In this document: in pieces, positions 1-64,000 of the stretch
Layout of the letters: every line of letters begins with the position of its first letter
Numbering within the stretch: position 1 is the first letter of the stretch
From: Candidatus Zhuqueibacterota bacterium
GTDB lineage: Bacteria; Zhuqueibacterota; Zhuqueibacteria; Thermofontimicrobiales; Thiofontviventaceae
Assembly (NCBI GenBank): GCA_036351795.1
Contig: JAZBPW010000114.1
Location: 647 to 64,646, forward strand
Direction of reading: 5' to 3'
Length of the DNA: 64,000 nucleotides
Translations under genes and position numbers: made by a program
The notes under the pieces: generated by a model
Database searches by the model: none
What the model was told of the DNA's origin: nothing
What the model saw: only the letters and a program-made list of their open reading frames with translations

Positions 1-118
1 CGGCAGCCGGATCTGCTGCGTTATGGATCACCTGCAGTCTTGCAGTCTGTGCGTCAACTGCAAGGGGGGCAATAAGTATTGCCATAAGGACGAGTAACAC
101 ATTTCTTGACTTTAACAT
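1..118 (-). CDS. Secreted protein, N-terminal fragment (DUF4397-like); continues beyond window start
   Basis: Reverse-strand ATG at 118-116 with GGAGG (rc of 124-128) 5 nt upstream. Hand translation is MLKSRNVLLVLMAILIAPLAVDAQTARLQVIHNAADPAA: a signal peptide followed by a QVIHNxxDPA-type motif. Confidence 0.55.
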   Translation of the reverse strand, partial: MLKSRNVLLVLMAILIAPLAVDAQTARLQVIHNAADPAA

Positions 119-370
119 GACAACCTCCAATTGGAAAATTCGAAGCATTCGCTTTATGAGCGATTCGATCGAAATATACAATTAATGGATTTAAAAGTCA
201 AGCTCTTTTTTATTTAATTTCGCTTAAAACGCTTATTTATTAGGACAATGGCACCCAAAATGGCGTCGAAAAAGACTGATAATAGTCGACTTATCATCAA
301 TTAGACGATTTGATCGTTTTTTTTGAAATTTTATTGAAAAATAACTCTTTCCAGTTTCGCAGAAAAAATA

Positions 371-398
371 TTGCATATTTGGAAATAGTTGTTATATT
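371..398 (+). promoter_or_regulatory. Sigma-70-like promoter candidate (TTGCAT-16-TATATT)
   Basis: Hexamers at 371-376 and 393-398, about 110 nt upstream of the ATG at 507. Sequence match only. Confidence 0.3.
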
Positions 399-506
399 TG
401 ACCAGGGAGGATGATAAGAACGTGGCGATATCATTGTCATTGACGCTGATAACCGGATCTATATCAATGATAAACTGAAACGCCCAATTCATTGAATTCT
501 ACGATT

Positions 507-2111
507 ATGAAATCAACAGGCACACCCTGGAATAAACCCGTTGCAGCCATTATTCTCCTGCTGACAATCGTTCTCAATCCCCATCCTGCTGCGCCCCGGA
601 CAAATGTGCCGGTGAAATATAAATTGCTTGAAACGGGCCAGTTCGCTGCGCAGATATCCAATGACGGCAGGCTCGGATTCACCAGGAATGGTTACGCCGG
701 CATCCTGTATCCCGGGGATACGCCTTCTCCACTGGTCTTCGACCATGGTCTGTGGATATTCGCCATGCGGAACGATACACTCACAGGGGTCGCTCCGTAT
801 TACTATCTTCCCAACTATTCTCCGGGGCCGATTATCCATGGGGAAGCGGCAGCTGTCACTGCTCCGGAAGACACGGCGCTATTCAGGACTTATCAACTGA
901 CGCGTTTCTCCGGACCCGGAGATCTTGATTACGACACATGGCCGTCTCATCTGGGAGCACCTGTAAATCCGGACGGTACGCCACGACTGCACGGCGATGC
1001 GATGCTTTGGACAGTTTATAACGACGCCGACCCCAATTTGCATGGCTTTTTAGAGGACAGTTCAGACATCAAAACAAACACGCAACTGGAGATCCGGGAA
1101 ACCGTATGGGGATATGATTCAAACGATATTTCAGAGGATTTTCTCTTTTTCAAGTGGCAAATCTACAACAAAAGCGAAAGCAGGCTGGACAGTGTGATGA
1201 TATGCCTTTGGAACGATATCGACCTATGGAATGCATCTTACAATCATGTGGCATACGATATCGATAAAGACTTTGGGTATGTCTATTACGATGGATCCGC
1301 ATCGCCACCGGGTGACAGTTTCGCACTATCCGGAGCATACGTCATGATGCAGGGACCGGTTGTGCCATCCTCCGGAGCGACTGCCATGGCTTTTGGTTCT
1401 GAAATGCGCGACATGAAGAATCTGTCCGCGAATGCATTCTGGGGCATCATTGATGACGCATATCCACCTGAAGGATTCGGTGGTTCACCGAAAAAACTGC
1501 AAGATGCCTATCGTTTCATGACAGGCAGGAGACACGATGGTTCACCCATTGTCAATCCCGTGACCGGCGATACAACCGCGCTAACGTTTACGGGTGATCC
1601 ATTGAGCGGAGAGGGATGGTTGATGCAGGGCTCGGGTGGAGGTGCCGGATACATCATCGGGTCAGGTCCAATCACCATGGCGCCAGGCGATTCACAGGAG
1701 GTCATCTTCGCCCTCGCCGGCGCAACCGGCGCGACAAGAGATACAAGTATACTTCGCTTGTTCGATAAAATTGATTCGTTGAAAACGAGATATCCGGAAC
1801 TGCTGAGTCGCAGAACACCTTTCATACAGCTGCCTGAGCACATTCTGCTTTCACAGAACTACCCGAATCCTTTCAATGGAAAAACCATAATTCGGTACGA
1901 ACTTCCACAAGCCGCCCGTGTAAAGCTGACAATCTTCAATATCCTCGGTCAGGAGGTGAATACACTGGTAGACCATGATCAGCCCACAGACTTTTATGCC
2001 ATTGTTTTCAACGCGAATGATCTGGCAAGCGGCGTCTATTTCTATCGCCTCACAGTGGACACCGGTGATGTAAAGACGATTGATATAAATAAAATGCTGC
2101 TCTTGCGATAA
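507..2111 (+). CDS. Secreted protein of unknown function with T9SS-type C-terminal sorting domain
   Basis: ORF-track frame 492..2111, first ATG at 507. It has a hydrophobic N-terminus (VAAIILLLTIVL). The C-terminus LSQNYPNPFNGKTIIRYELP..VKLTIFNILGQEV..NKMLLLR matches the CTD shared by four other ORFs here. Confidence 0.7.
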   Translation: MKSTGTPWNKPVAAIILLLTIVLNPHPAAPRTNVPVKYKLLETGQFAAQISNDGRLGFTRNGYAGILYPGDTPSPLVFDHGLWIFAMRNDTLTGVAPYYYLPNYSPGPIIHGEAAAVTAPEDTALFRTYQLTRFSGPGDLDYDTWPSHLGAPVNPDGTPRLHGDAMLWTVYNDADPNLHGFLEDSSDIKTNTQLEIRETVWGYDSNDISEDFLFFKWQIYNKSESRLDSVMICLWNDIDLWNASYNHVAYDIDKDFGYVYYDGSASPPGDSFALSGAYVMMQGPVVPSSGATAMAFGSEMRDMKNLSANAFWGIIDDAYPPEGFGGSPKKLQDAYRFMTGRRHDGSPIVNPVTGDTTALTFTGDPLSGEGWLMQGSGGGAGYIIGSGPITMAPGDSQEVIFALAGATGATRDTSILRLFDKIDSLKTRYPELLSRRTPFIQLPEHILLSQNYPNPFNGKTIIRYELPQAARVKLTIFNILGQEVNTLVDHDQPTDFYAIVFNANDLASGVYFYRLTVDTGDVKTIDINKMLLLR

Positions 2112-2247
2112 CCGCCTGAGGTTGAGCTTTCTTGCACCATCACTCCGGTAAAAAAGTCTTGTAATTTTGCTGCATTCTGCTTACCTTTATCCTTTTGAAT
2201 TCTACACCCGGAAACGATCAATACCGAATCCAAGGAGATACCGGACT

Positions 2248-4680
2248 ATGTCAAGAACCCGTCTTCCTGTTTCTGTTTCATTCGTATTCCTCGTATCAAT
2301 AGTAATCCCGGTCATGCTCTTTTCCAAAAGCGAAGATAGCACAAAATGGTCGCAGCGATGTATCCCGTTTCCTAAAGAGATGGAAGTCTCCGGATCCATC
2401 GAGCGGACTCTTTCAGACATCACGCTCAATATTCCCGATATCCGTGATCCACGCATGGACACTGCTGTCGACATTCTATCGCTCCATGCCTGGGGTGAAT
2501 CCGGTTTCACAGTGCACCTTTTATTGAGCAGCAATGCCTCCTCGCTCCCCCCGGAACTCGTCTCCCGGCTCAAGAGTCTGCCCAACCGGGATCAGGCGTA
2601 CACGATTCAACCGGTCAGTGAAAATGGCCAGTTCACAGGGCTGATCCTTGCGGGCAACACGCCGCTGGGCCTGCTCTACGCGGCAAGAACACTCAATCAA
2701 CTGCTGTCACCAGAGACATCTTCACACATGCGCCATATTCCAGAGGTCGCCATCATAGACTGGCCCGATCTCGAAGAGCGAGGTGAATGGGGATGGAACC
2801 TTCATCACGACAGATACAGCATCGCCGAAATGAAGATGAACGAGATCGAGGTGCATTCACAGCTTGGATTCAACAGCGACGGTTCTCCCGCAGCTTCGAT
2901 CGACACGGATTTTCTCGCTTCATCGTATCGTATCGGCATTCGCGTGGTCCCGATCATCAAACATCTGGAGCAGCTCGCAAAAACGGGTCTGTTCAAATAT
3001 CATCCCGATGTCGCCGCAGTTTATGAGCCCGGCAAGGAGCTCCCATCGGATTATCAGCCCGCGCTCTGTTTTTCGAAGGACAAAACAGTAGAGTTGATCA
3101 CGGGATGGATGCGTCAGCTTCTGGCGTACGACGATGTGAAAGACATCAATGCCTGGCTGGCAGAAACGCCCGCACCCTGCTTCTGCGATCAATGCGCGGG
3201 TCAAAACTCTTTCCAAATGCAGACCGAGGCGCTGGTAAAAGCCTTCGAAGCAGTGAAAAGCGATGTTCCGGACTCACATCTGCGCATCCTTCTGAGTCAG
3301 GCGAGCTACAACGACAACGAGAGTGTGCTGAAGTCCATTGGTCCGGAGACACGCATCACCTATTATCACGGTCAGAAGACGTACGACAGCTCAACGCGCC
3401 CCATGATCGATTCTCTGCTGACCCGCTTTGCCGCCGACGGTGGCTGGCTGGGCGCCTATCCACAGTTGACCAATTCCTGGCGCACGATTTACCCCTTCAC
3501 CGGCGGTCACTTCATCAAGGCGCGCATGCGAGAATTTGTGAGCAAGGGCATGAAGAGCTTCAGCGGCTATGCCACGCCATCGAACAGCTATTACGATTTC
3601 AACATTGCTGCAGCCGCGGAATGGGCCTGGAACAGCACTGGCCGGACTGTCACTGAATTTGCCAGGGCTTACGCGCTGCGCGTCGGCATGAAGGATCCGG
3701 ATCTGTTCGCCGAATGGGCGGATATCATCGGACGCGTCGGCTGGAAGATCGCGGGCAGCCGTATCGCCGAGACCATGATCTTCGCCGCCAGCGACCAGCA
3801 GTTTGTGGACGGATTTATCGTAGACGGCTCTCTTTTCGGCAGAAATAAGCCGTTGCGATTCGGCGAGGGGATACTGTATGAGTTCGCGGATCAGGATGAT
3901 CTGCAGCAGAGCATCATCAGCGCAAAGGAGGCGTTGGACCTGGCGCGTCAGACAGAAGAGCCGCGAATGGTAACCGAATCACTGGCAGCCCTTCATACGC
4001 TGCGCTACACACGTGCGATGATGGATATCTTCGACTGCCTGTACGGCTCAGGCAATAAAAGCCGGCTTCAGGGATTACTGTTCGACATCGATGCCATCGG
4101 CAGGGATCTGACATCAGCGCTCGTCGACTGGGGCAGCGTGGTCCACCCCGCCGAACGCGAAGCCGTGCACTACCGCTATCGCGATACCGTCGACTTCCCG
4201 GCCAATATCGCTGAAAAGTTTCGGATGCTCGTAAAGGGCATGAATATCTCCGACGCAAGGTCCGAATATCGTTTCGCGCACGTCGACTCCTGGAGCGATG
4301 CGGATTTCGATACGACTTCCGAACTGACACTATGGACGGATGTGACGGAGCACATCCATGGCCAGGGAGAATATGATGTCCGGCTGGAGTTTCTCAGCGG
4401 CGCATCCGGCGTCCAACCGCAATCGGTAACGCTGGTCACCGGTCCGACCCCGTCCAGCACGCTGACGCTTTTCAGCGACAGATGGGAATCCCGGCTGAGC
4501 CGCTACGGCAGGAGCATTGAATACTGGATATCCGTGCCGGCAATGCCGAAGTCGCTGGCGTTTGGTGTGGACAGATTTTACATTGTAACCGAAATATCCG
4601 GCCCGGCAATGGATCTGCCCCCAGACCGCCGAACGACGAATGGCGCGATTTACATACGGAAGTCGTGGAGGGGGAAGTGA
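2248..4680 (+). CDS. Secreted GH20-like (hexosaminidase-type) glycoside-hydrolase candidate
   Basis: ATG at 2248 gives a signal peptide MSRTRLPVSVSFVFLVSIVIPVMLFS. The segment VAIIDWPDLEERGEWGW resembles the GH20-type domain junction. The catalytic pair was not identified, so the function is tentative. Confidence 0.5.
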   Translation: MSRTRLPVSVSFVFLVSIVIPVMLFSKSEDSTKWSQRCIPFPKEMEVSGSIERTLSDITLNIPDIRDPRMDTAVDILSLHAWGESGFTVHLLLSSNASSLPPELVSRLKSLPNRDQAYTIQPVSENGQFTGLILAGNTPLGLLYAARTLNQLLSPETSSHMRHIPEVAIIDWPDLEERGEWGWNLHHDRYSIAEMKMNEIEVHSQLGFNSDGSPAASIDTDFLASSYRIGIRVVPIIKHLEQLAKTGLFKYHPDVAAVYEPGKELPSDYQPALCFSKDKTVELITGWMRQLLAYDDVKDINAWLAETPAPCFCDQCAGQNSFQMQTEALVKAFEAVKSDVPDSHLRILLSQASYNDNESVLKSIGPETRITYYHGQKTYDSSTRPMIDSLLTRFAADGGWLGAYPQLTNSWRTIYPFTGGHFIKARMREFVSKGMKSFSGYATPSNSYYDFNIAAAAEWAWNSTGRTVTEFARAYALRVGMKDPDLFAEWADIIGRVGWKIAGSRIAETMIFAASDQQFVDGFIVDGSLFGRNKPLRFGEGILYEFADQDDLQQSIISAKEALDLARQTEEPRMVTESLAALHTLRYTRAMMDIFDCLYGSGNKSRLQGLLFDIDAIGRDLTSALVDWGSVVHPAEREAVHYRYRDTVDFPANIAEKFRMLVKGMNISDARSEYRFAHVDSWSDADFDTTSELTLWTDVTEHIHGQGEYDVRLEFLSGASGVQPQSVTLVTGPTPSSTLTLFSDRWESRLSRYGRSIEYWISVPAMPKSLAFGVDRFYIVTEISGPAMDLPPDRRTTNGAIYIRKSWRGK

Positions 4681-4699
4681 GGTTGAATGTGGAAGGACA

Positions 4700-4910
4700 A
4701 GTGACATCCCCCCTGTCCCCCCTTCGAAGGGGGGAACCGGTGAAAAACATTTTTTCGGAAAGGGTTGTTCTTTTTCTTCCTACAGCAAATTTTCATCTGT
4801 CATGCCGAGCGGAAGTCGAGGCATGAGCGGTTTAGAAGGATAGCAGCAGATAGCACGAAACGAATTAACCCGCCTGTCATCTCTCGACTCCGATCGAGCT
4901 GGCAGGACAT
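4700..4910. repeat. Cluster of three unrelated hairpin/palindrome units in an intergenic spacer
   Basis: There is a perfect 18-nt palindrome CCCCCCTTCGAAGGGGGG at 4717-4734. A second hairpin is TCATGCC(4800-4806)/GGCATGA(4820-4826). A third is a nested hairpin with CTCGA(4883-4887)/TCGAG(4894-4898) inside CCTG/CAGG. Confidence 0.6.
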
Positions 4911-4927
4911 TCATCTGGAGATCTGAA

Positions 4928-6664
4928 ATGAATAAACGGACAATTTTTCTCATCCTTTTCTCTATTTTCTCGACTATCAGCAAAGCGGAATCAGCCGAAA
5001 CACTCTACTGTTTCGATTTCGGTGGCGCCTTTCAGGACGTCGCACCCGGTTATACACCCGTGTCCCGCGTCTATCACAGCCCGAGATATCTCTGGATCGA
5101 CAATGTCCGCGAAGTGGAACGCATGGATGTGAGTGATCCGCTGAGACGCGACTTCGTCGGCGGGCCGAAAGGTGAGTTCTGGATCGGTCTTGACAACGGC
5201 GACTATCAGGTGGCGGTCATTCTCGGCGATCATCGTGAACCCAAAGGACCGTTTAACGTATATGTCCAGGAGAGCCTCGTCCGCGGTGGCATCACTCTTT
5301 CGGCAGGGGAATTCATTGAATTGACCTTTCCTGCGACTGTCGATGAGCAGCTGTTGAAAGTCACATTCATCGCGAATGACGGCGCGGAGTTCGCGGTCAA
5401 CGCTCTCGTCCTTTCAGGCGATCCAGGTAAAGCCGTCCGTCGAATTTTTGACAATGCACCTCCGGACGACCTGCCCCCGGTGGACGACGTATTCAGAAAG
5501 GGATCAACAGACACGCACACGGCACTGAAGGACATCTGTGAATGGTTCCTGTCGCATCGTCTCCCAAATGGCTTTTTAGGCGATTACGAACCCGGGGCAC
5601 GGTCCACGCAATACTACTGGTACACCACGGCATACCCCATCCGGACTCTGCTGGCCGGCTACGAAATTTTTAATGAACAACGCTATCTCGATGCTGTGGT
5701 CGGTATCATGGACGATCTGGTGGATGAACAGCTTCCCAACGGCGCCTGGCAGCAGATATTCAGGAACAAGGCGGCAAAAGACCTCACATCCGAAGAGCTC
5801 GATCATATCTATAAAAACGAATGGATGAATCTCGCGGATATCGGCAGCATTGCAACGGCTCTCGGGATCGCGGCGCATTACGCGGGACCGGAACGCAAAG
5901 CGCGATACGTGAACGCATTGAAACGCTTTTGCGAAGAGTGGGCGCTGCAATGGCAGAAGCCATCCGGTGGATTTACCAACGGTATGGAGAACGGCGAACC
6001 CAGGACAAAGATCTACAGCACGGCAACGGCCACAGAGGCTGCCGCTTTCACAGCGCTATACGCCAATACCGGAGATAGAAAACATCTGGAGGTGGCCGAA
6101 CGCGCCGCGCGATTCATGACGGAAAAATGGAATGAAGATGGGCGACCTGTGTGGCATTTTCATTATACATCCAAGGAGGGTTATATTCTCGACATGCCGA
6201 TACAATATTTCGGCGCAGCCTTCTACTACACCGACGGACTCTTCATGGTGTATCATCACACTGAAGATGAAGCGCTGCGAACGCGCATCCAGGAGGTCTA
6301 CTCCTGGTACATCAACGGCCAGGAGGGTCTGCTCGCGCATCTCGGGCAGGACTCATGGTGGGGACTGCAGGACGCGTGGAACAATTCGAAAACCGCGGGC
6401 ATACCACTGGCATGCATCAATTATCAGAGAATGACCGAGGATCACGCGGTGAACAGGTTTGTCTCTCTGGCCAAACGATTTCTCTGCACACCTGAATTTT
6501 CACAAAGACTGGGTATCATGGTCGAGGATGCGGATCTTCCATGGGGAGGGCATAGTCTGCAATCCTGGGCGGCGTGTTCGGTTTCCGCAACCGGTTTCGC
6601 GGGACTCTCCATTGCTGAGATGATCCGGCCCGGCATCATTTATATAAAGGCAACGGCGGAGTAG
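4928..6664 (+). CDS. Secreted protein: N-terminal beta-sandwich-like region plus prenyltransferase/squalene-oxidase-like alpha/alpha-toroid repeats
   Basis: Signal peptide MNKRTIFLILFSIFSTISKAES. Repeat-like motifs LPNGAWQQ and QKPSGGFTNG are typical of alpha/alpha-toroid repeat proteins. No catalytic assignment is possible. Confidence 0.55.
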   Translation: MNKRTIFLILFSIFSTISKAESAETLYCFDFGGAFQDVAPGYTPVSRVYHSPRYLWIDNVREVERMDVSDPLRRDFVGGPKGEFWIGLDNGDYQVAVILGDHREPKGPFNVYVQESLVRGGITLSAGEFIELTFPATVDEQLLKVTFIANDGAEFAVNALVLSGDPGKAVRRIFDNAPPDDLPPVDDVFRKGSTDTHTALKDICEWFLSHRLPNGFLGDYEPGARSTQYYWYTTAYPIRTLLAGYEIFNEQRYLDAVVGIMDDLVDEQLPNGAWQQIFRNKAAKDLTSEELDHIYKNEWMNLADIGSIATALGIAAHYAGPERKARYVNALKRFCEEWALQWQKPSGGFTNGMENGEPRTKIYSTATATEAAAFTALYANTGDRKHLEVAERAARFMTEKWNEDGRPVWHFHYTSKEGYILDMPIQYFGAAFYYTDGLFMVYHHTEDEALRTRIQEVYSWYINGQEGLLAHLGQDSWWGLQDAWNNSKTAGIPLACINYQRMTEDHAVNRFVSLAKRFLCTPEFSQRLGIMVEDADLPWGGHSLQSWAACSVSATGFAGLSIAEMIRPGIIYIKATAE

Positions 6665-6668
6665 CAAT

Positions 6669-8240
6669 TTGGATATCAGAAGCGCGCTTCAGCCGCTGGA
6701 TGCGGTAGTCATCATCATCTACATCATCTGTCTCATCGGACTCGGTTTCTGGATCAGCTTTCGAAGAAAGGAGAGCAGCGACCTCTTCCTCGCGGGAAGG
6801 GATCTCGGCTGGCCGAACATCGGTTTTTCCATTTTCGGCACCAACATCTCCCCCTCCATGATGCTGGCCGCCTGTTCCGTTGCCTATACATCCGGCATCG
6901 TGGCCGCCAATTTCGAATGGCTGGCGTGGTGGTTCCTGATGCTTCTCGCCATGGTCTTCATCCCCCACTATCTCGGTACGAGGATCAGCACCATGCCGGA
7001 ATTCATGGAGAGGCGCTTCGACGGAAGATGCCGGTCATTTCTCTCCTGGTACGCGCTGTTCACCACCATCATCCTGTGGCTAGGCGGCGCGCTCTATTCC
7101 GGAGGGCTGCTTCTGGTTCAGATCACTGGCTGGGATTTATGGCTCTGTCTCACGATCCTTGTCGCCATCGCCACGAGCTTCACAATCACCGGAGGTCTGG
7201 CAGCGGTGGTCTATACAGACACCTTTCAATCCGTGCTCATGATCATCGCCTCAACAGCATTGACCATCATCGCATATATCAAAACCGGAGGAATCTATAA
7301 GATCATTCAGAGCGTCCCTTCTGATTACTGGCAGCTGTTCCGTCCGGCAAGCAACAGCACATTTCCATGGCCGGCCATCGTGCTCGGTTACCCGGTGCTG
7401 GGGATCTGGTTCTGGTGCACGGATCAGACCATCGTGCAACGCGTACTAGGCGCCCGTGACACGCGTCAGGGACAGCTGGGCGCGGTCTTCGCCGGCTTTC
7501 TGAAGATACTCGTGCCGTTCATATTCTTCATGCCCGGGATATTCTGTTTCATTCTCTATCCCAATCTCGAAAATCCGGACAGCGCCTATACGATGCTGAT
7601 GACGAACCTCCTGCCCACTGGTCTTGTGGGACTCATCGTGGCTGTGCTGATAGCGGCGCTGATCAGTACCATCGATTCCGCGCTGAATTCGTTCAGTACG
7701 ATTTTCACGCTGGATATCTATTGCGACAAATTCAGGCCCGGGGCACAGACGAAGGAGATCCGGCTGGTGGGTCGGATCATGACGCTGATTATCGCCGTGG
7801 TCTCCATTTTCATCGCGCTATCCATGGAGTCCGTGGGCCGGGACCTGTTCAACCTGCTGCAGGGTATCATCGCCTTTTTCGCGCCGCCCATGTCCGCCGT
7901 ATTTCTCATCGGTGTGCTCTGGCGCAGGGCCACGTCCAAAGCGGCTCTTTATACGCTGATTTTTGGCTCTGCCATGAGTCTTTCCATCGGTTTTTGTCAG
8001 TTCAACAACTGGCCCTCCGAAACTTTCTGGCCGCATTACATGCTGCTTTCGTTTTATCTGTTCGCCGCATTGTCGGCTTTCATGATCGTTGTCTCACTGG
8101 TCACACAAAAGGGATCCGAGCCATCGACGCTGCCGACACTCAGAGAAACCTATGCAGGATCAAAAGGAAGCACAGCCATTTGGGTATTGTGGGGCGTACT
8201 GGCGATGATCATGTTTTCTATCTATCTGATATTTAATTAA
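6669..8240 (+). CDS. Sodium:solute symporter family (SSF) transporter
   Basis: 523 aa, polytopic throughout, with SSF-like blocks (FLAGRDLGW, TDQTIVQRVLGAR). TTG start 5 nt after the upstream stop. Confidence 0.85.
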   Translation: MDIRSALQPLDAVVIIIYIICLIGLGFWISFRRKESSDLFLAGRDLGWPNIGFSIFGTNISPSMMLAACSVAYTSGIVAANFEWLAWWFLMLLAMVFIPHYLGTRISTMPEFMERRFDGRCRSFLSWYALFTTIILWLGGALYSGGLLLVQITGWDLWLCLTILVAIATSFTITGGLAAVVYTDTFQSVLMIIASTALTIIAYIKTGGIYKIIQSVPSDYWQLFRPASNSTFPWPAIVLGYPVLGIWFWCTDQTIVQRVLGARDTRQGQLGAVFAGFLKILVPFIFFMPGIFCFILYPNLENPDSAYTMLMTNLLPTGLVGLIVAVLIAALISTIDSALNSFSTIFTLDIYCDKFRPGAQTKEIRLVGRIMTLIIAVVSIFIALSMESVGRDLFNLLQGIIAFFAPPMSAVFLIGVLWRRATSKAALYTLIFGSAMSLSIGFCQFNNWPSETFWPHYMLLSFYLFAALSAFMIVVSLVTQKGSEPSTLPTLRETYAGSKGSTAIWVLWGVLAMIMFSIYLIFN

Positions 8241-8301
8241 ACTGTGACGAGAGTATTAAGAGAATACTATGATGTTTCATTTAACAATCGGGGATCGTTC
8301 A

Positions 8302-9942
8302 ATGAGAAAGAAAATATTGACCGCGCTTTCACTCATTCTTCTCATCTTCACCATAGTCACATGCCATAAAGGTGAGAAGGTACAAGACGCTTCATACCGT
8401 TTCATCTACAACAATGACGGCACGGAGATCCTCGGCAATCGCTGGCATGGTTTCCGGCCGCTCACCATCGAAGATGTACACTCCTACGTGGATGTTGTCG
8501 CCAATACGGGCATCACAACTTACATGATCTGTTCCGGCTCCATGCTTGTTTACTATGAATCCGAATACGAACGACCGCTGGGACTGCCACGTCCGGGTTC
8601 CGGAATAGAGGCGTGCAATAACGAGCATTACAGAGAAAACATACCCCGGTACGGCCGCAACTATCTCCGCCTGCGCAAAGAGGGGACGGATATCATCGAA
8701 TTGTGCGTCAACAGGGCGAAGGAGAAAGGGCTCGAAGCATTCATCACCATGCGCATGAACGACCTGCACTTCACGGATCCGGCGCTCTATTGTACCGCGG
8801 CGCAGAGCGACATCTGGCTGGACCATCCGGAATGGCGCATGGGGAATCATCCTGGCTGGCATGCCGATGGCGCGCTCAACTACGCCCATCAGGGTGTGCG
8901 CGACTACAGGCTTAACCTTATCCGCGAGCAATGCGAGTCATACGACATCGATGGCATGGAACTCGACTTCATGCGCTTCATCGTCTACTTTCCGTACAGG
9001 CAGGGCCGGGATTATCTTGATCTCATGACAAATTTCATGCGTCAGGCGAAACAGATCGTCGATCAGGCCGGTGAGCTAAGGGGGCGCCCCATGCTGCTTG
9101 CGGTTCGTGTTCCGGCGCAGTATGAGCTGTGCATTGACAAGGGACTCGATGTATCCCGCTGGTCAGATGAAGGCCTTATCGACATGATCACGGTCAGCGC
9201 GCACTGGATCGGCGATCCCGCGCTGCCGATACGGCATTTCAAATCACAGTTGAATGCGGATCATATTCCGGTCTACGCCAGTCTCGAAAGCGGTCAGTAC
9301 TACCCGAGGGAGGACCGCTCGCACGGCATTTACCGCGGAGCAGCATCGCATTGTCTGCATCAGGGAGCGGACGGCATTTACCTGTTCAACTATTTCCTGT
9401 CTGAATTCACGGGAGTAGATTATCAGCCGGCAAAGCCTTCAAACGGCCTTTCTTATACGAACATACGGGACACACACCTTCTTTCAGAGCTTGGAAGACT
9501 GGAGAACATGTCAGGAAGGAACAAGGTCTTCTCCCTTTCAGATGGCATTTCCGAATATGAATATACACCTGACACACCATTGCCGGTCTCGCTCTATTCC
9601 TGGAATCAAGTGGAACTGCACATGGAGGTGGGCGATGATCTCTCCACTGAAAAGCCGGCAAACGTCTATCTGTTCCTGCGAACGCGTAAAGACGCGGCAT
9701 TGAAGATCAGCTGTAACGGCACAGCGACTTCCGATGCATCGCCATGTCTTTCCCATGAATTCGGCAGAGACATGAACCTGGGAGCAGACGACACCGTGAT
9801 CGTCCGAAAAGTACCGGTCGATGCACTGAGACAGGGCGGCAACGTGATAGCTATCCGTTCCTATGATCCTGTGCCCGCGGTACTAAATCGGCTGGAACTG
9901 GCGCTGCAATACGGTCCGGTTGAGGAAAAGGGGTGTTTTTAA
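8302..9942 (+). CDS. Lipoprotein, TIM-barrel glycoside-hydrolase-like (family uncertain)
   Basis: ATG at 8302 gives MRKKILTALSLILLIFTIVTC, a lipobox-like sequence. The YDIDGMELDFMRF block resembles GH-like TIM-barrel proteins. Confidence 0.55.
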   Translation: MRKKILTALSLILLIFTIVTCHKGEKVQDASYRFIYNNDGTEILGNRWHGFRPLTIEDVHSYVDVVANTGITTYMICSGSMLVYYESEYERPLGLPRPGSGIEACNNEHYRENIPRYGRNYLRLRKEGTDIIELCVNRAKEKGLEAFITMRMNDLHFTDPALYCTAAQSDIWLDHPEWRMGNHPGWHADGALNYAHQGVRDYRLNLIREQCESYDIDGMELDFMRFIVYFPYRQGRDYLDLMTNFMRQAKQIVDQAGELRGRPMLLAVRVPAQYELCIDKGLDVSRWSDEGLIDMITVSAHWIGDPALPIRHFKSQLNADHIPVYASLESGQYYPREDRSHGIYRGAASHCLHQGADGIYLFNYFLSEFTGVDYQPAKPSNGLSYTNIRDTHLLSELGRLENMSGRNKVFSLSDGISEYEYTPDTPLPVSLYSWNQVELHMEVGDDLSTEKPANVYLFLRTRKDAALKISCNGTATSDASPCLSHEFGRDMNLGADDTVIVRKVPVDALRQGGNVIAIRSYDPVPAVLNRLELALQYGPVEEKGCF

Positions 9943-9951
9943 GATACTATT

Positions 9952-11748
9952 ATGAAGGAGTACGACATGCGAAATCATGTAACGGCGCTATCATTCATTC
10001 TGCTATTCATTCTTATATTCGGTGCAGCGAATGCGCAACAGTCGTTTTACGTCTCTCCCGGCGGAGATGATGACAATCCAGGGACACTGATCAGACCATT
10101 TGCGACCATTGCGAAGGCACAGCGCGCTGTACGGCGCATCAATTCGGACATGCGCTCTGATATTGTCGTCTATTTGCGAGGGGGCCGTTATCAACTGTCA
10201 AGCACTTTGAAGTTTGACGCGCGCGATTCCGGCAGCAATGGCCACCGCGTGATCTATTCCGCTTATCAGGATGAAGTACCGGTGATCAGTGGCGGTGTGA
10301 CTATACGTAAGTGGGGAAAAGGGAAAAACGGCGTGTACACCAGCAGGTCACAAGGCACGTTCCGTCAGCTTTACGTGAACGGTCGGCGCGCCATCAGGGC
10401 CAGAACACCAGACGCCGGTTCCTATCATCGTCTCAAACTATGGAATGAACGCGACCGCGAGATCATCATCGACAGCACGCTGATACGACGATGGAGTAAT
10501 TTTCGACATGTGGAGATGATCCCGCAACTGCACTGGGCCGAGGCTATTCTGCCGCTGGAATCTTTCGAAAAAGCAGGACCCTATGCCCATGTCGTGCCTC
10601 AGGAACCTGAGCGTGCGCTCATATTCAAACGGATGTACCCGGTTAAATCAGAAAACGAGGCGTTTCATTTCGAAAACGCCCTTGAATTCCTCGATCAGCC
10701 CGGCGAATGGTACCACGATCCGGTTTCGAAAAAGCTCTACTACAGACCCCGTTCCGGCGAGGACATGCAGACTGCAATAGTGATCGCCCCTGAGCTGGAG
10801 ACACTCATACAAATAACCGGCACATTCGACGATCCAGTTCATCATCTCACTTTCACGGGGATCACATTCTCCCACGCCGGATGGAACCTTCCCCGCGATA
10901 CCGGCATGTTGAGCACGCAGGCCGGATTTTACAGCATCAGGGTAGAAGGCAGCAATGTGCAGTATTTCTCCAGACCACCCGCTGCGGTCTACGTCGCGGC
11001 AGCACATCATCTCAGGTTTGAACGAAACCATTTCACACACCTGGGCGCCACCGGTCTCGATCTGCACTATGGCACCCATGATGATGTGATCATTGGCAAT
11101 GTGTTCGAAGATATTTCCGGGAATGGTATGCTGCACGCGCGATTTTCAGGACCGGACGAGAAACACACGCGCTTGTACAATCCCGATGATATGAGAGACA
11201 TCTGCGCGAACGATACCATCAGCAACAATATCGTAACGCGGATCGGCAGAGACTATCCCGGATGCTGCGGCATCGCATGCGGATTTCCCAGGGCAGTGAT
11301 CATCGAACATAACGATATCTTCGACCTGCCGTATACAGGCATCAGCGTTGGCTGGTCATGGATGGACGAAGACAATGTGATGCAAGACAATCAGATCCGG
11401 TACAATCACATCTACAATGTGGTGACACTACTGTGCGACGGCGGAGGGATCTACACGCTGTCGAAGCAGCCGAACAGCATGATCAAGGAGAACTATATTC
11501 ACGATATCTACCGTTCACAATGGGCGGTCGGTTCTCTGAACAACGGTATCTTCCTGGACCAGGGCAGTAACGGACTCACCCTGGAACGCAATGTCTTTGA
11601 GAATATTCAGGAAGGAACGATCCGGCATCATGATACGAGCACGATCGTTTCAATAAAAAACGACACACAGGATCAGCGCGTGAAGGATAACGCCGGCTTG
11701 ACTCCGGCGTTTCACGATATTCGATCCCGTCTTTCACAACTGGAATGA
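9952..11748 (+). CDS. Secreted right-handed parallel beta-helix repeat protein (pectate-lyase-fold polysaccharide-active enzyme candidate)
   Basis: Signal peptide ends ANAQQ. It is followed by FYVSPGGDDDNPGTLIRPFATIAKAQ and repeated hNNxh/GGGIY beta-helix turns. Confidence 0.7.
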   Translation: MKEYDMRNHVTALSFILLFILIFGAANAQQSFYVSPGGDDDNPGTLIRPFATIAKAQRAVRRINSDMRSDIVVYLRGGRYQLSSTLKFDARDSGSNGHRVIYSAYQDEVPVISGGVTIRKWGKGKNGVYTSRSQGTFRQLYVNGRRAIRARTPDAGSYHRLKLWNERDREIIIDSTLIRRWSNFRHVEMIPQLHWAEAILPLESFEKAGPYAHVVPQEPERALIFKRMYPVKSENEAFHFENALEFLDQPGEWYHDPVSKKLYYRPRSGEDMQTAIVIAPELETLIQITGTFDDPVHHLTFTGITFSHAGWNLPRDTGMLSTQAGFYSIRVEGSNVQYFSRPPAAVYVAAAHHLRFERNHFTHLGATGLDLHYGTHDDVIIGNVFEDISGNGMLHARFSGPDEKHTRLYNPDDMRDICANDTISNNIVTRIGRDYPGCCGIACGFPRAVIIEHNDIFDLPYTGISVGWSWMDEDNVMQDNQIRYNHIYNVVTLLCDGGGIYTLSKQPNSMIKENYIHDIYRSQWAVGSLNNGIFLDQGSNGLTLERNVFENIQEGTIRHHDTSTIVSIKNDTQDQRVKDNAGLTPAFHDIRSRLSQLE

Positions 11749-11802
11749 TGATCAGTGGACAGAAGTCTTTACGACCTCACTTCATTTATACAGGGATAAA
11801 TC

Positions 11803-13254
11803 ATGTTACGTTTCTTTTTTTCAATCCTCATCATACTGACAGCGAGTAATGCCTGTGCGCAACGCGCGTCTGAAGCCGCAATCGATATCGGGACGCGCTG
11901 GGAGCTATTCGTGGACAAATTTCTCATCGATGATATGTCCAATACAGGGTTAAAGCTACACCATCCGGAACGTCGCGACGTTGTTTTTCAGGGTGAAATG
12001 CCATGGGAGGACAATACCATGAGTTTCGTGAGAGTGCTTCGCGACGGAGAACGCGTACGGTTATACTATCGTTCCATGATGGTGGACAGAGACGATAAGC
12101 GGGTGCCCGCATACGCAATGGCGGAAAGTTACGATAATGGTCTCACTTTCAGCCGGCCGGAACTCAGCATCGTCGAATTTCAGGGTTCGAGTGCGAATAA
12201 TCTGCTCCGCATCGGCGAGGTGCCCACCATACCGCCGCCGTTCATCGATACCAATCCGGACTGTCTGCCTGAGCAGCGATACAAGGGATTGAGTGGCGAG
12301 TGGAAGATGTGTTTCGCCATGTGCTCCCCGGACGGCATTCACTGGCACAGGATGCACGAGGATACGCTGGAAATGGATGGTACATTCGATACGGTGAACA
12401 CCGCTTTCTGGGATCCACGGATCGGTGCCTATCGCTCCTTCACCCGGTACTTCGAAAATCTGAAAGAGGACTCGGACGAAGATGATGTGCTTGGTCCACA
12501 ACCCACGGTCGTGCGCGCGATACAGAGCTCCACATCAAAAGATTTCATTCACTGGACAAAGGTGATGCACCACCGCTATGCTGATGATTATCCCTTTCAG
12601 ATGTATACAAATTCGACGCAGCCGTGTCCCGGCGCGGAGCATCTCTATATCGCATTTCCGAACAGATACGTGCAGGAACGCATCGTGAAGCCGGATCACC
12701 CCTATCCCGGCATGAACGACGCCGTGTTCATGTCCAGCCGCGACTGTCTCCACTGGAAACGTTTTCCGGAGGCATGGGTGCGGCCTGGTCTGGACGACAA
12801 GAACTGGACGGACAGGAATAATTATCCGGCATGGGGTATTATAGAGACATCGCCCCTTGAATGGTCCATGTATATCAGCGAACATTACAGACACCCTGAG
12901 GTGAGACCCCGCTTGCGGCGGCTGTCCATCAGGCCGATGGGGTTTGTCTCTGTGCACGCGCAATATGAAAGAGGCGAAATGATCACCAAACCGATGATCG
13001 TGGGCGGGAATCAATTGGTGATCAACTTTTCCACGAGTGCGATCGGTTTCATTAAAGTCGAGATCATGGATGTCGACGGCGTTCCGATCGATAATTTCCG
13101 GCTGAATGACATGGCACCCATATTCGGTGATTCATTGGAGCGTATTGTAAAATGGGGTAAAAACAGCGATCTCCCGGCTCTAAAAGGAATGACAGTGCGC
13201 ATGCGATTCGTCATGAGCGACGCGGATATTTACGCGATGCGGTTCAGGGATTGA
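11803..13254 (+). CDS. Secreted hypothetical protein (beta-propeller glycosidase-like)
   Basis: Signal peptide MLRFFFSILIILTASNACAQ. W/D-rich repeated blocks suggest a propeller fold, but the function is unassigned. Confidence 0.5.
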   Translation: MLRFFFSILIILTASNACAQRASEAAIDIGTRWELFVDKFLIDDMSNTGLKLHHPERRDVVFQGEMPWEDNTMSFVRVLRDGERVRLYYRSMMVDRDDKRVPAYAMAESYDNGLTFSRPELSIVEFQGSSANNLLRIGEVPTIPPPFIDTNPDCLPEQRYKGLSGEWKMCFAMCSPDGIHWHRMHEDTLEMDGTFDTVNTAFWDPRIGAYRSFTRYFENLKEDSDEDDVLGPQPTVVRAIQSSTSKDFIHWTKVMHHRYADDYPFQMYTNSTQPCPGAEHLYIAFPNRYVQERIVKPDHPYPGMNDAVFMSSRDCLHWKRFPEAWVRPGLDDKNWTDRNNYPAWGIIETSPLEWSMYISEHYRHPEVRPRLRRLSIRPMGFVSVHAQYERGEMITKPMIVGGNQLVINFSTSAIGFIKVEIMDVDGVPIDNFRLNDMAPIFGDSLERIVKWGKNSDLPALKGMTVRMRFVMSDADIYAMRFRD

Positions 13255-13312
13255 TCGTTTCAAAAAGATCAGACAGGACAACAGGATGAACATAATAAGG
13301 TAATAAGGTCGG

Positions 13313-13400
13313 ATTTCAGCACCGTTAGGTGCGACATATTTATAGCTGGATTGAATTCGTACGTTTTATAAGTGCCGTAGGCACGATATATGATAGCATA
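13313..13400. repeat. Two copies of a short hairpin unit with compensatory stem changes
   Basis: cagCACCgttaGGTGcgacatatttatagc versus aagTGCCgtaGGCAcgatatatgatagc. The stems are GCACC/GGTGC versus GTGCC/GGCAC, i.e. two covarying pairs, and the tail GAyATAT..ATAGC is conserved. Confidence 0.6.
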
Positions 13401-13480
13401 ATAATTTCAGATTGTTACATAATGTGATTGAATCGTAAGGTTGACGCGCATGCGCAAAGCGGGAAGGATCCAGAATAAAG

Positions 13481-13688
13481 CATTATTAACGCGCATTGGC
13501 AAACATCTTGTCTGGATTCCCGCTAACAGCATGCGGGAATGACAACGGGGAATGATCGATGCGTAAGTGAATGTCATCACCGCACAACTACGCGGGAGGG
13601 AATCAGTAGGAGTCATTGTTAACGCGCATTGGCAAACATCTTGTCTGGATTCCCGCCAAAAGCATGCGGGAATGACAACGAGGAATGA
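13481..13688. repeat. Two 75-nt direct repeats (13481-13555, 13614-13688; 71/75 identical), each with an ATTCCCGC/GCGGGAAT hairpin
   Basis: Hand alignment of cattRttaacgcgcattggcaaacatcttgtctggattcccgc...gcgggaatgacaacgRggaatga. A degenerate inverted partial copy lies near 13455-13475. Confidence 0.8.
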
Positions 13689-13737
13689 ACTGAGCACATG
13701 TGAGCTGTATCTTTTAACAACGATTTAAGGGAAAGTC

Positions 13738-15522
13738 ATGCACATCATCGATTTGACAATCATCTTGTTATATGTCGTTGTCGTTGTCATCAGCGGTGTC
13801 GTCCTTTCAAGGCGCGCCGCACAGAACATCGACAGTTATTTTCTCGGCGGAAAGTCCGTGCCCTGGTATCTCCTGGGAATTTCCAATGCCTCTTCCATGT
13901 TCGACATCAGTGGGACTATGTGGCTGGTCTACATGGTCTTCGTCTACGGCATGAAAGGGCTCTGGATGCCGTGGATGTGGCCGACATTCAACCAGGTCTT
14001 CTTCATGATCTACATTGCCATCTGGGTGCGCCGCTCCGGCGTGCTCACCGGCGCCGAGTGGATCGCCACCAGATTCGGCAAAGGAAGGGGCAGCGAGCTT
14101 TCCAGCCTCAGCGTGACGGTATTCGCACTGGTCTCCGTGATCGGTTTGCTCACATACGCATTTCGTGGTATCGGAAAATTCGCCGCCATATTCTTCCCCT
14201 GGGAGCTATCAGCCAATGTCTATGCCATCATCTTCATGACGATAACGACAATCTATGTATTGCTTGGCGGTATGTACAGTGTTGTGCTGACGGACCTCAT
14301 CCAGTTCATCCTGTTGAGTATCACCTCTATCATCATCGGCATCATCGCTCTGTCCAAGGTATCTCCGGAAGCACTCAAGGCAGCGGTTCCGGAAGGCTGG
14401 CTGGACATGTCATTCGGGTGGCATTTGAATCTCGACTGGTCTGATTTGGTTCCGGCTGTGAACGATCAGATCTCATCCGATGGTTATGGCCTGTTTTTCA
14501 TCTTCTTCTGCATGATCGTTTTCAAGGGCATTCTCAACAGTATGGCGGGGCCGGTTCCGACTTTTGACATGCAGCGCATGCTGGCCGCGAAAACGCCGAA
14601 GGAGGCCGGGCTGATGAACGGCATCGTATCCGTCGCCATCATTCCCAGATGGGTCATGGTACCAGCCGTGGCAACGCTTGCCGTTGTCCATTTCACGCCG
14701 GAGCTGAATGCCATGGGTGGGAATATCGATTTTGAGCTTGTTCTGCCCTACGTGATCAATCGATTCATTCCTGTCGGGGTCATGGGCCTGCTGCTCGCTG
14801 GATTATTGGCCGCGTTTATGTCCACATTCGACTCAACCGTCAACTGTGGCGCGGCCTACATCGTCAACGACATCTATAAAAAATATATCAATCCCAGGGG
14901 AAATGATAAACAGTATGTGATTGCCAGCTACATCGCCTCCATCTCACTGGTCTTATTGGGCATCCTGTTCGGTTTTTTACCCAACAGCATCAATGCGATC
15001 ACAGAATGGATCGTCTTCGGCCTTGCCGGCGGATACACAGCACCGAATATCTTGCGATGGCACTGGTGGCGTTTCAACGGCTATGGTTATTTCTGGGGTA
15101 TGATGAGCGGCGTGATCTTCGCGATATCTTTCGGCATGCTGTTTCCCGACATCTCATCGGTAAACAGTTTCCCCCTCATACTGGCCTTTTCCACTCTTTC
15201 CAGCATAGTCGCCAGTCTGCTCACAAAGCCGGATGATGAGGAGACATTGAAAAAGTTCTACATACAGGTCAAACCGTGGGGCTGGTGGCAGCCGATTTAC
15301 GATAAGGTGGCGCATGAACAACCGGGCCTCAAAAAGAATGCCAACGCTGCCAGGGATCTCACAAATGTTGCGGTGGGCACTGTGTGGAAGCTCTGCTTAA
15401 GGATCATTCCCGTCTTTCTGATCGTATATCGTTTCACATCGATGTGGATCGCCATAGGGATTGCGGTCATTACGACGGTTTATCTCAAAAAGAACTGGTA
15501 TGACAAGCTGGATGAAAATTGA
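13738..15522 (+). CDS. Sodium:solute symporter family (SSF) transporter, second copy
   Basis: 594 aa, polytopic, with an SSF-like N-terminus (SYFLGGKSVPWYLLGIS). Confidence 0.85.
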   Translation: MHIIDLTIILLYVVVVVISGVVLSRRAAQNIDSYFLGGKSVPWYLLGISNASSMFDISGTMWLVYMVFVYGMKGLWMPWMWPTFNQVFFMIYIAIWVRRSGVLTGAEWIATRFGKGRGSELSSLSVTVFALVSVIGLLTYAFRGIGKFAAIFFPWELSANVYAIIFMTITTIYVLLGGMYSVVLTDLIQFILLSITSIIIGIIALSKVSPEALKAAVPEGWLDMSFGWHLNLDWSDLVPAVNDQISSDGYGLFFIFFCMIVFKGILNSMAGPVPTFDMQRMLAAKTPKEAGLMNGIVSVAIIPRWVMVPAVATLAVVHFTPELNAMGGNIDFELVLPYVINRFIPVGVMGLLLAGLLAAFMSTFDSTVNCGAAYIVNDIYKKYINPRGNDKQYVIASYIASISLVLLGILFGFLPNSINAITEWIVFGLAGGYTAPNILRWHWWRFNGYGYFWGMMSGVIFAISFGMLFPDISSVNSFPLILAFSTLSSIVASLLTKPDDEETLKKFYIQVKPWGWWQPIYDKVAHEQPGLKKNANAARDLTNVAVGTVWKLCLRIIPVFLIVYRFTSMWIAIGIAVITTVYLKKNWYDKLDEN

Positions 15523-15618
15523 TGATACGATTCGCGTTACGCCGGACAAAAAACACCTTGCATTTTACTATGAAATCATGTTTATTTACGATATCCGTAT
15601 AAACCAAAGGAGCTACAT

Positions 15619-16866
15619 ATGAGTCATTTTAAAATCAAACACACGGTTGTTGATCGATTTTTGCGATACATTAAATACGACACACAGTCTGCCGAAGAAT
15701 CGGAGACGTATCCCAGCACCATGAAACAGAAGAAGCTGGGCGAATTGCTGGTTAAGGAACTGAAAGATATGGGATTGAAAAGCGTAAAGATGGACAAATA
15801 TGGCTATGTCACTGCCACGCTGCCAGCCAATGTAAAGAAGGATATCCCGGTGATCGGGTTTATCGCGCACATGGATACATCGCCGGATGTTTCCGGGAAA
15901 AATGTGAAGGCTGTGATGCATAAAAATTATCAGGGTGCTGATCTCGTGCTGCCCGCCGACAAATCGCAGGTGATCAGATTCTATGACAATCCTGCTTTGA
16001 AGAAGCAGATGGGAAACGATATCATCACCACGGATGGCACAACGTTGCTCGGGGCTGATAATAAGGCCGGTATCGCAGAGATTTTCGACGCCATGAATTT
16101 CCTCATCACGCATCCTGAAGTGAAGCATGGCAAGATTCGGGTGGCAATTACCCCGGACGAAGAGGTCGGCATGGGGACAAAATATTTCAATGTGAAGTCA
16201 TTCGGCGCAAAATACGCGTATACAATCGACGGTGAGAGCGCCGGTGAGATGGAAAATGAGACCTTTTGCGCGGATAGCGTCGATCTCACTGTGCACGGCC
16301 TGAACGTACATCCCGGCTATGCCAAAGGCAAAATGGTTAACGCTATTAAGATATTATCGGAAATCATATCCAGGCTTCCCAAAGGCCGTTTGTCACCAGA
16401 GACCACGCATAAACGTCAGGGATATGTACATCCGAACAGCATGGAAGGCGGCGTGGAGACAGCCTCGGCAAAATTCCTGATCCGCGATTTCACGGTCGAA
16501 GGCCTGGAGCAGCATGAGGCAACGCTCAAAGAGATATGCGAAAAGGTGATGTCGAAATATCCCAAAGCAAAATATGATTTCGATGTCAAGGAATCATACC
16601 GCAATATGCGCTACGAGCTTGACAAGGTGCCAGAGGTCATCGACAACGCCATGGAGGCAATCCGCAGAAGTGGCATGAAACCAAATCTGGGTATCATCCG
16701 AGGCGGCACGGATGGCGCCATGCTCTCCTATCGCGGTCTTCCGACGCCCAATATCTTCACCGGAGGTCACAATTTTCATTCCAAGCTGGAATGGATCTCC
16801 GTCCAGGACATGAAAAAAGCTGTGGAGGTGATCATCAATCTAGCAGCTATCTGGGCAGAAGATTGA
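15619..16866 (+). CDS. pepT: Peptidase T (tripeptide aminopeptidase, M20B)
   Basis: AAGGAG lies upstream of the ATG. The N-terminus VVDRFLRYIKYDTQS, the blocks GFIAHMDTSPD, LLGADNKAG and ITPDEEVG, and the 415-aa length all fit PepT. Confidence 0.9.
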   Translation: MSHFKIKHTVVDRFLRYIKYDTQSAEESETYPSTMKQKKLGELLVKELKDMGLKSVKMDKYGYVTATLPANVKKDIPVIGFIAHMDTSPDVSGKNVKAVMHKNYQGADLVLPADKSQVIRFYDNPALKKQMGNDIITTDGTTLLGADNKAGIAEIFDAMNFLITHPEVKHGKIRVAITPDEEVGMGTKYFNVKSFGAKYAYTIDGESAGEMENETFCADSVDLTVHGLNVHPGYAKGKMVNAIKILSEIISRLPKGRLSPETTHKRQGYVHPNSMEGGVETASAKFLIRDFTVEGLEQHEATLKEICEKVMSKYPKAKYDFDVKESYRNMRYELDKVPEVIDNAMEAIRRSGMKPNLGIIRGGTDGAMLSYRGLPTPNIFTGGHNFHSKLEWISVQDMKKAVEVIINLAAIWAED

Positions 16867-16897
16867 TACACAGCAGGACAAGATCTTGTGTATTTTA
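16866..16897 (+). terminator. Weak intrinsic terminator candidate after pepT
   Basis: AT-rich 7-bp stem ATACACA(16866-16872)/TGTGTAT(16887-16893) followed by TTT. Confidence 0.35.
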
Positions 16898-17072
16898 TCT
16901 GAATGCATCGGTGAGGCATGAGCGATAAATTTAGAGATCATCTTCATCGGTGAATATATACAACCCGCTACAATGGGAATATGATGAATACAATAAATGA
17001 TGGTTGATCGAATTGTTGTAGAAACATGATGAATCCTTTCATACGAATATTACAAATTATTATTTTGGGCAA

Positions 17073-17774
17073 ATGATGAAAACAATCGGATTAATCGGGG
17101 GCATGAGCTGGGAATCCACTGTCAGCTATTACAAGGCCATCAACGAAGGAGTAAAGGCACGTCTTGGTGGCCTTCATTCAGCCAAAATTTGCATGGTTAG
17201 TGTTGATTTTCATGAGATTGAAATCATGCAGCATCGAGGCGACTGGGACGCGACTTCTAATATTCTGGTCAAAGCCGCGCGTTCTGTCGAAGCCGGTGGC
17301 GCAGATTTTCTACTCATATGCACCAATACCATGCATAAAGTGGCGCCACAGATAGAAGCAGCCGTCACTATCCCGGTGCTGCATATTGCCGATGCCACGG
17401 CCGAAAAATTAAAAACAGACGGCATCAGTCGCGTTGGACTGCTCGGCACCAGATTCACCATGGAACAGGAATTTTACAAAGACAGAATAAAAGATAAATT
17501 CGACATCGATGTTTTGATCCCGAATGATCAGGAACGCGATATCATTCACAGCATCATCTATGACGAACTCTGTCTTGGAAAGATAGAGAGTGAATCCCGT
17601 GAACAGTATATCGGGATCATCGAAGCGTTGCATGCAAAGGGCGCGCAGGCAGTGATACTCGGCTGTACCGAAATCGCGCTGCTTGTTCAACAGGAGCATA
17701 CCGAAGTGTCATTGTACGACACAGCTGCCATTCATGCCGCAGCCGCAGTCGACATGTCATTAATTCATGAGTAA
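17073..17774 (+). CDS. Aspartate/glutamate-racemase-family amino-acid racemase (YgeA-like)
   Basis: MKTIGLIGGMSWESTVSYY N-terminus plus the LICTNTMH and ILGCTE cysteine blocks of the Asp/Glu racemase superfamily. 233 aa. Confidence 0.85.
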   Translation: MMKTIGLIGGMSWESTVSYYKAINEGVKARLGGLHSAKICMVSVDFHEIEIMQHRGDWDATSNILVKAARSVEAGGADFLLICTNTMHKVAPQIEAAVTIPVLHIADATAEKLKTDGISRVGLLGTRFTMEQEFYKDRIKDKFDIDVLIPNDQERDIIHSIIYDELCLGKIESESREQYIGIIEALHAKGAQAVILGCTEIALLVQQEHTEVSLYDTAAIHAAAAVDMSLIHE

Positions 17775-17831
17775 CCACGGTCAGCTTTTTTATCCACTCA
17801 ATCGGTCCTACAAGACAATAAAAAAAAATGC

Positions 17832-17859
17832 TTGACTTTTACAAAAAATGTATTATATT
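17832..17859 (+). promoter_or_regulatory. Sigma-70-like promoter candidate for the ATP-grasp/KamA operon
   Basis: TTGACT (17832-17837), a 16-nt spacer, then TATATT (17854-17859). An A-tract lies upstream. Confidence 0.35.
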
Positions 17860-17943
17860 CAGTCGCTTTCCAATCACATTTCAATCAGCATCATATTCAT
17901 GTGATGAGGCAATTTCGATTGAATCTCAACTAAGGAATTAGAA

Positions 17944-18267
17944 ATGATTAAAGAGACTGATGGCAGATTCCGCCCGCCAAATAAAAATGAATTCGAGGAT
18001 GAGGATGACAAACCCCCATCCATAGCACTTTCGGATCAGACGAATCCGCTCCCCTCTGATGCAGGGATATGTTCTCTGACCCCGCGTGACAGTTCCCTGG
18101 ATATATGCTCAAACGGTTTAGCACGCACTTTTCTGAGACCCGTCAAAGATTATCCGAGCAATTTTCTGATGCAATTTTTACAGCAGGTGAATTTAAGAAA
18201 TAGTCCATTCGATACCGATATGAAATATTGTATCGTTGATGTGACTGCTGTAAATGAGCCAAATTAA
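17944..18267 (+). CDS. Small (107 aa) acidic, Pro/Ser/Asp-rich protein; first gene of the ATP-grasp operon (candidate substrate/precursor or accessory protein)
   Basis: AAGGA (17932-17936) lies 7 nt before the ATG. The stop falls 13 nt before the SD-led start of the next gene. I recognise no homology, so coding status is uncertain. Confidence 0.4.
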   Translation: MIKETDGRFRPPNKNEFEDEDDKPPSIALSDQTNPLPSDAGICSLTPRDSSLDICSNGLARTFLRPVKDYPSNFLMQFLQQVNLRNSPFDTDMKYCIVDVTAVNEPN

Positions 18268-18280
18268 CCGGAGGCTCACA

Positions 18281-19351
18281 ATGGGAAAAAGCACCGGATT
18301 AAAGCTCAAAATAGCTTTTGTGTACACCTCCAAAGGAGGTATACTTACAATGCTGAAGAAAAATGGCTTAATAGAATTATTCGATGAGGATGACGAACCT
18401 CCACCCGACCTTTTAGCTGAATGTGATTCTGACGAAACCATTCAAGCAATTAAAAACGTAATTCAAGAACGCTATACGGTGTTACCAGTAGAATCGGATG
18501 AGTACGCTTTCGATGTTCTTCGGGATTCAAAACCGGATCTGGTGTTCAATATCGCCGAACGTCTAACAGGCCCAAACCGCGAATCTCACATACCGACATT
18601 ATGCGAAATGCTGCATATTCCGTACACCGGTTCCGATCCTCTCACCCTTGGCATTTGTCTTGTCAAATCCCGTGCGAAAGAAATCTTATCCTACCATGGA
18701 ATCGCAAATCCCGAATTCCATGCTGTGGATAATACCGAAGGGATTCCACCAGACATTGAGCTTCCTGCCATTATCAAGCCACTTTACGAGGGATCCAGCA
18801 AAGGCATCAGGGACAATTCGGTAGTCCGTACACGTGAGGAGCTCAAAGAGCGTGTTAATGAGATCACTGCTATTTACCAGCAACCAGTTATCATTGAACA
18901 ATTTCTCAATGGCCGGGAATTCACAGTCGGCGTGCTCGGTAATTACCCGAATATTGAAATTTTACCAATTGTTGAAATCGATCATTCGAGCCTTCCTGAC
19001 AACGCCAATCCAATATATTCATATGAAGCGAAATGGATTTGGGACACAACTGACAAGCCGCTACGCATTTTCACATGTCCGGCAAAATTATCGAACAAAT
19101 TGCGTGATCAGATCGAAAAACTCGTTATCAGGACATGCCGGATACTTAATATCAAAGATTGGGCAAGGATCGATGTGCGGCTGGATGATAAAGGCACACC
19201 CAATATTATCGAAGTGAATCCTTTACCCGGCATTTTGCCAAGAGAAGAAGAAAATTCATGCCTGCCCAAAGCAGCCCGCACGGCGGGATATAGTTACTCT
19301 CAGCTGATTCATCGCGTGATCGATGAGACATTTCTTCGCTATGGTGGATGA
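18281..19351 (+). CDS. D-Ala-D-Ala-ligase-family ATP-grasp ligase, paralogue 1 (not the housekeeping Ddl)
   Basis: GGAGG (18270-18274) lies 6 nt before the ATG at 18281. Ddl-like blocks are KIAFVY.., RESHIPTLCEMLHIPYTGSDPL and ARIDVRLDDKGTPNIIEVNPLPG. Confidence 0.85.
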   Translation: MGKSTGLKLKIAFVYTSKGGILTMLKKNGLIELFDEDDEPPPDLLAECDSDETIQAIKNVIQERYTVLPVESDEYAFDVLRDSKPDLVFNIAERLTGPNRESHIPTLCEMLHIPYTGSDPLTLGICLVKSRAKEILSYHGIANPEFHAVDNTEGIPPDIELPAIIKPLYEGSSKGIRDNSVVRTREELKERVNEITAIYQQPVIIEQFLNGREFTVGVLGNYPNIEILPIVEIDHSSLPDNANPIYSYEAKWIWDTTDKPLRIFTCPAKLSNKLRDQIEKLVIRTCRILNIKDWARIDVRLDDKGTPNIIEVNPLPGILPREEENSCLPKAARTAGYSYSQLIHRVIDETFLRYGG

Positions 19352-19352
19352 A

Positions 19353-20366
19353 ATGCCTGATTCAGAAATACATGCAGGTATTGCCTACAATGTTCACGAA
19401 TCCCGGATAAGCGGTTCGGATGAATCGTTATCCGAGAGTTCAGTAGTTCAGGCAGCGCACGATGTATCGGGTGCTTTACGCAATGCCGGTTACAATCCAA
19501 CCCTCGTACCACTCAGGAAGAGTCTGCCCGGTTTCATGGATCGTCTGAAATCGCATGGTTTTGACATCATCATTAATCTGTGTGAAGGGTTCCGGGGAAA
19601 ACCACAGTGGGAGTTCACCATTGCAGGGCTATTTGAAATGGAAGGTATTCCTTTCACCGGCAACAAAGCAGATTCTCTTTTATTATGTCAGGATAAGTTC
19701 AAGACCAAGGCGATTCTTTCTGCTTCAGGACTATCAACACCTCCTTATATATTGATGTCGAATCCTGACCAGTCAATCGAACTTGCATTTCCGCTGATTG
19801 TGAAGCCAAACAATGAAGACGCGAGCCTTGGGATATATTCTGATTCGGTGGTGTGGAATAAAGATGCACTTCGCCGCCAAGCAGGGAAAATAATTCGGAA
19901 ATACAATCAGCCCGCACTCGTTGAATCATTCGTAAAAGGGCGCGAATTCAATGTCGCGGTGCGCGACCTGGGTACACCCCATACGCTGCCTATTTCCGAA
20001 ATCGATTTCTCTGATATGCCGGGCGATGTTCCCCATATCTGTGGATATGAGGCAAAATGGTTTGAAAATCACATATTATACAACGCTTCGAAGCCTGTCT
20101 GCCCCGCACGCGTACCAGCGTCACTTAGGAAAACGCTTCAGAAAGCCGCAATTGATGCATTCAGGGCCGTGGGATGTCGGGATTATGCCCGTGTCGATTT
20201 TCGCGTCGATGATGCAGGAGAAGCCTATATACTCGAGGTCAATCCGAATCCTGACATCAGCCTGAATGCCGGTTATGCGAGAGCGTTGGCTGCCGCGAGT
20301 ATTCGTTATGAAATATTCTGGCATGAGCTCATCCAGCACGCTCTGCAGCGAAAGTTAGATTTATGA
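19353..20366 (+). CDS. D-Ala-D-Ala-ligase-family ATP-grasp ligase, paralogue 2
   Basis: The frame is open from 19323. The ATG at 19353 sits 1 nt after the upstream TGA and is preceded by GGTGGA. Ddl-like blocks are GIPFTGNKADSLLLCQDK and ARVDFRVDDAGEAYILEVNPNPD. The start is ambiguous among 19323, 19341 and 19353. Confidence 0.8.
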   Translation: MPDSEIHAGIAYNVHESRISGSDESLSESSVVQAAHDVSGALRNAGYNPTLVPLRKSLPGFMDRLKSHGFDIIINLCEGFRGKPQWEFTIAGLFEMEGIPFTGNKADSLLLCQDKFKTKAILSASGLSTPPYILMSNPDQSIELAFPLIVKPNNEDASLGIYSDSVVWNKDALRRQAGKIIRKYNQPALVESFVKGREFNVAVRDLGTPHTLPISEIDFSDMPGDVPHICGYEAKWFENHILYNASKPVCPARVPASLRKTLQKAAIDAFRAVGCRDYARVDFRVDDAGEAYILEVNPNPDISLNAGYARALAAASIRYEIFWHELIQHALQRKLDL

Positions 20367-20833
20367 TACGTAAAATGAACAAAAACGATAAAGCGGCTGT
20401 GATGACTCTTATTCGTGAAACAGATGTTTTCACGCAACCCGAAGTGACTGTCGCCGAAGAGCTCATCGATCGATATCTCGATTCACCGAATCAAAAAGAT
20501 TATCTGATTGTGGTTATAGAAGAAAACAATACTGTCGCCGGCTATCTCTGCTACGGCCCGACTGACCTGACAGAAGGCACTTATGATCTCTACTGGATGG
20601 CAGTGCATCCTGATTTCCAGGGTCGTGGACTTGGGAAAAAGCTTGTGGAATGGCTGGTGAATGCGATTGAAAACGAAAATGGACGTCTCATCATCATTGA
20701 AACGTCATCTCAACATAAATACGAAGCAACCCGCCTCTTTTACGCGCGCTCGGGATGCGAAGAGGTCGCGAGAATCCCTGACTTTTACAAAGTCGGTGAT
20801 GACCGTGTCATTTATATAAAAAAAATCAAATAA
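20363..20833 (+). CDS. GNAT-family N-acetyltransferase
   Basis: ATGA start/stop overlap with the upstream gene. Acetyl-CoA motif FQGRGLGKKL. 156 aa. Confidence 0.85.
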   Translation: MIRKMNKNDKAAVMTLIRETDVFTQPEVTVAEELIDRYLDSPNQKDYLIVVIEENNTVAGYLCYGPTDLTEGTYDLYWMAVHPDFQGRGLGKKLVEWLVNAIENENGRLIIIETSSQHKYEATRLFYARSGCEEVARIPDFYKVGDDRVIYIKKIK

Positions 20834-20849
20834 GAGGTTAAAATCAATC

Positions 20850-21956
20850 ATGGAATCCTGGAAACATTTGCTCAGGGAGAGCCTGTCAAGCCCTGAAGCA
20901 ATTGCACATCGTTTTAATCTTCCACTGGAAGATGTTAGAAAAATAAACAGTAAATTTAAAATAAAAATTACACCCTATTACGCCAATCTAATCAAAGAGA
21001 AGGGTGATCCGTTATACAGACAGATGGTTCCCGATATCGCCGAACTGGACACGACGCATGGTAAACTAGATCCACTGGCAGAGGATAAAGATTCTCCCGT
21101 GCCGGGTATTGTCCATCGTTACCCGGATCGTGCTCTTTTTCTGGTTTCTGCTGAATGTGCCTCTTACTGCAGATTCTGTACGCGCAAACGGAAAGTCGGT
21201 AATCACGACAAAATTCGCGCTTCCGATATCGACACAGGGATAGAGTATATCCGAAACCATCATGAGATCCGTGACATTATTATCTCCGGAGGTGATCCAC
21301 TCATGCTGAGTGATGAACGCCTTGAATCAATATTGAAAAAACTTCGTGGCATTCCGCATATCGAAATACTGCGCATCGGCTCCAGAGTGCCTTGCGTTCT
21401 TCCTCAACGCGTAACGCCTGACTTGGTTGACATGTTGAAAAAATATCACCCTCTGTTCATGAACGTACATTTCAATCACCCGGACGAAATCACAGACGAA
21501 TCGAGCCGTGCCTTAAATTTGTTATCCGACGCGGGCATACCATTGGGTAACCAGTCGGTCTTATTGAAAGGCGTGAACGATGATCCCGAGACCATGAAAC
21601 GACTGATGCAAAAGCTGTTGAAGGCACGGGTCCGCCCATACTATATTTATCAGGCAGATATCGTTTTGGGCACTGAACATTTCCGTACAAGAGTCGAAAA
21701 GGGTCTTGAAATCATTAAAGCGATTCGTGGCTGGACATCCGGACTTGCCGTTCCTCAATTCGTTATCGACGCACCCGGGGGTGGCGGCAAGATACCGCTG
21801 CTCCCCGAGTATGTCCTTTTTATATCCGACAGCTGCGTCATGATGCGTAACTATGAAGGAAATGTATACACGTACTCGCAACCGTCCATTAGTAACGGAG
21901 ATGAGTACACGCCGGTACGTCAGGTTGATGAGATCGAGTTGTACGACTCCAACTGA
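20850..21956 (+). CDS. kamA: Lysine 2,3-aminomutase family radical-SAM/PLP enzyme
   Basis: CASYCRFC (CxxxCxxC) cluster, SGGDPL, and the PGGGGK PLP-lysine block. Both Asp residues that bind the lysine epsilon-amino group in Clostridium KamA are conserved (YQAD, VIDAPGGGGK). At 368 aa it is shorter than clostridial KamA. Confidence 0.88.
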   Translation: MESWKHLLRESLSSPEAIAHRFNLPLEDVRKINSKFKIKITPYYANLIKEKGDPLYRQMVPDIAELDTTHGKLDPLAEDKDSPVPGIVHRYPDRALFLVSAECASYCRFCTRKRKVGNHDKIRASDIDTGIEYIRNHHEIRDIIISGGDPLMLSDERLESILKKLRGIPHIEILRIGSRVPCVLPQRVTPDLVDMLKKYHPLFMNVHFNHPDEITDESSRALNLLSDAGIPLGNQSVLLKGVNDDPETMKRLMQKLLKARVRPYYIYQADIVLGTEHFRTRVEKGLEIIKAIRGWTSGLAVPQFVIDAPGGGGKIPLLPEYVLFISDSCVMMRNYEGNVYTYSQPSISNGDEYTPVRQVDEIELYDSN

Positions 21957-22257
21957 AACTTCTTCAAACCGAAATAGTATACTTTTCAAGTAATGTGTTT
22001 CCAATTACCTTTGGTTTGGCACTGGAATACAATACAGACATGAAATCGTTTGGACATTTATCGAGATCTCAGGTCTCGTTGGTGGAGATGATTCCAGGGG
22101 ACTCGGAGATGATTGGATATTTCCCTTTAGTCCGGCAGTCGCTGGTGGTTTTAATACAATTCTAACTTGCCCGGATACGCAATTCCACAACTGATACTTT
22201 TCAGCTGATCATTCTATTTTATATTGAGAATTTCTTGACACCGAGGAAAACACTGAC

Positions 22258-23178
22258 ATGAAACTTGACGATCTTGTAAAAAATCTATCCGATTATTCAG
22301 TAGTATTGGCTCCAGACATGAATTCACCCGAATGGTGGGCGGGAGCGCCATCCGCATGTCTTTCGGACGACGGTGGCATATATCTCGCAGCCCGTATGCG
22401 TGAGGGCGACTCTCCCCGGGGAATGCGTGGCTATGAGTTGCGCATCCTCAAGAGCAGCGACGGGCAACACTTCGATGCCATCCATCAAATTCACCGTGAA
22501 GATGCCGGCCTCTCAGGATTCGAAAGACCGGCTCTGGTGAAGGATCCTGTTTCAGGCATGTATCGTCTTTATGGCTGTACTGCAACGGAGACCGGATGGG
22601 CAATCCTGAAATTCAGAGATGAAAAGGATCCGGCAGATTTCGATGCCAAAAGCGCGAAGATCGTTCTTTCAGCCACCTCGATAAATGAGCCCTTCATCCA
22701 CATCGGTGGATATAAAGATCCGGTTCTTTACCATGACGGAGAGGAATGGCATATGTACGTCATCGCCTATGATGCACTCGAACGCATTCGTCATTTCAGC
22801 AGCCAGTATGGTTCCTCATGGCGCGCTTCTTCGGAAAACCCGGTGATGGAGAACAACGGCTGGCACAATTGCTACACGCGGCCCGCTGCCATATTGCCGG
22901 TTCCCGCCGGATACCTCTTCATTTATGAGGGATCCAATGTCAACTGGCGCGATCCGGCGTACAATATCGCCACCGGACTGGCATTTTCTCCTGATCTGAA
23001 TTCTGTTATCGATCTCACTCCACATCAACCGCTGCTGAAGAGCACAACCCCCGGAGATTATCATACCTGGCGCTATTCACAGTGGGTCTATTACAAAAAC
23101 AAGGTCTTTGTCTACTTCGAAGCGGCCCGGCCCAACAACAGCAATGAACTGAGGGTTGCTGTCATCGACATGCCTTAA
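22258..23178 (+). CDS. Hypothetical cytoplasmic protein, beta-propeller glycosidase-like
   Basis: 306 aa with no signal peptide. Blocks such as GGIYLAARMREGD and YRLYGC suggest a five-bladed-propeller-like fold. Function unknown. Confidence 0.55.
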   Translation: MKLDDLVKNLSDYSVVLAPDMNSPEWWAGAPSACLSDDGGIYLAARMREGDSPRGMRGYELRILKSSDGQHFDAIHQIHREDAGLSGFERPALVKDPVSGMYRLYGCTATETGWAILKFRDEKDPADFDAKSAKIVLSATSINEPFIHIGGYKDPVLYHDGEEWHMYVIAYDALERIRHFSSQYGSSWRASSENPVMENNGWHNCYTRPAAILPVPAGYLFIYEGSNVNWRDPAYNIATGLAFSPDLNSVIDLTPHQPLLKSTTPGDYHTWRYSQWVYYKNKVFVYFEAARPNNSNELRVAVIDMP

Positions 23179-23238
23179 CATCATCAAATTGACATGCAAT
23201 CTTTGTGGTTCCGAATCTTTTTCGATGATCCGCCGTAG

Positions 23239-24954
23239 ATGAAGTTGTCAGCACAAAGGATCATCATGAAACGACGCATAGTTGAACATTCCCTGCTCAT
23301 ACTATTAGCGCTGGTATTTACCATCGGCCTCACTTTCGCTTCTGTGGAACTTCCCAGGGTTTTCGATGCATATATCCATAACCAGTTCAGCTTCCCTGAT
23401 ATAGCGACGATATCGAGTCAACACATCGAACCGGATACTTACAATGAAAGCGCATTCAGGACAGAACTCTTTCTGAGACATTATCATTTTCGGGAAATCG
23501 GATATATCTGTCTGCTTCTCATAATCGCATTGATCATCGCAGGATTCGTCACAGAGAAGATCGGATACACAACCGCCGGCGCCGTCGCACTCTTTCTGCC
23601 TGTATTCGGTCATTTCGCCCTGACCATGTTCTTCCTTGGCGGTCTGGGTTTTCTCCGGCTGCTGTGGATGCCTTTACTGGATATATCAGAAAACCTGCTG
23701 CGACTGGGAGACATCATCGTATATCCCTACCAATGGATCCTGAACGGGGCATCCTTCATTGGTTTGAATATATGGCGGGAGTTACCCTACATCTTCATTG
23801 GTATCGGCTTCCTGCTGTTCACCATGGGGACATTGACTTGGTTTTACGGCAAGATTAAAAAACAACCCATCACAGACTTCTGGATCTATCGCTTTTCACG
23901 TCATCCGCAGTATCTTGGCTGGATCATCTGGAGTTATGGCGTTCTGTTTCTTCCCGGTTCGCGTATCAAAAAAATGTTCGAGATATCGAATACGCTGCCA
24001 TGGCTTCTGGCAACGATGGTCATCATCGGAGTCGCTCTTGTGGAAGAATTGAAACTGAAACGAACACACGGGAAATCGTATGCATTATATCAAAAAAGCG
24101 TCCCTTTTATTTTCCCGCTACCCGGCTTTGTTAAAAAGATATTCTCTTTGCCGACGCGTCTGCTTTTCAAAAAGTCGTTTCCCGGGGAAAAGCTGGAAAT
24201 AGTGGCAGTGCTGTGCATTTTCACCATAGTCATCATGGGGATGTCTTTCGCAAACACCAGAATATCCGAAATGCGACAGCATTCTCAAATACCGGACACT
24301 GAGTATGAAATCTCGGACTATGAATATCAATTCATCTACAATTCCGACCGAAGGACGAAGTATCATGCAGCCATGGCACTTGTGAACGCCGGAAAGCCGT
24401 CCGAGGAAATTTTCATTCGGCTACTGAAAAGTGAGGATGAAGTTGAGAGAGAATTTTCCGCCCAGGCATTGGGCAAATTGAAATCGAAAAAAGCGATACC
24501 TCCACTGACCGCCACTCTGCAGGATCCAAACTGGCGTGTACGCAATACAGCCATTGTCGCATTACAGGGAATCAATCCGGTGGCTGTAAAAACAGAGTTG
24601 ATCAGCGCATTCAATGATGAAAACGGCTCATGTCGTTATCATGCCGCAAGAGCACTTGAAAAGATCGGCACTGAAGATGTGATCGATGTTCTTGTTTCAG
24701 GTTTACAGGATGAGGCACAATATGTTCGCGTTGCCTGCGTCAATTCGCTGGCATTCATTTCATCGGCGAAAACCGTGCCCCCCCTAATCAGTGCGTTGAA
24801 TCAGGAATCCGCCGATGTCCGCCGCGCTGCGGTTCTGGCATTGATCCTCAAAGGATCAAAGGACGCAATAGCGTCATTACAGCTGCTTCATGACGATCCC
24901 GACTGGGAGGTGCGACTATACGCCGCGGAGGCGATCAAGATGCTACGACATTAA
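23239..24954 (+). CDS. Polytopic ICMT/PEMT-like methyltransferase fused to C-terminal HEAT (PBS-lyase-type) repeats
   Basis: YRFSRHPQYLGWIIW and VEELKLKRTHGKSYALYQKSVPFIFP match the isoprenylcysteine/phospholipid methyltransferase signature. The C-terminal ~200 aa carry repeated DxxWxVRxxAAxAL units. The start may be 23266. Confidence 0.7.
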   Translation: MKLSAQRIIMKRRIVEHSLLILLALVFTIGLTFASVELPRVFDAYIHNQFSFPDIATISSQHIEPDTYNESAFRTELFLRHYHFREIGYICLLLIIALIIAGFVTEKIGYTTAGAVALFLPVFGHFALTMFFLGGLGFLRLLWMPLLDISENLLRLGDIIVYPYQWILNGASFIGLNIWRELPYIFIGIGFLLFTMGTLTWFYGKIKKQPITDFWIYRFSRHPQYLGWIIWSYGVLFLPGSRIKKMFEISNTLPWLLATMVIIGVALVEELKLKRTHGKSYALYQKSVPFIFPLPGFVKKIFSLPTRLLFKKSFPGEKLEIVAVLCIFTIVIMGMSFANTRISEMRQHSQIPDTEYEISDYEYQFIYNSDRRTKYHAAMALVNAGKPSEEIFIRLLKSEDEVEREFSAQALGKLKSKKAIPPLTATLQDPNWRVRNTAIVALQGINPVAVKTELISAFNDENGSCRYHAARALEKIGTEDVIDVLVSGLQDEAQYVRVACVNSLAFISSAKTVPPLISALNQESADVRRAAVLALILKGSKDAIASLQLLHDDPDWEVRLYAAEAIKMLRH

Positions 24955-26342
24955 AATCTGTTCACCAGTTTGATTTCCAGTCCTTCGAATTCGGGCTCGT
25001 AGCGACAGATTCCGCCCATGCAGACGAAGCCGGCCTGTCTCGACCCATATAACAACTCGATTTGATGCTTCGCACCGAATTGCAGCGTGAGACTACCGTA
25101 AATCCAGTAATTCCTGTCCAGACTGATGTTCTTCAGCTGATCCTGATTGGTATATTCCCCGACAAGCGCGATGCTATACCATGGTGAGCGCGAATATTCG
25201 ATCTGCAGGAGATCATCATCATATTCACTGCTATTAAACCGGTTCGTAATGTGCTGGTGCTGATAACCCAAATGCAGCTGTTCCCGTTCACTCAATGTGT
25301 ATAGAATATCGATCAGCGGCGTAATACTTTTTGTATTTGTGGTAAGGTCAAAAGTCCAGGAACCCGCGGATCTAACATCGAGATTGTCGCTGACATAGTG
25401 ATGCACTTCACCATAGTATTCGCGAAAGAGCCTCACACCTGCGTGGTTCACCGTCTCGCTGTGATTCAGCGTGAATTCCCATGTGAGACCGGGATAGTAA
25501 TTCAATTCTATCTGGTAGCCTTTTTCATCATCCATATTGAGCGCGTGGGGGTGACGGTTCAGCAATGTGTAAGAGTGTTCTCTCGATAGTGAGGGAGCTG
25601 CATTGTATTCGGTTCCAAATGAATTTCTGAATGCGAGATGATGATAGTCTTTATATTCAAACGTCAGCGCAAAAGGGCCGGCTGCGGCGTTCATAGCAAA
25701 ATAAGAGCTGATTTGATCCGTCCACTGCGGTTTGGCGACCTCCACAACCATATCGCCCAGAGAGTGATACAGGTTCAAGCGTGATGACCATATCCGGTTT
25801 TCATCATCTTGCTGAAGATAACTCCCTCCTATCTTAAGGGATTCCAACAGATTCACTTCGCCATCGATACCGTATACAGCATCCTCTCTGCGATTATATT
25901 TATCGCGCATTTTCCCGGCGATACCAGTCACCTGATACCCTGATCCGGAGACTCTCAGCCTGGCGCCTCTTAGATTATTATCCACACGCAGATTTCTGTC
26001 TTCATAGGTCCGCAGCACCAAACCACGACCGAACATCGTATAGTAGTCGCCTGCAGTGAATGTAACCACACCATGAGTCAGTTCAGCATAGCCGTAGGTG
26101 AGATCATACTCTTTCAGGAGATCCTCCTGCGGATAAATATACGGATCAGGCGGATGATTGATTTCGTATCGCAGACCGATCTGGTACTGATCTCTCTGCA
26201 CGCTCACATCACTCCAGTTCTCCAGTATATCCCTGTCCCCCTCATCCCAATGCGTAAACTCAAATTGGTTTCTCACCGTCACCTGAGCATGCACCATTAC
26301 TGTAGAAAGGGCGAGGAAAAGGATAGATGCAATAATCTTCAT
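24951..26342 (-). CDS. Outer-membrane beta-barrel protein (DUF6029-like)
   Basis: ATG at 26342 forms an ATGA overlap with the tlpA-like stop. Signal peptide MKIIASILFLALSTVMVHAQ, alternating beta-strand pattern, and a C-terminal ...IKLVNRF ending in an aromatic residue. Confidence 0.7.
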   Translation of the reverse strand: MKIIASILFLALSTVMVHAQVTVRNQFEFTHWDEGDRDILENWSDVSVQRDQYQIGLRYEINHPPDPYIYPQEDLLKEYDLTYGYAELTHGVVTFTAGDYYTMFGRGLVLRTYEDRNLRVDNNLRGARLRVSGSGYQVTGIAGKMRDKYNRREDAVYGIDGEVNLLESLKIGGSYLQQDDENRIWSSRLNLYHSLGDMVVEVAKPQWTDQISSYFAMNAAAGPFALTFEYKDYHHLAFRNSFGTEYNAAPSLSREHSYTLLNRHPHALNMDDEKGYQIELNYYPGLTWEFTLNHSETVNHAGVRLFREYYGEVHHYVSDNLDVRSAGSWTFDLTTNTKSITPLIDILYTLSEREQLHLGYQHQHITNRFNSSEYDDDLLQIEYSRSPWYSIALVGEYTNQDQLKNISLDRNYWIYGSLTLQFGAKHQIELLYGSRQAGFVCMGGICRYEPEFEGLEIKLVNRF

Positions 26343-26845
26343 TCCGTCACATCTCCGGATGTGACCGGTCGGTTGTCCCACATTTTCATTAATGCCTTCT
26401 CAAGTTCGACTTCGTCTCCCAACCGGTAACCACGGTGTGTATAGATCACCTTTCCGGAGCGATCAAGAAGTAACGTGTGTGGTACAGACTTGATCAGCAG
26501 TTTCGTCGTGACTTCGCCCTTCAGGTCCATCAGGTAGGTAAAGTCATATTTCTGCATTCTTGCAAAGGATTTCACTTTAGCCTGACTGCGCGGTGAATCC
26601 GTTGAAACAGCGAGAACCTGGATATCTTTATCCTTAAATTTTTCAATCAACTTTTGAACTGCGGGAAACTCCTTCTTGCATGGCAGACACCATGTCGCCC
26701 AGAAAAGGACAACTGTGGCGTCATGATCCAGATTTTTATTCATGTTGAATTTCTTACCATTCAATGTATGCAGCTCGATTTTTGAAAGATCCTGTCCGGC
26801 AGCAAAAACCGGAATCAACAACAGCAGGATGATCAGTCTTTTCAT
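26339..26845 (-). CDS. TlpA-family periplasmic thiol:disulfide oxidoreductase
   Basis: Signal peptide plus FWATWCLPCKKEFP, a thioredoxin-type WCxxC motif. 168 aa. Confidence 0.85.
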   Translation of the reverse strand: MKRLIILLLLIPVFAAGQDLSKIELHTLNGKKFNMNKNLDHDATVVLFWATWCLPCKKEFPAVQKLIEKFKDKDIQVLAVSTDSPRSQAKVKSFARMQKYDFTYLMDLKGEVTTKLLIKSVPHTLLLDRSGKVIYTHRGYRLGDEVELEKALMKMWDNRPVTSGDVTE

Positions 26846-26868
26846 GAATCATTTTCTCCGGTTATTCG

Positions 26869-27588
26869 TCATTTCAAGAGCATGAATTTACCGCAATCCG
26901 TATACATGTCATTATCCGCCGCATCGAAACGTAACCGATAAAGGTATGTTCCGCTGGGCAAGCCGTCCGGCTCCACACGCACCTGATGTTCCCCGGCCAT
27001 GATGTTGTCTATCTTTTGACGCAAAAGAAGCCGTCCTGTTAATGAGTAAACGGTCAGCTCCGCTGACGCCATTTCTACATGACTGCGGAATGTTATGATT
27101 GTCGACTCATTAAAAGGATTCGGGTGGTTTCCCAATAAACGGAAAGATTCGGCCGAAGTTGTGCCGCCACTCGTCACACCGGTCGTAAGGGTCTTCGCCC
27201 GGAAAAGCTGCGAGACGATGACCGTATCGCGCGGTATGTTAAAATCCAGCTGAGCCTCCCCTGTGGCCGGGACATCATCGGGGAAGAAATGAATGCTGAA
27301 TTCCAGACTGTCATTTGGCGGAATCGTACCCAACAGCTCGTTGATCCATGGCGCAGCGCAGACGTCCAGGCAAAGAGAGGTGGTCCACCCTGCCGGGATA
27401 TCATTCGTGACCCTGGTGATCAGGATATTCAATTCATTCGCCGTCAGATTGATGATATGCCCGCCCAGCGCGATTTCTTCGCTGGGCACCCCTTCTCCCA
27501 ATGAATCTTCAACAACCACATGAAAATTCTGAGCAGCGGCCATTGGCGATGTGAACAAAACGATGATAGTCAATAGTAATTTTTTCAT
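26869..27588 (-). CDS. Small secreted protein with T9SS-type C-terminal sorting domain
   Basis: ATG at 27588 gives MKKLLLTIIVLFTSPMAAAQ. The CTD reads LLGNHPNPFNESTIITF..LTVYSLTGRLL..GKFMLLK. An internal CLDVC pair is present. Confidence 0.7.
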   Translation of the reverse strand: MKKLLLTIIVLFTSPMAAAQNFHVVVEDSLGEGVPSEEIALGGHIINLTANELNILITRVTNDIPAGWTTSLCLDVCAAPWINELLGTIPPNDSLEFSIHFFPDDVPATGEAQLDFNIPRDTVIVSQLFRAKTLTTGVTSGGTTSAESFRLLGNHPNPFNESTIITFRSHVEMASAELTVYSLTGRLLLRQKIDNIMAGEHQVRVEPDGLPSGTYLYRLRFDAADNDMYTDCGKFMLLK

Positions 27589-27708
27589 TTTACTTCCTGA
27601 CTTTTGTATTACATGCGAAATCCAGGAATGTAACAATTCAGTTATAATGCCTGAATTTCAAGTATAAAAAGAGCAGCATGACAGGAAATAGCCTGCCATG
27701 CTGACTCA

Positions 27709-29679
27709 TTATTTCAATTTAACGATCTTGATAGTCTGAATGTTCGATAAATGCGCTGCCCTGACGTAATAGATGCCTGATACGACATCATTGGCATTGT
27801 CATCCAAACCATCCCAGCGTATTCTGTGGCGGCCTGCTTCACGCGCTTCAGACAAAAGAGTACGGACAAGCTGGCCGGAGACATTATAGATCGCCACCTT
27901 CACATTTCCTGCTTCCGGCATTTCAAATTCGATCCGTGTATCCGGGTTGAATGGATTCGGATAGTTTTGCATCAGAGCGAAGGAGGCAGGCTGCAATAGC
28001 TCGTCACTTCCGGCCACGGAGGTCACCGGCTTTTCCAGTTTGATCTTTGTGACGGTAGCGATCTCACCCGATGCCATCTCCTGGACGAAAGCGATCAAAT
28101 GACAATTCTCCTGAACAACATTTGGCGGGATCTGAACATCTGTCGTATCAGAGATCACCAGTCCCTTTGCCGGCGGAGCATCTTCTTCATAGAGTGTTTT
28201 TCCATTCTGGTCAGGGTACATCGCTCTGGCGACATGCTGCAGCGAATCCAGCCCCTGCCAGCTTTTGGCGATATGTGATTCGCTGAGAGCATAAAACAAC
28301 CGGTACGATTTCAACAGAGAGACCCCTTCATATTTCGTATTCGTCGTCGCAGTCAGTGCCCCATTACCATGATACATGACATCAAGTTCAATGGAGAATC
28401 CGGTGTTTTCCTCGATGCCGGCGAGATAAAGATCATGATACATGTTATACAACGGAAACCAGTTCGATGCTGAAGATCCGCCGACGACTCCGTTGATGCC
28501 ATTAAATATCGCAGTCGGATAACCGGTAATCCTGTAATAACCGATGCGGCTTCTTGACATTTCATTTTCATAGGAATCACCACCATGATATTCGAGCACA
28601 GCAATATCATCAGGGTAATTGGTGGTCAAATGATCCACACAAACCGCAGAACCGGGACAGTATCCACACCAGGTCCCTGTCGCTTTTTCTATGAGGATAC
28701 GTCCCTTTTTCGAAGTGAATGTGTTTACATCCACGACAAAGATATCATTGCTGACATCCATATCGCTCGGAGCAATGGTCTGTACGAAATATGTGTATTG
28801 AACATTACCGGGAAATGCAATGTATTTGAAAGTGACATCAGCGCTGTTCCCGGGTGCCAGATCGTTCACACTTTTCGTATCGAGTACTTTCATTGAACCG
28901 TCCCACTGATAATACCCGAAATGTACATCGAATGATTCGGCATTCAATCCGACATTCCTGACCTTGCCAACCGGCTGCAGAAATTCGCCGGGTTCATAGT
29001 GCCTATCCAGATTCAGTGACATTGCTTTGACGTCGTGTGCGTCTGGTTCAAGCACAGAGACGTCATCGATATACCAGCGGTCGGCATCGGTCCCCGTATA
29101 GTGAAACGCGATATAAACAGTCGGATTGCCAAGGTAATTTGAAAGATCGATCTCAAACGGATTCCCTGCAAACGTATTGATCACGTGTGAACTGGGTCTC
29201 ATTTCCAGAACCGACTCGAAAGTCGACAGATCAGTCTGCGACGTCGTCGATATCTTAACCGCGTGATAGTTGCCATAATTCGCCCAGTATGATTCATCCT
29301 CATAAAACTCAAGCATTGCGGCAGGTGCATCCGAAAGGTCGACCGCAGGTGTTATCAGCCATTCATCCATGGTCTCATTGGCTGAACAATAATTTAAGAA
29401 GATGGATTGCATACCGTTGTGCGAACGGGACGCCGTCAGCGCCCATTCCTCGTTCGCGTTTCCATTAGAAATGGTTACCCAGCCTTCTGGAATTGTTGCA
29501 CCTTCAAAAGATTCATATAAATGTTTTTTGTAAGGCGCAGTGGGGGACAGTTGAGTGATGACAGGTTGATTGAACACTGTCGCCATCTCATTTTCGTTAA
29601 ACCGCAGCATCTTCACCTGAGCCAGAACAGTCGTGGATGATACGAGAACAATAAGCGCAACCAGTATCAGTCTCCGCAT
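27709..29679 (-). CDS. Secreted multi-domain protein: choice-of-anchor-J-like N-domain, Omp28-related thioredoxin-like domain (CGYC), T9SS CTD
   Basis: Signal peptide, then ESFEGATIPEGWVTISN, then EKATGTWCGYCPGS, and a CTD LMQNYPNPFNPDTRIEF..VAIYNVSGQLV..IKIVKLK. Confidence 0.75.
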   Translation of the reverse strand: MRRLILVALIVLVSSTTVLAQVKMLRFNENEMATVFNQPVITQLSPTAPYKKHLYESFEGATIPEGWVTISNGNANEEWALTASRSHNGMQSIFLNYCSANETMDEWLITPAVDLSDAPAAMLEFYEDESYWANYGNYHAVKISTTSQTDLSTFESVLEMRPSSHVINTFAGNPFEIDLSNYLGNPTVYIAFHYTGTDADRWYIDDVSVLEPDAHDVKAMSLNLDRHYEPGEFLQPVGKVRNVGLNAESFDVHFGYYQWDGSMKVLDTKSVNDLAPGNSADVTFKYIAFPGNVQYTYFVQTIAPSDMDVSNDIFVVDVNTFTSKKGRILIEKATGTWCGYCPGSAVCVDHLTTNYPDDIAVLEYHGGDSYENEMSRSRIGYYRITGYPTAIFNGINGVVGGSSASNWFPLYNMYHDLYLAGIEENTGFSIELDVMYHGNGALTATTNTKYEGVSLLKSYRLFYALSESHIAKSWQGLDSLQHVARAMYPDQNGKTLYEEDAPPAKGLVISDTTDVQIPPNVVQENCHLIAFVQEMASGEIATVTKIKLEKPVTSVAGSDELLQPASFALMQNYPNPFNPDTRIEFEMPEAGNVKVAIYNVSGQLVRTLLSEAREAGRHRIRWDGLDDNANDVVSGIYYVRAAHLSNIQTIKIVKLK

Positions 29680-29687
29680 GTAACCTC

Positions 29688-30869
29688 CTAATGAATTGAT
29701 GATTGAATGATTTCTCCGGTGGTATAATCTTGAATGAAAGCAATGACCTTGCTGTTGGTATAGCTCCAGTCAGGCCAGGAAATAGAATAGGATTTTAGAA
29801 GAGTAGATGTAGCGGTACCCAGATCGTCCCCGTTTCTGGACGATAGGAAGGTGCGAAAAACATAGTTAAAATTCGTCATGCCGTTACTGCCGGGCGGCGA
29901 GGAAAGGTTGATATTGTTTTCGATGACAGATACATACAGCCGCCACGGATTGTTTCCGAATTCTCCATTTAGATTATGGATCTCGACAACAACCGTTAAC
30001 GAACAATCGAGAAGCTTTTTATCAATGGAAATGCCGATATCAGAACGCATATTCGCTTTCTGCGTTTCAAAGACCCCTTTCATTTCCGAAAGATCGAGCG
30101 GATCCACTTTTTCGGAGCCGCCTATCCGCAAGGCGGGCAGGGCAGCGACGGAATAGTCGGATAGTCGCTGGGTGACATCCTGAGGTGAAACCATGTAGAA
30201 TGGATCGTTTGGACTGGGCCAGTTGGCAAAATACTCGATCACGGCCACTTCATCGGCCTGCCGTGAGTTGAGAAATTTATGGAGCGTATCTGTGGCAGCA
30301 ACGCATGGCACGCACGATACATTTGCAAAAGACTCCAGAAGAACACGCTGAATGACGTTCAGACTGGCCTCGATTCGCTGGGTTGAATCTTTCCGGACAT
30401 CGATCATTCGCTCATCAAATTGATAACCGTTCTTCGCCAGTTGGAGCGAGCGCGTTCCTGTCTCCAGCTGCACTGTATCCGGAGTAATATTACCCGTTCC
30501 GACTCCATCAACAATGATATGTGCGCCTGAGGGAACCGAAAATACGCTGACATATCCGAAATCGATCAGTTTCTCAAATGTGAAACCCGCCCGACTCAGT
30601 TTATTTTCTTCAACCTGCACATTCACAGAATCCGGTATGCTGCGATGACCATCGACATAGACATTGACGATATGTGGGCCCACAGCCACATTGCATAACG
30701 TATCGGGCGTTGTCTTACCGGTTGACACAGCATCAAGAAATATATTTCCACTGATTTCACCAGAATCGACTAATATAGAACCAACGGCACCGCTAGTCTC
30801 CAGATCAACAGGTTGTTTTACACCGCAGTTCGCAACCAGGATAATAAGAAATAGAATCTGTTTTTTCAT
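29688..30869 (-). CDS. Lipoprotein with two PEGA-like domains and an Omp28-related thioredoxin-like domain (CVPC)
   Basis: MKKQILFLIILVANC is lipobox-like. PEGA-like blocks are VPSGAHIIVDGVGTGNITPD and LDAVSTGKTTPD. The ESFANVSCVPCVAAT block follows. Confidence 0.7.
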   Translation of the reverse strand: MKKQILFLIILVANCGVKQPVDLETSGAVGSILVDSGEISGNIFLDAVSTGKTTPDTLCNVAVGPHIVNVYVDGHRSIPDSVNVQVEENKLSRAGFTFEKLIDFGYVSVFSVPSGAHIIVDGVGTGNITPDTVQLETGTRSLQLAKNGYQFDERMIDVRKDSTQRIEASLNVIQRVLLESFANVSCVPCVAATDTLHKFLNSRQADEVAVIEYFANWPSPNDPFYMVSPQDVTQRLSDYSVAALPALRIGGSEKVDPLDLSEMKGVFETQKANMRSDIGISIDKKLLDCSLTVVVEIHNLNGEFGNNPWRLYVSVIENNINLSSPPGSNGMTNFNYVFRTFLSSRNGDDLGTATSTLLKSYSISWPDWSYTNSKVIAFIQDYTTGEIIQSSIH

Positions 30870-30958
30870 GCCCTTCTCAAAATTGTTCTTAATATAGATG
30901 TATTTCCCTGTAAAATCAAGTGGATTCAGAAAAATAGTAATTGACGCTCATTTAAAAC

Positions 30959-30987
30959 TTGACATTTGTGATGAAATGTTTTATATT
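30959..30987 (+). promoter_or_regulatory. Consensus sigma-70 promoter of the ileS leader (TTGACA-17-TATATT)
   Basis: TTGACA at 30959-30964, an exact 17-nt spacer, then TATATT at 30982-30987. The same hexamers and spacing recur at 42412 and 60301. Confidence 0.6.
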
Positions 30988-30997
30988 TATGAAATTT

Positions 30998-31087
30998 ATG
31001 ATATCAATAGAGCTGACAATGAAGACCATTATTATTGGAATAATTACGATCATGATACGCCCCCCTCTACAGGCAGAGGGATCCTAG
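30998..31087 (+). CDS. Ile-rich leader peptide of the ileS attenuator (29 aa: MISIELTMKTIIIGIITIMIRPPLQAEGS)
   Basis: Hand-translated; it is the only open frame through the leader. Nine of 29 codons are Ile (ATA/ATT/ATC), seven of them within 31028-31057. An alternative start at ATG 31019 gives a 22-aa peptide. The stop is TAG at 31085-31087. Confidence 0.6.
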   Translation: MISIELTMKTIIIGIITIMIRPPLQAEGS

Positions 31088-31152
31088 CAGGACTTTTTTT
31101 CACGTTTTTACCAAACCCGCTGCCGATAAAATATTTCACAGCGGGTTTTTTT
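31062..31152 (+). promoter_or_regulatory. Transcription attenuator: mutually exclusive hairpins 1:2, 2:3 and 3:4
   Basis: The 1:2 hairpin is CCCTCT(31063-68)/AGAGGG(31075-80). The 2:3 hairpin is GGCAGAGGG(31072-80)/CCCGCTGCC(31116-24), 8 of 9 bp. The 3:4 hairpin is the terminator. A weaker hairpin TCCT/AGGA plus T7 (31094-31100) also lies here. Confidence 0.6.
31114..31152 (+). terminator. Intrinsic terminator inside the ileS 5' leader
   Basis: 9-bp stem AACCCGCTG(31114-22)/CAGCGGGTT(31139-47) running into a T7 tract (31146-31152). It is on the same strand as ileS and 55 nt upstream of it. The upstream gene is divergent, so it does not terminate that gene. Confidence 0.75.
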
Positions 31153-31207
31153 ATTACCTTTCGTTATTTTTTGTATAATTAACAGTCTTAATTCAGGACA
31201 CACAATC

Positions 31208-34200
31208 ATGTTAAAAAAAGTGAATACACAGGCTGATTTTGTAGCCATTGAACACAAGATACTCGATTTTTGGAAAGAGAAAAAATCCTTCGAAAAACTG
31301 GTTGAGAAAAATAAGGGAAACACCCGCTGGTCTTTTCTCGATGGCCCGATCACTGCAAACAATCCCATGGGCGTCCATCACGCCTGGGGCAGAACTTACA
31401 AGGATCTTTATCAGAGATACCACGCGATGCTCGGACACGATCAGAGATACCAAAACGGATTTGATTGCCAGGGACTCTGGGTGGAAGTGGAGGTTGAAAA
31501 AGAGCTTGGGATCAAATCCAAGACCGATATCGACGAATACGGTATTGAAAATTTTGTCAAGAAATGCAAAGATCGTGTTATCAAGTACTCGAAGATACAG
31601 ACAGATCAATCCATCCGACTCGGTTACTGGATGCAGTGGGACAACTCCTATTACACCATGGCGGATATAAACAACTATACGATCTGGCTTTTTCTGAAAA
31701 AATGTTTTGATAAAGGCTGGATTTACAAAGGAAATGACGTGATGCCGTGGTGCATCAACTGCGGTGCGGCGATGTCCCAACACGAGATCGCCACAGAGGG
31801 TTACCGCGAAATGCAGCATATGAGCATTTACGTGACATTTCCCATTGCCGACAGGAAGAATGAGAGCCTTCTTGTATGGACCACGACTCCCTGGACGCTT
31901 CCGGCAAACGTCGGGGCAGCAGTTCACCCGGAATTCACGTACGTTAAAGTCCGGCAAAACGGACACATCTACTATCTCGTGAAGGATCGTCTGCTGGAGG
32001 TCGTCGCTCCGAAAGGCGAATATGAAGTCCTTGAAGAATTGCAGGGGAAATCACTCGAAGGCCTCGAATTTCATTCTCCGTTCGAGGAGCTGCCCGCACA
32101 ACAGGGCGTGACACATCCGGTACTCGTCTGGGATGAAGTGAGCGCCGATGACGGGACAGGAATCGTACATATCGCTCCCGGCTGTGGAAAGGAGGACTTT
32201 GCACTTGGCAAGGAGCAGGGGCTGGCTGCAATCGCGCCGCTTGATCAGTTTGGCACATTTATCGATGGATTCGATTGGTTGACCGGGAAAAATGTCATGG
32301 ACGTTGCGGAGCCGATCATCGCGGATCTAAAAGAAAAACGCATTCTGTACAGAACAGCAAAAATCACTCACCGCTATCCTGTGTGCTGGCGTCATGGAAC
32401 AGAACTCGTCTTCCGCCTGGTTGATGAATGGTTCATCAGGATGGATGAGCTGCGTCACCAGATCATGGAAGTGACCAAAAAGATCAAGTGGATGCCGGAA
32501 TACGGAATGCAGCTCGAGCTTGACTGGTTGAAAAATATGAGCGACTGGATGATCTCGAAGAAGCGGTACTGGGGTCTGGCTTTGCCAATTTTTGAATGCA
32601 GTGAATGCGGACACTTTGAAGTCATCGGCGGCATTGAAGAACTGAAGGAGAGGTCCGTGGAAGGATGGGACAAGTTCGAAGGACACTCCCCTCACAGGCC
32701 ATGGATCGACCAAGTCAAAATCGAGTGTGCAAAGTGTGGCGCCAGGGTAAACAGAATCAAAGATGTGGGCAATCCCTGGCTCGATGCCGGCATCGTCCCC
32801 TATTCCACCATGGGCTATCTTGAGAACAGAGCGCACTGGGAAAAATGGTTTCCAGCCGATTTCATCACAGAATGTTTCCCCGGGCAGTTTCGCAACTGGT
32901 TTTATGCTATTCTGGCCATGAGCACTGTGATGGAGAACAGGGAGCCATTCAAAACGGTGCTGGGGCACGCGCTGGTCCACGATGAGCACGGTGAAGAGAT
33001 GCACAAGAGCTCGGGAAATGCCATCTGGTTCGATGATGCCGCGGAAAAAATGGGTGTTGACACCATGCGCTGGATGTTCGCCGAACACAATCCATTCACC
33101 AATCTGAATTTCGGCTATGGACCAGCAAAGGATATCCGCAAGCATCTGTTGACGCTTTGGAATACATACGCATTCTGGACAAACTACGCAATTCTCGATG
33201 ATATCGATCCCGCCGAACTACAGGCCGATCGCTCTGAAATGGCCGAAATCGATCGATGGGTATTGGCAAAACTTCAGGAACTGACAAAAATTGCACGTAA
33301 AAACTACGATGAGTTCACCATTCTGACATTCATGAAGAAAGCCGAAGAGTTCATCGATGATCTTTCCAACTGGTATGTGCGCAGAAACAGAAGAAGATTC
33401 TGGAAAAGTGAAAAGGATAACGACAAAAAGGTCGCTTATTACACGCTGCACAAGGTGCTGATGGCGCTTATCAAGCTGCTTGCACCTGTCATCCCGTTTA
33501 TCACTGAGGAGATCTATCAGAATCTCGTGGATACGGATGACGAATCCTTTCCGGAATCCATTCATCACTGTGACTTTCCTGAAGTAGAAGATGCATTTGT
33601 GGATGAAAAACTCGTTGCAGAGATTGATCAGGTGATCGCCATAGTGAAGGCTGGCAGAGCCTTGCGCAGTAAAAGCAACATGAAGGTTCGCCAGCCATTA
33701 TCCGAACTGGTCGTGCGGCCGGATGCTTCGATGGACACAGCCTCACTTCTAAAGTATGAAGATCATATTAAGGAAGAACTGAATATCAAGAAGTTGAGTT
33801 TTGTAAAAGAAAACTCTGACCTGGCTCAATATGAATTAAAGGTCGACTTCAAGAAATTAGGACCCAAATACGGCAAGGATGTTCCGCTTATTCAGAAGGC
33901 GTTGTCTCAGATGAAACCGGATGAAGTCGCCAGACAGGTGAAGGCGCAGGTTCACATTGAGGTTCCGCTTGGAGAGAAAAAAGCAGTACTGGAACCTGAT
34001 GAGATCACTATAGAAACGAAAGCAAAGGAGGATTTTGTCGTCCTCGAAAGCAACGGCAGCCTGCTTGGATTGAACACACACCTGAGCGAAGCGCTTCTTT
34101 CCGAAGGTGTCGCAAGGGATCTGGTCAGACACATTCAGGAACTGCGCAAAGAGGCCGATTTTGAGATGAATGACAAAATACATCTCTTTCATGATGCCTC

Positions 34201-34351
34201 CGAAAAGGTACGCCTGGTTTTCGAAAAGCATGCCGACTACATAAAGGCTGAGACGCTCTCCCTGGAAATTCATGATACATTGGAAAGCGATCTGGTGCAG
34301 AAGGAGATCAAGCTGGGATCTGAAAAGCTGGTTATCGGTGTAAAAAAATAA
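31208..34351 (+). CDS. ileS: Isoleucyl-tRNA synthetase
   Basis: 1047 aa. The layout parallels Thermus-type IleRS (GPITANNPMGVHHAWGR HIGH region, GIKSKTDIDEYGIENF, VMPWCINCGAAMSQHE, HKSSGN KMSKS-like region). Confidence 0.93.
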   Translation: MLKKVNTQADFVAIEHKILDFWKEKKSFEKLVEKNKGNTRWSFLDGPITANNPMGVHHAWGRTYKDLYQRYHAMLGHDQRYQNGFDCQGLWVEVEVEKELGIKSKTDIDEYGIENFVKKCKDRVIKYSKIQTDQSIRLGYWMQWDNSYYTMADINNYTIWLFLKKCFDKGWIYKGNDVMPWCINCGAAMSQHEIATEGYREMQHMSIYVTFPIADRKNESLLVWTTTPWTLPANVGAAVHPEFTYVKVRQNGHIYYLVKDRLLEVVAPKGEYEVLEELQGKSLEGLEFHSPFEELPAQQGVTHPVLVWDEVSADDGTGIVHIAPGCGKEDFALGKEQGLAAIAPLDQFGTFIDGFDWLTGKNVMDVAEPIIADLKEKRILYRTAKITHRYPVCWRHGTELVFRLVDEWFIRMDELRHQIMEVTKKIKWMPEYGMQLELDWLKNMSDWMISKKRYWGLALPIFECSECGHFEVIGGIEELKERSVEGWDKFEGHSPHRPWIDQVKIECAKCGARVNRIKDVGNPWLDAGIVPYSTMGYLENRAHWEKWFPADFITECFPGQFRNWFYAILAMSTVMENREPFKTVLGHALVHDEHGEEMHKSSGNAIWFDDAAEKMGVDTMRWMFAEHNPFTNLNFGYGPAKDIRKHLLTLWNTYAFWTNYAILDDIDPAELQADRSEMAEIDRWVLAKLQELTKIARKNYDEFTILTFMKKAEEFIDDLSNWYVRRNRRRFWKSEKDNDKKVAYYTLHKVLMALIKLLAPVIPFITEEIYQNLVDTDDESFPESIHHCDFPEVEDAFVDEKLVAEIDQVIAIVKAGRALRSKSNMKVRQPLSELVVRPDASMDTASLLKYEDHIKEELNIKKLSFVKENSDLAQYELKVDFKKLGPKYGKDVPLIQKALSQMKPDEVARQVKAQVHIEVPLGEKKAVLEPDEITIETKAKEDFVVLESNGSLLGLNTHLSEALLSEGVARDLVRHIQELRKEADFEMNDKIHLFHDASEKVRLVFEKHADYIKAETLSLEIHDTLESDLVQKEIKLGSEKLVIGVKK

Positions 34352-34358
34352 AGAAAAA

Positions 34359-34390
34359 AGCCTGCCAGTGCGTTTTCGCACGGGCAGGCT
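34359..34390. terminator. Long GC hairpin between convergent ileS and the secDF-STAS operon (bidirectional terminator)
   Basis: AGCCTGCCAGTGCG-TTTT-CGCACGGGCAGGCT. It is flanked by an A-rich tract on the + strand, which reads as a T-tract for the minus-strand transcript. Confidence 0.75.
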
Positions 34391-34425
34391 TCGACATTTA
34401 TATAAATTTCAGTTATTTAAAAAGG

Positions 34426-34761
34426 TTAAAAACTCTCTACAGCCTCATCCACGGAATTAAAGGTTTCAAATACTGTGATGAGCTTGGTAATGATCAGAAG
34501 GCTCTGAATCTTATCAGTCACATTCGCCAGCTTCAAATCTCCCTTGTTATTTCGCATCGTCGTTAAACCACTGATCAAAATACCCAGTCCTGAGCTGTTC
34601 ATCCAGCTCACTTTGCCCAAATCTGCAACGACTTTTGACTTGTTGTCGTCAATCAGTGCATGAAGCTTTTCATTCAGAACCGTTGCGTCCGGTCCACCCA
34701 TGATCTTACCGGATAATTCCAGTACGACGATTCCATCCTGTTCACGTTCTTTCAAGTTCAT
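34426..34761 (-). CDS. STAS-domain protein (anti-sigma-factor antagonist family)
   Basis: ATG at 34761 preceded by GAGGAGGG. The sequence includes VVLELSGKIMGG...MNSSGLGILI. 111 aa. Confidence 0.8.
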   Translation of the reverse strand: MNLKEREQDGIVVLELSGKIMGGPDATVLNEKLHALIDDNKSKVVADLGKVSWMNSSGLGILISGLTTMRNNKGDLKLANVTDKIQSLLIITKLITVFETFNSVDEAVESF

Positions 34762-34783
34762 GACAAAGCCCTCCTCTAATTTA

Positions 34784-35689
34784 TTAACTTCTGATTTTTT
34801 CTTTTTGTTGTCTGAGTTGCCATTCGACGACAAAAGGACTTGCAACGAATATTGATGAATAAGTACCTATGATCACACCGATAAGCAGTGCAAATGAAAA
34901 ATTATGAATCACTTCTCCGCCAAAGAAGAAAAGTATGAAAACAACGATCAACGTTGTCAATGATGTTAAAACCGTTCTACTCAGCGTGTGATTGATACTC
35001 GTGTTTACGACTTTTTCGAAATTCTCGCGCCTCATGATTTTCATATTTTCTCTGATCCTGTCGAATACTACAATCGTGTCGTTCAGCGAGTAACCGACAA
35101 TCGTAAGGAAAGCGGCAACGACCGCCAGAGAAATTTCCAGATTCAGCAATGCGAAAACACCGAGTGTGATGATCACATCGTGAAACAATGCGATGACAGC
35201 GCCGACCGCAAATTTAAACTGAAACCGCCAGCTGACGTAGATGAGAATTAGTCCCAGTGCCGCAAGGATTGCCCATATAGCCGCTCGTCTGAGCTCCGCT
35301 CCGATACGCGGACCAACAGTATCTTTTTCTCTCAGTTCGAATGGATTATCAGCCATGTTTTCAGCAAGTTCGGCAGTAGCCAATTCCGACACATCTCCAA
35401 TATCCTGCCGTTGTTCAATTCGAATAAGCACTTCATTTTCCGTGCCGATTTTTTTTATTTCGCTGTTTCCCAAATCGATGCCGGACAGGATATTCCGAAG
35501 TTGACCGACTTCAATCGGCTTTTCGAATTGCAGACGAATCGTCGCGCCACCCTTAAAGTCGATGCCATAGTTCGGACCGCCGCGTAATATTAAAAATGTA
35601 ATGCCAATGATAATCAAAGCCGATGAAATCACTGCACCGATCTTTCGATTTCCTATGAAATCAATATTAACATTTCTTAAAAATTGCAT
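34784..35689 (-). CDS. secF: Protein translocase subunit SecF
   Basis: ATG at 35689 preceded by GAGGAG. The sequence includes MQFLRNVNIDFIGNRK.. and GIDFKGG, followed by six TM segments. Confidence 0.9.
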   Translation of the reverse strand: MQFLRNVNIDFIGNRKIGAVISSALIIIGITFLILRGGPNYGIDFKGGATIRLQFEKPIEVGQLRNILSGIDLGNSEIKKIGTENEVLIRIEQRQDIGDVSELATAELAENMADNPFELREKDTVGPRIGAELRRAAIWAILAALGLILIYVSWRFQFKFAVGAVIALFHDVIITLGVFALLNLEISLAVVAAFLTIVGYSLNDTIVVFDRIRENMKIMRRENFEKVVNTSINHTLSRTVLTSLTTLIVVFILFFFGGEVIHNFSFALLIGVIIGTYSSIFVASPFVVEWQLRQQKEKIRS

Positions 35690-35812
35690 ATAGCTCCTCA
35701 CCCTGAACAAGTTTGTGTTAGAAAGTACGCGGACTTGAATCTCTCTTCCATTAACCGTCGCGCCCGCACTCTGTATATCTGATCACCACTGTTGTAATCG
35801 GTGGTATTGACT

Positions 35813-37891
35813 CTAAATACTCAAGGTCTTCAACGACCATTTTGACGTGATAAAATCAAAGATCACGCGTGTCACAACGATCGCCGTGAACATGGATGCG
35901 ACGATGCCGATAGCCAGCGTCACAGCGAATCCGCGAATTGGGCCTGTACCAAACTGGTATAACACCAGTGCCGTCAACAACGTGGTGATATTCGCATCCA
36001 GAATTGTACTGAAAGCCCGCGCATAGCCGCTGTCGATGGATGCGCGAATCGTCTTGCCTGTTCTCAACTCTTCCCGGATCCTCTCGAAGATGAGCACGTT
36101 CGCATCTACTGCCATACCAATAGTAAGAATAATTCCCGCGACTCCGGGCAACGTCAGCGTAAAATGAAATGCCGCAAGGATCGCCAGCAGGAATATGATA
36201 TTCAAGACAAGCGCCACATCGGCGATGATCCCGGAGTACCTGTAATAAATCACCATGAATACGATGACGAGCAACAATCCAACGATTGCCGATGCCTGAC
36301 CCTTATTGATCGAATCCTGTCCGAGAGATGGTCCGACTGTCCTTTCCTCGATACTCTCCAGTTTTGCCGGCAAGGCGCCTGCGCGAAGGACGACGACGAG
36401 GTCCTTGGCTTCATCGATGTTGGCCATACCATCGATCCTGGCGTTCCCGTACGGGATACGTTCCTTGATCCTCGGGTGGGATGCGATTTTTTCATCCAAA
36501 ACAATGGCGAGATGCTTGCCGACATTCGCGCCGGTCACTCTTGAAAAGATCTTGGATCCCTCCGCGTTGAATGTCAGATGCACTTCCGACTGGCCGGCGG
36601 CGGACATGGCATCCCCTCCTCCGCCGGAAACCTGAACATCAGCGGCCTCCAGATATTCACCGGTGAGCTCGGGTTCACTCTTGACCATCAGCAGATAATA
36701 ATATTCCTTTTCTTCGGTCACCATTGGTTCCGATTTGCTGGACCATAGAAACTCCGAATCACCGGGGATTACTTCCTTGACTTCGGGATAATTCAGTATG
36801 CGATTAATGATCGGAATATTCTGCTTGGGCGCCGCCATCAGATTATTGACATTGCCAAAAAGCGACAAAAAGGGATTCTCTTCGAACATCTTTTTATCAA
36901 CTGATATCGTTGTATCCTCTCCCAGGGAGTCCGCCTCCTCGACGTCCTCTCCAAATAATTCAGCGAGATCGACTTCTTCATCGTCCCGCATCTTTTTTTC
37001 AGCCGCAGCGGCACTGTCCACAGGACTCTGTTCCAGAGATCCCAGCATTGTCGTATCCAGTTCCCCGTATTTACGCCGTTTTACAATCTTGTCGATCTTT
37101 TGAACGATACTCCATGTATCTTCCCATTCACGCACCAGTTTGAATTCGAGAAGCGCTGTCTTTCCAATAATCTTCTTTGCTCGTCCCACATCCTGAATAC
37201 CTGCCAGCTCAACGACGATTCGACGAGAGCCCTGCTTCTGGATGGATGGTTCGGAAACGCCAAACTGGTCGATACGGTTACGCAAAACCTCGAGGCTGCG
37301 GTTAATCGCATCTTCCGCCTCTTTCTTCAGATCGGTCAGAATTTTCCTGTTTGAATCACCCTTTTTGCCGAAATATTCATTGAGCGATTTTTCTTCGCTA
37401 CTGATTTTCGATTCGAGCACATCAAAAAACTCAAGATCTTCCTGTTTCGCCTCGCGGTCCACTTCCTGTATCAGACGTTCAAAATCAGCATCTTTTGATT
37501 TGGCAACATTATTGATAAATTCCTGAAAATCGACTTCATATACCAGATACGTACCACCCTGCAAGTCCAGCCCTCTCTTGATCGCCTTTGTCGATGTATT
37601 ATCAACTTTATCGTTCACTCCGACAAGCTTCTCCGCGAGCGCAAGAACCTGTGACAGGCTATCGGGCGACATTGATCTCGATTTTTTTCGTAAATAGCTG
37701 TCCAAACTCTCTTCAATCAAAGCAGCCCTGATCTCATCGGGGGACACCGGCGCCATCTCAGAAATTTGCTCTATGTAAGATGCCTCTTTATCCTTCAAAT
37801 TCTGCAGATTAAAGGTCGGATATAACTGCCATAAAGCAACCAACACAAGAAATATTATGAGCATTGCTCTATAAATGATTTTTCGCTGCAT
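35813..37891 (-). CDS. secD: Protein translocase subunit SecD (long form, 692 aa)
   Basis: GLDLQGGTYLVYEV, a large periplasmic insert, and C-terminal TM bundle blocks LPGVAGIILTIGMAVDANVLIFERIREE. Confidence 0.9.
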   Translation of the reverse strand: MQRKIIYRAMLIIFLVLVALWQLYPTFNLQNLKDKEASYIEQISEMAPVSPDEIRAALIEESLDSYLRKKSRSMSPDSLSQVLALAEKLVGVNDKVDNTSTKAIKRGLDLQGGTYLVYEVDFQEFINNVAKSKDADFERLIQEVDREAKQEDLEFFDVLESKISSEEKSLNEYFGKKGDSNRKILTDLKKEAEDAINRSLEVLRNRIDQFGVSEPSIQKQGSRRIVVELAGIQDVGRAKKIIGKTALLEFKLVREWEDTWSIVQKIDKIVKRRKYGELDTTMLGSLEQSPVDSAAAAEKKMRDDEEVDLAELFGEDVEEADSLGEDTTISVDKKMFEENPFLSLFGNVNNLMAAPKQNIPIINRILNYPEVKEVIPGDSEFLWSSKSEPMVTEEKEYYYLLMVKSEPELTGEYLEAADVQVSGGGGDAMSAAGQSEVHLTFNAEGSKIFSRVTGANVGKHLAIVLDEKIASHPRIKERIPYGNARIDGMANIDEAKDLVVVLRAGALPAKLESIEERTVGPSLGQDSINKGQASAIVGLLLVIVFMVIYYRYSGIIADVALVLNIIFLLAILAAFHFTLTLPGVAGIILTIGMAVDANVLIFERIREELRTGKTIRASIDSGYARAFSTILDANITTLLTALVLYQFGTGPIRGFAVTLAIGIVASMFTAIVVTRVIFDFITSKWSLKTLSI

Positions 37892-37980
37892 CTAACGTCC
37901 ACCTCCATTAAAAACTTGGCTTTATAAAATTAGAATAAACTGAAATATAACTTTTTTAGCGCTAAAAGTCAATAGAAATT

Positions 37981-39477
37981 TCAAAACCCGTCTTCATACT
38001 TCTCTTTGAATGACATGATACTGTTGAAAATGGCACGCGCCATCTTCTTTTGGAATGATCTGGTCGTTAGTTTGGCTTCATCCTGTCTGTTTGAAAGGAA
38101 TGCTGTTTCGATGAGGATGTTCGGCATGGATGCGTTCCACAGCACAACAAAACCGGCTTGTCTTACACCCCTGTCCTTGAGTCCGCAGTGCCCGGAGATC
38201 TCCTTCTGAACGATAGCAGCGAAATCCTGGCTCTCCCTCGCGTACATATTCTGTGCCATGGACGAAAGGATGAAATTTTCATGGGACAAATCCGCGTAGT
38301 TCTCTTCATTCTCATATTTTATTACCGAATTTTCCAGCAATGCCACTTCACGCGCCTCTTCCGTGTTACCAATTCCCAGAAAATAGGTGCTCACACCATC
38401 AAGCCCTCTGTTGTTATTCGAATTGGCGTGAATACTGATGAAGAGCTTCGCCTCTTTGCTATTTGCCAGTTCCGCCCGCTTCTTGAGTTCAACGAATGTA
38501 TCGTCGTCACGTGTCATCAGCACATCAATGTCGGATTCCCGTTCCAGGATTCTTCTCAACTCCCTGGAAATCGCCAGGACGACATTCTTCTCATAAGTGC
38601 CTCTGGTACCGATGGCTCCCGGATCCTTGCCTCCATGACCGGGATCGATGACGATTCGGTCGATGAGCCATTTCTTTTTCTCCTGCTCCAACGCGTTATT
38701 GATATCCACAGACACATCGTCTCTCGTTTTCAAAGATAGCAGGATATAGTCGGGATCATCGAGAAAGAGTTGTTTCTCAATGATCGGTTTCCGCAATCGA
38801 AATCCAATTTGAGTCATTTCCGGTGTGAGTTGCAGTGGCATGATACTGGCCACCAGACCCTTCTTAATATTTCTTGCGATGGATTCGACATCAATGATTC
38901 CACCGTATATATCCACATAAAGCCATCCATGCCTGTCCCTTGTTCTGACCTCATTTGACGTGAACTGCTTTGATACGGCTATTTTGATCAGTGTGCCGTT
39001 GGCTTTTTCTTCAAACTCTATCTTCTTAACATTGACGTACGAAGATGGCCTGATGTCAATACGTTCCTTGCTGGCATGGATCGCGATATTGTCCGGGATA
39101 ATATCCCTTATGATATCGAAGAATTCGAATATAGGAACATAGATCACATCGCCCACCTGAATTGTTTCAACGCTCAATTGAAAAACATCGTCGCCAACCA
39201 CTACAAACGGATTGAAAGCCGTAACCTTTACACTCCTTTCCTCAATATAGATGACGACCTTTCTCACCTTGCCACTGTAGAAGCTGCGAACCTTCAGTAA
39301 ATCAACGATGTCATCAACAGATATAAACAGGATGTCGTGATATGTTTTAATGCTTAATTGCGGATCATTCAGGGAGGCTGTCTGAAAATAGATCGATTGG
39401 CCGTCGGCCTGGACCACCTTCATAGAAGACAATATGGCAATGCACGAAATAATCAGGTATTTACAGAATTTCCTCAT
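37981..39477 (-). CDS. N-acetylmuramoyl-L-alanine amidase (Amidase_3/AmiC-like) with N-terminal accessory domains
   Basis: Signal peptide, then IVIDPGHGGKDPGAIG and ISIHANS zinc-amidase blocks in the C-terminal half. Confidence 0.85.
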   Translation of the reverse strand: MRKFCKYLIISCIAILSSMKVVQADGQSIYFQTASLNDPQLSIKTYHDILFISVDDIVDLLKVRSFYSGKVRKVVIYIEERSVKVTAFNPFVVVGDDVFQLSVETIQVGDVIYVPIFEFFDIIRDIIPDNIAIHASKERIDIRPSSYVNVKKIEFEEKANGTLIKIAVSKQFTSNEVRTRDRHGWLYVDIYGGIIDVESIARNIKKGLVASIMPLQLTPEMTQIGFRLRKPIIEKQLFLDDPDYILLSLKTRDDVSVDINNALEQEKKKWLIDRIVIDPGHGGKDPGAIGTRGTYEKNVVLAISRELRRILERESDIDVLMTRDDDTFVELKKRAELANSKEAKLFISIHANSNNNRGLDGVSTYFLGIGNTEEAREVALLENSVIKYENEENYADLSHENFILSSMAQNMYARESQDFAAIVQKEISGHCGLKDRGVRQAGFVVLWNASMPNILIETAFLSNRQDEAKLTTRSFQKKMARAIFNSIMSFKEKYEDGF

Positions 39478-39499
39478 ATTGAATACAGTTTGAATACAG

Positions 39500-40306
39500 T
39501 TATCCTTGCGCGAAATGATCGCTGGCGTCTCTTAATATTTTCTTTTCTTCATCGGTCAGTTTCTCATAGCCCACATCATTTATTTTGTCCAGAATCCTGT
39601 CGACTTCTCTTCGCATGTCTTTTTCCTCGGGGTCTTCGCGCACAACGGACATATTTTTTTTCTTCCCGGATCTGCCACTGAACATCGAACTGAGCGAGTT
39701 CAGACGGTAGCCGAATTTCAGATACAGATATCCGACCAGCATTCCACCCAGATGCGCGAAGTGTGCTGTCCCGTCCTCACGACCTGTAAATCCGAAAACG
39801 ATCTCAAGGAATACGAAGATAAGCATCCAGTATTTCGCCTTGAGTGTGATAAAAAACGGGAATAGCATGATCTGCCGGTTGGGATAGATCATGGCGAACG
39901 CCACAAGCACACCGAAGGTAGCGGCAGATGCGCCCAGTGTTACCGAATTCAAAGCGAATATCATCTGCAGCAATCCGCCGCCGATACCACAGGCGAAGTA
40001 AAACTTCATAAACTCCCTGTACCCGAATTTCCGTTCCACCTCACAGCCGAACATCCACAGGATAAACATATTCAGCAGAATATGCCAGAATCCGCCATGC
40101 AGGAACATGTAGGTGAACAACTGCCAGACAAATAGTTTTGAAATGACGTTTCTGGGATAGAGCGCAAATAACTGGATGATGATATCGCCGAATATCAATT
40201 GAACGAAATAGACGATTGCATTGGCCATCAGGAGATACTTGACGGCCTGCGTGATATTACTGCCGCCAAAACCAAATCGATATTGCGGGGTTTGATAATA
40301 GTTCAT
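39500..40306 (-). CDS. Rhomboid-family intramembrane serine protease
   Basis: HGGFWHILLNM, the GASAATFG catalytic-Ser block and the HFAHLGGMLVGY His block. Confidence 0.85.
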   Translation of the reverse strand: MNYYQTPQYRFGFGGSNITQAVKYLLMANAIVYFVQLIFGDIIIQLFALYPRNVISKLFVWQLFTYMFLHGGFWHILLNMFILWMFGCEVERKFGYREFMKFYFACGIGGGLLQMIFALNSVTLGASAATFGVLVAFAMIYPNRQIMLFPFFITLKAKYWMLIFVFLEIVFGFTGREDGTAHFAHLGGMLVGYLYLKFGYRLNSLSSMFSGRSGKKKNMSVVREDPEEKDMRREVDRILDKINDVGYEKLTDEEKKILRDASDHFAQG

Positions 40307-40376
40307 GATGTGATTCAGAAAATCGCGGATGTCATGTTTTCATCGCGACATCCGCGTCTGTTGAACTCCAATGCGT

Positions 40377-41009
40377 TTATAAAATACCTATTCTGACGCC
40401 GGTACGAATACCGAAGCCGGATGGATTGACTTTATATGAGAGATTCTCTTTTTTCCGGCTCAATTCGGAACTGTCGTAAAATGCTTCAAGAAGCAGTGAA
40501 GACCGGGAACCCAGCTTGTACATGAAACCGCCGGTGATCATCCATCGAAATCCACGATAGAATCTGGATTTTGTACCGGTTTTTTCTCCAGTGGTGCTGT
40601 ACTCACTCTCTTTTGTCCATAGCAGACCATATCCAGCGCCTCCGCCGACTGTATAAAACAGATCATAGGAAGCGGGAATCTTGACATTGATCAAAGCAGT
40701 GATGGGGATGAGAGTCAGTGATGATTCAGAATCCAGATATGATTCTTTCTCAGTGATCCCGCCGATAGTCTCGCTGCCGGTGACAACCTCTTTTTTATTG
40801 CCTCCTGTAAAAAAGTCGACCCCGAGACCGACATCCACTCTCTCGTCTACGGCGCTGCCGAGTGTTCCTCCGACGATCAAGCCGCCATTTGCATCCTTCG
40901 GTCCAAAGTAGCCTATCTTCAAATTAGTGACACCATAACGCTGTTGTGCAAAAGGCACCGACGTGAACGCAAGCAAAATCACTAAAAGCAACGGGATTGA
41001 TTTTGACAT
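40377..41009 (-). CDS. Small outer-membrane beta-barrel protein
   Basis: Signal peptide MSKSIPLLLVILLAFTSVPFAQ, a Gly/aromatic-rich alternating pattern. 210 aa. Confidence 0.6.
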   Translation of the reverse strand: MSKSIPLLLVILLAFTSVPFAQQRYGVTNLKIGYFGPKDANGGLIVGGTLGSAVDERVDVGLGVDFFTGGNKKEVVTGSETIGGITEKESYLDSESSLTLIPITALINVKIPASYDLFYTVGGGAGYGLLWTKESEYSTTGEKTGTKSRFYRGFRWMITGGFMYKLGSRSSLLLEAFYDSSELSRKKENLSYKVNPSGFGIRTGVRIGIL

Positions 41010-41146
41010 GATTTGTCTCCTCAGATTAAACTTTCATTTTATTAATTTTAAATGAAAAAGTCAAGCGAAAATTGACCGATACCAGGTGTTATGCCAACAA
41101 CTATTAAACGAATCAAAAGACGAAAAGTTGTCATTTGTGAATAATA

Positions 41147-41233
41147 TCTCCGCTTACTGCCAACCGAAGCCCACTAGCTTCCATCGCCAGCCACGGTTGC
41201 CGCAGTTGTGAAGATTCAAAGCCAAGCGGTGGG
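41147..41233. other. GC-rich nested-helix element in an otherwise AT-rich spacer (function unknown)
   Basis: P1 is CCGCTT(41150-55)/AAGCGG(41224-29). P2 is ACTGCCAACCG(41156-66)/CGGTTGccGCAGT(41194-206), 11 bp with a 2-nt bulge. Confidence 0.25.
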
Positions 41234-41268
41234 ATTTGTTCATGCATATGTCTCGAGGAAATGCAGAA

Positions 41269-42126
41269 TTACTCGAGATAAGACCTCAGCGTCTTGCTCC
41301 TGGAGGCATGCCTCAATCTTCTGAGCGCTTTCTCTTTTATCTGCCTTACCCTTTCCCGGGTCAATTCGAATTTTTCTCCGATTTCTTCGAGCGTGAAAGG
41401 CGTTTCCTGATCCAGCCCATAGTACAGACGAATAACCTCAGCTTCGCGATCATCGAGCGTATCCAAAGCTCTTCTCAGCTCTATTTTCAGAGATTCATCC
41501 ATGAGGACATTGTCGGGTGATGGCTGCGCCTCATCCTGAATGATATCGAGAAGCCTGTTCTCTTCATCCTGGTTGAACGGCGCGTCTAATGATAGCTGTT
41601 TGTTCGCGAACTTGAGCGCCTTTACCACCTCCCCGCCGCTCATTTTCAACGAAGATGCAATCTCTTCATGAGACGGTTCGCGTTCAAATTCCTGCTCCAG
41701 GATACTGAATGCCTTACCGATCTTATTGATCATTCCGAGACGATTGAGAGGCAGTCTGACGACGCGGCACTGCTCCGCCAAAGCCTGAAGTATCGACTGC
41801 CTGATCCACCAGACTGCATAAGAAATAAATTTAAATCCTTTATTCTCATCAAATCGGCTTGCGGCCTTGATAAGCCCAAGATTGCCTTCGTTTATCAGGT
41901 CTCCAAGCGTCAATCCCTGATTCTGATACTGTTTGGCAATACTGACGACGAATCGAAGATTCGCCTTGGTCAATTTTTCCAGAGCCTCATCATCGCCTTT
42001 TTTGATTCTTTTGACGAGCTCAATTTCATCCGAGGGTGCCAGCAGAGATTCGCTTCCGATTTCATACAGATACTGACTGAGAGATCGATTCAAATTACCT
42101 TGGGAGCGAGGGGTCTTCTTTGCCAT
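41269..42126 (-). CDS. rpoD: RpoD/SigA-family sigma-70 factor (short, 285 aa; probably the primary sigma)
   Basis: Regions 2-4 are recognisable ([50 protein letters not shown]). It lacks a long region 1.1, as in Bacteroidetes-type sigma-A. Confidence 0.8.
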
Positions 42127-42411
42127 AAAGCCGTTCTGCCTTATACGATTTGGCCTGAATTACCATGAAGTCACCCGAGTCTGCATGCTTTCATTGTGTT
42201 TTTTAAATGATGTAATGCTTTGAGTCCACCCGGGGTATCAAAACATGTGTTCCATTCAGGCCATCCTGACGCTGATTACCAGTCCATTCGTCGAACAGTA
42301 AGAAACGAATATACAACTTTTTCAAATTCATGTCAACCGCATTTTACTCTTTTTTATTTCTACAGCACAGGAACAAGAAATCAGGTTAATTTTACAACAT
42401 CACTTTTTACC

Positions 42412-42440
42412 TTGACAAATATAAAAATGATTTATATATT
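42412..42440 (+). promoter_or_regulatory. Consensus sigma-70 promoter (TTGACA-17-TATATT) of the SPT-like gene
   Basis: TTGACA at 42412-17 and TATATT at 42435-40. It lies inside the upstream extension of the ORF-track frame, which supports the GTG start at 42478. Confidence 0.5.
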
Positions 42441-42477
42441 TTACAAAATCATCCAGAACTACCATTGGGGTGCCAAC

Positions 42478-43665
42478 GTGGATATATTTGAGAAATGTTA
42501 TAATTATACCAGAGCTGAAGAGGCAAAAAAAGCGGGCTATTATCCATACTTTAAAGCGATTCAATCCGGGGCTGGGTCCACTGTGATGATCGATGGTCGT
42601 AAGTTCATCATGATCGGGTCAAACAACTACCTCGGGTTAACCCAGGATCCACGTATCATACAGGCAGCCACAGATGCCCTGCATCAATTCGGTTCCGGCT
42701 GTACAGGTTCGAGATTTTTAAATGGCACATTGTCTTTACATGAAGAGCTCGAAGACAAGCTTGCTAATTTTGTCCACAAAGAAGCAGCGATTGTTTTTTC
42801 AACTGGCTTTCAAACAAATCTCGGCACGATTTCCACTATTGCATCGAAAAACGACCTGATCTTTTCGGACAGGACCAATCATGCCAGCATCGTCGATGGC
42901 TGCAGGCTTGCTCTGGGCAAAGTCATCAAATTCAAACACAACGACATGAAAGATCTGGACCGTGCGCTGGGATCCAATGGCTCTGATTCAACCGGAAAGG
43001 TCATCGTTGCCGACGGTGTATTCAGCATGGAGGGAGATATTATCAACCTTCCGGAAATGGTACCAATCGCAAAAAAACATAACGCGAGGATCATGATCGA
43101 TGACGCGCACTCTATCGGTGTTCTGGGCAAAGGCGGAAGAGGCACTGGTGAGCATTTCGATCTCGAAGACGATATCGACCTCATCATGGGTACTTTCAGC
43201 AAATCATTCGCTTCACTCGGCGGATTCATCGCGGGTGAAAAAAGAGTGGTTGAATATATCAAACACAATGCCAGATCTCTCATCTTTTCAGCATCGATGC
43301 CGCCAACCGCAGTTGCAACGGTTCTCAAGGCTGTCGAAATTCTTGAATCAGAACCCGAACGTATCGAAAAATTATGGAGAAATGCCGAAAAGATGCGGAA
43401 AGGATTCAATGAGATGGGTTTTGATACGGGTAGTTCAGAATCTCCAATCATCCCCGTCGTGATCGGCGATGATATGACGACATTCTATTTCTGGCGACTC
43501 CTGTTCGATAACTGCATTTTCACGAATCCGGTCATCAGCCCTGCTGTCGAACCCGGAAGAGCGATGCTGAGGACCAGTTACATGGCGACACACGAGGATG
43601 ATGAACTCGATCAGGTTTTAGACATTTTTCATAAAGTGGGAAAAGAGGTTGGATTGATAACATGA
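42478..43665 (+). CDS. Alpha-oxoamine synthase, serine-palmitoyltransferase-like
   Basis: GTG at 42478 preceded by GGGGTG, giving 395 aa. It is collinear with Bacteroides/Sphingomonas SPT blocks (YPYF.., GSGCTGSRFLNGT, VFSTGF, DGVFSMEGD, GTFSKSFASLGGFIA). Confidence 0.75.
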   Translation: MDIFEKCYNYTRAEEAKKAGYYPYFKAIQSGAGSTVMIDGRKFIMIGSNNYLGLTQDPRIIQAATDALHQFGSGCTGSRFLNGTLSLHEELEDKLANFVHKEAAIVFSTGFQTNLGTISTIASKNDLIFSDRTNHASIVDGCRLALGKVIKFKHNDMKDLDRALGSNGSDSTGKVIVADGVFSMEGDIINLPEMVPIAKKHNARIMIDDAHSIGVLGKGGRGTGEHFDLEDDIDLIMGTFSKSFASLGGFIAGEKRVVEYIKHNARSLIFSASMPPTAVATVLKAVEILESEPERIEKLWRNAEKMRKGFNEMGFDTGSSESPIIPVVIGDDMTTFYFWRLLFDNCIFTNPVISPAVEPGRAMLRTSYMATHEDDELDQVLDIFHKVGKEVGLIT

Positions 43666-43717
43666 GAAAACTGTGATAATTGTCCTTTGTAACAATATTG
43701 GTTACACCTTACACCAC

Positions 43718-43751
43718 AGCTCCGGTGCACGATGACGCCGGAGCTTTTTTA
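43718..43751 (+). terminator. Intrinsic terminator after the SPT-like gene
   Basis: AGCTCCGG(43718-25)/CCGGAGCT(43738-45) followed by a T-run. Confidence 0.8.
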
Positions 43752-43780
43752 TTGACTTTCGCTCATTTTTGTTTTATCTT
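43752..43780 (+). promoter_or_regulatory. Promoter candidate (TTGACT-17-TATCTT)
   Basis: Hexamers at 43752-57 and 43775-80, upstream of the lipoprotein/S8 protease pair. Confidence 0.35.
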
Positions 43781-43870
43781 AATTCAGATGACAGATGCCA
43801 CAGCAAGACACATTGAATGATGCTGTCGATTCCGGGAATAACATCAATTGAAACAAAAAAGGACAAGACC

Positions 43871-44236
43871 ATGCGATACTATTTGTTGACTATATTATGC
43901 ATACTCTTCCTATTCAGTGGCTGCAAAGACGCTGAGGTCGAGGAGAAGATCGAACCAAAGCTGAAAGCGCACTTGATGCAGATGAAAGAGAGCAATCGGC
44001 TGGATGAACGTGTGACCATTCTATTCAAGATCAATGAGGAGTTGACAGATCTGCATAAGGAAGTTATGAAGGATAAAGGTGTCGAAATCAGCGCCAATAT
44101 CGGCGATATCTATACAGCGACGATACCAGCCAAATCGATGTACTCCTTTGCGAAATTCCGTTTTGTGGATTACATTCAAGGGCAGACACTTCACAAAGCT
44201 CATCCCGCAGACTCTACAATAAACAAAATCAGATAA
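43871..44236 (+). CDS. Lipoprotein paralogous to the N-terminal propeptide-like domain of the adjacent S8 protease
   Basis: MRYYLLTILCILFLFSGC lipobox. KIEPKLKAHL...GVEISANIGDIYTATIPAKSMYSFAKFRFVDYIQG aligns with KIDPWLRNMI...GMDVRARIGDIATASIPIAEIPRLAELDEVTYIQA of the next ORF. Confidence 0.7.
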   Translation: MRYYLLTILCILFLFSGCKDAEVEEKIEPKLKAHLMQMKESNRLDERVTILFKINEELTDLHKEVMKDKGVEISANIGDIYTATIPAKSMYSFAKFRFVDYIQGQTLHKAHPADSTINKIR

Positions 44237-44259
44237 TAATCCCTTCAGGAGAAAAGATC

Positions 44260-47151
44260 ATGAAAACAGTTCTAAAAATATGGCTGTGTCTATTTACACT
44301 TTTCTCTTCGCCATTAATCGCAGACGATTTTTCAAAGATTGATCCATGGCTGAGAAATATGATAAAACAGCCGGAAATAATGAAGATATATGGTGTAAGA
44401 GATCTCGATCTCAGCAAAAATACCGCTGAGATGCGGACAAGCGTCATACTCAAAACGACATTGAACAGCGAGACGCTTGAAAGTATGGGCATGGATGTAC
44501 GGGCGAGAATCGGAGATATCGCCACAGCATCGATTCCGATAGCTGAAATTCCGAGACTGGCAGAATTGGATGAAGTCACCTATATCCAGGCACCAAAGCG
44601 GATCGAGGCGCACACAGACATTTCAATGTCCGAGATAGGCGCTTTGAACATTTACCAGGACTACGGGATCAAGGGCAGCGGTGTTATCATCGGCATTATC
44701 GATACGGGTATTGACTGGACGCATGATGATTTCAGAAACCCCGACGGCACAACGCGAATTATGTATATCCTGGATTTCAGCTCTCCCGGTGATATCGATG
44801 GCGATGGCGATCTCGACGGACCAGATGCTTATGGTGGAACACTGTACACAGAATCTGATATCAACAACGCCCTTTCGGGTTTTGGCAATATCTTTCAGGA
44901 TGATGTTGTCGGACACGGCACGCATGTCGCCGGTTGCGCCGCCGGAAATGGACTGGCAACGGGGAATGGATACCCCGCATTCACATATGCCGGGGTTGCT
45001 CCCGAAGCGGATCTGGTGGTCGTGAAAGCCACCCGGAATCAGGGTTCCAGGAATTTCGTCAGCGACGATTATATTGCGGCACTCGCCTTCATCAATGATG
45101 TGGCCACGAGCACGGGCAAACCATTTGTGGCGAACATGAGTCTCGGTGGCAGTGATGGTGCTCATGACGGCACTTCACTCGGCGAACAGGCCATCGATAA
45201 TCTGGTTGGAAGTGGTAAACCGGGCAAAGCCGTGGTTGTCTCCGCGGGCAACGATGGCGAAGACGCCATCCATGCCAGCGGGAATTTTTCACAAAGCGTA
45301 TCACAGACAGAGATCAATTTCAAGGTGGACACATACCAGAATGAGGCGGGTACATACAACGACTACGTGCTTTTTGAAATATGGTACGACGGTGCAGCCA
45401 GTATTTCGGTGAGCCTCGAGGCTCCCGACGGCACGGTCTACGGACCTGTCGCGCGTCGCAATGAACGAAGCTGGCCATCTGAGAACGGAGCGGTATTGAT
45501 AGATAATGCCAGAGGCGGCGCCTATCCCTTTAACGGCGATAATCAGATCGTCGCTCAGATTTTCGACTTTTCAGAAGACCAGCCTCCCAAGGCCGGTGAC
45601 TGGAAATTTACGCTCACCGGGAATTCGGGCCGCTATGATCTGTGGCTCTCCGGCGCCTCCATGGATGCCTATCTGACATCCAATATCGACGAATCCATGC
45701 TGGTCGCGAATCCCGGTTCCGCTGAGAACGCGATCACGGTCGGATCTTATGTGACCAAAAACAACTGGATCGATCTGGATGGAAAATCCGTGTCACCGGT
45801 CCCCCGCCCGGATCTGTACACAGCATCCACATTCTCCAGCCCGGGTCCAACACGCGACTTTCGTACGAAGCCTGAAATATGCGCCCCGGGAGAATGGATC
45901 GCATCCTCATACTCGATATTCGCGCCGCCAAGCGGTCTCAATTCCATGTTCGATACGCAGAATGATAACCTGCCGAATGGCTTCATTATGCGCGATGGTG
46001 AGCATGCCATGGCTCAGGGCACCAGTTTTTCGGCGCCACATGTCACAGGGATCATTGCCCTGATGCTGCAGCAGTTCCCAAGTCTCGACGCGCTCGAGAT
46101 CAAGGCCGCTCTCACCGAAAACGCCAGGCAGGACGCCTATACCACATCTCCCGCCAAATGGGGATATGGCAAGCTTGACGGCTACGCAACCATACAGGAC
46201 CTGTCGGGCGCACTGGCTGAAAAGAAATTTACTGTTTCCATATTCCAGAATCCGGCTCTCTCGCAATACATCGACATTTATCTCATCTCAAAATATCTGC
46301 TTGCCGACACCCCGGCTGCAAGCATGCAAGTCGGCGGAGGAGCGGCAACGAATATCAGCATGTCGAAAACAGATGGCCAGATATACAAAGGGGAGTATAC
46401 TTTCAGTTCCGACGGCACTGCAACGCTTACTGTTAACGCCACAGTTCAGGGTGAGCCGACAACGACGTTGACACGCTACTTCGGTGTTTCATTGCTGAAA
46501 GCGGGAACAGGCGGACATGTACAATTTGGAAATGCGTCGCTCATCGTACCGGGTGAAAGTATTGACCGTGATACATACTTCACGATCATCCCGTCCGATA
46601 TCGATGTTGCTGATCCCGAATGTCAGTCTATCGGGGATCAGTACCAGATGGGGCCGGTCACGCACTCGCTGTCCGGCCGGTCGATGATCGAGTTCAATTA
46701 CGACCCATCTCTTGAGGACTTAAAATTATCCATCGCCAGACTGGAAGACGGGCAGTGGATACACCTCGATACGCATAAGGACAGGGACCGGAATGTCGTG
46801 ACCGCACATGCCGAAAAAATGGGCACCTTTGCCGTTTTCATGACCGGTGAGGACGATTTGGACACATCGCCCGCCACTTACGTGCTGCATCAGAATTATC
46901 CCAATCCATTCAATGCCAGTACATACATCACTTATACTTTGCCCGAGCAGGCGCATATCAGTCTGCAGATCTATAATATCCGTGGTGAACGTACAGCCAC
47001 TCTCTTTCGGGGCGTTCAGCCGGCGGGCATTCACAAGATCGAATGGGATGGCCGGAATGATTCAGGGCAGGTGGTAAGCAGCGGCGTCTATCTGTATCGC
47101 CTGACATCTGATCACTTCAGCTCGGGTCAGAAAATGATTTATCTCAAGTAG
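44260..47151 (+). CDS. Subtilisin-like serine protease (S8) with T9SS-type C-terminal sorting domain
   Basis: Catalytic triad blocks GIIDTGID (Asp), HGTHVAG (His) and GTSFSAPHVTG (Ser). The CTD reads LHQNYPNPFNASTYITY..LQIYNIRGE..QKMIYLK. Confidence 0.9.
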   Translation: MKTVLKIWLCLFTLFSSPLIADDFSKIDPWLRNMIKQPEIMKIYGVRDLDLSKNTAEMRTSVILKTTLNSETLESMGMDVRARIGDIATASIPIAEIPRLAELDEVTYIQAPKRIEAHTDISMSEIGALNIYQDYGIKGSGVIIGIIDTGIDWTHDDFRNPDGTTRIMYILDFSSPGDIDGDGDLDGPDAYGGTLYTESDINNALSGFGNIFQDDVVGHGTHVAGCAAGNGLATGNGYPAFTYAGVAPEADLVVVKATRNQGSRNFVSDDYIAALAFINDVATSTGKPFVANMSLGGSDGAHDGTSLGEQAIDNLVGSGKPGKAVVVSAGNDGEDAIHASGNFSQSVSQTEINFKVDTYQNEAGTYNDYVLFEIWYDGAASISVSLEAPDGTVYGPVARRNERSWPSENGAVLIDNARGGAYPFNGDNQIVAQIFDFSEDQPPKAGDWKFTLTGNSGRYDLWLSGASMDAYLTSNIDESMLVANPGSAENAITVGSYVTKNNWIDLDGKSVSPVPRPDLYTASTFSSPGPTRDFRTKPEICAPGEWIASSYSIFAPPSGLNSMFDTQNDNLPNGFIMRDGEHAMAQGTSFSAPHVTGIIALMLQQFPSLDALEIKAALTENARQDAYTTSPAKWGYGKLDGYATIQDLSGALAEKKFTVSIFQNPALSQYIDIYLISKYLLADTPAASMQVGGGAATNISMSKTDGQIYKGEYTFSSDGTATLTVNATVQGEPTTTLTRYFGVSLLKAGTGGHVQFGNASLIVPGESIDRDTYFTIIPSDIDVADPECQSIGDQYQMGPVTHSLSGRSMIEFNYDPSLEDLKLSIARLEDGQWIHLDTHKDRDRNVVTAHAEKMGTFAVFMTGEDDLDTSPATYVLHQNYPNPFNASTYITYTLPEQAHISLQIYNIRGERTATLFRGVQPAGIHKIEWDGRNDSGQVVSSGVYLYRLTSDHFSSGQKMIYLK

Positions 47152-47192
47152 TAAAATGCACTCTCAATTGCAAATTTAGGAGAATCTGGATC

Positions 47193-47780
47193 ATGAAAAT
47201 TTTAAAATATATTTTGATCATATTTCTCATTGTTCAATGCGACAGTGATAATGGTTTCACGCCATCAGATAAAGAGGTCGAGGAACTGGTGAATGAGGGT
47301 TGGGAAAAATTCGGCTATCGTGGCTATGAAAATGCGCTGGAAAAATTTCTTGAAGCCATCGATAAAGACAATAGCTATGCCGAAGCCTATAACGGTGCCG
47401 GATGGGCCAGCGCACGATTGACAAATTTAGCGGATGCTGCGAACTACTTTGTCCAGTGCATCGCTCTCAACAGTGCGAATGTGGACGCACACGCCGGACT
47501 TGCATTCACATACAATGCTCAGAAAGAGTATCAAAACGCCATCGATCAGGCGAGCAGTGCATTGGGATTGAATTCAGTCTGGATCTTTTCTCAGGACAAG
47601 ACGCTGAGCCATCGCGATTTGCGCGTCCTTCTGGCAGAAAGCTACTTCGCGTTAGGAAATTTGACAGCGAGTCTCAACCAGGTGTTGATTCTCAATCCAT
47701 CTTTTAGCGCGGACATAAATACGTTTGATGGCAAGTCATCACTATCAGAGGAGATTGAAAGACTACGGGGCATTATTTGA
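47193..47780 (+). CDS. TPR-repeat protein with signal peptide
   Basis: Repeated A..Y..A/G..Y TPR-like units (AEAYNGAGWA, AHAGLAFTY). 195 aa. Confidence 0.7.
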   Translation: MKILKYILIIFLIVQCDSDNGFTPSDKEVEELVNEGWEKFGYRGYENALEKFLEAIDKDNSYAEAYNGAGWASARLTNLADAANYFVQCIALNSANVDAHAGLAFTYNAQKEYQNAIDQASSALGLNSVWIFSQDKTLSHRDLRVLLAESYFALGNLTASLNQVLILNPSFSADINTFDGKSSLSEEIERLRGII

Positions 47781-47808
47781 TCAGCTGAATCATTCGACTC
47801 ATAAAAAA

Positions 47809-47835
47809 AGCCCGGACGCTGATCACCGGGCTTTT
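47809..47835. terminator. Bidirectional intrinsic terminator between convergent genes
   Basis: A7 - AGCCCGG(47809-15)/CCGGGCT(47826-32) - T4. Confidence 0.8.
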
Positions 47836-47872
47836 CTATTTTCTATTCAATTATCAGCTAAAGTGAAATGGC

Positions 47873-49075
47873 TTAATCGCTCGCCATGATGAACAGCGGT
47901 TTTGATTCGAACGATTTGAAATGGGGCCGCAATCGATCTACATTGTAATATTTTTCTACATCCACGACCTTTTTGAAACTCGTTACGACTTCGATGGGTG
48001 CGTTATCATAACGGCCATTGTTGAGAATAGTAAGGCGTCCGTGAACGCCTTCAAGTATCAAGTCGAGGGCGAGATTCCCATAGGCCATGGGAACGATGGA
48101 ATCGATGGCATCCGGATCACCGCAACGCACCAGATAACCCAAACGTTGATTGATAACATTGACGCGCTTGCCCTTGTTGTATTTAGCAGTTAACTCCTTG
48201 AGTTGATTGGAAATCAGGTCGCCTACACCGCCCAGCTTTTTATGACCGAACATGTCCTGTTCTTCATCCTGGAACGTCATTTTCCCACCTTCAAACGCCA
48301 CACCTTCGGATACCAGTACCACCGAATATGTGCTTGGATTCGTCACCCGATCCGCAACAAGGAGCTCGGTCAATTTTTCAATATTAAATGTATATTCCGG
48401 AATCACGCATCTGTTCGCTGCACCGGCCATCGTCGGAAGCAATGCCGTGAATCCAGCATATCGTCCAAAAACCTCGATCACAAGGATACGCTCATGCGAT
48501 CCGGCCGACGTTCTCAGACTATGCGTCATTTCGATCGTACGCGTAACACAGGTGCTGAACCCGATACAGTAGTCGGTGCCTGGTACGTCGTTATCCATCG
48601 TCTTGGGTATGGCAATGACCTTAACGCCTTCACCGTGAAGCCGCACGCCATAGCTAAGCGTGTCATCACCACCAATCGGGATGAGATAATCGATTCCAAG
48701 AAAATCCAGGTTTTTCAGCACATCCGGCGTCAGATCGCTGACTTCATCCGTATATTTGTCCTTGAGATGCTGGGGAACAGAAGCCTTGGGCACATGGCTC
48801 GCTCGCGTCCTCGATGTGTGTAAAAACGTGCCACCGGTTCTTCCCACCTTGTTCACCATCTCCTCGGTGAGTTCTATGTAATGTTCCGAGTTGTCCGCTT
48901 TTTTGTCGGGATTGATCCCGATCATCCCGCCCCAGCCTCTTCGAATACCGATCACGCGAAAACCTTCGCGCAACGCGCGAATGGTGACCGCGCGAATTGC
49001 CGGATTCAATCCCGGAACATCGCCGCCACCGGTTAAAATCCCAATAACGCCTTTCTTCGTCTTGATGTTGCTCAT
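47873..49075 (-). CDS. pfp: 6-phosphofructokinase, pyrophosphate-dependent type
   Basis: GILTGGGDVPGLN. The IGGDDT (Asp) and PKTMDNDV (Lys) blocks occupy the two positions that are Gly in ATP-PFK. The ATG at 49075 has GGAG upstream; the alternative GTG at 49084 is the ORF-track start. Confidence 0.8.
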   Translation of the reverse strand: MSNIKTKKGVIGILTGGGDVPGLNPAIRAVTIRALREGFRVIGIRRGWGGMIGINPDKKADNSEHYIELTEEMVNKVGRTGGTFLHTSRTRASHVPKASVPQHLKDKYTDEVSDLTPDVLKNLDFLGIDYLIPIGGDDTLSYGVRLHGEGVKVIAIPKTMDNDVPGTDYCIGFSTCVTRTIEMTHSLRTSAGSHERILVIEVFGRYAGFTALLPTMAGAANRCVIPEYTFNIEKLTELLVADRVTNPSTYSVVLVSEGVAFEGGKMTFQDEEQDMFGHKKLGGVGDLISNQLKELTAKYNKGKRVNVINQRLGYLVRCGDPDAIDSIVPMAYGNLALDLILEGVHGRLTILNNGRYDNAPIEVVTSFKKVVDVEKYYNVDRLRPHFKSFESKPLFIMASD

Positions 49076-49331
49076 GTTGATCACTCCATTTTTTCTTACT
49101 TATAAAAATCCGAATTAAGAATATAACTTTTTTCGGGCACATTGTCAATGATTTTATTGAATAATCACGGTAATGTATCAATTACTCAACATCGAAAATG
49201 GGCATTGCTCTGGCTCTATTGCAGCAAAGCCCTGACTCATAGCGAACTTCGATCGTCCAAGACGCGTAAAAGAACAGAGGATTGCCTATTGCCCAATATT
49301 CATTATGTTGAAATAGTCAACGGAGGAAAAG

Positions 49332-49676
49332 ATGCCACTGGTGTATTCAACAGGAAAAGGGGAAATATGCCCCGGCTGCGGGAAGCCTGTCGATGCCTGT
49401 ACATGCGAAAAACAAAGTACGGTCTCGTCTACTGGCGATGGTGTCGTACGCGTCAGACGCGAGGTGAAGGGACGAAAGGGGAAAACCGTAACCTCTATCT
49501 CCGGACTTGCGCTTGAACCGGATAAGTTGAGGGACTGCGCCACCGCACTGAAAAGGAAATGTGGAGCCGGGGGATCTGTCAAAGACGGTATCATTCTGAT
49601 TCAGGGCGATCATTGCAACACCATCGTCGAAGAATTGAAAAAGAACGGTTTCAATGCAAAAAGAGCAGGTGGATAA
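49332..49676 (+). CDS. yciH: SUI1/YciH-family translation initiation factor
   Basis: GGAGG lies upstream. The sequence has an N-terminal Cys pair, VRREVKGRKGKTVTSISGL and KCGAGGSVKDG..IQGDH. 114 aa. Confidence 0.85.
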   Translation: MPLVYSTGKGEICPGCGKPVDACTCEKQSTVSSTGDGVVRVRREVKGRKGKTVTSISGLALEPDKLRDCATALKRKCGAGGSVKDGIILIQGDHCNTIVEELKKNGFNAKRAGG

Positions 49677-49701
49677 TTGAGACAATCTTGATGCTATCGC
49701 A

Positions 49702-52700
49702 TTAAAACAGTGAGAGCTGTGAGTCTTCACCATCTTTTTCAGCGGTGCTTCTTTTTTTCTTCATCACATTCTTTTTATTCTCCAAGAGCTCTTCTTCGAT
49801 ATCATTTAAAAAACGTGAAGTTGGCCTTACTTCCTGTTTACCATACATGAAGCGGGTTTTCGCCAATGTGAAGATGAGCTTATGCTGGGCCCTCGTCATC
49901 CCCACATAGAAAATCCTGCGTTCCTCATGAAGCTCCTCTTCCGTGTCCTCATCCTTGATCCGGGGAAGAATTCCATCCTCACAACCGGTAATAAAGACAA
50001 CCGGAAATTCCAGTCCTTTTGAGGCATGAATACTCATCAACGTCACTCTCTCCGACCTCTCATCATATATATCTGTTTCACCCTGAAGTACTATCGATTC
50101 GAGGAATGTTTTAAGAGATCCTTTGTGAGCTTCAGCCATTCGGGATATCTCTTCCCAGTAATAAGATCTTTTGCCGTCATTTCTGTAATAGGCACTCATT
50201 CCGGAAATCTTCAACAGGTTGACGATCAGTTCTTTGGTGGACATTTTTTCAGCGTACGTCCTCAGCCGGTTTATCTTGTCAACCAGTGATGCGACCGGCT
50301 GCTGTTGAGTCGCACTCAGTGCAGATATCCGGTCCACTCTCCGAATGGCGTCCCAGAGGGAGAGGTCGTTCATGCGCTTATACTTAGACAGTATTGCTAT
50401 CGTTTGTTCTCCGATTCCCCGCGGAGGATTATTCAACACACGATAGAGATCGAAATCGATCCACGGATTCTGAATGATGCGCAAATATGAAAGAATTTCT
50501 CCCGGCTCTTTCCTCTCCCAGAAAGGCACCTCTCCAATTGACTGGTAAGGGATCCCGGACCGGATGAATGCCTCCTCCAGTGCCGGCAGTTGCGCGTGCA
50601 ATCGGTACAAGACGGCGATATCTCCAAATCCAACGCCATAGACGGTTTCATCATTTTCGGCTGCCCGTCCTGAATCGACCGAAAAGAAACTGGTTGCGCC
50701 GATCAGCTTTTCGATCCGATGAACAATCGTCTCAGCCTCCGCCTTCTCCGTTGCAGTGCGGAATATTTCAATTTTATCCTCACTGATCATATCGGTCCAA
50801 AGCTTGAGATCGCTTCTTTCTGGATTTTTTTCAATCACCTGTCCCGATGCAGACAAGATCGACCTGTCGGACCGGTAGTTCTTATCCAGAAAAACTGTTC
50901 TTGCCTCAGGGAAATCTTTTTCAAACGTCAGGAAATAGTGCGCATCCGATCCTCTGAAACCATATATCGCCTGATCCGGATCTCCGATGACGCACAGATT
51001 ACTTTCCGGAGTCACGAGCAATTTCAGGAGACTGTATTGAGGGAAATTGATATCCTGGTATTCATCAACAGAGATCCATTTATATTTCTCTCTGTATTTT
51101 TTCAGTAGATCGTCTCTTTCACGAAACAACAGAAATGGCTGCATGATGAGATCATCAAAGTCAAAGAGATTTTGTCTTCTCAGTTCTTTCTGATATAGCG
51201 CGTACAGCTCCTTGGCAGCCGCATCGAGATCAGCCTCTTCGGGAAGAAGTAAATGACTTTTTGCATCGGAGATATCCTGCATCAGCTGTTTCAACTGAGC
51301 CGTTGTCAGGTCTTTTCCAAGACGCTTCAGGATATCCTTTCTATAATTATCATTCAGTATCGAGAAACCGGTTTTATATCCGACAGCCTCATAATCGTTT
51401 TTCAGAATGGATGCACCAAACGCGTGAAAAGTCTGAATTGTCATGACATCCATCACATCGTCTTCGAAGAGCTGCCCGAGTCGCGACCGCATCTCCTGCG
51501 CCGCCTTGTTGGTGAACGTCAAGGCCAGGATCGAGGAAGGATCCACTTCTTCGTCCTGTATCAGGTAGGCGATCCTGTAGGTGAGTGTCCTGGTTTTCCC
51601 GGTCCCCGGCCCGGCAACGATCACCAGATTATGATCGACCGATGTGACTGCGCTCAGCTGCTTGTCATTCAATCCGTACGGATTCCTCTTCTCTTCCGGT
51701 AATCCGTTCGCCTTTTCCACGGGAAAAACATTGAGGATATTTTCGCGAAGGTCCGCATCTTTTACCCGATACGGCTCTCGCTTGTCCTGTTTTTCACTTT
51801 TTTTTTCCGGTATCTCTTTATCGATAAACAGGCTTTTGGTCCCGAAATTCTCGCGTTCCCTTGCTGTGAAGATCTTTATCGTGCCGAATTCACCATCGTA
51901 TCCGGCATCGATCTGCAAATCAGATTCTCGCATGCGACGTATCCCCTCTGCCAGCAAGCTTCCAGACGATTTCTCCAACTCGCTCAACGTAATGTCTCTC
52001 AGAATGTGCAACTCCGAACCCAACTGGGAGAGCATTTTTTCATATTTCTCCCGCACACCCTTTGTATTCGGACCTCTCCCCATAACCTCTGCAATGATCT
52101 CCGGAAGAGGGATAAGACTTTCGAATGGCAATGCCCGGAGGCTCTTTTCGCCGGGTTTACGATCCGCAAGCTCTTCGATCCGGTAAGAGACTCCGCGTGT
52201 CACATCTTTCCCGCAGACAGGGCATTTCCCATTGTGCGCGAGCGTCTCTTCAGGTGACATACGCGCCTCACATTTTCGATGACCGTCGTAATGATATTTA
52301 CCCTCCTCGGGAAAGAATTCGATCGTTCCACCGAACTTTTCCGGTGCACCAGTCTTCATCGCATCCAGCATCGCGGGAAAGGACATGTCACAGAGAAAGA
52401 TATTTGATTCCCGTGCGAGTTTCTGGGGAGAGTGCGCGTCGGAGTTCGAGACGAGGGTATATTTATCCAAACTTGACACCCGCCAATTCATCGGGGGATC
52501 CGATGACAGACCCGTTTCCACTGCAAAGATGTGCTCACTCAGATCATCATAGCATTCCTCGATCGAATCAAAACCGGACTTCGAACCCATTGCCGAAAAC
52601 CACGGGGTCCAGATATGCGCGGGGATCAGCGCCGATCCGTCCCCGGCTTCCAATACGATTTCCAGAAGATCTCTGGAATCCAACCCAAGAATGGGCCGGC

Positions 52701-53106
52701 CATCCGAGCGGATATTGCCGATTTTATCGAGTCTTCCCTGAATATCCTTTGCCGCGTCAAAAGAGGGCACAATAACCACATTGTGTACTTTTCTGACCTT
52801 TTCACCCTTCTTGTATATGTTGCTGATCTCCGTAGAAAGGATGAATCGGACCGGATTTTCACAGGATTTGAAGACTTCATCCTGAGTAGCCTTCCTGAAA
52901 TCGGGTTTAAGTTTGAAGAGACCATCCTCAGCCGGCTCAAGCTTTTCCATCAGTTCGTCCAGCCATTCCGGATGCGTGAAATCGCCTGTTGCCACGACCT
53001 GAACACCCTTCAACTGCGCCCACTTATTCAGATGTTCGAGATTCAGTTGCTTACTCGTCGCCCTCGAGTAGTGAGAATGTATATGTAAATCAGCAATGAA
53101 AGTCAT
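49702..53106 (-). CDS. Fusion protein: N-terminal endonuclease-Q-like PHP nuclease (~aa 1-420) + C-terminal UvrD/PcrA-type SF1 helicase
   Basis: The N-terminal part has ADLHIHSHYS, PAHIWTPW, SNSDAHSP and the zinc knuckle HRKC...CPVCGK..GVSYRIEELA, collinear with Pyrococcus EndoQ. The helicase part has AGPGTGKT, DEYQD, GDPDQAIYGFRG, NYRS, IHASKGLEFP and YVGMTRA. Confidence 0.88.
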   Translation of the reverse strand: MTFIADLHIHSHYSRATSKQLNLEHLNKWAQLKGVQVVATGDFTHPEWLDELMEKLEPAEDGLFKLKPDFRKATQDEVFKSCENPVRFILSTEISNIYKKGEKVRKVHNVVIVPSFDAAKDIQGRLDKIGNIRSDGRPILGLDSRDLLEIVLEAGDGSALIPAHIWTPWFSAMGSKSGFDSIEECYDDLSEHIFAVETGLSSDPPMNWRVSSLDKYTLVSNSDAHSPQKLARESNIFLCDMSFPAMLDAMKTGAPEKFGGTIEFFPEEGKYHYDGHRKCEARMSPEETLAHNGKCPVCGKDVTRGVSYRIEELADRKPGEKSLRALPFESLIPLPEIIAEVMGRGPNTKGVREKYEKMLSQLGSELHILRDITLSELEKSSGSLLAEGIRRMRESDLQIDAGYDGEFGTIKIFTARERENFGTKSLFIDKEIPEKKSEKQDKREPYRVKDADLRENILNVFPVEKANGLPEEKRNPYGLNDKQLSAVTSVDHNLVIVAGPGTGKTRTLTYRIAYLIQDEEVDPSSILALTFTNKAAQEMRSRLGQLFEDDVMDVMTIQTFHAFGASILKNDYEAVGYKTGFSILNDNYRKDILKRLGKDLTTAQLKQLMQDISDAKSHLLLPEEADLDAAAKELYALYQKELRRQNLFDFDDLIMQPFLLFRERDDLLKKYREKYKWISVDEYQDINFPQYSLLKLLVTPESNLCVIGDPDQAIYGFRGSDAHYFLTFEKDFPEARTVFLDKNYRSDRSILSASGQVIEKNPERSDLKLWTDMISEDKIEIFRTATEKAEAETIVHRIEKLIGATSFFSVDSGRAAENDETVYGVGFGDIAVLYRLHAQLPALEEAFIRSGIPYQSIGEVPFWERKEPGEILSYLRIIQNPWIDFDLYRVLNNPPRGIGEQTIAILSKYKRMNDLSLWDAIRRVDRISALSATQQQPVASLVDKINRLRTYAEKMSTKELIVNLLKISGMSAYYRNDGKRSYYWEEISRMAEAHKGSLKTFLESIVLQGETDIYDERSERVTLMSIHASKGLEFPVVFITGCEDGILPRIKDEDTEEELHEERRIFYVGMTRAQHKLIFTLAKTRFMYGKQEVRPTSRFLNDIEEELLENKKNVMKKKRSTAEKDGEDSQLSLF

Positions 53107-53978
53107 TACGCGTTATCTCCTGCGTCCTTCATCTTGTCTGCAAATTCTATCGCTTCGAACCGGTTGAATCCATTATCGATTGCGAGCTGCTTCCAGTCCG
53201 GTTTCTCCGGCAGTTTGTTCAGCAATTCCATAATCAGCCTCGTCTCTTGTCTGGAAAATTGCATCGCATAAGCGACATAATCGAGAAAGGCCTCCCACGT
53301 TATTGGTACGATCTCTTTGACGATACTTGCAATGGCTTCTGCAAAAACGCGGATCTCATACTGCGCGTGGCGATCGATTCGCAAATGGATGAAGTGCAGC
53401 AGATTCGCGAGATCGATTTTCCAATACCATTCGGTATAGAGTGAAAGCGGAAGATGGATGCGCGCCAGTTCTCTTGCGATATTACTGTTTTCCATCTCCT
53501 CGTAGTCGGTCCATGATTCCTGTGCATGTTTCGTGAGAATGTCGAGTACGCGTTCTCTGAGTTCCTCTGGAACGGAGTCATCCGATCGTCCCTGCTTGTT
53601 GCTGCTGGATTGATAATTGATCGCATCGGGTTCAGGTATGTAGAAATGATCTATTGCTTTGGAATATCGCAGCGAATATTCATTGACACTCGCCGTCCGG
53701 TGACGAATCCACTGTCTGGCCACAAAGATAGGCATTTTACAATGGAACTTGAACTCGACCATCTCGAACGGGCTGGTATGCCTGTGTCGCAGCAGATACC
53801 GTATCAGTCCCCTGTCCTCGCGCACCTTCTTTGTCCCTTTCCCGTATGAGACCCGGGCTGCCTGAACAATGGCCCCATCGGAGCCCATGTAATCCACCAG
53901 CCGGACAAATCCATGGTCCAGACACTGTATCTCTTTATTCAATAACGCTTCCGCCGCTCTGTTCAGCTCACCCGACAT
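53106..53978 (-). CDS. thyX: Flavin-dependent thymidylate synthase ThyX
   Basis: ThyX signature RHRTASVNEYSLRYS plus RHRHTSPFE. The stop TAA shares one nucleotide with the downstream ATG (TAATG at 53108-53104). Confidence 0.9.
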   Translation of the reverse strand: MSGELNRAAEALLNKEIQCLDHGFVRLVDYMGSDGAIVQAARVSYGKGTKKVREDRGLIRYLLRHRHTSPFEMVEFKFHCKMPIFVARQWIRHRTASVNEYSLRYSKAIDHFYIPEPDAINYQSSSNKQGRSDDSVPEELRERVLDILTKHAQESWTDYEEMENSNIARELARIHLPLSLYTEWYWKIDLANLLHFIHLRIDRHAQYEIRVFAEAIASIVKEIVPITWEAFLDYVAYAMQFSRQETRLIMELLNKLPEKPDWKQLAIDNGFNRFEAIEFADKMKDAGDNA

Positions 53979-54085
53979 ATTTTCTCCTGATCGTTAGGTT
54001 GCATCGCAGACCGCTTCTTTGCCATCAACAAACCGGTCCTGGTAAAAAGCAATATAAAAAAAAGTCAAATACCAATCAAGGAATT

Positions 54086-54868
54086 TTACAGCCAATCTAT
54101 TTGAAGCTGCTCTTCCGGAGTGTACAATCGTCTGTACAGCAGGAAAAGCGTCATCATGCACGAGACAGTTACCGAGGCAGCAAGCATGTACATGATAATG
54201 ATTTGGTAGCGGACAGACTGCTCCGGTGCAACGCCGCCAATGATCTGTCCGGTCATCATACCCGGCAGCTGCACGATCCCTACCACCATCATCGCATTGA
54301 TCGTGGGCATCATCGCCGCACGGGCCGCTTCACGCAGCAACGGAATGATCGATTGAAATGGACTCGCACCGAGCGCCAGGGCAGCCTCAACTTCAGTCCG
54401 CCTGCTCCGCGCCTCACTAACCAGGCGATCCACTGAAAGCGCTGCGGCATTCATTGCATTTCCGAGCATCATACCACATAGCGGGACCAGGTATTGCGGT
54501 TCGTACCACAACGGCGCACGAAGAATGATCAACATCAACGGTAACACCGTTATCACGGCGCCTGTAAAAATAGAGACCGTAATGATCGGAAAAAGTCCGG
54601 AGATTTTCACATTCTGACGCTTCACCGCATTGTATCCGGCGATCAAGGTCATGACAATAATCAAAAAAAGCACGAAATACCATTTTCGCACATTGAAGAT
54701 AAACTTCAACACATATCCGATCATTAACAGCTGCGTAAATGTTCGGAACGTGCCAATCAATATGTCCCTGGCGATTCCGAGCCTGGATTGGAGCGAAATT
54801 GCCACGGGGATCATGATAAATATGAGTGCGATCGCGACATCCGTATAGTCCAGTGAAATATAATTCAT
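54086..54868 (-). CDS. fetB: ABC transporter permease, UPF0014/FetB (YbbM)-like
   Basis: 260 aa, polytopic. The size and N-terminal pattern match the FetB family. ATGA-type 4-nt overlap with the upstream ATPase gene. Confidence 0.65.
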   Translation of the reverse strand: MNYISLDYTDVAIALIFIMIPVAISLQSRLGIARDILIGTFRTFTQLLMIGYVLKFIFNVRKWYFVLFLIIVMTLIAGYNAVKRQNVKISGLFPIITVSIFTGAVITVLPLMLIILRAPLWYEPQYLVPLCGMMLGNAMNAAALSVDRLVSEARSRRTEVEAALALGASPFQSIIPLLREAARAAMMPTINAMMVVGIVQLPGMMTGQIIGGVAPEQSVRYQIIIMYMLAASVTVSCMMTLFLLYRRLYTPEEQLQIDWL

Positions 54869-55611
54869 ATCTCAAGCTCCCCGCTGATAAAACGTCGCCC
54901 TGTATCTGTCTGCGGATATTTGAAAAAAGAGTCCGCAGGGCCATGTTCGATGATCATACCATTTACGAGCAGACATACGGTGTCGGCAATGTACTCCGCG
55001 TGTTGAAGTATATGCGTGACAATAATAATGGAAAGATGCAATTCCTTATTGATTTTTTTCACCATATTGAGGAGATTCTTGGATGATGACGGGTCGAGAG
55101 CAGATGTCGGCTCATCGAGAAGAAGGACATCTGGATCATTGGCGAGCGCACGGGCCAGGGCAATGCGTTGCTGCTGTCCCACTGAGAGTGACTGCACATC
55201 CCTGGCTGTTTCGATGCTTTCGAGCCCGACCGATTGCATCAGCGACGCAATCACGGAATCAGGCAGATCCCTCTTCAACAATCGGGGACCAAACAGTAAA
55301 TTGTCTTTCACCGTCCCCCTGAACAGAGCCGGTACCTGAAACACCATGGACACTTTCTGCCGTAATTCCCTGGGAACAATTGTCGATATGTCCTGACCAT
55401 TCATGAAGATACGCCCCTCATCCGGACTCTCCAGACGATTCAGCAATCTCAGAAGCGTTGTCTTGCCGCTTCCGGATGGTCCCAGGATCACCTGGATACC
55501 GTCGCCACACGAATCATAACAGAGATCTCTTAAAATGGTTCTCTTTTCTTCTCCGCCATTCGCGTTCCGGCAGCATTTAAATTTGCTGACATGATTCAGT
55601 GAAAATATCAT
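54865..55611 (-). CDS. fetA: ABC transporter ATP-binding protein, FetA (YbbL)-like
   Basis: Walker A GPSGSGKTT, signature LSVGQQQR, Walker B LLLDEPTSALD. Confidence 0.7.
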   Translation of the reverse strand: MIFSLNHVSKFKCCRNANGGEEKRTILRDLCYDSCGDGIQVILGPSGSGKTTLLRLLNRLESPDEGRIFMNGQDISTIVPRELRQKVSMVFQVPALFRGTVKDNLLFGPRLLKRDLPDSVIASLMQSVGLESIETARDVQSLSVGQQQRIALARALANDPDVLLLDEPTSALDPSSSKNLLNMVKKINKELHLSIIIVTHILQHAEYIADTVCLLVNGMIIEHGPADSFFKYPQTDTGRRFISGELEI

Positions 55612-55836
55612 GTTCTTTTCTCGAGCGTGTTCTTCATTTTGACATATAGGGTAAACGGTTAACGGGATCGTTGTATTCGGCTATTCTTGAATATAGCATG
55701 TCAGCGAATGACAAACAACCAATTAATGCGAAACTGCCCGAATCCTGTCGTTTTCGTCACAACCTGGTAGCGTCGATTGGGGACATGCAATAACGGGGAA
55801 AGCACCTGACGTGAAACAGCTTCTGCCATATATAAA

Positions 55837-55868
55837 AGCCAGAACCGGTGCTTCTGCCGGCTCTGGCT
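55837..55868 (-). terminator. Intrinsic terminator after the malectin-repeat gene
   Basis: 11 of 12 bp stem AGCCAGAACCGG/CCGGCTCTGGCT. On the minus strand it is followed by TTTATATAT. Confidence 0.7.
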
Positions 55869-55894
55869 TTGATGAAAACGTATAGTTTTTTCAA

Positions 55895-58624
55895 TCACTT
55901 CAGCAGCAGCATTTTCCTTGAATCAACGTAGGGTGAATAGTCGCTGCTGTGTGGATTGACATATATGCGATAGACGTAAAAACCACTCGCGACCGGGACA
56001 TGATACATATCGAGCCCGTTCCAGTCCGTGTGATGATATCCGGCCTCTCTTACACCATCGAACAGCACCACTTTCCTCTGCCCCATCAGATTGTATATCT
56101 CCAGAATGACATCCGATTCAACGGGCAATCCGAATGAAATATTGGTGCTCATATTGAAAGGATTCGGATAATTCTGATTGAGATGAAAATGATCGGGTAT
56201 CAATCCACTTCCCGTGGCGTCAAAGGTCGATGGATCGCTCTCCATGGCCACAATACCATTGTTGCCGAGTACTTCAATGGCGGATATTTTCGGATCCTCC
56301 AGTCCCCGAACAAAATCGATGTTCAATTGATTGTCCAGAACCGAAACCTGAAATGTCATCGACATGGCAGCTTTTTTACCGACTTCGGCAAATATGTCCA
56401 GGTCCTGAATGACCGGGTCACCCTCAATAGTCACCCCAAAAACACGCCGGCCAGCCTCTTTAACATAAATTTCAGCGAAATGCAGCACCACCTCGTAGTT
56501 ACCGTTCGGTGCATCGAAGAGATAGCTTTCCATTCCCCAACGCTCGGTTCGATACAACAGGTCCTCACGTGTATCGGAAATCGGCAACCTGGTTGAATAT
56601 GTTTCTCCGCCGATATATCCCCAACTTTCAGGCGAATATGGCTTGTCTGCTTCCCAGACCTGGTCGTCCGAATCGATGTGCTGTTCACCGCCCGCATTCA
56701 CTCGCATGGTATAATTGGTGACCATACCCACCTGGTAAGAGACAGGAATCTCTGCATTGCCTCCATTAGACATGATCATCAATTTCGCCTCATAGATGCC
56801 ATCCACCAGCGATACTGATGAAACGGAAAGGGTAATACTGTCCGATTCATTATAGGCGAGCGCTCCGGAATCAGGATCCAACGGATTCAGCCAGGCGACT
56901 TCAGGGGACTGAATCTCCCATATCAATTCACCGGCGCCCATATTCGCCATGATTACATTTGCTTCGGTATTATCTTCACCGAAATAGATCATATTTGGCT
57001 GAACGCTCAGGAAGGGCTCATCCGGTATCTTGAACAATTCGACAGCACTGATTTGAGGAACACCGGCTACCGGTACAAACGAAATATCGATCGCACCATC
57101 TTCGACTTCGATATCGCATGCTTTCACGATGGCGTTCTGCGGATCTGTCTCCGCATTCACATCGAAATTTTCAAGTACGAGACTGTCTTCGACCAGCACA
57201 TGAAAAATCCGCTGCTCCGGTTCGGTGAGTTCCGATTCGGCAAAATGCAAACTGACGTGATAGAAGCCATTTTCCTGTACGGCAAATTGATAATTCGTCA
57301 TCTCCGTACACACATCCTGATAGAGTGCATCATCAAATGTATTGATGATATCAAGAGTGTATGCCGTGGAATACCCATCCGAAAATCCGATGTCCGCGAA
57401 CCAGAGATTATCCGCAATATCGACATAATCCTCGCCACCGCAATTCACTCTCAACGGAGCATTGGCATCATCGAGAGTGAGCTTCAGATTTTCATTATCT
57501 CCATTGGTGATGATTTCGAGAACTGCCTCATCCGGTCCCGCCGCCTGATTTCTGTCGACAGTCACTGTAACGGTTTGCGACTCATCCACGGACAGGACGC
57601 CGTCAGATGGTTCAACACCCATTACCCAGGGTATGTCGTCCGCATTTGCGGCGCTCCAGTCAAGTGGCGCTGTACCGACATTCTTCACCACGAAATGCCT
57701 CTTCGTGAGCAATGAACCGAAAGCGAGTTCGGCCGGATCGATCTCCGGAATCGGAAAATCGTTTTCCACCTGCATGATGACTTTAATATTTTTGTTTCCA
57801 CCGTTTGATTGAATCGAGACCTTTCCCTCGTAATCTCCCTCCGTAAGTCCGGAACGGCTCACCTTGATTTCGATTTGCTGCGGTTCGTTTTGAAGCAGTG
57901 TGCCGTTAGCCGGTAAAACGCTCTTAATCCAGGGTTCATCCGGATCTTCGAAAAGATTCCAGATCAACGGCTTGGCGCCACCGTTTTTAATTTCGAAAAA
58001 TCTGCTGAATGTCTTTTTGCCGAGTTTCAATTCGGTCTTATCAATCCATAATTTCGGCTCTTGCGATCCCTGTTCTTCAACACTGATCGCTTTGACATTG
58101 GAGTGGGCGATGGATATACCTGGCGCCGTGTAAATAGTTTCGAAGAAAATGTCCAGACGTCCGTCGTTCACAGTCACCTGGAATGTGCGATCGATGGCGC
58201 GGGCGAATCCCGCTGTCGCGAACATGTCAAAATCTTGCATGACTCGTTTCCCCTCGATACTCACATGAAATATCCGCTGTCCCACTTTTTTGTAATAGAG
58301 TTCTGCAAACTTCAACTGGACGACATAGTTTCCATTCGGTACGGTGAAACGGTAAAAGTCCAGTGCATTGCGCTCAGCCTGATAAAGCGGATCATCCACC
58401 GTACCCTTAATCGAATATGGATATATCAGTGAATACCCGCCATTGACATGTCCCCAACTTCCCGGACGATATTTTTGATCGCTGGACCAGTCATTGCCAA
58501 AGCGGTCTCTGTAGGCTCCTCCTCCACAGTTCACTCTGATCACTGTCTGTGCAATCGCACTCGAAGTCAGTATCAGTGCCAATACTGAAAGCATAATCAG
58601 CAATTTAAATTTTGAACGATTCAT
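55895..58624 (-). CDS. Secreted protein with three malectin-like carbohydrate-binding domains, Ig-like spacers and T9SS CTD
   Basis: ATG at 58624 preceded by a G-rich SD gives MNRSKFKLLIMLSVLALILTSSAIAQ. There are three RVNCGG/RVNAGG...LY..ER...Y.F..PNG.Y.V.LHFAE...RIF.V.IEG units. The CTD reads LNQNYPNPFNMSTNISF..LEIYNLMGQ..RKMLLLK. Confidence 0.8.
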   Translation of the reverse strand: MNRSKFKLLIMLSVLALILTSSAIAQTVIRVNCGGGAYRDRFGNDWSSDQKYRPGSWGHVNGGYSLIYPYSIKGTVDDPLYQAERNALDFYRFTVPNGNYVVQLKFAELYYKKVGQRIFHVSIEGKRVMQDFDMFATAGFARAIDRTFQVTVNDGRLDIFFETIYTAPGISIAHSNVKAISVEEQGSQEPKLWIDKTELKLGKKTFSRFFEIKNGGAKPLIWNLFEDPDEPWIKSVLPANGTLLQNEPQQIEIKVSRSGLTEGDYEGKVSIQSNGGNKNIKVIMQVENDFPIPEIDPAELAFGSLLTKRHFVVKNVGTAPLDWSAANADDIPWVMGVEPSDGVLSVDESQTVTVTVDRNQAAGPDEAVLEIITNGDNENLKLTLDDANAPLRVNCGGEDYVDIADNLWFADIGFSDGYSTAYTLDIINTFDDALYQDVCTEMTNYQFAVQENGFYHVSLHFAESELTEPEQRIFHVLVEDSLVLENFDVNAETDPQNAIVKACDIEVEDGAIDISFVPVAGVPQISAVELFKIPDEPFLSVQPNMIYFGEDNTEANVIMANMGAGELIWEIQSPEVAWLNPLDPDSGALAYNESDSITLSVSSVSLVDGIYEAKLMIMSNGGNAEIPVSYQVGMVTNYTMRVNAGGEQHIDSDDQVWEADKPYSPESWGYIGGETYSTRLPISDTREDLLYRTERWGMESYLFDAPNGNYEVVLHFAEIYVKEAGRRVFGVTIEGDPVIQDLDIFAEVGKKAAMSMTFQVSVLDNQLNIDFVRGLEDPKISAIEVLGNNGIVAMESDPSTFDATGSGLIPDHFHLNQNYPNPFNMSTNISFGLPVESDVILEIYNLMGQRKVVLFDGVREAGYHHTDWNGLDMYHVPVASGFYVYRIYVNPHSSDYSPYVDSRKMLLLK

Positions 58625-58776
58625 AATCCCCCCCTGCATGGCATGAGTTATCATTCGTATTATGGGAATTCGTTTTAATACGCATTCTCTATATACAGGC
58701 AAAGTCCATATTTTGCTTGTTTTTTTTCCACATTTATTGTAACTTTTTTAATATTAATTTAACAGGCGCTGATTGT

Positions 58777-60168
58777 ATGAAAGATATTGAAAAACTACTT
58801 GATCAGGACCATTTCCTGAAGACATTGTTCAACTCGATTCCGCTGGGTGTCATGCTTGTGGATAAAAACCAGAAAGTTCAGGCAGTCAACGACTTCATGC
58901 GTCAGACTTTCAATGTATCCGAAGGGACTGTTGTCGATAGAAATATCGGAGAAGCAATTCATTGCATTAATTCTTTATCCGGCACAGGAGTGTGCGCTCT
59001 CGACAAGCCATGCAAATGCGACCATTGTAAATTAAAGTCCATTTCTTTATCAGCACTGAGTGGACAAAAGATATCCAGGACCAAATCTGAAATCCAATTG
59101 GTGGTCGACGGAAAAGCCCAAAATAAAGACCTGCTGGTTACTGCAACGCCTGTTAAATTTGGAAAAGAGGTCTATGCGCTCGTTTTATTGGAAGATGTCA
59201 CTGAATTATCAAAATTACGAAAGCAGTTAGATAGCAATCAAGGCATATCCAGCATCATTGGGAAAAATACCAAAATTCTTGATCTCAAAGAGAAGATAAA
59301 AGTCCTCGCTGAGGTCGACGCCCCGGTTTTCATTGAAGGCGAAAGCGGTACAGGGAAGGAGCTCGTGGCCAAATCTATTCACGCGGAGGGACCGCGAGCC
59401 AATGCACCCTTTATCGTGATCAATTGCGGAGCGATGCCGGAAACCCTTCTGGAAAGCGAGCTTTTTGGACATGTCAAGGGATCTTTCACAGGAGCGATCC
59501 GGGATAAAAAAGGCAGGTTTGAGCTTGCGAATGGCGGAACACTTTTTCTGGATGAGATCGGTGAGATTTCTCAAATCATGCAGGTAAAGCTGCTCCGGGT
59601 TCTGCAAGAGGGTAATTTTACACCTGTCGGTGGCGAGTCAGAAATACAGGTGGATGTGAGAATTCTGAGCGCCACAAACAAGGACATCACGAAAGAGGTA
59701 CAGAGCGGCAATTTCCGGGAGGATCTGTACTACCGGATGTGCGTCGTACCGCTATCCATTCCACCATTACGTCACCGCAAGGATGATATCCCCATGCTGG
59801 CTAATCACATACTTAAGTTAATGAGCATTGCCGAAAACGGCAAGGCATACGAAATTTCGCCAGCGTCAATGGACCTGCTCCGTTCTCACAGCTGGCCGGG
59901 CAATATCAGAGAATTGCAGAACATCATGCAGTTCGCTGTTGTTCACTGCCATGGGAATGTCATCGAGCCGGAACATATTCTGCCGGGATTACAGGGACAC
60001 GATGATTTAAAAAATGCTCACAGGAAAAGAACCCGCTCGCGAAAGCTCAACGCGAAAAGAGTGAAGGATGCATTGCGTGAGACAAATGGCAATCATCTCA
60101 AGGCAGCCAGCCTGCTCGGCGTGTCAAGGTCCACCCTGTACAGATTTCTCGACAGTGTCACGGATTGA
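58777..60168 (+). CDS. Sigma-54-dependent transcriptional activator: Cys-rich PAS-like sensor + AAA+ + Fis-type HTH, no receiver domain
   Basis: ATG at 58777. The AAA+ part has GESGTGKE, the GAFTGA-type loop GSFTGA, and [17 protein letters not shown]. The C-terminal HTH reads [16 protein letters not shown]. Confidence 0.85.
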
Positions 60169-60300
60169 TGCCATCCCGGTCAAAATCAATATAGGTTCGA
60201 AGTATATTCGCCCTGCCGGACCTTACATCTCAAAATTGGCATATTACAGTGTTATCCAGCAGTCACGTGATATAATTATGTGACTAAATTGTCTCATTAC

Positions 60301-60329
60301 TTGACAATTTGCATAATTTATTTTATATT
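60301..60329 (+). promoter_or_regulatory. Consensus sigma-70 promoter (TTGACA-17-TATATT) of mscS-like gene
   Basis: Hexamers at 60301-06 and 60324-29. It lies inside the ORF-track N-terminal extension, which supports the ATG at 60364. Confidence 0.5.
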
Positions 60330-60363
60330 AGGGCTTTTAATTTATTACGATCATGGAGGGAGC

Positions 60364-61437
60364 ATGGAATCTTTGAACGCTTTGCTGGCAAGGACATATT
60401 TTGAGAATACACTGGGGCAATACCTTCTCTTTTTTGGAGTCGTCATCCTCAGTCTGGTATTTGGCAAACTTTTCTATTATATTTCGAAAACCAGGCTTCG
60501 CAAGCTCACATCACAATCGAAATCGCAGATTGATGATTATATAGTCGATGTGATCGAAGAACCCATCGTCCTGTTACTCGTCAGCGCGGGCATATGGGTC
60601 GGTAGCCAGTTCCTCACACTGAGCGCAGGGGGAGAAAAATTCTTCTCCAACATCGTCATCGTATTGCTGACCATGACAGTCGCGTGGCTGCTGGTTCGAC
60701 TCTTCGATGTACTGGTGACGGTCTATGTCGAGCCGCTGGTGGGAAAATCTGAGAGCAAACTCGACGATCAGATCCTGCCGATTCTGAAAAAATCGATCAA
60801 GACAATCGTGATCATTCTCGCTGCAATCGTTGTCCTCTCCAATCTCGGCTACGACATACTCTCCATTCTGGCCGGACTGGGTATTGGTGGTTTAGCTTTG
60901 GCTTTGGCAGCACAGGACGCCGTGAAAAATATCATCGGCGGTATCACCATATTCTGGGACAAACCCTTTCAGATAGACGACTGGATTGAAATCGACGGTA
61001 AATCCGGCGCCGTGGATGAAGTCGGTTTACGCAGCACACGCATCAAGACAGTTGGGGGGACAACGGTCGTTCTGCCAAACAGCAAAGTGGCGGATAACAT
61101 GCTCGAGAATTTCTCGACGCGTACCAGAAGACGTCAGGTCGTCAACATAGGACTGACTTACGATACAACCGCAGACCGGATGGAGGAGTCTTTCAATATT
61201 ATCCGGGAGACAATCAAGTCAGTGGATGGAGTGGATCATGATGACATCCGGATCCGGTTCGTCAACTTTGGAACTTTCTCACTCGATCTGGAGATCGTGT
61301 ATTGGATTACGGATATGTCCGACTGGGTCATGATCATTCACCGCATAAACATGGGAATCAAGAGAAATCTGGATGATGCCGGGATCGATATGGCATTCCC
61401 GACAGAGACGCATTATGTGATACAACAGTCAAAATGA
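60364..61437 (+). CDS. mscS: Small-conductance mechanosensitive channel (MscS family)
   Basis: GGAGGGAG lies immediately upstream of the ATG at 60364. TM segments are followed by the MscS beta-domain blocks NIIGGITIFWDKPFQIDDWIE..G.V.EVGLRSTRIKT. Confidence 0.8.
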   Translation: MESLNALLARTYFENTLGQYLLFFGVVILSLVFGKLFYYISKTRLRKLTSQSKSQIDDYIVDVIEEPIVLLLVSAGIWVGSQFLTLSAGGEKFFSNIVIVLLTMTVAWLLVRLFDVLVTVYVEPLVGKSESKLDDQILPILKKSIKTIVIILAAIVVLSNLGYDILSILAGLGIGGLALALAAQDAVKNIIGGITIFWDKPFQIDDWIEIDGKSGAVDEVGLRSTRIKTVGGTTVVLPNSKVADNMLENFSTRTRRRQVVNIGLTYDTTADRMEESFNIIRETIKSVDGVDHDDIRIRFVNFGTFSLDLEIVYWITDMSDWVMIIHRINMGIKRNLDDAGIDMAFPTETHYVIQQSK

Positions 61438-61503
61438 GGAACAGATAATCATTGTACAGAATTTTCGGCCTGATTGGTACGTGTGCTAATCAGGCCGATT
61501 TTT

Positions 61504-62607
61504 TCACATACTATAGCTTGTCGCCAGCGCTTTCTCCCGCTCATGCCTTTCGATGGCAAGCTGAATGAGCCTGTCGATCAATTCGGTATAGGAAATCCCG
61601 CTTGCGTCCCACAATTTCGGGTACATGCTTATCTTCGTAAATCCGGGTATTGTATTGATCTCATTCACGATAACATTGTTTTCTTCAGTGAGGAAAAAAT
61701 CGACTCTCGCCATCCCTTCGCAGCAGAGTACTGTGAAAGCGCGTAGTGCAAGGTTCTGGATCAATACAACCAGCTCATCACTCAGTTTTGCAGGTATTTG
61801 CAGTGTGGCGCCCTTCTCATCGATATATTTTGCTTCGTATGAATAAAATTCATGTTGCGGCATCACTTCCCCGGGCACAGAGGCGATCGGATTCTGATTT
61901 CCGAGCACCGAGCACTCAATTTCCCTGCCTGCGATGCTTTCTTCGATCAAAATTTTGGTGTCGAAACGGAACGCTTCATTCACCGCATCTTCAAATTCGG
62001 CAGCCGATTTCACTTTGCTGATACCAACCGATGAACCCAGGTTTGCCGGTTTGACGAACAGCGGAGTACCAAGCATTCCCGTAACATCCTCGTAATCGAT
62101 AACTGACTTTTCCGAATATCTGTATGCGAGAAAATTGGCGATCGGGAGCCCTGCATCACGCAGAAGCCTTTTCATCACATCCTTGTCCATTCCGACGGCA
62201 GAGCCGAGCACGCCGGCACCTACAAAGGGTATATCCGTTAATTTCAACAGCCCCTGAACAGTGCCATCTTCGCCATACGTCCCGTGGAGTACCGGAAAGA
62301 TGACATCGATTCCGCACTCCGGCTTCCCATTTGTCACATTGATCAGGCGATCCTCCCTGTCCCCCTGTATCAATGCGATCTCTTCCGTGGATCTGGACAG
62401 CTTCACGAGCTTCGGATTATCCGCATTCAGGAGAAAACGGGATGCATCATTGAGGTACCATTTCCCGCTTTTATCGATCCCGATCAGCACGATCTCGTAT
62501 TTTCCCTTATCGATGGCTTCCACGACATTTTTCGCGGATTGCAAAGAGACTTCATGTTCAGCAGATTTTCCCCCGAATAGTATACCGACTCTGATCTTGT
62601 CAGTCAT
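61504..62607 (-). CDS. ddl: D-alanine--D-alanine ligase (housekeeping)
   Basis: IRVGILFGGKSAEHEVSLQSA, HGTYGEDGTVQGLL, and ARVDFFLTEENNVIVNEINTIPGFT. 367 aa. Confidence 0.9.
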   Translation of the reverse strand: MTDKIRVGILFGGKSAEHEVSLQSAKNVVEAIDKGKYEIVLIGIDKSGKWYLNDASRFLLNADNPKLVKLSRSTEEIALIQGDREDRLINVTNGKPECGIDVIFPVLHGTYGEDGTVQGLLKLTDIPFVGAGVLGSAVGMDKDVMKRLLRDAGLPIANFLAYRYSEKSVIDYEDVTGMLGTPLFVKPANLGSSVGISKVKSAAEFEDAVNEAFRFDTKILIEESIAGREIECSVLGNQNPIASVPGEVMPQHEFYSYEAKYIDEKGATLQIPAKLSDELVVLIQNLALRAFTVLCCEGMARVDFFLTEENNVIVNEINTIPGFTKISMYPKLWDASGISYTELIDRLIQLAIERHEREKALATSYSM

Positions 62608-63211
62608 CAGATTTCCCCTGCTTCATGAGTTCCGCGTAACGCGGACTATTTCGGAACCAATGAAGCGCAATGAGCGTTTTGGCATCGTGTATCAGCCCGT
62701 TATCAAGCCGGTGATATGCTTCATGAAAGGTCAACTCAATAACCCGCAAATCTTCCAGTTCCGCCTCCACGCCGCCACCCTCAGTGATCTTACAATCATC
62801 GGAAACCTCGGCGCAGTAGAGGTAAATCAGCTCAGAGCTGCCACCGGGCGATGCGTAGAATGACTGGATCTCGTTGGCATCCTCGATTTCGTATCCAACC
62901 TCCTCGAGGATCTCTCGCGTAACTGTCTCCACCGGAGATTCGCCGGGATCTACTGTGCCGGCGACAACTTCAACGAGCCATCCTCTGGACGGGTCACCGA
63001 CATAAGCAGGATAGCGAAATTGTTCGGTCAGGATGATGGTTTTTTTTTCAGGATTGATCAGAAGAACAGCAACAGCATTCCCCCTCTGCATGCACAGACG
63101 CTCTGTCTCGCGGGAGATCGTGCCGTCATACTTTTCAAATTGCAGCACGGCACGATCCACCTTGAAAAATCCGTCGAAAACACGGTCGACTTTTTTTATA
63201 ATGACTTTCAT
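62600..63211 (-). CDS. NUDIX hydrolase (nucleoside-diphosphate-sugar pyrophosphatase-like)
   Basis: Nudix box GTVDPGESPVETVTREILEEVGY. 8-nt overlap with the ddl start. Confidence 0.8.
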   Translation of the reverse strand: MKVIIKKVDRVFDGFFKVDRAVLQFEKYDGTISRETERLCMQRGNAVAVLLINPEKKTIILTEQFRYPAYVGDPSRGWLVEVVAGTVDPGESPVETVTREILEEVGYEIEDANEIQSFYASPGGSSELIYLYCAEVSDDCKITEGGGVEAELEDLRVIELTFHEAYHRLDNGLIHDAKTLIALHWFRNSPRYAELMKQGKSDD

Positions 63212-64000
63212 TATCTTGTTCTGGCTCTAACATAATCCAGAAAAAGTGAATAGCAGAGGATCTGAAAGATAAAATGATAGATCCCAATTATCACTGAAAA
63301 TGCGGGTAGCGAGAATTGCGCGCTCTCCGGTGATGCGATGGCGCTTCCGAGGGTCAGAAGGACCGATGATATGAAACTAATCACAACGGCAGAATAGTAA
63401 AAGACATTGCTCTTCCTGCCCGCTCTGGGTACAGACTTGGTGTCCCACAGAAACGCGGATCGCGCGATCTCATCAGGAAGACGGCCATTTTGGATGAAAA
63501 ATTCCTTGATCTGATTCATCGCCATCGCGCTGCCATGCCACGATTGTCTCAATCGTATGATATGCATGAAATAGAGCCAGCCGATGAAGTTTAATACCAG
63601 GGCTACAATTACCAGCATTTCTCTCACATGCTGTGTCTGAAAAGCCTGCATGTTCATCTGTGTCGCAATGACGGTGAACACGGCTCCAACAATCAGCAGG
63701 AAGTAGTTCACCATTGTGTGACGGTCGTTCATGGCTTCCGAGCAGGTTGAAGCGATATACTCATAATCCTTGAGCAGCAGTTGTGCGACTGAGAATGAAT
63801 TTTCCTCCAGGCGCGGATTCTTCAATTTTTTTACTGAGCGCCTCCGATAGGCACGTTGATTGCGAAAGGCGAGAAATGTGAGCAGCACGAATGTCTGCAC
63901 AATAATGAGGTAAATCACAACTGTCTTTTGTTGTGATTGTGCATGAAAAAATGCGGTATACAACAGTATGATTCCTATGGCGACAACAAGGATAACGAGT
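63211..64000 (-). CDS. Polytopic membrane protein of unknown function, probably truncated by the window end
   Basis: The ORF-track start at 63963 is a TTG. The frame stays open to position 64000 and encodes further hydrophobic residues (..LVILVVAIGIIL). TAATG 1-nt overlap with the NUDIX start. Confidence 0.55.
   Translation of the reverse strand, partial: LVILVVAIGIILLYTAFFHAQSQQKTVVIYLIIVQTFVLLTFLAFRNQRAYRRRSVKKLKNPRLEENSFSVAQLLLKDYEYIASTCSEAMNDRHTMVNYFLLIVGAVFTVIATQMNMQAFQTQHVREMLVIVALVLNFIGWLYFMHIIRLRQSWHGSAMAMNQIKEFFIQNGRLPDEIARSAFLWDTKSVPRAGRKSNVFYYSAVVISFISSVLLTLGSAIASPESAQFSLPAFSVIIGIYHFIFQILCYSLFLDYVRARTR

Follow-up and report, generated by a model that had tools for sequence, protein, structure and literature searches.

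A widespread four-enzyme cassette pairing two Ddl-like ATP-grasp ligases with a GNAT and a lysine 2,3-aminomutase, putatively directed at a small beta-lysine-derived amide

N-epsilon-acetyl-beta-lysine is made by AblA and AblB, an aminomutase and an acetyltransferase found in methanogens and some bacteria. In the NAGGN pathway (Ngg + AsnO) and in ATP-grasp L-amino-acid ligase pathways, GNAT and ATP-grasp activities yield N-acetylated small peptides as primary metabolites. Known routes to a modified Lys in EF-P/IF5A are two, one through a KamA-type enzyme (EpmB) and one through deoxyhypusine-synthase enzymes. Arginine decarboxylase (ArgDC) and agmatinase typify polyamine synthesis, and peptidoglycan-linked diamines are known in some anaerobes. 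The locus analyzed here joins two Ddl-like ligases, termed AG1 and AG2, to a GNAT and a KamA-family aminomutase. As the preliminary description had supposed, no report of this four-enzyme combination was found in the full-text literature, NCBIfam or the PDB.

The operon lies in a 64,000-nucleotide stretch of contig JAZBPW010000114.1 (the window). Five ORFs, all on the plus strand, span positions 17944-21956 with junctions of +13, +1, -4 (ATGA) and +16 nt, exactly as initially described. Pfam and NCBIfam searches identified two Dala_Dala_lig_C ATP-grasp proteins, one GNAT and one KamA-family radical SAM protein. A gap of 301 nt follows KamA before the next ORF begins at 22258; no terminator-like site was seen directly 3' of KamA, and a weak 5-bp stem lies downstream at 22132-22145. 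An Asp/Glu racemase family gene is located immediately upstream of the operon. The promoter-like site TTGACT-16-TATATT claimed earlier is present (17832-17859, plus strand, 85 nt upstream of the first ORF), and with 10 of 12 matches to a sigma-70-like consensus it is the joint best across 16800-23300. However, 17 such sites were seen in this region against 12.7 +/- 3.8 expected from shuffling, so that the site is well positioned but statistically not compelling and counts as positional evidence only.

We are highly confident that the four enzymes constitute a conserved, uncharacterised beta-lysine-linked cassette to which the small protein encoded by the first ORF does not belong. About 70 of 84 genome loci from several phyla, and most long metagenome loci, show AG1, AG2, GNAT and KamA in a co-linear arrangement, which bears out that the enzymes are conserved together. 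At least 589 species-level genomes contain relatives of AG1; most of these are Aminicenantes, joined by Ignavibacteriales, Caldithrix and Bacteroidota. AG2 comes after AG1 in almost every locus of sufficient length, GNAT accompanies KamA in 98 of the 105 KamA-type loci, and some loci contain minimal KamA-AG1 pairs. Between phyla, AG1 and KamA are unusually conserved (65-74% identity). In cultured Desulfovibrio these genes are ordered KamA-AG-AG-GNAT, and some of these operons add a GNAT/HDAC-family deacetylase fusion. The pocket residues of this subtype differ (AG1 W216A/E and C282D; AG2 D276C), and its product may therefore differ as well. Housekeeping genes surround the cassette, with recG in 14 of 37 lineage groups as well as lepA/lepB, HU and dnaG, while transporter, NRPS/PKS and precursor genes do not recur beside it among the related loci.

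The first ORF of the operon (17944-18267, plus strand) encodes 107 amino acids and is probably translated in this strain. Its in-frame coding score of +1.34 bits/100 nt compares with -5.7 to -26.5 in the five other frames and is higher than that of any of the 41 spurious ORFs of comparable length, and an AAGGA ribosome-binding site is located 7 nt upstream. The protein matches no Pfam or NCBIfam family, and a single-sequence AF2 prediction gave a pLDDT of 41, a weak gauge of disorder. Searches of 5.8 billion sequences and of 1.84 billion representative proteins returned one 99%-identical copy (P0121) and nothing else; the ORF is found in 0 of 84 related loci and is also missing from the operon's closest relative. 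It thus appears to be a strain-specific orphan rather than a component of the conserved cassette, although, given the coding signal and the ribosome-binding site, a strain-specific role is conceivable. The preliminary description had counted it as part of the system, suggested checking its synteny, and considered a microviridin-like layout or a ligation onto this protein. Such a RiPP-like arrangement could draw on the position of the ORF 13 nt upstream of AG1, its coding-like score and an acidic stretch resembling the N-terminal motif of AG1 itself. This resemblance is not significant (E 0.057), though, the ligases are of the Ddl rather than the MdnB/C type, and since the ORF lacks homologues in related loci, both proposals are without comparative support. 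We regard the RiPP/microviridin reading as largely refuted and give it next to no weight.

AG1 (18281-19351, plus strand) starts at a position supported by a GGAGG ribosome-binding site and by an N-terminal strand conserved in the family alignment, which the shorter NCBI call at 18350 drops; it also carries a conserved acidic N-terminal insert (EDDEPPPDLLAECDSDE). The protein scores 124 bits on PF07478 and 178 bits on the Ddl subfamily HMM, against a cut-off of 243. Its AF2 model (pLDDT 84) has Ddl enzymes as best Foldseek matches, at TM 0.7-0.8 and 20-26% identity. AG2 (19353-20366, plus strand), for which a Ddl fold is predicted from sequence, scores 98 bits on PF07478 and 141 bits on the Ddl HMM with the same cut-off. 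The two ligases share 36% identity across 259 aa and are, judging from their sequences, paralogues, each more similar to the other than to any Ddl. Both keep the full set of ATP/Mg and catalytic residues: K97, K144, E180, E187, K215, R255, D257, E270 and N272 are invariant in 132 AG1 sequences, and the catalytic residues of AG2 are invariant in 84. Residue numbers and substrate assignments follow by analogy with E. coli DdlB, where the placement of E15 in both ligases and of H63 in AG2 varies with the alignment method. The AG1 pocket shows the changes H63->E, Y216->W and L282->C and retains S150, G276 and S281, whereas that of AG2 shows Y216->W, S150->A, G276->D, S281->A and L282->G; the predicted nucleophile site of AG2 has lost its carboxylate-binding residues.

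As reported before, a canonical ddl is present elsewhere in the window (61504-62607); it lies on the minus strand, and its GGKSAEHEVS and YEAKY motifs are intact. Together with scores far below the Ddl cut-offs and altered pockets, this upholds the earlier statement that the two ATP-grasp genes do not encode the cell-wall enzyme; the suggested profile-HMM and structure comparison (structure for AG1) likewise places the ligases as Ddl-like with changed specificity residues. A role in the cell envelope, as alternative D-Ala-D-X ligases or in attaching a diamine or beta-lysine to precursors of peptidoglycan, would fit the modelled Ddl fold of AG1, the Ddl HMMs as best-scoring models for both proteins, the racemase gene directly upstream and the precedent of diamines in peptidoglycan. 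We consider it very unlikely, because besides the points above a racemase adjoins the cassette in 0 of 84 related loci and neither mur nor pbp genes are repeatedly found nearby.

KamA (20850-21956, plus strand) is a lysine 2,3-aminomutase of the radical SAM/PLP type and the inferred source of beta-lysine. It scores 312.7 bits on the KamA-family HMM (cut-off 199.2) and 482.8 bits on the AblA equivalog, just below the cut-off of 525.4, with lower scores on Glu-, Arg- and EpmB-type models. Aligned to 2A5H (419 bits), it conserves the CxxxCxxC motif, R134, D293, D330 and K337, retaining every lysine-specific residue of the solved enzyme, including the lysine-binding D293 and D330. The original assignment of KamA is thereby supported. 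The GNAT (20363-20833, plus strand), whose start overlaps the AG2 stop, contains Acetyltransf_1/7 domains and finds rimI as its best NCBIfam match, below cut-off; no AblB match was obtained in NCBIfam. It aligns over its full length to PDB 2R7H (120 bits), a solved structure of the same family. As the GNAT is RimI-like and not AblB-like, the direct analogy to ablAB drawn before is weakened. Of the first reading, the conserved enzyme cassette, the lysine aminomutase and the distinction of the ligases from the cell-wall Ddl stand, but the small protein and an AblB-like GNAT do not.

These assignments also bear on a strict compatible-solute pathway, in which a di- or tripeptide osmolyte containing N-acetyl-beta-lysine would be made by an extension of ablAB or by a counterpart of the NAGGN route. 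AblA as the best model for KamA and the co-conservation of the GNAT with KamA are in its favor, and the operon holds no export, resistance or regulator genes, as would suit a cytoplasmic solute. The type of the GNAT speaks against it, genes for osmolyte transporters or mechanosensitive channels do not recur beside the cassette, and polyamine-type variants of the locus lack KamA entirely. We therefore hold this possibility to be doubtful, if the most plausible of the alternatives.

These variants, new in this analysis, comprise 28 loci in which AG1-AG2 is tied by overlapping or tight junctions to a pyruvoyl ArgDC, an agmatinase, a deoxyhypusine-synthase (DS)-family protein and a class-I methyltransferase. 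Within loci, KamA and ArgDC exclude each other (105 loci with KamA, 28 with ArgDC, none with both), and the methyltransferase travels with ArgDC and the GNAT with KamA. The link places the cassette in diamine/polyamine-type chemistry. Beta-lysine is putrescine bearing a carboxymethyl group, and owing to this resemblance and to the alternative wiring of the ligases to ArgDC, agmatinase and methyltransferase, the cassette is best read as a diamine-acylating pathway. No alignment column of AG1 and one, conservative, of AG2 separate KamA-type from ArgDC-type loci, which would be unexpected if the ligases bound two different scaffolds. Either the hosts could all need both beta-lysine and agmatine/putrescine, or neither could be a direct ligase substrate.

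The linkage of both KamA-type and DS-like genes to AG1-AG2 would also suit modification of a housekeeping protein (EF-P or ribosomal, of the beta-lysyl type), with the ligases replacing EpmA and the GNAT acting like RimI, its nearest named family. The high conservation of AG1 and KamA amid lepA, HU, recG and dnaG is compatible with such a function. However, efp is absent from 169 loci and from the window, KamA scores 252 bits on EpmB versus 483 on AblA, and the nearest relatives of AG1 by structure and of AG2 by sequence belong to the small-molecule Ddl enzymes rather than to RimK, LysX or TTL. In addition, the DS-family gene comes with ArgDC and agmatinase, as is typical of polyamine synthesis. 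Protein modification is thus improbable.

On balance, we favor reading 18281-21956 as a self-contained four-enzyme cassette for a small beta-lysine-derived amide. KamA, whose enzyme type follows from its sequence, would convert L-lysine to beta-lysine (3,6-diaminohexanoate), and AG1 and AG2 would make one amide bond apiece by way of an acyl-phosphate. Tentatively, AG1 would be the ligase coupled directly to beta-lysine, with a carboxylate still near its nucleophile, and AG2 would acylate an amine without an adjacent carboxylate, probably with a distal positive charge, e.g., the second amino group of a diamine. The GNAT would then N-acetylate one of the amines left free, as a cap or a transient protecting group. 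The output would be an N-capped pseudo-peptide or pseudo-polyamine, with an N-acetylated amide of beta-lysine or a pseudo-polyamine as the likeliest candidates, and the 107-aa ORF would ride on the same transcript as neither substrate nor precursor. Because of the housekeeping context and the strong conservation, the product is more likely to belong to primary metabolism, as a compatible solute or a polyamine analogue, than to be an antibiotic. The four-enzyme operon is widespread in bacteria, and its product is probably a small acetylated amide that nobody has described.

In comparison with known systems, the cassette shares with AblA/AblB an operon of LAM/AblA-type aminomutase and GNAT and probably a cytoplasmic beta-lysine derivative as product, but its GNAT is a short RimI/2R7H-type protein, two dedicated ATP-grasp ligases are added and a polyamine module can replace KamA. 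The NAGGN route resembles it in the use of GNAT and ATP-grasp activities; here, these are separate proteins, with two Ddl-type ligases; an amidotransferase is lacking, and a dedicated gene supplies the beta-amino acid. In EF-P beta-lysylation (EpmA/EpmB/EpmC), a KamA-family aminomutase likewise supplies beta-lysine for an amide to an amine, whereas our KamA is LAM-type rather than EpmB-type, an EpmA paralogue and efp linkage are missing, and the ligases are ATP-grasp and not aminoacyl-tRNA-synthetase-like. With the DdlB/VanA family, the ligases have in common the three-domain ATP-grasp fold (modelled for AG1, predicted for AG2), the ATP/Mg and catalytic residues and presumably the acyl-phosphate mechanism. 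They differ in an identity of only 20-26%, scores below the family cut-offs, Trp for Tyr216 in both, Glu for His63 and the acidic insert in AG1, the absence of the D-Ala2 carboxylate site in AG2, and the separately encoded genuine ddl. Finally, ArgDC-agmatinase-deoxyhypusine-synthase-like (homospermidine-type) operons contain exactly the genes linked to AG1-AG2 in the 28 loci; while polyamine genes are missing from the window and the ligase extension is not described in the literature searched, the 1,4-diaminobutane skeleton is common to these operons and to beta-lysine.

As the preliminary description had proposed, five closely spaced open reading frames lie on the plus strand of the window, which derives from a candidate division KSB1 MAG. 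They encode a 107-aa protein (small ORF, 17944-18267), two Ddl-like ATP-grasp ligases termed AG1 (18281-19351) and AG2 (19353-20366), a GNAT (20363-20833) and KamA (20850-21956), and are joined by junctions of +13, +1, -4 and +16 nt. Searches of Pfam and NCBIfam identified two Dala_Dala_lig_C ATP-grasp proteins, one GNAT and one KamA-family radical SAM protein, and we refer to these four genes as the cassette. No sigma-70-like match in the region surpasses TTGACT-16-TATATT at 17832-17859, which shares the top score. Since such sites are not enriched in the region over shuffled sequence (17 vs 12.7 +/- 3.8), this promoter-like site was treated as positional evidence only. KamA is followed by a gap of 301 nt, and no terminator-like site was found directly 3' of the gene. 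In the public NCBI call, AG1 starts at 18350 and comprises 333 aa, which removes a conserved N-terminal strand (KIAFVYTSK); with the alignment of the family and a GGAGG ribosome-binding site in its favour, 18281 is the better predicted start. Exact-protein look-ups of the window AG1 and KamA in public data gave no match because public gene calls use other starts.

KamA passed the KamA-family HMM TIGR00238 with 312.7 bits (cut-off 199.2). Its best model was the AblA equivalog TIGR03820, for which a score of 482.8 bits fell just short of the cut-off of 525.4, and the subfamily models ranked in the order AblA (483 bits), Glu-type (429 bits), Arg-type (357 bits) and EpmB (252 bits). The EpmB model was failed, with 252.5 bits against a cut-off of 369.3. 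KamA aligns over 343 residues with the lysine 2,3-aminomutase (LAM) of C. subterminale (PDB 2A5H, 419 bits) and retains the CxxxCxxC motif, Arg134, the PLP-binding Lys337, Asp293 and Asp330 (2A5H numbering). The latter two aspartates bind the epsilon-ammonium group of lysine in LAM and are replaced in glutamate 2,3-aminomutase. Together, the LAM residues and the HMM ranking bear out the assignment of KamA as a lysine-type 2,3-aminomutase.

The GNAT contains the acetyl-CoA motif QGRGLGK. An AblB-type enzyme as in the ablAB pathway, which had been considered before, was not recovered: rimI was the best NCBIfam model, rimI and similar models all stayed below their cut-offs, and the AblB model was not among the NCBIfam matches. 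The closest structure was PDB 2R7H, a full-length relative (120 bits) deposited as a structural-genomics entry under a putative name only. An osmolyte in the strict ablAB sense is a possible product, against which the lack of an AblB-type GNAT has to be set. We take 2R7H to be Dde_3044 of O. alaskensis G20. For Dde_3047, a SpoIIE-type phosphatase, the position given in PMC8836040 agrees with the locus map.

AG1 and AG2 share 36% identity with each other and 20-26% with Ddl enzymes. By sequence, the closest solved structures are all Ddl or VanA, and an AF2 model of AG1 (pLDDT 84, pTM 0.85) was placed onto Ddl by Foldseek with a TM of 0.7-0.8. RimK-like ligases of the MdnB/MdnC type were rejected, as the top Pfam, PDB and, for AG1, Foldseek matches were all Ddl; for AG2, RimK appeared only as a sub-threshold 16-bit match. 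On the Ddl/Van HMM, AG1 and AG2 scored 178 and 141 bits, respectively, vs a cut-off of 243, and the equivalog models gave far lower values.

Residues of E. coli DdlB were mapped onto 132 AG1 and 84 AG2 sequences, using a DdlB reference sequence confirmed over residues 70-303. K97, K144, E180, E187, K215, R255, D257, E270 and N272 are invariant in AG1 and AG2, with the exception of E270, which is Asp in AG2 of two Desulfovibrio sequences. Substrate recognition in Ddl/Van enzymes involves Ser150 and Tyr216 (His/Phe in Van-type enzymes), and Gly276, Ser281 and Leu282 hold the carboxylate of D-Ala2. This set is matched by neither ligase. Y216 is replaced by Trp in both. AG1 keeps S150 (as S or T), G276 and S281, the counterparts in AG2 being Ala (Gly in a few), Asp and Ala; L282 is Cys in AG1 and Gly in AG2. 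H63 is Glu in AG1 and was left out for AG2, where the position is alignment-dependent; the alignment-dependent Glu15 column was not relied on. A Desulfovibrio subtype carries W216A/E and C282D in AG1 and D276C in AG2. As a side observation, five AG1 cysteines (residues 48, 108, 126, 266 and 327) are invariant in a 24-sequence alignment, C327 occupying the DdlB Leu282 position.

With their catalytic residues invariant and their scores far below the Ddl/Van cut-offs, AG1 and AG2 are predicted to be active ligases other than D-Ala-D-Ala ligases. By analogy with DdlB, the nucleophile of AG1 probably still has a nearby carboxylate and that of AG2 probably does not, and the new Asp of AG2 (G276D) suggests a cationic partner. 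A cell-wall role of these Ddl-like enzymes is unlikely, given that the specificity residues are changed and that a separate canonical ddl is present at 61504-62607 on the minus strand; the altered pocket, the sub-cut-off scores and this second gene uphold the earlier distinction from the cell-wall Ddl.

AG1 belongs to a very large and tightly conserved family, with thousands of matches at 65-70% identity. With one genome per GTDB species scanned, relatives turned up in at least 589 genomes, mostly Aminicenantes; other hosts were labelled Acidobacteria, Ignavibacteriales, Caldithrix, Wallbacteria, Bacteroidota, Thermodesulfobacteriota and Syntrophaceae. In 84 related loci searched by tblastn with the window proteins, AG1 and AG2 were detected in 84, a few AG2 matches being cross-hits onto AG1, while GNAT was found in 75 and KamA in 71. 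Gene order was the same wherever cassette genes were present, and loci with called genes agree. Via 2R7H, the close PDB relative of the GNAT, operons of cultured Desulfovibrio were reached that follow another order: sigma-54 activator, KamA, ATP-grasp, ATP-grasp, GNAT. Carriers of this type include D. mangrovi, where a TGGCAT-N5-TTGCT motif lies ~110 nt before KamA, Oceanidesulfovibrio indonesiensis and an Oleidesulfovibrio-type contig. The expected co-conservation of the four enzymes holds in most of the 84 loci and in Desulfovibrio; that the set persists in different phyla and gene orders argues strongly for a single functional module. KamA-AG1 can also stand as a minimal pair lacking both AG2 and GNAT, e.g., as lepA-lepB-KamA-AG1-HU in locus L115. 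Two Desulfovibrio loci additionally encode a 585-aa fusion of a GNAT with an HDAC/acetylpolyamine-amidohydrolase-family domain (L086:9629-11386 and L089:7250-9004; HDAC-family domain 254 bits), which suggests an acetylation/deacetylation cycle on an amine.

The only neighbour recurring across lineages is recG, which immediately precedes AG1 in the same orientation in 14 of 37 AG1 lineage groups (loci including L068, L072, L077, L078, L080, L083, L084 and L114). Other neighbours are housekeeping genes such as dnaG, HU, lepA/lepB, tatAC and queCDE, and no recurrent transporter, osmosensor, NRPS/PKS, resistance gene, efp or precursor peptide was found beside the cassette. Housekeeping neighbours and strong conservation favour a primary metabolite over an antibiotic or RiPP. 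In Aminicenantes only, a ~280-aa protein with an internal repeat and no Pfam match is encoded just upstream of AG1 (L001:6958-7809, L002:6981-7784 and about 20 other loci).

The genes flanking the operon in the window are not shared in this way. Immediately upstream, three genes at 13738-17774 (+) code for a transporter-like membrane protein of 594 aa, a PepT-like M20 peptidase and a member of the Asp/Glu racemase family, none of which is conserved beside the cassette elsewhere (0 of 84 loci). On the 3' side of the 301-nt gap, a 306-aa ORF at 22258-23178 (+) has a high coding score (5.9 bits/100 nt), no Pfam or NCBIfam match and no homologue adjoining the cassette in other genomes. It is followed at 23239-24954 (+) by a 571-aa protein, an unusual fusion of an ICMT/PEMT-like membrane methyltransferase region with C-terminal HEAT/PBS-lyase-type repeats, which is not conserved with the cassette in the 84 loci.

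The small ORF had been regarded as a possible part of the pathway, a view that has to be given up. Its product has no Pfam or NCBIfam match and no homologue in any of the 84 related loci. Among 5.8 billion proteins the sole match was one 99%-identical copy, and an exhaustive HMMER scan of 1.84 billion representatives returned the same single match. The closest non-identical operon relative (L170, AG1 70% identical) has no counterpart; an upstream frame in this locus was ruled out, being unrelated and of odd composition. A decayed duplicate of the AG1 5' end was likewise dismissed, the resemblance being limited to a non-significant 10-residue acidic match (E 0.057), and a leader RNA in 17700-18400 was not indicated by any credible Rfam family, the sole match being a sub-threshold eukaryotic snoRNA model. 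On a 3-periodic Markov model trained on 26 other window genes, the small ORF scores +1.34 bits/100 nt in its own frame and -5.7 to -26.5 in the other five, outscoring 41 of 41 spurious ORFs of similar size (mean of the held-out operon genes, 1.99). It is preceded by an AAGGA ribosome-binding site. Single-sequence AF2 prediction was uninformative (pLDDT 41), and the one synonymous and one non-synonymous change seen in a strain comparison (L085) are too few for judging selection. Probably the small ORF is a genuine gene of the same transcript, but an orphan specific to the strain, and it is no component of the conserved system. A microviridin-type RiPP pathway (MdnA-D) was rejected on the same grounds: no conserved precursor gene lies beside the ligases, and the small ORF is without homologue in the 84 loci. 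An unrelated 112-aa ORF without Pfam match overlaps the KamA start in Oceanidesulfovibrio indonesiensis (L089:3568-3906), so that non-homologous small ORFs can head the operon in different lineages.

Clustering of genomic contexts revealed that in some relatives without KamA, AG1-AG2 lie directly behind pyruvoyl arginine decarboxylase (ArgDC), an arginase-family agmatinase and a deoxyhypusine-synthase family protein (DS). In these operons the junctions overlap, and a class-I SAM methyltransferase (MT) follows. A metagenome scan with an ArgDC-type AG1 variant established this wiring as recurrent, with about 22 loci of the arrangement (DS)-agmatinase-ArgDC-AG1-AG2-MT and five of the arrangement DS-ArgDC-c24-AG1-AG2-GNAT(-MT). 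Here c24 denotes a third, divergent ATP-grasp-like gene (~311 aa, motif KPSEGGGGEGV, weak Pfam matches only), which is absent from the window and attached in three KamA-type loci, there following KamA, and five ArgDC-type loci (e.g., L003:4747-5703, L058:9697-10632, L062:9627-10562 and L071:5009-5914). Counted per locus, KamA was present in 105, ArgDC in 28, both in 0 and neither in 32, mostly short contigs. A GNAT accompanies KamA in 98 of 105 loci, and the methyltransferase accompanies ArgDC in 21 of 28 and KamA in none; each supply module has its own amine-capping enzyme, acetyl or methyl.

Beta-lysine (3,6-diaminohexanoate) corresponds to putrescine bearing a carboxymethyl group, so that a 1,4-diaminobutane skeleton is supplied by either module. 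In a comparison of KamA-type with ArgDC-type loci, AG1 shows no fixed-different column and AG2 a single conservative one (A/S). The ligases may recognize only the shared aminobutyl motif, as favoured by the mutual exclusion of KamA and ArgDC within loci. Alternatively, one product in all hosts may need both building blocks, with operons linking different supply genes, a reading favoured by the invariant carboxylate site of AG1 and the KamA-AG1 pairs. Thirdly, neither building block may be the direct ligase substrate.

We predict that the cassette constitutes an uncharacterised beta-lysine/diamine ligase pathway. The pathway reading of the preliminary description is retained as far as the co-conserved four-enzyme cassette and the LAM-type KamA are concerned, and is abandoned for the orphan small protein. 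More tentatively, and with considerable doubt, AG1-AG2 could represent an unrecognised, widespread class of diamine-acylating ligases forming N-capped pseudo-polyamines or pseudo-peptides on 1,4-diaminobutane. Such compounds would make up a new primary-metabolite family of Aminicenantes, KSB1, Ignavibacteria, Bacteroidota and sulfate reducers, with beta-lysine as the skeleton in KamA-linked loci and agmatine or putrescine in those linked to ArgDC. An intriguing alternative is that AG1-AG2 may modify a housekeeping protein in a new way, with a beta-lysyl or aminobutyl-type group. The two known routes of lysine modification in EF-P/IF5A depend on KamA-type enzymes and on deoxyhypusine synthase, and genes of both kinds are linked to AG1-AG2. 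Against protein modification, the window KamA is of the LAM type, the ligases resemble small-molecule Ddl enzymes, and efp linkage is absent, tblastn with an E. coli EF-P query finding none in 169 loci or the window.

For the predicted beta-lysine/diamine ligase pathway, literature searches returned no account of the cassette, the nearest topics being ablAB in Pelobacter, sigma-54 regulons and copper stress in G20. The generic KamA model was the only NCBIfam family above cut-off, and PDB offered one putative name only, neither resource holding a characterised assignment; the view that the combination is undescribed is thereby sustained. The enzyme families are all known, and their combination, breadth and alternative coupling to polyamine genes appear undescribed. 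The hosts include uncultured lineages that are dominant in sediment and soil (Aminicenantes, KSB1, Ignavibacteria) as well as Desulfovibrio, which is genetically tractable. Knowing the product would extend beta-lysine and polyamine metabolism by a new branch, give a function to the structural-genomics orphan 2R7H and correct thousands of 'D-alanine--D-alanine ligase' annotations, and the product might explain how these anaerobes meet osmotic or polycation needs. The ArgDC/agmatinase wiring provides a concrete substrate hypothesis, and O. alaskensis G20 (Dde_3041-3044) would be an immediate experimental system if 2R7H is Dde_3044.

The cassette differs from each of the known systems it resembles. 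The NAGGN pathway uses the fused GNAT-ATP-grasp protein Ngg and the amidotransferase AsnO, whereas GNAT and ligases are separate genes here and no amidotransferase domain was found in the operon. EpmABC relies on an EpmB-type aminomutase, in contrast to the LAM-type KamA of the window with its EpmB score below cut-off. In the AblA/AblB pathway the acetyltransferase is of the AblB type, while the window operon encodes a rimI/2R7H-like GNAT instead. With Ddl/Van enzymes, finally, the ligases have in common the ATP-grasp fold, as modelled for AG1, and the ATP/Mg catalytic residues, but they differ in substrate residues and HMM scores.

Follow-up and report, generated by a model that had tools for sequence, protein, structure and literature searches.

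Most of what is known about the regulation of ileS concerns T-boxes in Firmicutes and Actinobacteria; in other lineages its control is poorly defined. The window (the whole stretch of DNA analysed, 64,000 nucleotides from Candidatus Zhuqueibacterota bacterium) carries an ileS gene on its plus strand (31208..34351), whose product is an isoleucine--tRNA ligase of 1047 aa that belongs to the long, MupA-like type (TIGR00392, 763.5 bits, cutoff 621). A sequence-only reading of this locus had proposed attenuation of the trp/ilv/pheM type, with a leader peptide rich in isoleucine as the sensor. The question raised by the locus is whether the region upstream of ileS works in this way. A conserved ORF, covarying helices and constant spacing in related genomes support the proposal, and the element is, in our judgment, very probably a classical ribosome-mediated transcription attenuator that tunes ileS to the supply of Ile-tRNA(Ile).

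The leader of ileS in the window

The coordinates and sequences given earlier for the promoter, the ORF, the RNA segments, the stop codon and ileS were all exact on a scripted check. The 5′ neighbour is an Omp28-like lipoprotein gene on the minus strand (29688-30869) and is divergent, as had been described. The sigma-70-type promoter TTGACA-17-TATATT (30959..30987, plus strand), which had been called perfect, is present; it agrees with the consensus at 11 of 12 positions, and the region has no better site. Transcription would be expected to start at approximately 30994. The motif TTGACA-17-TAT(A/T)TT was also found 5′ of the leader in nine related loci (L001, L002, L083, L162, L163, L166-L169), and the distance from this conserved consensus promoter to the ATG at 31019 is 31 nt.

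The predicted leader peptide ORF, MKTIIIGIITIMIRPPLQAEGS followed by TAG, occupies 31019..31087 on the plus strand, with the stop codon at 31085-87; its frame, length and C-terminus were kept in all 14 leaders compared below. The frame could also start further 5′, at 30998 or 30989. In the longer version from 30998 (30998-31087) it reads MISIELTMKTIIIGIITIMIRPPLQAEGS, and the four plus-strand ATGs of the leader (30989, 30998, 31019 and 31052) all share the leader frame. The earlier statement that this is the only open frame holds for ATG frames within the transcribed leader; it does not hold for a 94-aa ORF in a different frame (30898-31182), which begins 5′ of the promoter. Translation had been expected to be leaderless or to start at the second ATG. 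When the peptide was aligned with those of the relatives (MKTIII..., MKAIII...), the second ATG (31019) came out as the likelier start, in preference to the leaderless alternative. With this start the 5′ UTR would be approximately 25 nt long, which would remove the problem of near-leaderless translation. Shine-Dalgarno-like sequences 5′ of the leader ATG are weak or variable, and this weighs against the attenuator reading.

As had been noted, 9 of the 29 residues of the longer frame are Ile, and seven of them are packed into 10 codons at 31028..31057 (plus strand), a run that ends ATC ATG ATA. In 5000 dinucleotide-preserving shuffles of 30988-31207, no ATG ORF with at least 7 Ile in 10 residues was obtained, and the shuffle maximum of 6 Ile in 10 residues was obtained once. 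Because no shuffle matched its density, the Ile run is not a mere effect of AT-richness. A chance mix of AT-rich spacer, terminator-like hairpin and accidental ORF would be helped by the composition of the intergenic region, since 33% G+C favours ATT and ATA codons. The shuffles contradict it, as does the finding of the same covarying architecture in 14 lineages with IleRS differing by 20-34%, and on these sequence comparisons chance is effectively refuted. When the other intergenic regions of the window were scanned for uORFs with amino-acid runs, none was found except a weak Ile-containing ORF at 17026-17076. That ORF, which lies before a racemase gene, was considered as another leader and judged a chance occurrence.

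Four RNA segments follow the Ile run on the plus strand. Segment 1 (CCCTCT, 31063..31068) pairs with 31075-31080 and forms hairpin 1:2. Segment 2 (GGCAGAGGG, 31072..31080) supplies the 3′ strand of that hairpin and also the 5′ strand of the antiterminator. Segment 3 (CCCGCTGCC, 31116..31124) pairs with 31072-31080 in the antiterminator and with 31139-31145 in the terminator, and segment 4 is CAGCGGG followed by T7 (31139..31152). The intrinsic terminator as a whole spans 31113..31152; its stem, AAACCCGCTG/CAGCGGGTTT, joins 31113-31122 with 31139-31148 in 10 G+C-rich base pairs around a loop of 16 nt, and the T7 run lies at 31146-31152. A consensus terminator scan gave no call at this terminator, whose 16-nt loop exceeds the 8-nt limit of the scan. 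The ATG of ileS (31208) lies 55 nt past the T-run. As proposed, pairing 2:3 (8 of 9 bp, of which 7 are G:C) and the terminator are mutually exclusive, and the two have 7 nt in common.

The stop codon lies 4 nt 3′ of segment 2, and the last Ile codon begins 8 nt 5′ of segment 1. The minimum free energy (MFE) fold of the free leader RNA (-35.1 kcal/mol, z = -2.6) consisted of hairpin 1:2, a mini-hairpin and the terminator. The mini-hairpin (TCCT-AGC-AGGA, 31082..31100, plus strand) covers the leader stop, and a C and a T7 run come after it. In relatives it was not kept, which makes it particular to the window; it may be a candidate RNA polymerase pause site.

Distribution and conservation in the KSB1 clade

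A protein identical (100%) to the IleRS of the window is encoded on a 64.8-kb contig of a metagenome-assembled genome labelled 'candidate division KSB1 bacterium'. In the protein database, approximately 45 IleRS clusters form a clade with it at 66-80% identity, and IleRS from other phyla reach 61% at most; the named clusters of the clade are mostly labelled KSB1. Loci with ileS were taken from one genome per species, from metagenome contigs and from exact-protein look-ups. Very general peptide patterns applied to metagenome contigs added at least three clade members, and a protein search with the IleRS N-terminus, which returned mostly fragments, added two usable loci and a truncated one. This resulted in 13 distinct clade loci (L001-L003, L081-L083, L162, L163, which is identical to L164, and L165-L169). 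Together with the window they provide the 14 leaders of the alignment used here (A5); one further locus, L161, ends inside the terminator.

The same architecture was found in all 13 distinct ileS loci examined from the clade, which span the whole range of 66-80% identity in full-length IleRS, so that both the Ile-rich ORF and the alternative pairings proposed from the window recur in its relatives. The arrangement consists of a promoter (in most loci), an Ile-rich ORF of 21-31 codons (for example MKAIIISNFIRIIIIGIITIIIYIPRLAEGP and MNLIIIKNINRNRIIGIITIIIQIPHLAEGP), a hairpin that overlaps the ORF at its 3′ end, a linker without conservation and a terminator that begins CCACTGCC and ends in 6-9 T. 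A uORF with at least 5 Ile in 8 residues was confined to clade loci when 161 ileS loci, each with 150 nt or more of upstream sequence, were compared, and the leader architecture of the clade was absent from all of the roughly 150 ileS loci that represent other phyla. The 5′ core of the terminator, CC(A/G)CTGCC, occurred once per clade locus and always 5′ of ileS, with no further occurrence in the 862 kb scanned. Among the relatives, the neighbour of the leader away from ileS varies and the leader is constantly found with ileS, which indicates that the element travels with ileS.

Isoleucine made up 20-45% of the leader peptides overall, compared with 7.8% in the genes of the window. In the nine leaders tabulated, Ile represented 23-45% of the residues, and Leu and Val together contributed at most 4 in 30. 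The enrichment reads as amino-acid-specific and not as one of general hydrophobicity. Five leaders of deeper branches held just 6-7 Ile in 26-30 residues, which weighs against the attenuator reading.

The third codon positions of the leader ORF were the most variable (summed entropy 10.4, compared with 4.5 for position 1 and 6.9 for position 2), and the C-terminus ...I(M/I)I x x P x L A E G P* was common to the 14 leaders. In 13 of 14 leaders, the last Ile codon of the run lay 9 sense codons 5′ of the stop, with L163 (8 codons) as the exception, and this last codon was ATA in 12 of 14. The triplet ATC-AT(G/T/C)-ATA stood at a constant distance from the stop in 11 of the 14 leaders and one codon nearer in L163. 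More generally, the spacing of the regulatory codons and the stop to the RNA segments was ungapped and constant in 13 of 14 leaders. By contrast with this spacing, which is fixed, the linker between the leader stop and segment 3 measured roughly 30-50 nt and was conserved in neither sequence nor length.

A short hydrophobic product, encoded between a strong promoter and an intrinsic terminator, would also suit a free-standing gene for a small membrane peptide (type I toxin-like, or a regulatory micropeptide) that adjoins ileS only incidentally. The window contains a perfect TATAAT at 31174-79, past the terminator, which could serve ileS separately in that case. The composition and the location of the element speak against such a gene. 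The hydrophobic residues are nearly all Ile, within the limit on Leu and Val given above for the nine leaders, although a membrane helix tolerates Leu, Val, Phe and Ala. The conservation of the C-terminus overlaps RNA helices that covary with the terminator, the element stays just 5′ of ileS despite its changing other neighbour, and the downstream TATAAT was not kept in relatives. We regard a free-standing peptide gene as highly improbable. Against the preferred reading, a leader-peptide attenuator, the TATAAT could drive some attenuator-independent transcription of ileS in the window.

Alternative helices and the proposed switch

Folding of the 14-sequence alignment with RNAalifold, without guidance, gave the long-range 2:3 antiterminator as the consensus structure, with 12 pairs, of which 3 had compensatory changes. 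When the helices were scored directly, 81.8% of cells were paired in the antiterminator, compared with 28-50% when the partner strand was slid by 1-3 columns. Four of its pairs were compensatory, both sides had changed in 14 cells, and none of 500 shuffles equalled its covariation score; a 9-sequence version of this count was also made. The covarying positions are CTTGG:CCAAG, CCTGG:CCAGG and GTTGG:CCAAC. In most relatives the antiterminator was a helix of 12-13 bp, longer than in the window, and it drew in the hairpin 1:2 loop together with the 5′ portion of the loop of the terminator. One internal mismatch of the antiterminator was kept in 12 of 14 leaders, and presumably keeps the helix from excess stability.

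In the terminator, 85.7% of cells were paired over the 14 sequences, compared with 33-55% for slid partners, and three pairs were compensatory, including one that is G:C in the window and A:U in relatives. Its covariation score was matched in 2-4 of 500 shuffles. In 12 of 14 leaders, hairpin 1:2 had an energy between -7.4 and -10.8 kcal/mol; it was weak or nearly absent in L003 and L163, and register-shifted in L166. No covariation was found in hairpin 1:2 across the 14 leaders, and it was invariant in most of them. The covariation that the earlier reading had proposed to look for in all three pairings was recovered for 2:3 (4 pairs) and 3:4 (3 pairs) and was absent for 1:2. Two of the 14 leaders lack hairpin 1:2 or have it in a weak form, and the conserved route to termination would therefore be a ribosome at the stop that masks segment 2.

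Folding agreed with the switch that had been proposed. The free RNA of the window gave hairpin 1:2 and the terminator, and when segment 1 was masked and segment 4 was absent, the MFE structure held the 2:3 helix, as it did in all 14 leaders. Two results on stability weigh against the attenuator reading. In the window, hairpin 1:2, the antiterminator and the terminator had energies of -9.6, -14.3 and -16.2 kcal/mol, respectively; the antiterminator, which is among the weakest of the family, is slightly weaker than the terminator and would have to win kinetically. In approximately half of the relatives, the free RNA folds into the antiterminator at equilibrium, so termination there would need hairpin 1:2 to form co-transcriptionally or a ribosome to be present at the stop.

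The alternative helices are the best-supported part of the element, and the same helices could be worked by a signal other than a stalled ribosome, such as binding of IleRS or another protein, uncharged tRNA or an unspecific sensing of translation rate. Autoregulation by a protein that binds its leader is familiar from thrS and the ribosomal proteins of E. coli. The deeper members of the clade, with merely 6-7 Ile codons, would also be compatible with such a switch. Its difficulty is that it would need neither the reading frame nor the Ile codons, nor the distances from these codons to segment 1 and the stop, and yet all of these are conserved. The linker is unconserved, no aptamer-like or protein-binding structure was evident, and Rfam gave no T-box or other family at the gathering score. 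Specifically, no T-box match was obtained over 30700-31400 up to E = 10, nor window-wide at the gathering score, and at that score Rfam returned nothing in the whole window or in 20 related loci (L001-L003 included). A non-stalling signal is thus an improbable explanation, if a less remote one than a free-standing peptide gene. As judged from these searches, the element lies outside the described Rfam families, though it would work like the leader families.

Three sub-threshold matches of a permissive Rfam scan were taken as chance: Trp_leader (16 bits against a gathering score of 41, E = 2.3), STnc180 (26.8 against 50), where the match rests on the terminator stem and AT-rich sequence, and anti-hemB.

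Under ribosome-mediated attenuation, the steps of the switch would be as follows. Transcription would begin at approximately 30994 from the conserved TTGACA-17-TATATT promoter, and a ribosome would read the 22-codon leader from the ATG at 31019. With ample Ile-tRNA(Ile), this ribosome would cross the seven Ile codons and reach the TAG at 31085, where it would mask segment 2 (31072-80); if the leader were not translated, segment 2 would be locked up in hairpin 1:2. In either case segments 3 and 4 would be left to pair, and the terminator (31113-31152) would stop transcription 55 nt short of ileS. If isoleucine or the activity of IleRS were low, Ile-tRNA(Ile) would be scarce, and the ribosome would stall within the Ile run. 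The decisive stall would place the AUA codon at 31055-57 in the A site, so that segment 1 (31063-68) is covered and segment 2 is free. Segment 2 would then pair with segment 3 on its emergence, the terminator would not form and RNA polymerase would enter ileS.

A ribosome covers approximately 12-13 nt of mRNA 3′ of the first base of the A site. With this footprint, and with the AUA codon 8 nt from segment 1, a ribosome stalled there would mask segment 1 and leave segment 2 free, and the AUA at 31055-31057 is accordingly our inferred critical stall site. Such a switch would provide homeostatic control of IleRS, and inhibitors of IleRS would, in the attenuator reading, also trigger the response.

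A narrower version is that the switch is tuned to the minor, AUA-decoding tRNA-Ile2. It is suggested by the positioning codon, which is AUA in 12 of 14 leaders, and by the fact that AUA is the rarest Ile codon in the genes of the window (17% of Ile codons). The lysidine-modified anticodon of tRNA-Ile2 is an identity element for IleRS. We consider this version rather doubtful. If it were true, ileS would track the charging or modification of one minor tRNA and not bulk isoleucine.

Known counterparts and meaning for KSB1

Classical attenuation of a synthetase operon is exemplified by pheST, while Firmicutes synthetase genes use T-boxes, none with classical attenuation, and ileS of Actinobacteria carries translational T-boxes (PMC1262725). 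His leader peptides have been predicted on hisS paralogues in bacilli, and sensors have been swapped between lineages (Naville & Gautheret 2010, PMC2965389).

By analogy, the closest counterpart of the KSB1 element is pheM-pheST of E. coli. Both would combine a synthetase gene, a leader ORF enriched in codons for the cognate amino acid and alternative hairpins, and the logic would be equal: low charged tRNA leads to a stall, read-through and more synthetase. The pheM-pheST system differs in that it responds to Phe, belongs to Gammaproteobacteria and has no sequence similarity to the KSB1 element, which is best read as having arisen independently, or at the least as a family of its own.

The leaders ilvL (of ilvGMEDA) and thrL of Enterobacteria also contain Ile codons and act by a stalled ribosome. 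The ilvL peptide ends ...VVIIIPPCGAALGRGKA. In the KSB1 leader, as in ilvL, Pro codons come after the Ile run, and they form the G+C-rich segment 1. However, ilvL and thrL are multivalent (Ile/Val/Leu and Thr/Ile, respectively) and control biosynthetic operons, whereas the KSB1 leader is essentially Ile-only and precedes a synthetase gene.

The T-boxes of ileS share with the KSB1 element the gene and the signal, the charging of tRNA-Ile, and in Firmicutes the output is likewise a choice between terminator and antiterminator. The difference lies in the sensor, since a T-box binds uncharged tRNA directly and without translation, whereas the predicted sensor in KSB1 is a ribosome on the uORF. The hisS-paralogue leaders of bacilli resemble the KSB1 element as predicted attenuators on a synthetase-family gene where T-boxes are usual; they concern a different amino acid, gene and phylum and are likewise known from computation alone.

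Neither a leader-peptide attenuator on ileS, here Ile-specific and apparently kept across candidate division KSB1, nor an Ile-specific leader peptide on any synthetase gene was described in the full-text literature searched; for ileS this agrees with the earlier reading. Priority is not fully excluded, as Lopatovskaya et al. 2010, reportedly a survey of attenuation of amino-acid and aminoacyl-tRNA operons, was outside the scope of the search.

The switch is neat yet mechanistically unsurprising. With pheM-pheST and the predicted hisS-paralogue leaders, it would join the cases of classical attenuation on a synthetase gene, and it would be a further case of one gene that acquired different sensors in different lineages. 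The ORF of roughly 30 codons deserves annotation as a leader peptide (ileL-like) and not as a hypothetical protein, and the 14-sequence alignment could seed an RNA family. The attenuator reading also implies that transcription and translation would be coupled in KSB1. More speculatively, leader peptides may have on the synthetase genes of KSB1 the role that T-boxes have in other phyla. For a whole uncultivated, phylum-level lineage the element offers a concrete mechanism by which ileS would be regulated.

Isoleucine codons and the antiterminator mismatch

The last isoleucine codon of the run was AUA in 12 of the 14 leaders in the alignment that includes the window (A5 columns 24-26; window 31055-31057), and its spacing was fixed at nine sense codons ahead of the stop codon (eight in L163, the ileS locus of one KSB1-clade relative). 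AUA was the least used isoleucine codon in the genes of the window (17% of isoleucine codons). Overall, the leaders preferred ATT and ATA, whereas the genes preferred ATC (55%).

The antiterminator contained a single internal mismatch (A5 columns 45/109; window 31077/31119), which was A:A, A:G or G:A and was retained as a mismatch in 12/14 sequences. This mismatch may tune the stability of the antiterminator against that of the terminator.

Additional elements in the leader and the terminator-ileS spacer

A mini-hairpin, TCCT-AGC-AGGA followed by C and T7, spans the leader stop codon (31082-31100) and has hairpin 1:2 directly on its 5′ side. It could act as an RNA polymerase pause site that keeps polymerase and ribosome in step. 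The mini-hairpin was not conserved among the relatives, the sole exception being a T8 run between the leader stop codon and segment 3 in locus L083.

The spacer that separates the terminator from the ileS ATG contains a perfect -10 hexamer, TATAAT (31174-31179), from which basal transcription of ileS could bypass the attenuator. The corresponding -35 is poor and is positioned inside the terminator T-run, and the hexamer was not conserved in the terminator-ileS spacers of relatives. The length of this spacer varied from 33 nt to approximately 205 nt among clade members, including the spacers at L081 (1308-1500), L082 (1296-1500) and L083 (1344-1500).

Neighboring genes and other regions of the window

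A small ORF, MMNPFIRILQIIILGK, with an isoleucine-containing run was found at 17026-17076, where it overlaps the beginning of the gene for an Asp/Glu racemase (17073-17774); the ORF and its run are probably due to chance. Two intergenic regions of approximately 480 nt each (13255-13737 and 17775-18253) showed neither an Rfam match at the gathering score nor an obvious gene.

Three relatives have in common an upstream, divergent gene (L002 1278-2063, L081 120-920 and L163 1-792, minus strand), whose product carries the motif ...GIYNYCDRWCERC... in its N-terminal part; the motif looks like a cysteine cluster. The neighborhood in the window lacks this gene. Two tandem Omp28-like proteins are encoded on the minus strand of the window (27709-30869), and the larger one combines a choice-of-anchor J domain with a type IX secretion C-terminal sorting domain. 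This fits an organism of the FCB group (KSB1).

Follow-up and report, generated by a model that had tools for sequence, protein, structure and literature searches.

An endonuclease Q module fused to a UvrD/PcrA-type helicase core with a C-terminal β-clamp motif: a probable repair enzyme encoded next to thyX in a KSB1 bacterium

The archaeal endonuclease Q PfuEndoQ (PDB entries 5zb8 and 7k30–33) is a protein of ~424 residues without a helicase. In archaea, a C-terminal PIP box mediates the binding of EndoQ to PCNA, and PCNA stimulates the enzyme (PMC4858679). Among bacterial enzymes, EndoQ of Bacillus pumilus is reported to nick DNA at dU, dI and AP sites (PMC8438529); set beside the fusion protein reported here by description, the B. 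pumilus and B. subtilis enzymes (PMC8438529, PMC5961232) are short, stand-alone nucleases that lack a helicase. Bacterial homologs of ~1000–1240 residues were tabulated together with their clamp motifs by Shiraishi et al. in 2016 (PMC4858679, Fig. S1). The listed proteins come from Geobacter, Desulfobulbus, Desulfovibrio, Spirochaeta, Treponema, Bilophila and Clostridiales; every one carries a QL[DS]LF-like motif at its C-terminus, and the table does not name the additional domain (PMC4858679). These long homologs agree with the relatives described below in length class, motif and phyla; thus, our protein belongs to an already known, uncharacterised group. The listing was overlooked in the first-pass annotation of this DNA. 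Shiraishi et al. reportedly went on in 2017 to define EndoQ families by domain organisation, one of them reportedly being the helicase-fused form. We found no biochemical characterisation of an EndoQ–helicase fusion in the open literature, in keeping with the earlier statement that the fused architecture is experimentally uncharacterised. The KSB1 member and its overlap with thyX are new instances.

The helicase part resembles the SF1A helicases PcrA, UvrD and Rep (PDB entries 1pjr, 3pjr, 2is6 and 1uaa), with which it shares all motifs and the four subdomains. Unlike them, it is preceded by a nuclease and followed by a clamp motif; the final ~75 residues of PcrA have no counterpart in it, and its scores fall below every equivalog cut-off. 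An SF1 helicase and a nuclease are also combined in one polypeptide or system in AddA/RecB, AdnAB and defence systems with helicases such as GajB, where the resemblance to the fusion is confined to the helicase. The nucleases of these systems are of the PD-(D/E)xK or Toprim/OLD type, are located C-terminally or supplied in trans, and act on DNA ends, whereas the fusion carries an N-terminal PHP-type nickase that is predicted to be lesion-specific.

The fusion gene lies on the minus strand of the window (the whole 64 000-nucleotide stretch of DNA that was analysed) and consists of the following features.

49702–53106, minus strand: EndoQ–UvrD/PcrA fusion ORF, 1134 residues, stop codon at 49702–49704 (ORF list, profile and structure–sequence matches)
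51838–53106, minus strand: EndoQ module, residues 1–423, with PHP catalytic, Zn-binding and C-terminal helical domains (alignment to PfuEndoQ)
52213–52281, minus strand: zinc knuckle, residues 276–298, H276-x2-C279 ... C295-x2-C298 (alignment to PfuEndoQ)
51826–51840, minus strand: degenerate internal clamp-motif position, residues 423–427 (TKSLF), equivalent to Q-L-x-[FL]-F of most homologs
51685–51837, minus strand: flexible linker, residues 424–474, predicted to be disordered (pLDDT < 50)
49759–51684, minus strand: SF1A UvrD/PcrA helicase core, residues 475–1116 (PcrA/UvrD profile and structure–sequence matches)
49705–49719, minus strand: C-terminal β-sliding-clamp-binding motif QLSLF, residues 1130–1134, matching the QLxLF/QLSLF consensus

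The ORF comprises a complete EndoQ module and a complete UvrD/PcrA helicase core, and the sequence-level statements of the first-pass annotation all hold. The motifs that it quoted are present on both the EndoQ side (DLHIHSHYS, residues 6–14; PAHIWTPW, 162–169; SNSDAHS, 220–226; HRKC, 276–279; CPVCG, 295–299) and the helicase side (GTGKT, 501–505; DEYQD, 681–685; NYRS, 743–746; YVGMTRA, 1067–1073). In the homolog alignment the N-termini read M-x-F-[IV]-A-D-[LV]-H and begin at the same position as the fusion, which supports the called ATG. Invariance and motif counts given below refer to a set of at least 120 full-length homologs with 49–62% identity.

The EndoQ module aligns end to end with PfuEndoQ (5zb8/7k30; residues 4–412 against 4–382, E = 2e-53, ~36% identity over 374 aligned positions), and its AF2 model superimposes on 5zb8 with a TM score of 0.87. 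The three-domain layout, metal ligands and lesion pocket are identical to those of PfuEndoQ. Residues mapped from the archaeal enzyme (PMC5961232, PMC8307549) place the metal ligands at H8, H10, E93, H108, H164 and D223 (plus H225) and the lesion pocket at T167, W169, E197, G199, L200, S201 and N221, all of which are invariant across 120 homologs. The zinc site differs: the C4 site of PfuEndoQ is H-C-C-C in the fusion, with a histidine replacing the first cysteine (Pfu Cys249), and this arrangement shows no variation in the 120 homologs. Residues 5–410 fully cover the TIGR00375 model (2–374 of 374, E = 4e-52), but the score of 177.8 bits is below the curated cut-off of 326.6 bits; the module is therefore a divergent subfamily whose specificity could differ.

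The helicase core carries the landmarks Walker A (GTGKT, 501–505), DEYQD (681–685), R745 and R1072, and the motif residues checked are invariant across the 120 homologs. Residues 479–1111 match residues 12–649 of the 724 of PcrA (1pjr, E = 7e-120), so that the PcrA/UvrD C-terminal extension is absent, and Foldseek superimposes the core on UvrD (2is6) and PcrA (3pjr) with TM scores of 0.84–0.87. Both the nuclease and the helicase active sites are intact.

The protein ends in a Lys/Asp-rich tail (residues 1117–1134) that is predicted to be disordered (pLDDT < 50) and terminates in QLSLF, which conforms to the β-clamp-binding consensus QLxLF/QLSLF (PMC4549789). The final residues of 101 of the 120 homologs form this motif, and the same holds for 58 of the 65 fusions that are complete and full-length in the loci examined, compared with a background rate of 3/673 for neighbouring ORFs. 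A second motif of the strict form Q[LMIVF]x[LMIVF][FLMWY] directly follows the EndoQ module in 79/120 homologs. The equivalent TKSLF of our protein is degenerate, leaving it with a single canonical clamp motif. The linker that follows differs in both sequence and length from homolog to homolog. As in PfuEndoQ, a sliding-clamp docking peptide ends the EndoQ module, with the difference that PfuEndoQ docks to PCNA through its PIP box and the window protein has a β-clamp QLxLF motif. The conserved β-clamp-binding motifs had been overlooked in the first-pass annotation.

In a one-genome-per-species collection the EndoQ module has at least 577 confirmed relatives in many phyla, and in 74 of the best 80 of these loci it is followed by a helicase module. 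A comparison with protein clusters at 50% identity gave 1080 matches at E ≤ 1e-30; among the best 150 of these, 128 representatives are 950 residues or longer. Four Omnitrophota genomes encode EndoQ and the helicase as separate, adjacent and co-oriented ORFs, each ending in a QLxLF-type motif; the EndoQ ORF terminates exactly in the internal Q-L-x-[FL]-F motif, and the partner helicase is shorter (508–554 residues). The architecture is real and conserved across phyla, and the recurrence of the fusion, together with the invariance of its residues in 120 homologs, indicates that it is genuine and not an assembly or frameshift artefact. On this comparative evidence, we regard the fusion as widespread, old and under selection.

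The protein is probably a clamp-tethered nick-and-unwind repair enzyme, made up of a long-form bacterial EndoQ, a disordered linker, an SF1A helicase core and a C-terminal clamp motif, with a chromosomal housekeeping function. The nick-and-unwind role, already proposed in the first-pass annotation, is the most economical reading of the conserved architecture and intact active sites. The sequence analysis establishes the identities of the domains, the integrity of the catalytic residues, the conservation of the clamp motifs and the occurrence of fused, split and stand-alone forms. We infer that the substrates are uracil, hypoxanthine and abasic sites, and likewise infer the polarity of the helicase, its tethering to the clamp and the order of events, as follows. 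The β clamp would hold the protein on DNA through the C-terminal QLSLF, and in most homologs the second motif after the EndoQ module could also bind the clamp. [quoted passage not shown] Such a scheme would amount to an alternative-excision (nucleotide-incision) pathway within one polypeptide. The surroundings in the window are housekeeping genes (SecDF, sigma-70, PFK, SUI1, Ddl and IleRS), and in Desulfobacterales the gene adjoins dnaN-gyrB; this synteny and the clamp-binding tail are consistent with replication-linked repair.

Directly upstream of the fusion gene in the window lies thyX.

53106–53978, minus strand: thyX, flavin-dependent thymidylate synthase, 290 residues (Pfam Thy1, 6.5e-59; TIGR02170, 4.4e-64; both above the curated cut-off)
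53104–53120, minus strand: gene junction, GGAGA at 53120–53116, a 9-nt spacer and TAATG at 53108–53104 (read from the sequence)

The ThyX motif RHRTASVNEYS is present in the translation. The minus strand at the junction reads ...GGAGATAACGCGTAATGACT, and the fusion ATG (53106–53104) overlaps the thyX TAA (53108–53106) by one base, A53106, as had been described. The overlap, with GGAGA 9 nt upstream of the ATG, favours a uracil-control module in which the EndoQ–helicase is coupled functionally and stoichiometrically to ThyX, so that dUTP/dTTP balance and uracil excision are co-regulated. We consider this unlikely. In its favour, the gene immediately upstream is thyX in the closest KSB1 relatives (L081/L082, L083 and L089); in L084 thyX lies no more than 3 kb away, with a restriction-modification cassette in between. 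However, the TAATG overlap was found in this window alone; in the thyX-adjacent relatives the two genes are separated by 67, 85 and 193 nt, which indicates that the coupling is not conserved. Moreover, of nine closer relatives examined, five (L085, L086, L087, L088 and L090; 51–61% identity) do not have thyX beside the gene, and thyX occurs within 8 kb of the gene in none of the 80 cross-phylum loci. In the relatives with an adjacent thyX, synteny extends over the entire block Malectin-ABC-UPF0014-thyX-fusion-SUI1-PFK, and the adjacency therefore looks like gene order simply passed on by descent. A ThyA-like thymidylate synthase of the methanogen type (TIGR03283, 6e-28), 4–5 kb from the gene in ten Desulfobacterales loci, could be counted as a second, independent co-localisation, but it is unrelated to thyX and lies on the other strand behind dnaN-gyrB and hence forms no operon with the fusion. 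Approximate E. coli probe sequences found no dut, ung or nfi near the gene in any locus examined. The first-pass annotation had itself named a lack of conserved adjacency as grounds for abandoning the coupling, and adjacency is limited to the nearest KSB1 sub-lineage; as a general property, the coupling falls. The overlap is a lineage-specific synteny that would bring about at most local co-expression in this organism.

It is also quite unlikely that the protein is a general UvrD/PcrA helicase, acting in nucleotide excision repair, mismatch repair, replication–transcription conflicts or RecA removal, that has acquired an accessory nuclease. PcrA, UvrD and Rep are the top family matches of the C-terminal two-thirds (590, 486 and 482 bits), and the gene occurs as a single copy among housekeeping genes, but the scores fall far short of the equivalog cut-offs (590 versus 911 bits) and the clamp motif stands in place of the missing C-terminal extension. 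Between phyla, identity is higher in the EndoQ module (55–66%) than in the helicase (32–49%), which suggests a function centred on the nuclease, and even the shortened Omnitrophota helicase remains beside EndoQ.

The first-pass annotation offered anti-phage defence against dU-containing DNA as an alternative; a nuclease–helicase of this kind, directed against foreign DNA that contains uracil or carries other modifications, is very improbable. A review has suggested that bacterial EndoQ may participate in antiviral defence and notes that Ugi does not inhibit it (PMC8307549), the helicase part matches the PADLOC GajB and DRT-associated helicase models (333–339 bits), and the restriction-modification cassette of L084 adjoins the gene. 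These PADLOC matches, however, score lower than the PcrA match and amount to generic similarity to UvrD, and the EndoQ module matches no PADLOC model. The window is a housekeeping region in which no defence partner, GajA-like or otherwise, lies near the gene, no defence neighbour recurs across 90 loci, and both the clamp tail and the synteny with dnaN-gyrB accord with replication-linked repair, leaving the defence role without support.

The PHP domains of PolX and Pol III have activities of the 3'-phosphoesterase/exonuclease type. A corresponding role for the PHP module here, as a general enzyme cleaning DNA ends for the helicase in place of a lesion-specific endonuclease, might be read from the sub-threshold TIGR00375 score and the Cys-to-His change in the zinc site, but is highly improbable given that all three EndoQ domains are present beyond the PHP domain and that the pocket residues H164, T167, E197, G199, L200, S201, N221 and D223, like the proposed wedge Trp169, are the same as in PfuEndoQ and invariant.

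The two genes lie on the minus strand of the window, as follows:

49702..53106, minus strand, EndoQ–helicase fusion ORF, 1134 aa (ORF listing)
53106..53978, minus strand, thyX ORF, 290 aa (ORF listing; Pfam/NCBIfam)

The product of the upstream gene matches PF02511 (Thy1) with 199 bits (cut-off 24.8) and TIGR02170 with 215.9 bits (cut-off 87.9), and its translation contains RHRTASVNEYS, an instance of the RHRx7S motif. At the junction, which reads ...GGAGATAACGCGTAATGACT on the minus strand, the TAA stop codon of thyX (53108–53106) and the ATG of the fusion (53106–53104) have one base in common, and a GGAGA sequence is located 9 nt upstream of the fusion start. This overlap may well couple the translation of the two genes in this organism. 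The first-pass annotation had identified thyX and described the fusion by its coordinates and a set of motifs. Its coordinates and sequence-level statements were all borne out by the ORF listing and the minus-strand reading, a motif search found every quoted motif where expected, and the thyX identity is secured by both curated cut-offs and by the RHRx7S instance. A promoter and terminator scan of positions 49200–56000 gave counts equal to the shuffle expectation. Related sequence was present in three DNA metagenome runs and in no RNA runs. A SUI1/YciH-type translation-factor gene (49332–49676, plus strand) is convergent with the fusion, with the stop codons 25 nt apart and no terminator-like hairpin seen between them; this convergent arrangement recurs in one of the closer relatives (L089).

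Residues 5–410 of the fusion span positions 2–374 of the 374-position model TIGR00375 (MJ0043 family; E 4e-52) with a score of 177.8 bits, which does not reach the curated NCBIfam cut-off for EndoQ (326.6). TIGR00375 is a 'hypothetical equivalog' model that appears to be tuned to the short form of EndoQ, and the fused clade is therefore regarded as a divergent subfamily. The module aligns end to end with residues 4–382 of Pyrococcus furiosus endonuclease Q (PfuEndoQ; 5zb8/7k30; E 2e-53) with ∼36% identity across 374 aligned positions, and the EndoQ body of an AlphaFold2 model superimposes on PfuEndoQ in Foldseek with a TM score of 0.86–0.87 (0.87 for 5zb8). The PHP, Zn-binding and C-terminal helical domains are collinear over the full length of EndoQ, and homologs bear PF27218 (MJ0043_C). 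In PfuEndoQ, the metal ligands are H8, H10, E76, H84, H139 and D193, the lesion pocket is formed by H139, T142, E167, G169, L170, S171, N191 and D193, and W144 is the proposed wedge (PMC5961232, PMC8307549). The corresponding metal ligands of the fusion are H8, H10, E93, H108, H164 and D223, plus H225, and are invariant in 118–120 of the best 120 full-length homologs aligned with MAFFT. The deaminated-base pocket (H164, T167, E197, G199, L200, S201, N221 and D223) is identical to that of PfuEndoQ and W169 is the equivalent of the wedge Trp144; all of these residues are invariant in the same alignment. Incision 5' of dU, dI, dX and AP sites, the activity of EndoQ, is predicted for the fusion. 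The zinc site contains four ligand-competent residues (H276, C279, C295 and C298), and this H-C-C-C set is invariant in the 120 homologs, whereas the site of PfuEndoQ is of the C4 type (C249, C252, C268 and C271). The His in place of Cys at the first ligand is the sole systematic difference from PfuEndoQ among these residues, and the H-C-C-C site is a subfamily variant.

The C-terminal part matches the Pfam families UvrD-helicase (1.5e-81) and UvrD_C (6.3e-55). Residues 479–1111 align with residues 12–649 of the 724 residues of PcrA (E 7e-120), and also with UvrD and Rep. Walker A, DExQD, the motif IV/VI arginines and subdomains 1A, 1B, 2A and 2B are all present, with the motif residues invariant in the 120-homolog alignment, and the helicase body matches DNA-bound UvrD/PcrA structures with TM scores of 0.84–0.87 (Foldseek). 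Scores against the equivalog models are 590 bits for PcrA (cut-off 911), ∼477–486 bits for UvrD (cut-off 1144) and 482 bits for Rep (cut-off 951), and the C-terminal extension of PcrA/UvrD/Rep is absent, the alignment ending at PcrA residue 649. By these comparisons the helicase part is UvrD-like without being orthologous to PcrA or UvrD. From its family membership it is predicted to translocate in the 3'-to-5' direction and to unwind DNA from a nick, both at the expense of ATP. The AlphaFold2 model, built with 63 homologs, contains two confidently folded bodies (residues 1–423 and 475–1116), and the linker (residues 424–474) and the tail (residues 1117–1134) are of low confidence.

The fusion terminates in ...DSQLSLF, with QLSLF at residues 1130–1134. 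This pentapeptide corresponds to the full bacterial β-sliding-clamp-binding consensus, which is typically C-terminal in clamp clients (PMC4549789), and is predicted to be a β-clamp interaction peptide. A motif of the Q-[LMI]-x-[LM]-F type forms the extreme C-terminus in 101 of the 120 homologs, and in 111 it falls among the final 14 residues; it is also found in 58 of the 65 complete full-length fusions from the fetched loci and in 99 of the 128 long (≥950 aa) cluster representatives. Among 673 complete neighbouring ORFs taken as background, a relaxed motif occurs near the end in three and a strict terminal motif in none. A second copy directly follows the EndoQ module in 79 of the 120 homologs (e.g. 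QLGFF), and this internal position is degenerate in the protein of the window (TKSLF). The first-pass annotation had described the fusion without any clamp-binding motif. In Thermococcales, EndoQ has a C-terminal PIP box with which it binds PCNA (KD 55 nM), and the ring-shaped form of PCNA stimulates the enzyme (PMC4858679), a direct archaeal precedent for the predicted clamp docking of the fusion. A further conserved motif resembling QLSIIKD or QLSLVRD is located in the middle of the linker in many homologs of the KSB1/Zhuqueibacterota type (P0011–P0035). It aligns to residues ∼440–455 of the window's protein (51742–51789), where it has decayed to PYRVKD, and could represent a third peptide for binding the clamp or a partner.

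EndoQ is generally described as an enzyme of archaea that only a few bacteria possess. The helicase-fused form is common. At least 120 full-length homologs of 1049–1174 aa with 49–62% identity were retrieved by a protein search; they belong to KSB1, Zhuqueibacterota, Anaerolineae and Chloroflexota and share the same domain set. An alignment scan of a one-genome-per-species collection confirmed at least 577 stretches with the EndoQ module. The phyla of the family include Chloroflexota, Desulfobacterota, Spirochaetota, Omnitrophota and KSB1; the best 80 of the 577 or more belong to Caldilineaceae/Anaerolineae, Desulfobacterales, Omnitrophota, Spirochaetia, Gemmatimonadota, Latescibacterota, Hydrogenedentes, Cloacimonas, Aminicenantes, Bacteroidota, Myxococcales, Planctomycetota and others. 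The helicase module directly follows the EndoQ module in 74 of these 80 loci, and of the six others three end at a contig edge and three are EndoQ-only (L047, L073 and L079). Across phyla, identity is 55–66% for the EndoQ module and 32–49% for the helicase. A HMMER search with the EndoQ module gave 1080 clusters at 50% identity (E ≤ 1e-30); 128 of the best 150 cluster representatives are at least 950 aa long and only one is shorter than 500 aa. The fused architecture claimed in the first-pass annotation is therefore real, and a frameshift or assembly artefact is ruled out by its occurrence as a single ORF in hundreds of independent genomes. The three EndoQ-only genes (L047:8001–9353, L079:8001–9374 and L073:8001–9245; 415–458 aa) have neither a downstream helicase nor a C-terminal clamp motif. 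Those of L047 and L079 retain the dnaN–gyrB synteny of the fused Desulfobacterales genes, which suggests that the helicase was lost secondarily.

In four Omnitrophota genomes the two modules are encoded by adjacent ORFs:

L006:8001–12180, co-oriented, split EndoQ and helicase ORFs
L017:7947–10920, co-oriented, split EndoQ and helicase ORFs
L032:8001–10974, co-oriented, split EndoQ and helicase ORFs
L035:7989–10953, co-oriented, split EndoQ and helicase ORFs

The EndoQ ORF encodes 427–447 aa and the UvrD-like helicase ORF 508–661 aa; the helicase is 508–554 aa long in three genomes, where part of the 2B region is missing, and 661 aa in L006. Each split ORF terminates in its own QLxLF-type clamp motif. 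With a motif after each module in the fused form and at the end of each ORF in the split form, the fusion resembles two clamp clients joined end to end. The split form also serves as a natural control, showing that the pairing of the modules is not an assembly artefact. In L006, a 291-aa ORF lies between the two modules; its hydrophobic N-terminus suggests a secreted or outer-membrane protein.

The first-pass annotation had further proposed that the fusion is expressed stoichiometrically with ThyX. As a general feature this is not supported: a tblastn search (E ≤ 1e-5) of the flanks of the 80 cross-phylum loci, up to 8 kb on each side, found thyX in none, and adjacency is confined to some of the near KSB1 relatives. 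Among the closer relatives (L081–L090), thyX is directly upstream of the fusion in L081/L082 (61% identity, 67-nt gap), L083 (62%, 193-nt gap) and L089 (57%, 85-nt gap), and 3 kb upstream in L084, with a restriction-modification cassette in between; it is absent beside the fusion in L090 (61%), L088 (59%), L085 (55%), L086 (53%) and L087 (51%). The insert of L084 (1117–3961) carries N6_N4_Mtase, NmeDI_C and HinfI matches and a DUF2905 gene, and indicates that the junction tolerates insertions. A 62-aa ORF ending 2 nt before the fusion in L088 was considered as a thyX C-terminus and rejected on examination. The one-base overlap was seen in the window only. The thyX-bearing relatives share the order Malectin–ABC–UPF0014–thyX–fusion–SUI1–PFK–TPR–S8 peptidase with the window, which looks like gene order inherited within one sub-lineage. 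Translational overlap is thus not a property of the EndoQ–helicase system at large and gives no basis for propagating a functional link in annotation.

A methanogen-type ThyA-like thymidylate synthase gene is located 4–5 kb from the EndoQ(–helicase) gene in ten Desulfobacterales loci, for example:

L047:3046–3834, minus strand, ThyA-like gene (TIGR03283)

The others are L036, L055, L060, L068, L072, L074, L075, L077 and L079. The match to TIGR03283 (E 6e-28) is below the cut-off, with weak matches to thymidylate synthases in the PDB (4e-7). The gene is encoded on the opposite strand, upstream of the EndoQ(–helicase) gene and beyond dnaN–gyrB, and does not share an operon with the fusion. That the gene family has unrelated thymidylate synthases nearby in each of two phyla seems more than chance would give, although this judgement is post hoc. 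The proximity of ThyX in KSB1 and of the ThyA-like enzyme in Desulfobacterales may hint at a real but loose link between the regulation of dTMP supply and that of uracil excision. Probing the window and the 90 loci with E. coli sequences revealed no dut, ung or nfi gene; such probes would miss divergent UDG families.

One of the three EndoQ families defined by Shiraishi et al. in 2017 is reportedly the helicase fusion. Searches of the open literature for EndoQ linked or fused to UvrD or to a helicase domain returned no biochemistry for the fusion. β-Clamp motifs have been noted at the C-termini of bacterial EndoQ homologs (Shiraishi et al., 2016; PMC4858679); Supplementary Fig. S1 of that work places them at ∼413–430 in short homologs and at 1004–1244 in long ones, which are from Geobacter, Desulfobulbus, Desulfovibrio, Spirochaeta, Treponema, Bilophila and Clostridiales. 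The structure paper of 2018 states that EndoQ proteins have been assigned to three families, a division 'based on the domain organization' (PMC5961232). Since long homologs are already in published alignments and no open biochemistry was found for them, the gene of the window is a KSB1 addition to an uncharacterised kind. New here are the size of the family, the finding that both active sites are invariant, the additional clamp motif inside the protein, the Omnitrophota split in which each half carries a motif, and the local nature of the thyX coupling. Proteins of this family are currently annotated only as 'UvrD-helicase domain-containing protein', and a more informative name is justified.

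EndoQ incises 5' of the lesion, so that the downstream strand begins with the damaged nucleotide at its 5' end, and the original EndoQ paper drew a branch in which a 'helicase activity' removes the damaged segment (PMC4357722). The fusion would put this removal step into the same polypeptide as the incision. A 3'-to-5' SF1A helicase that loads at the EndoQ nick onto the intact strand would move toward and past the lesion and peel the damaged strand away as a 5' flap, after which a polymerase, a flap nuclease and a ligase could complete the repair; through its tether to the clamp, the enzyme would be brought to DNA that has just been replicated or is marked by a clamp. The domain identities, intact sites, conserved motifs and gene distribution are shown by the data, and specificity, polarity, clamp binding and the order of events are inferred. 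In its fullest version, as a self-contained excision machine riding the β-clamp and a major route of uracil and hypoxanthine removal in many uncultivated phyla, possibly linked to replication, this proposal is a long shot in our judgement. In that version the dimeric clamp would serve as a tool-belt for the nuclease and helicase modules, which would hold on to it by the two motifs of the fused protein or by the single motif of each split protein. The nick-and-unwind repair role put forward in the first-pass annotation is supported by these data; its stoichiometric coupling to thyX, taken as a general feature, and its alternative of a defence role are not. The fusion is a tractable biochemical target more than a surprise: the fused, split and stand-alone forms with one or two clamp motifs are a natural set of variants with which the handover from incision to strand removal in alternative excision repair could be tested.

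The alternative of an anti-phage defence system, also raised in the first-pass annotation, is unlikely. The helicase part does match GajB and a DRT-class helicase model in PADLOC (333–339 bits), but these matches are of the generic UvrD type and weaker than the match to PcrA (590 bits), the EndoQ module has no PADLOC match, and the partner genes that Gabija and other systems require alongside such a signature are not there. The window is an ordinary chromosomal region, with genes for SecDF, an amidase, a rhomboid protease, sigma-70, an aminotransferase, an S8 peptidase, PFK, SUI1, an ABC/UPF0014 pair, a sigma-54 activator, MscS, Ddl, a NUDIX hydrolase, IleRS, sodium:solute symporters and several secreted proteins with Por_Secre_tail sorting domains (PF18962). 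The immediate neighbours of the fusion are thyX, UPF0014, an ABC ATPase, SUI1 and PFK, and clustering of 863 ORFs from 91 loci revealed no neighbour family common to different phyla, only synteny at the lineage level. This setting, the restriction of PADLOC matches to the helicase and the absence of a recurrent neighbour together argue against defence.

Some lineage-specific surroundings were also observed. In L033 (1445–4016) and, depending on which gene is counted, 11–16 more Desulfobacterales loci, the fusion divergently adjoins gyrB–dnaN, so that a protein with a clamp motif is encoded beside the clamp itself. Two small conserved ORFs also adjoin the Desulfobacterales fusion, one of them weakly RdgC-like (PF04381, 8.5e-5, below the cut-off). 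Within the window, the NUDIX hydrolase gene (62600–63211, minus strand) is beside ddl, ∼9 kb from thyX. Three plus-strand ORFs (2167–4680, 4928–6664 and 11803–13254; 837, 578 and 483 aa) have no Pfam match at E ≤ 1e-5 and sit amid sodium:solute symporters and glycoside-hydrolase-like genes, a region that is possibly a polysaccharide-utilisation cluster with uncharacterised members.
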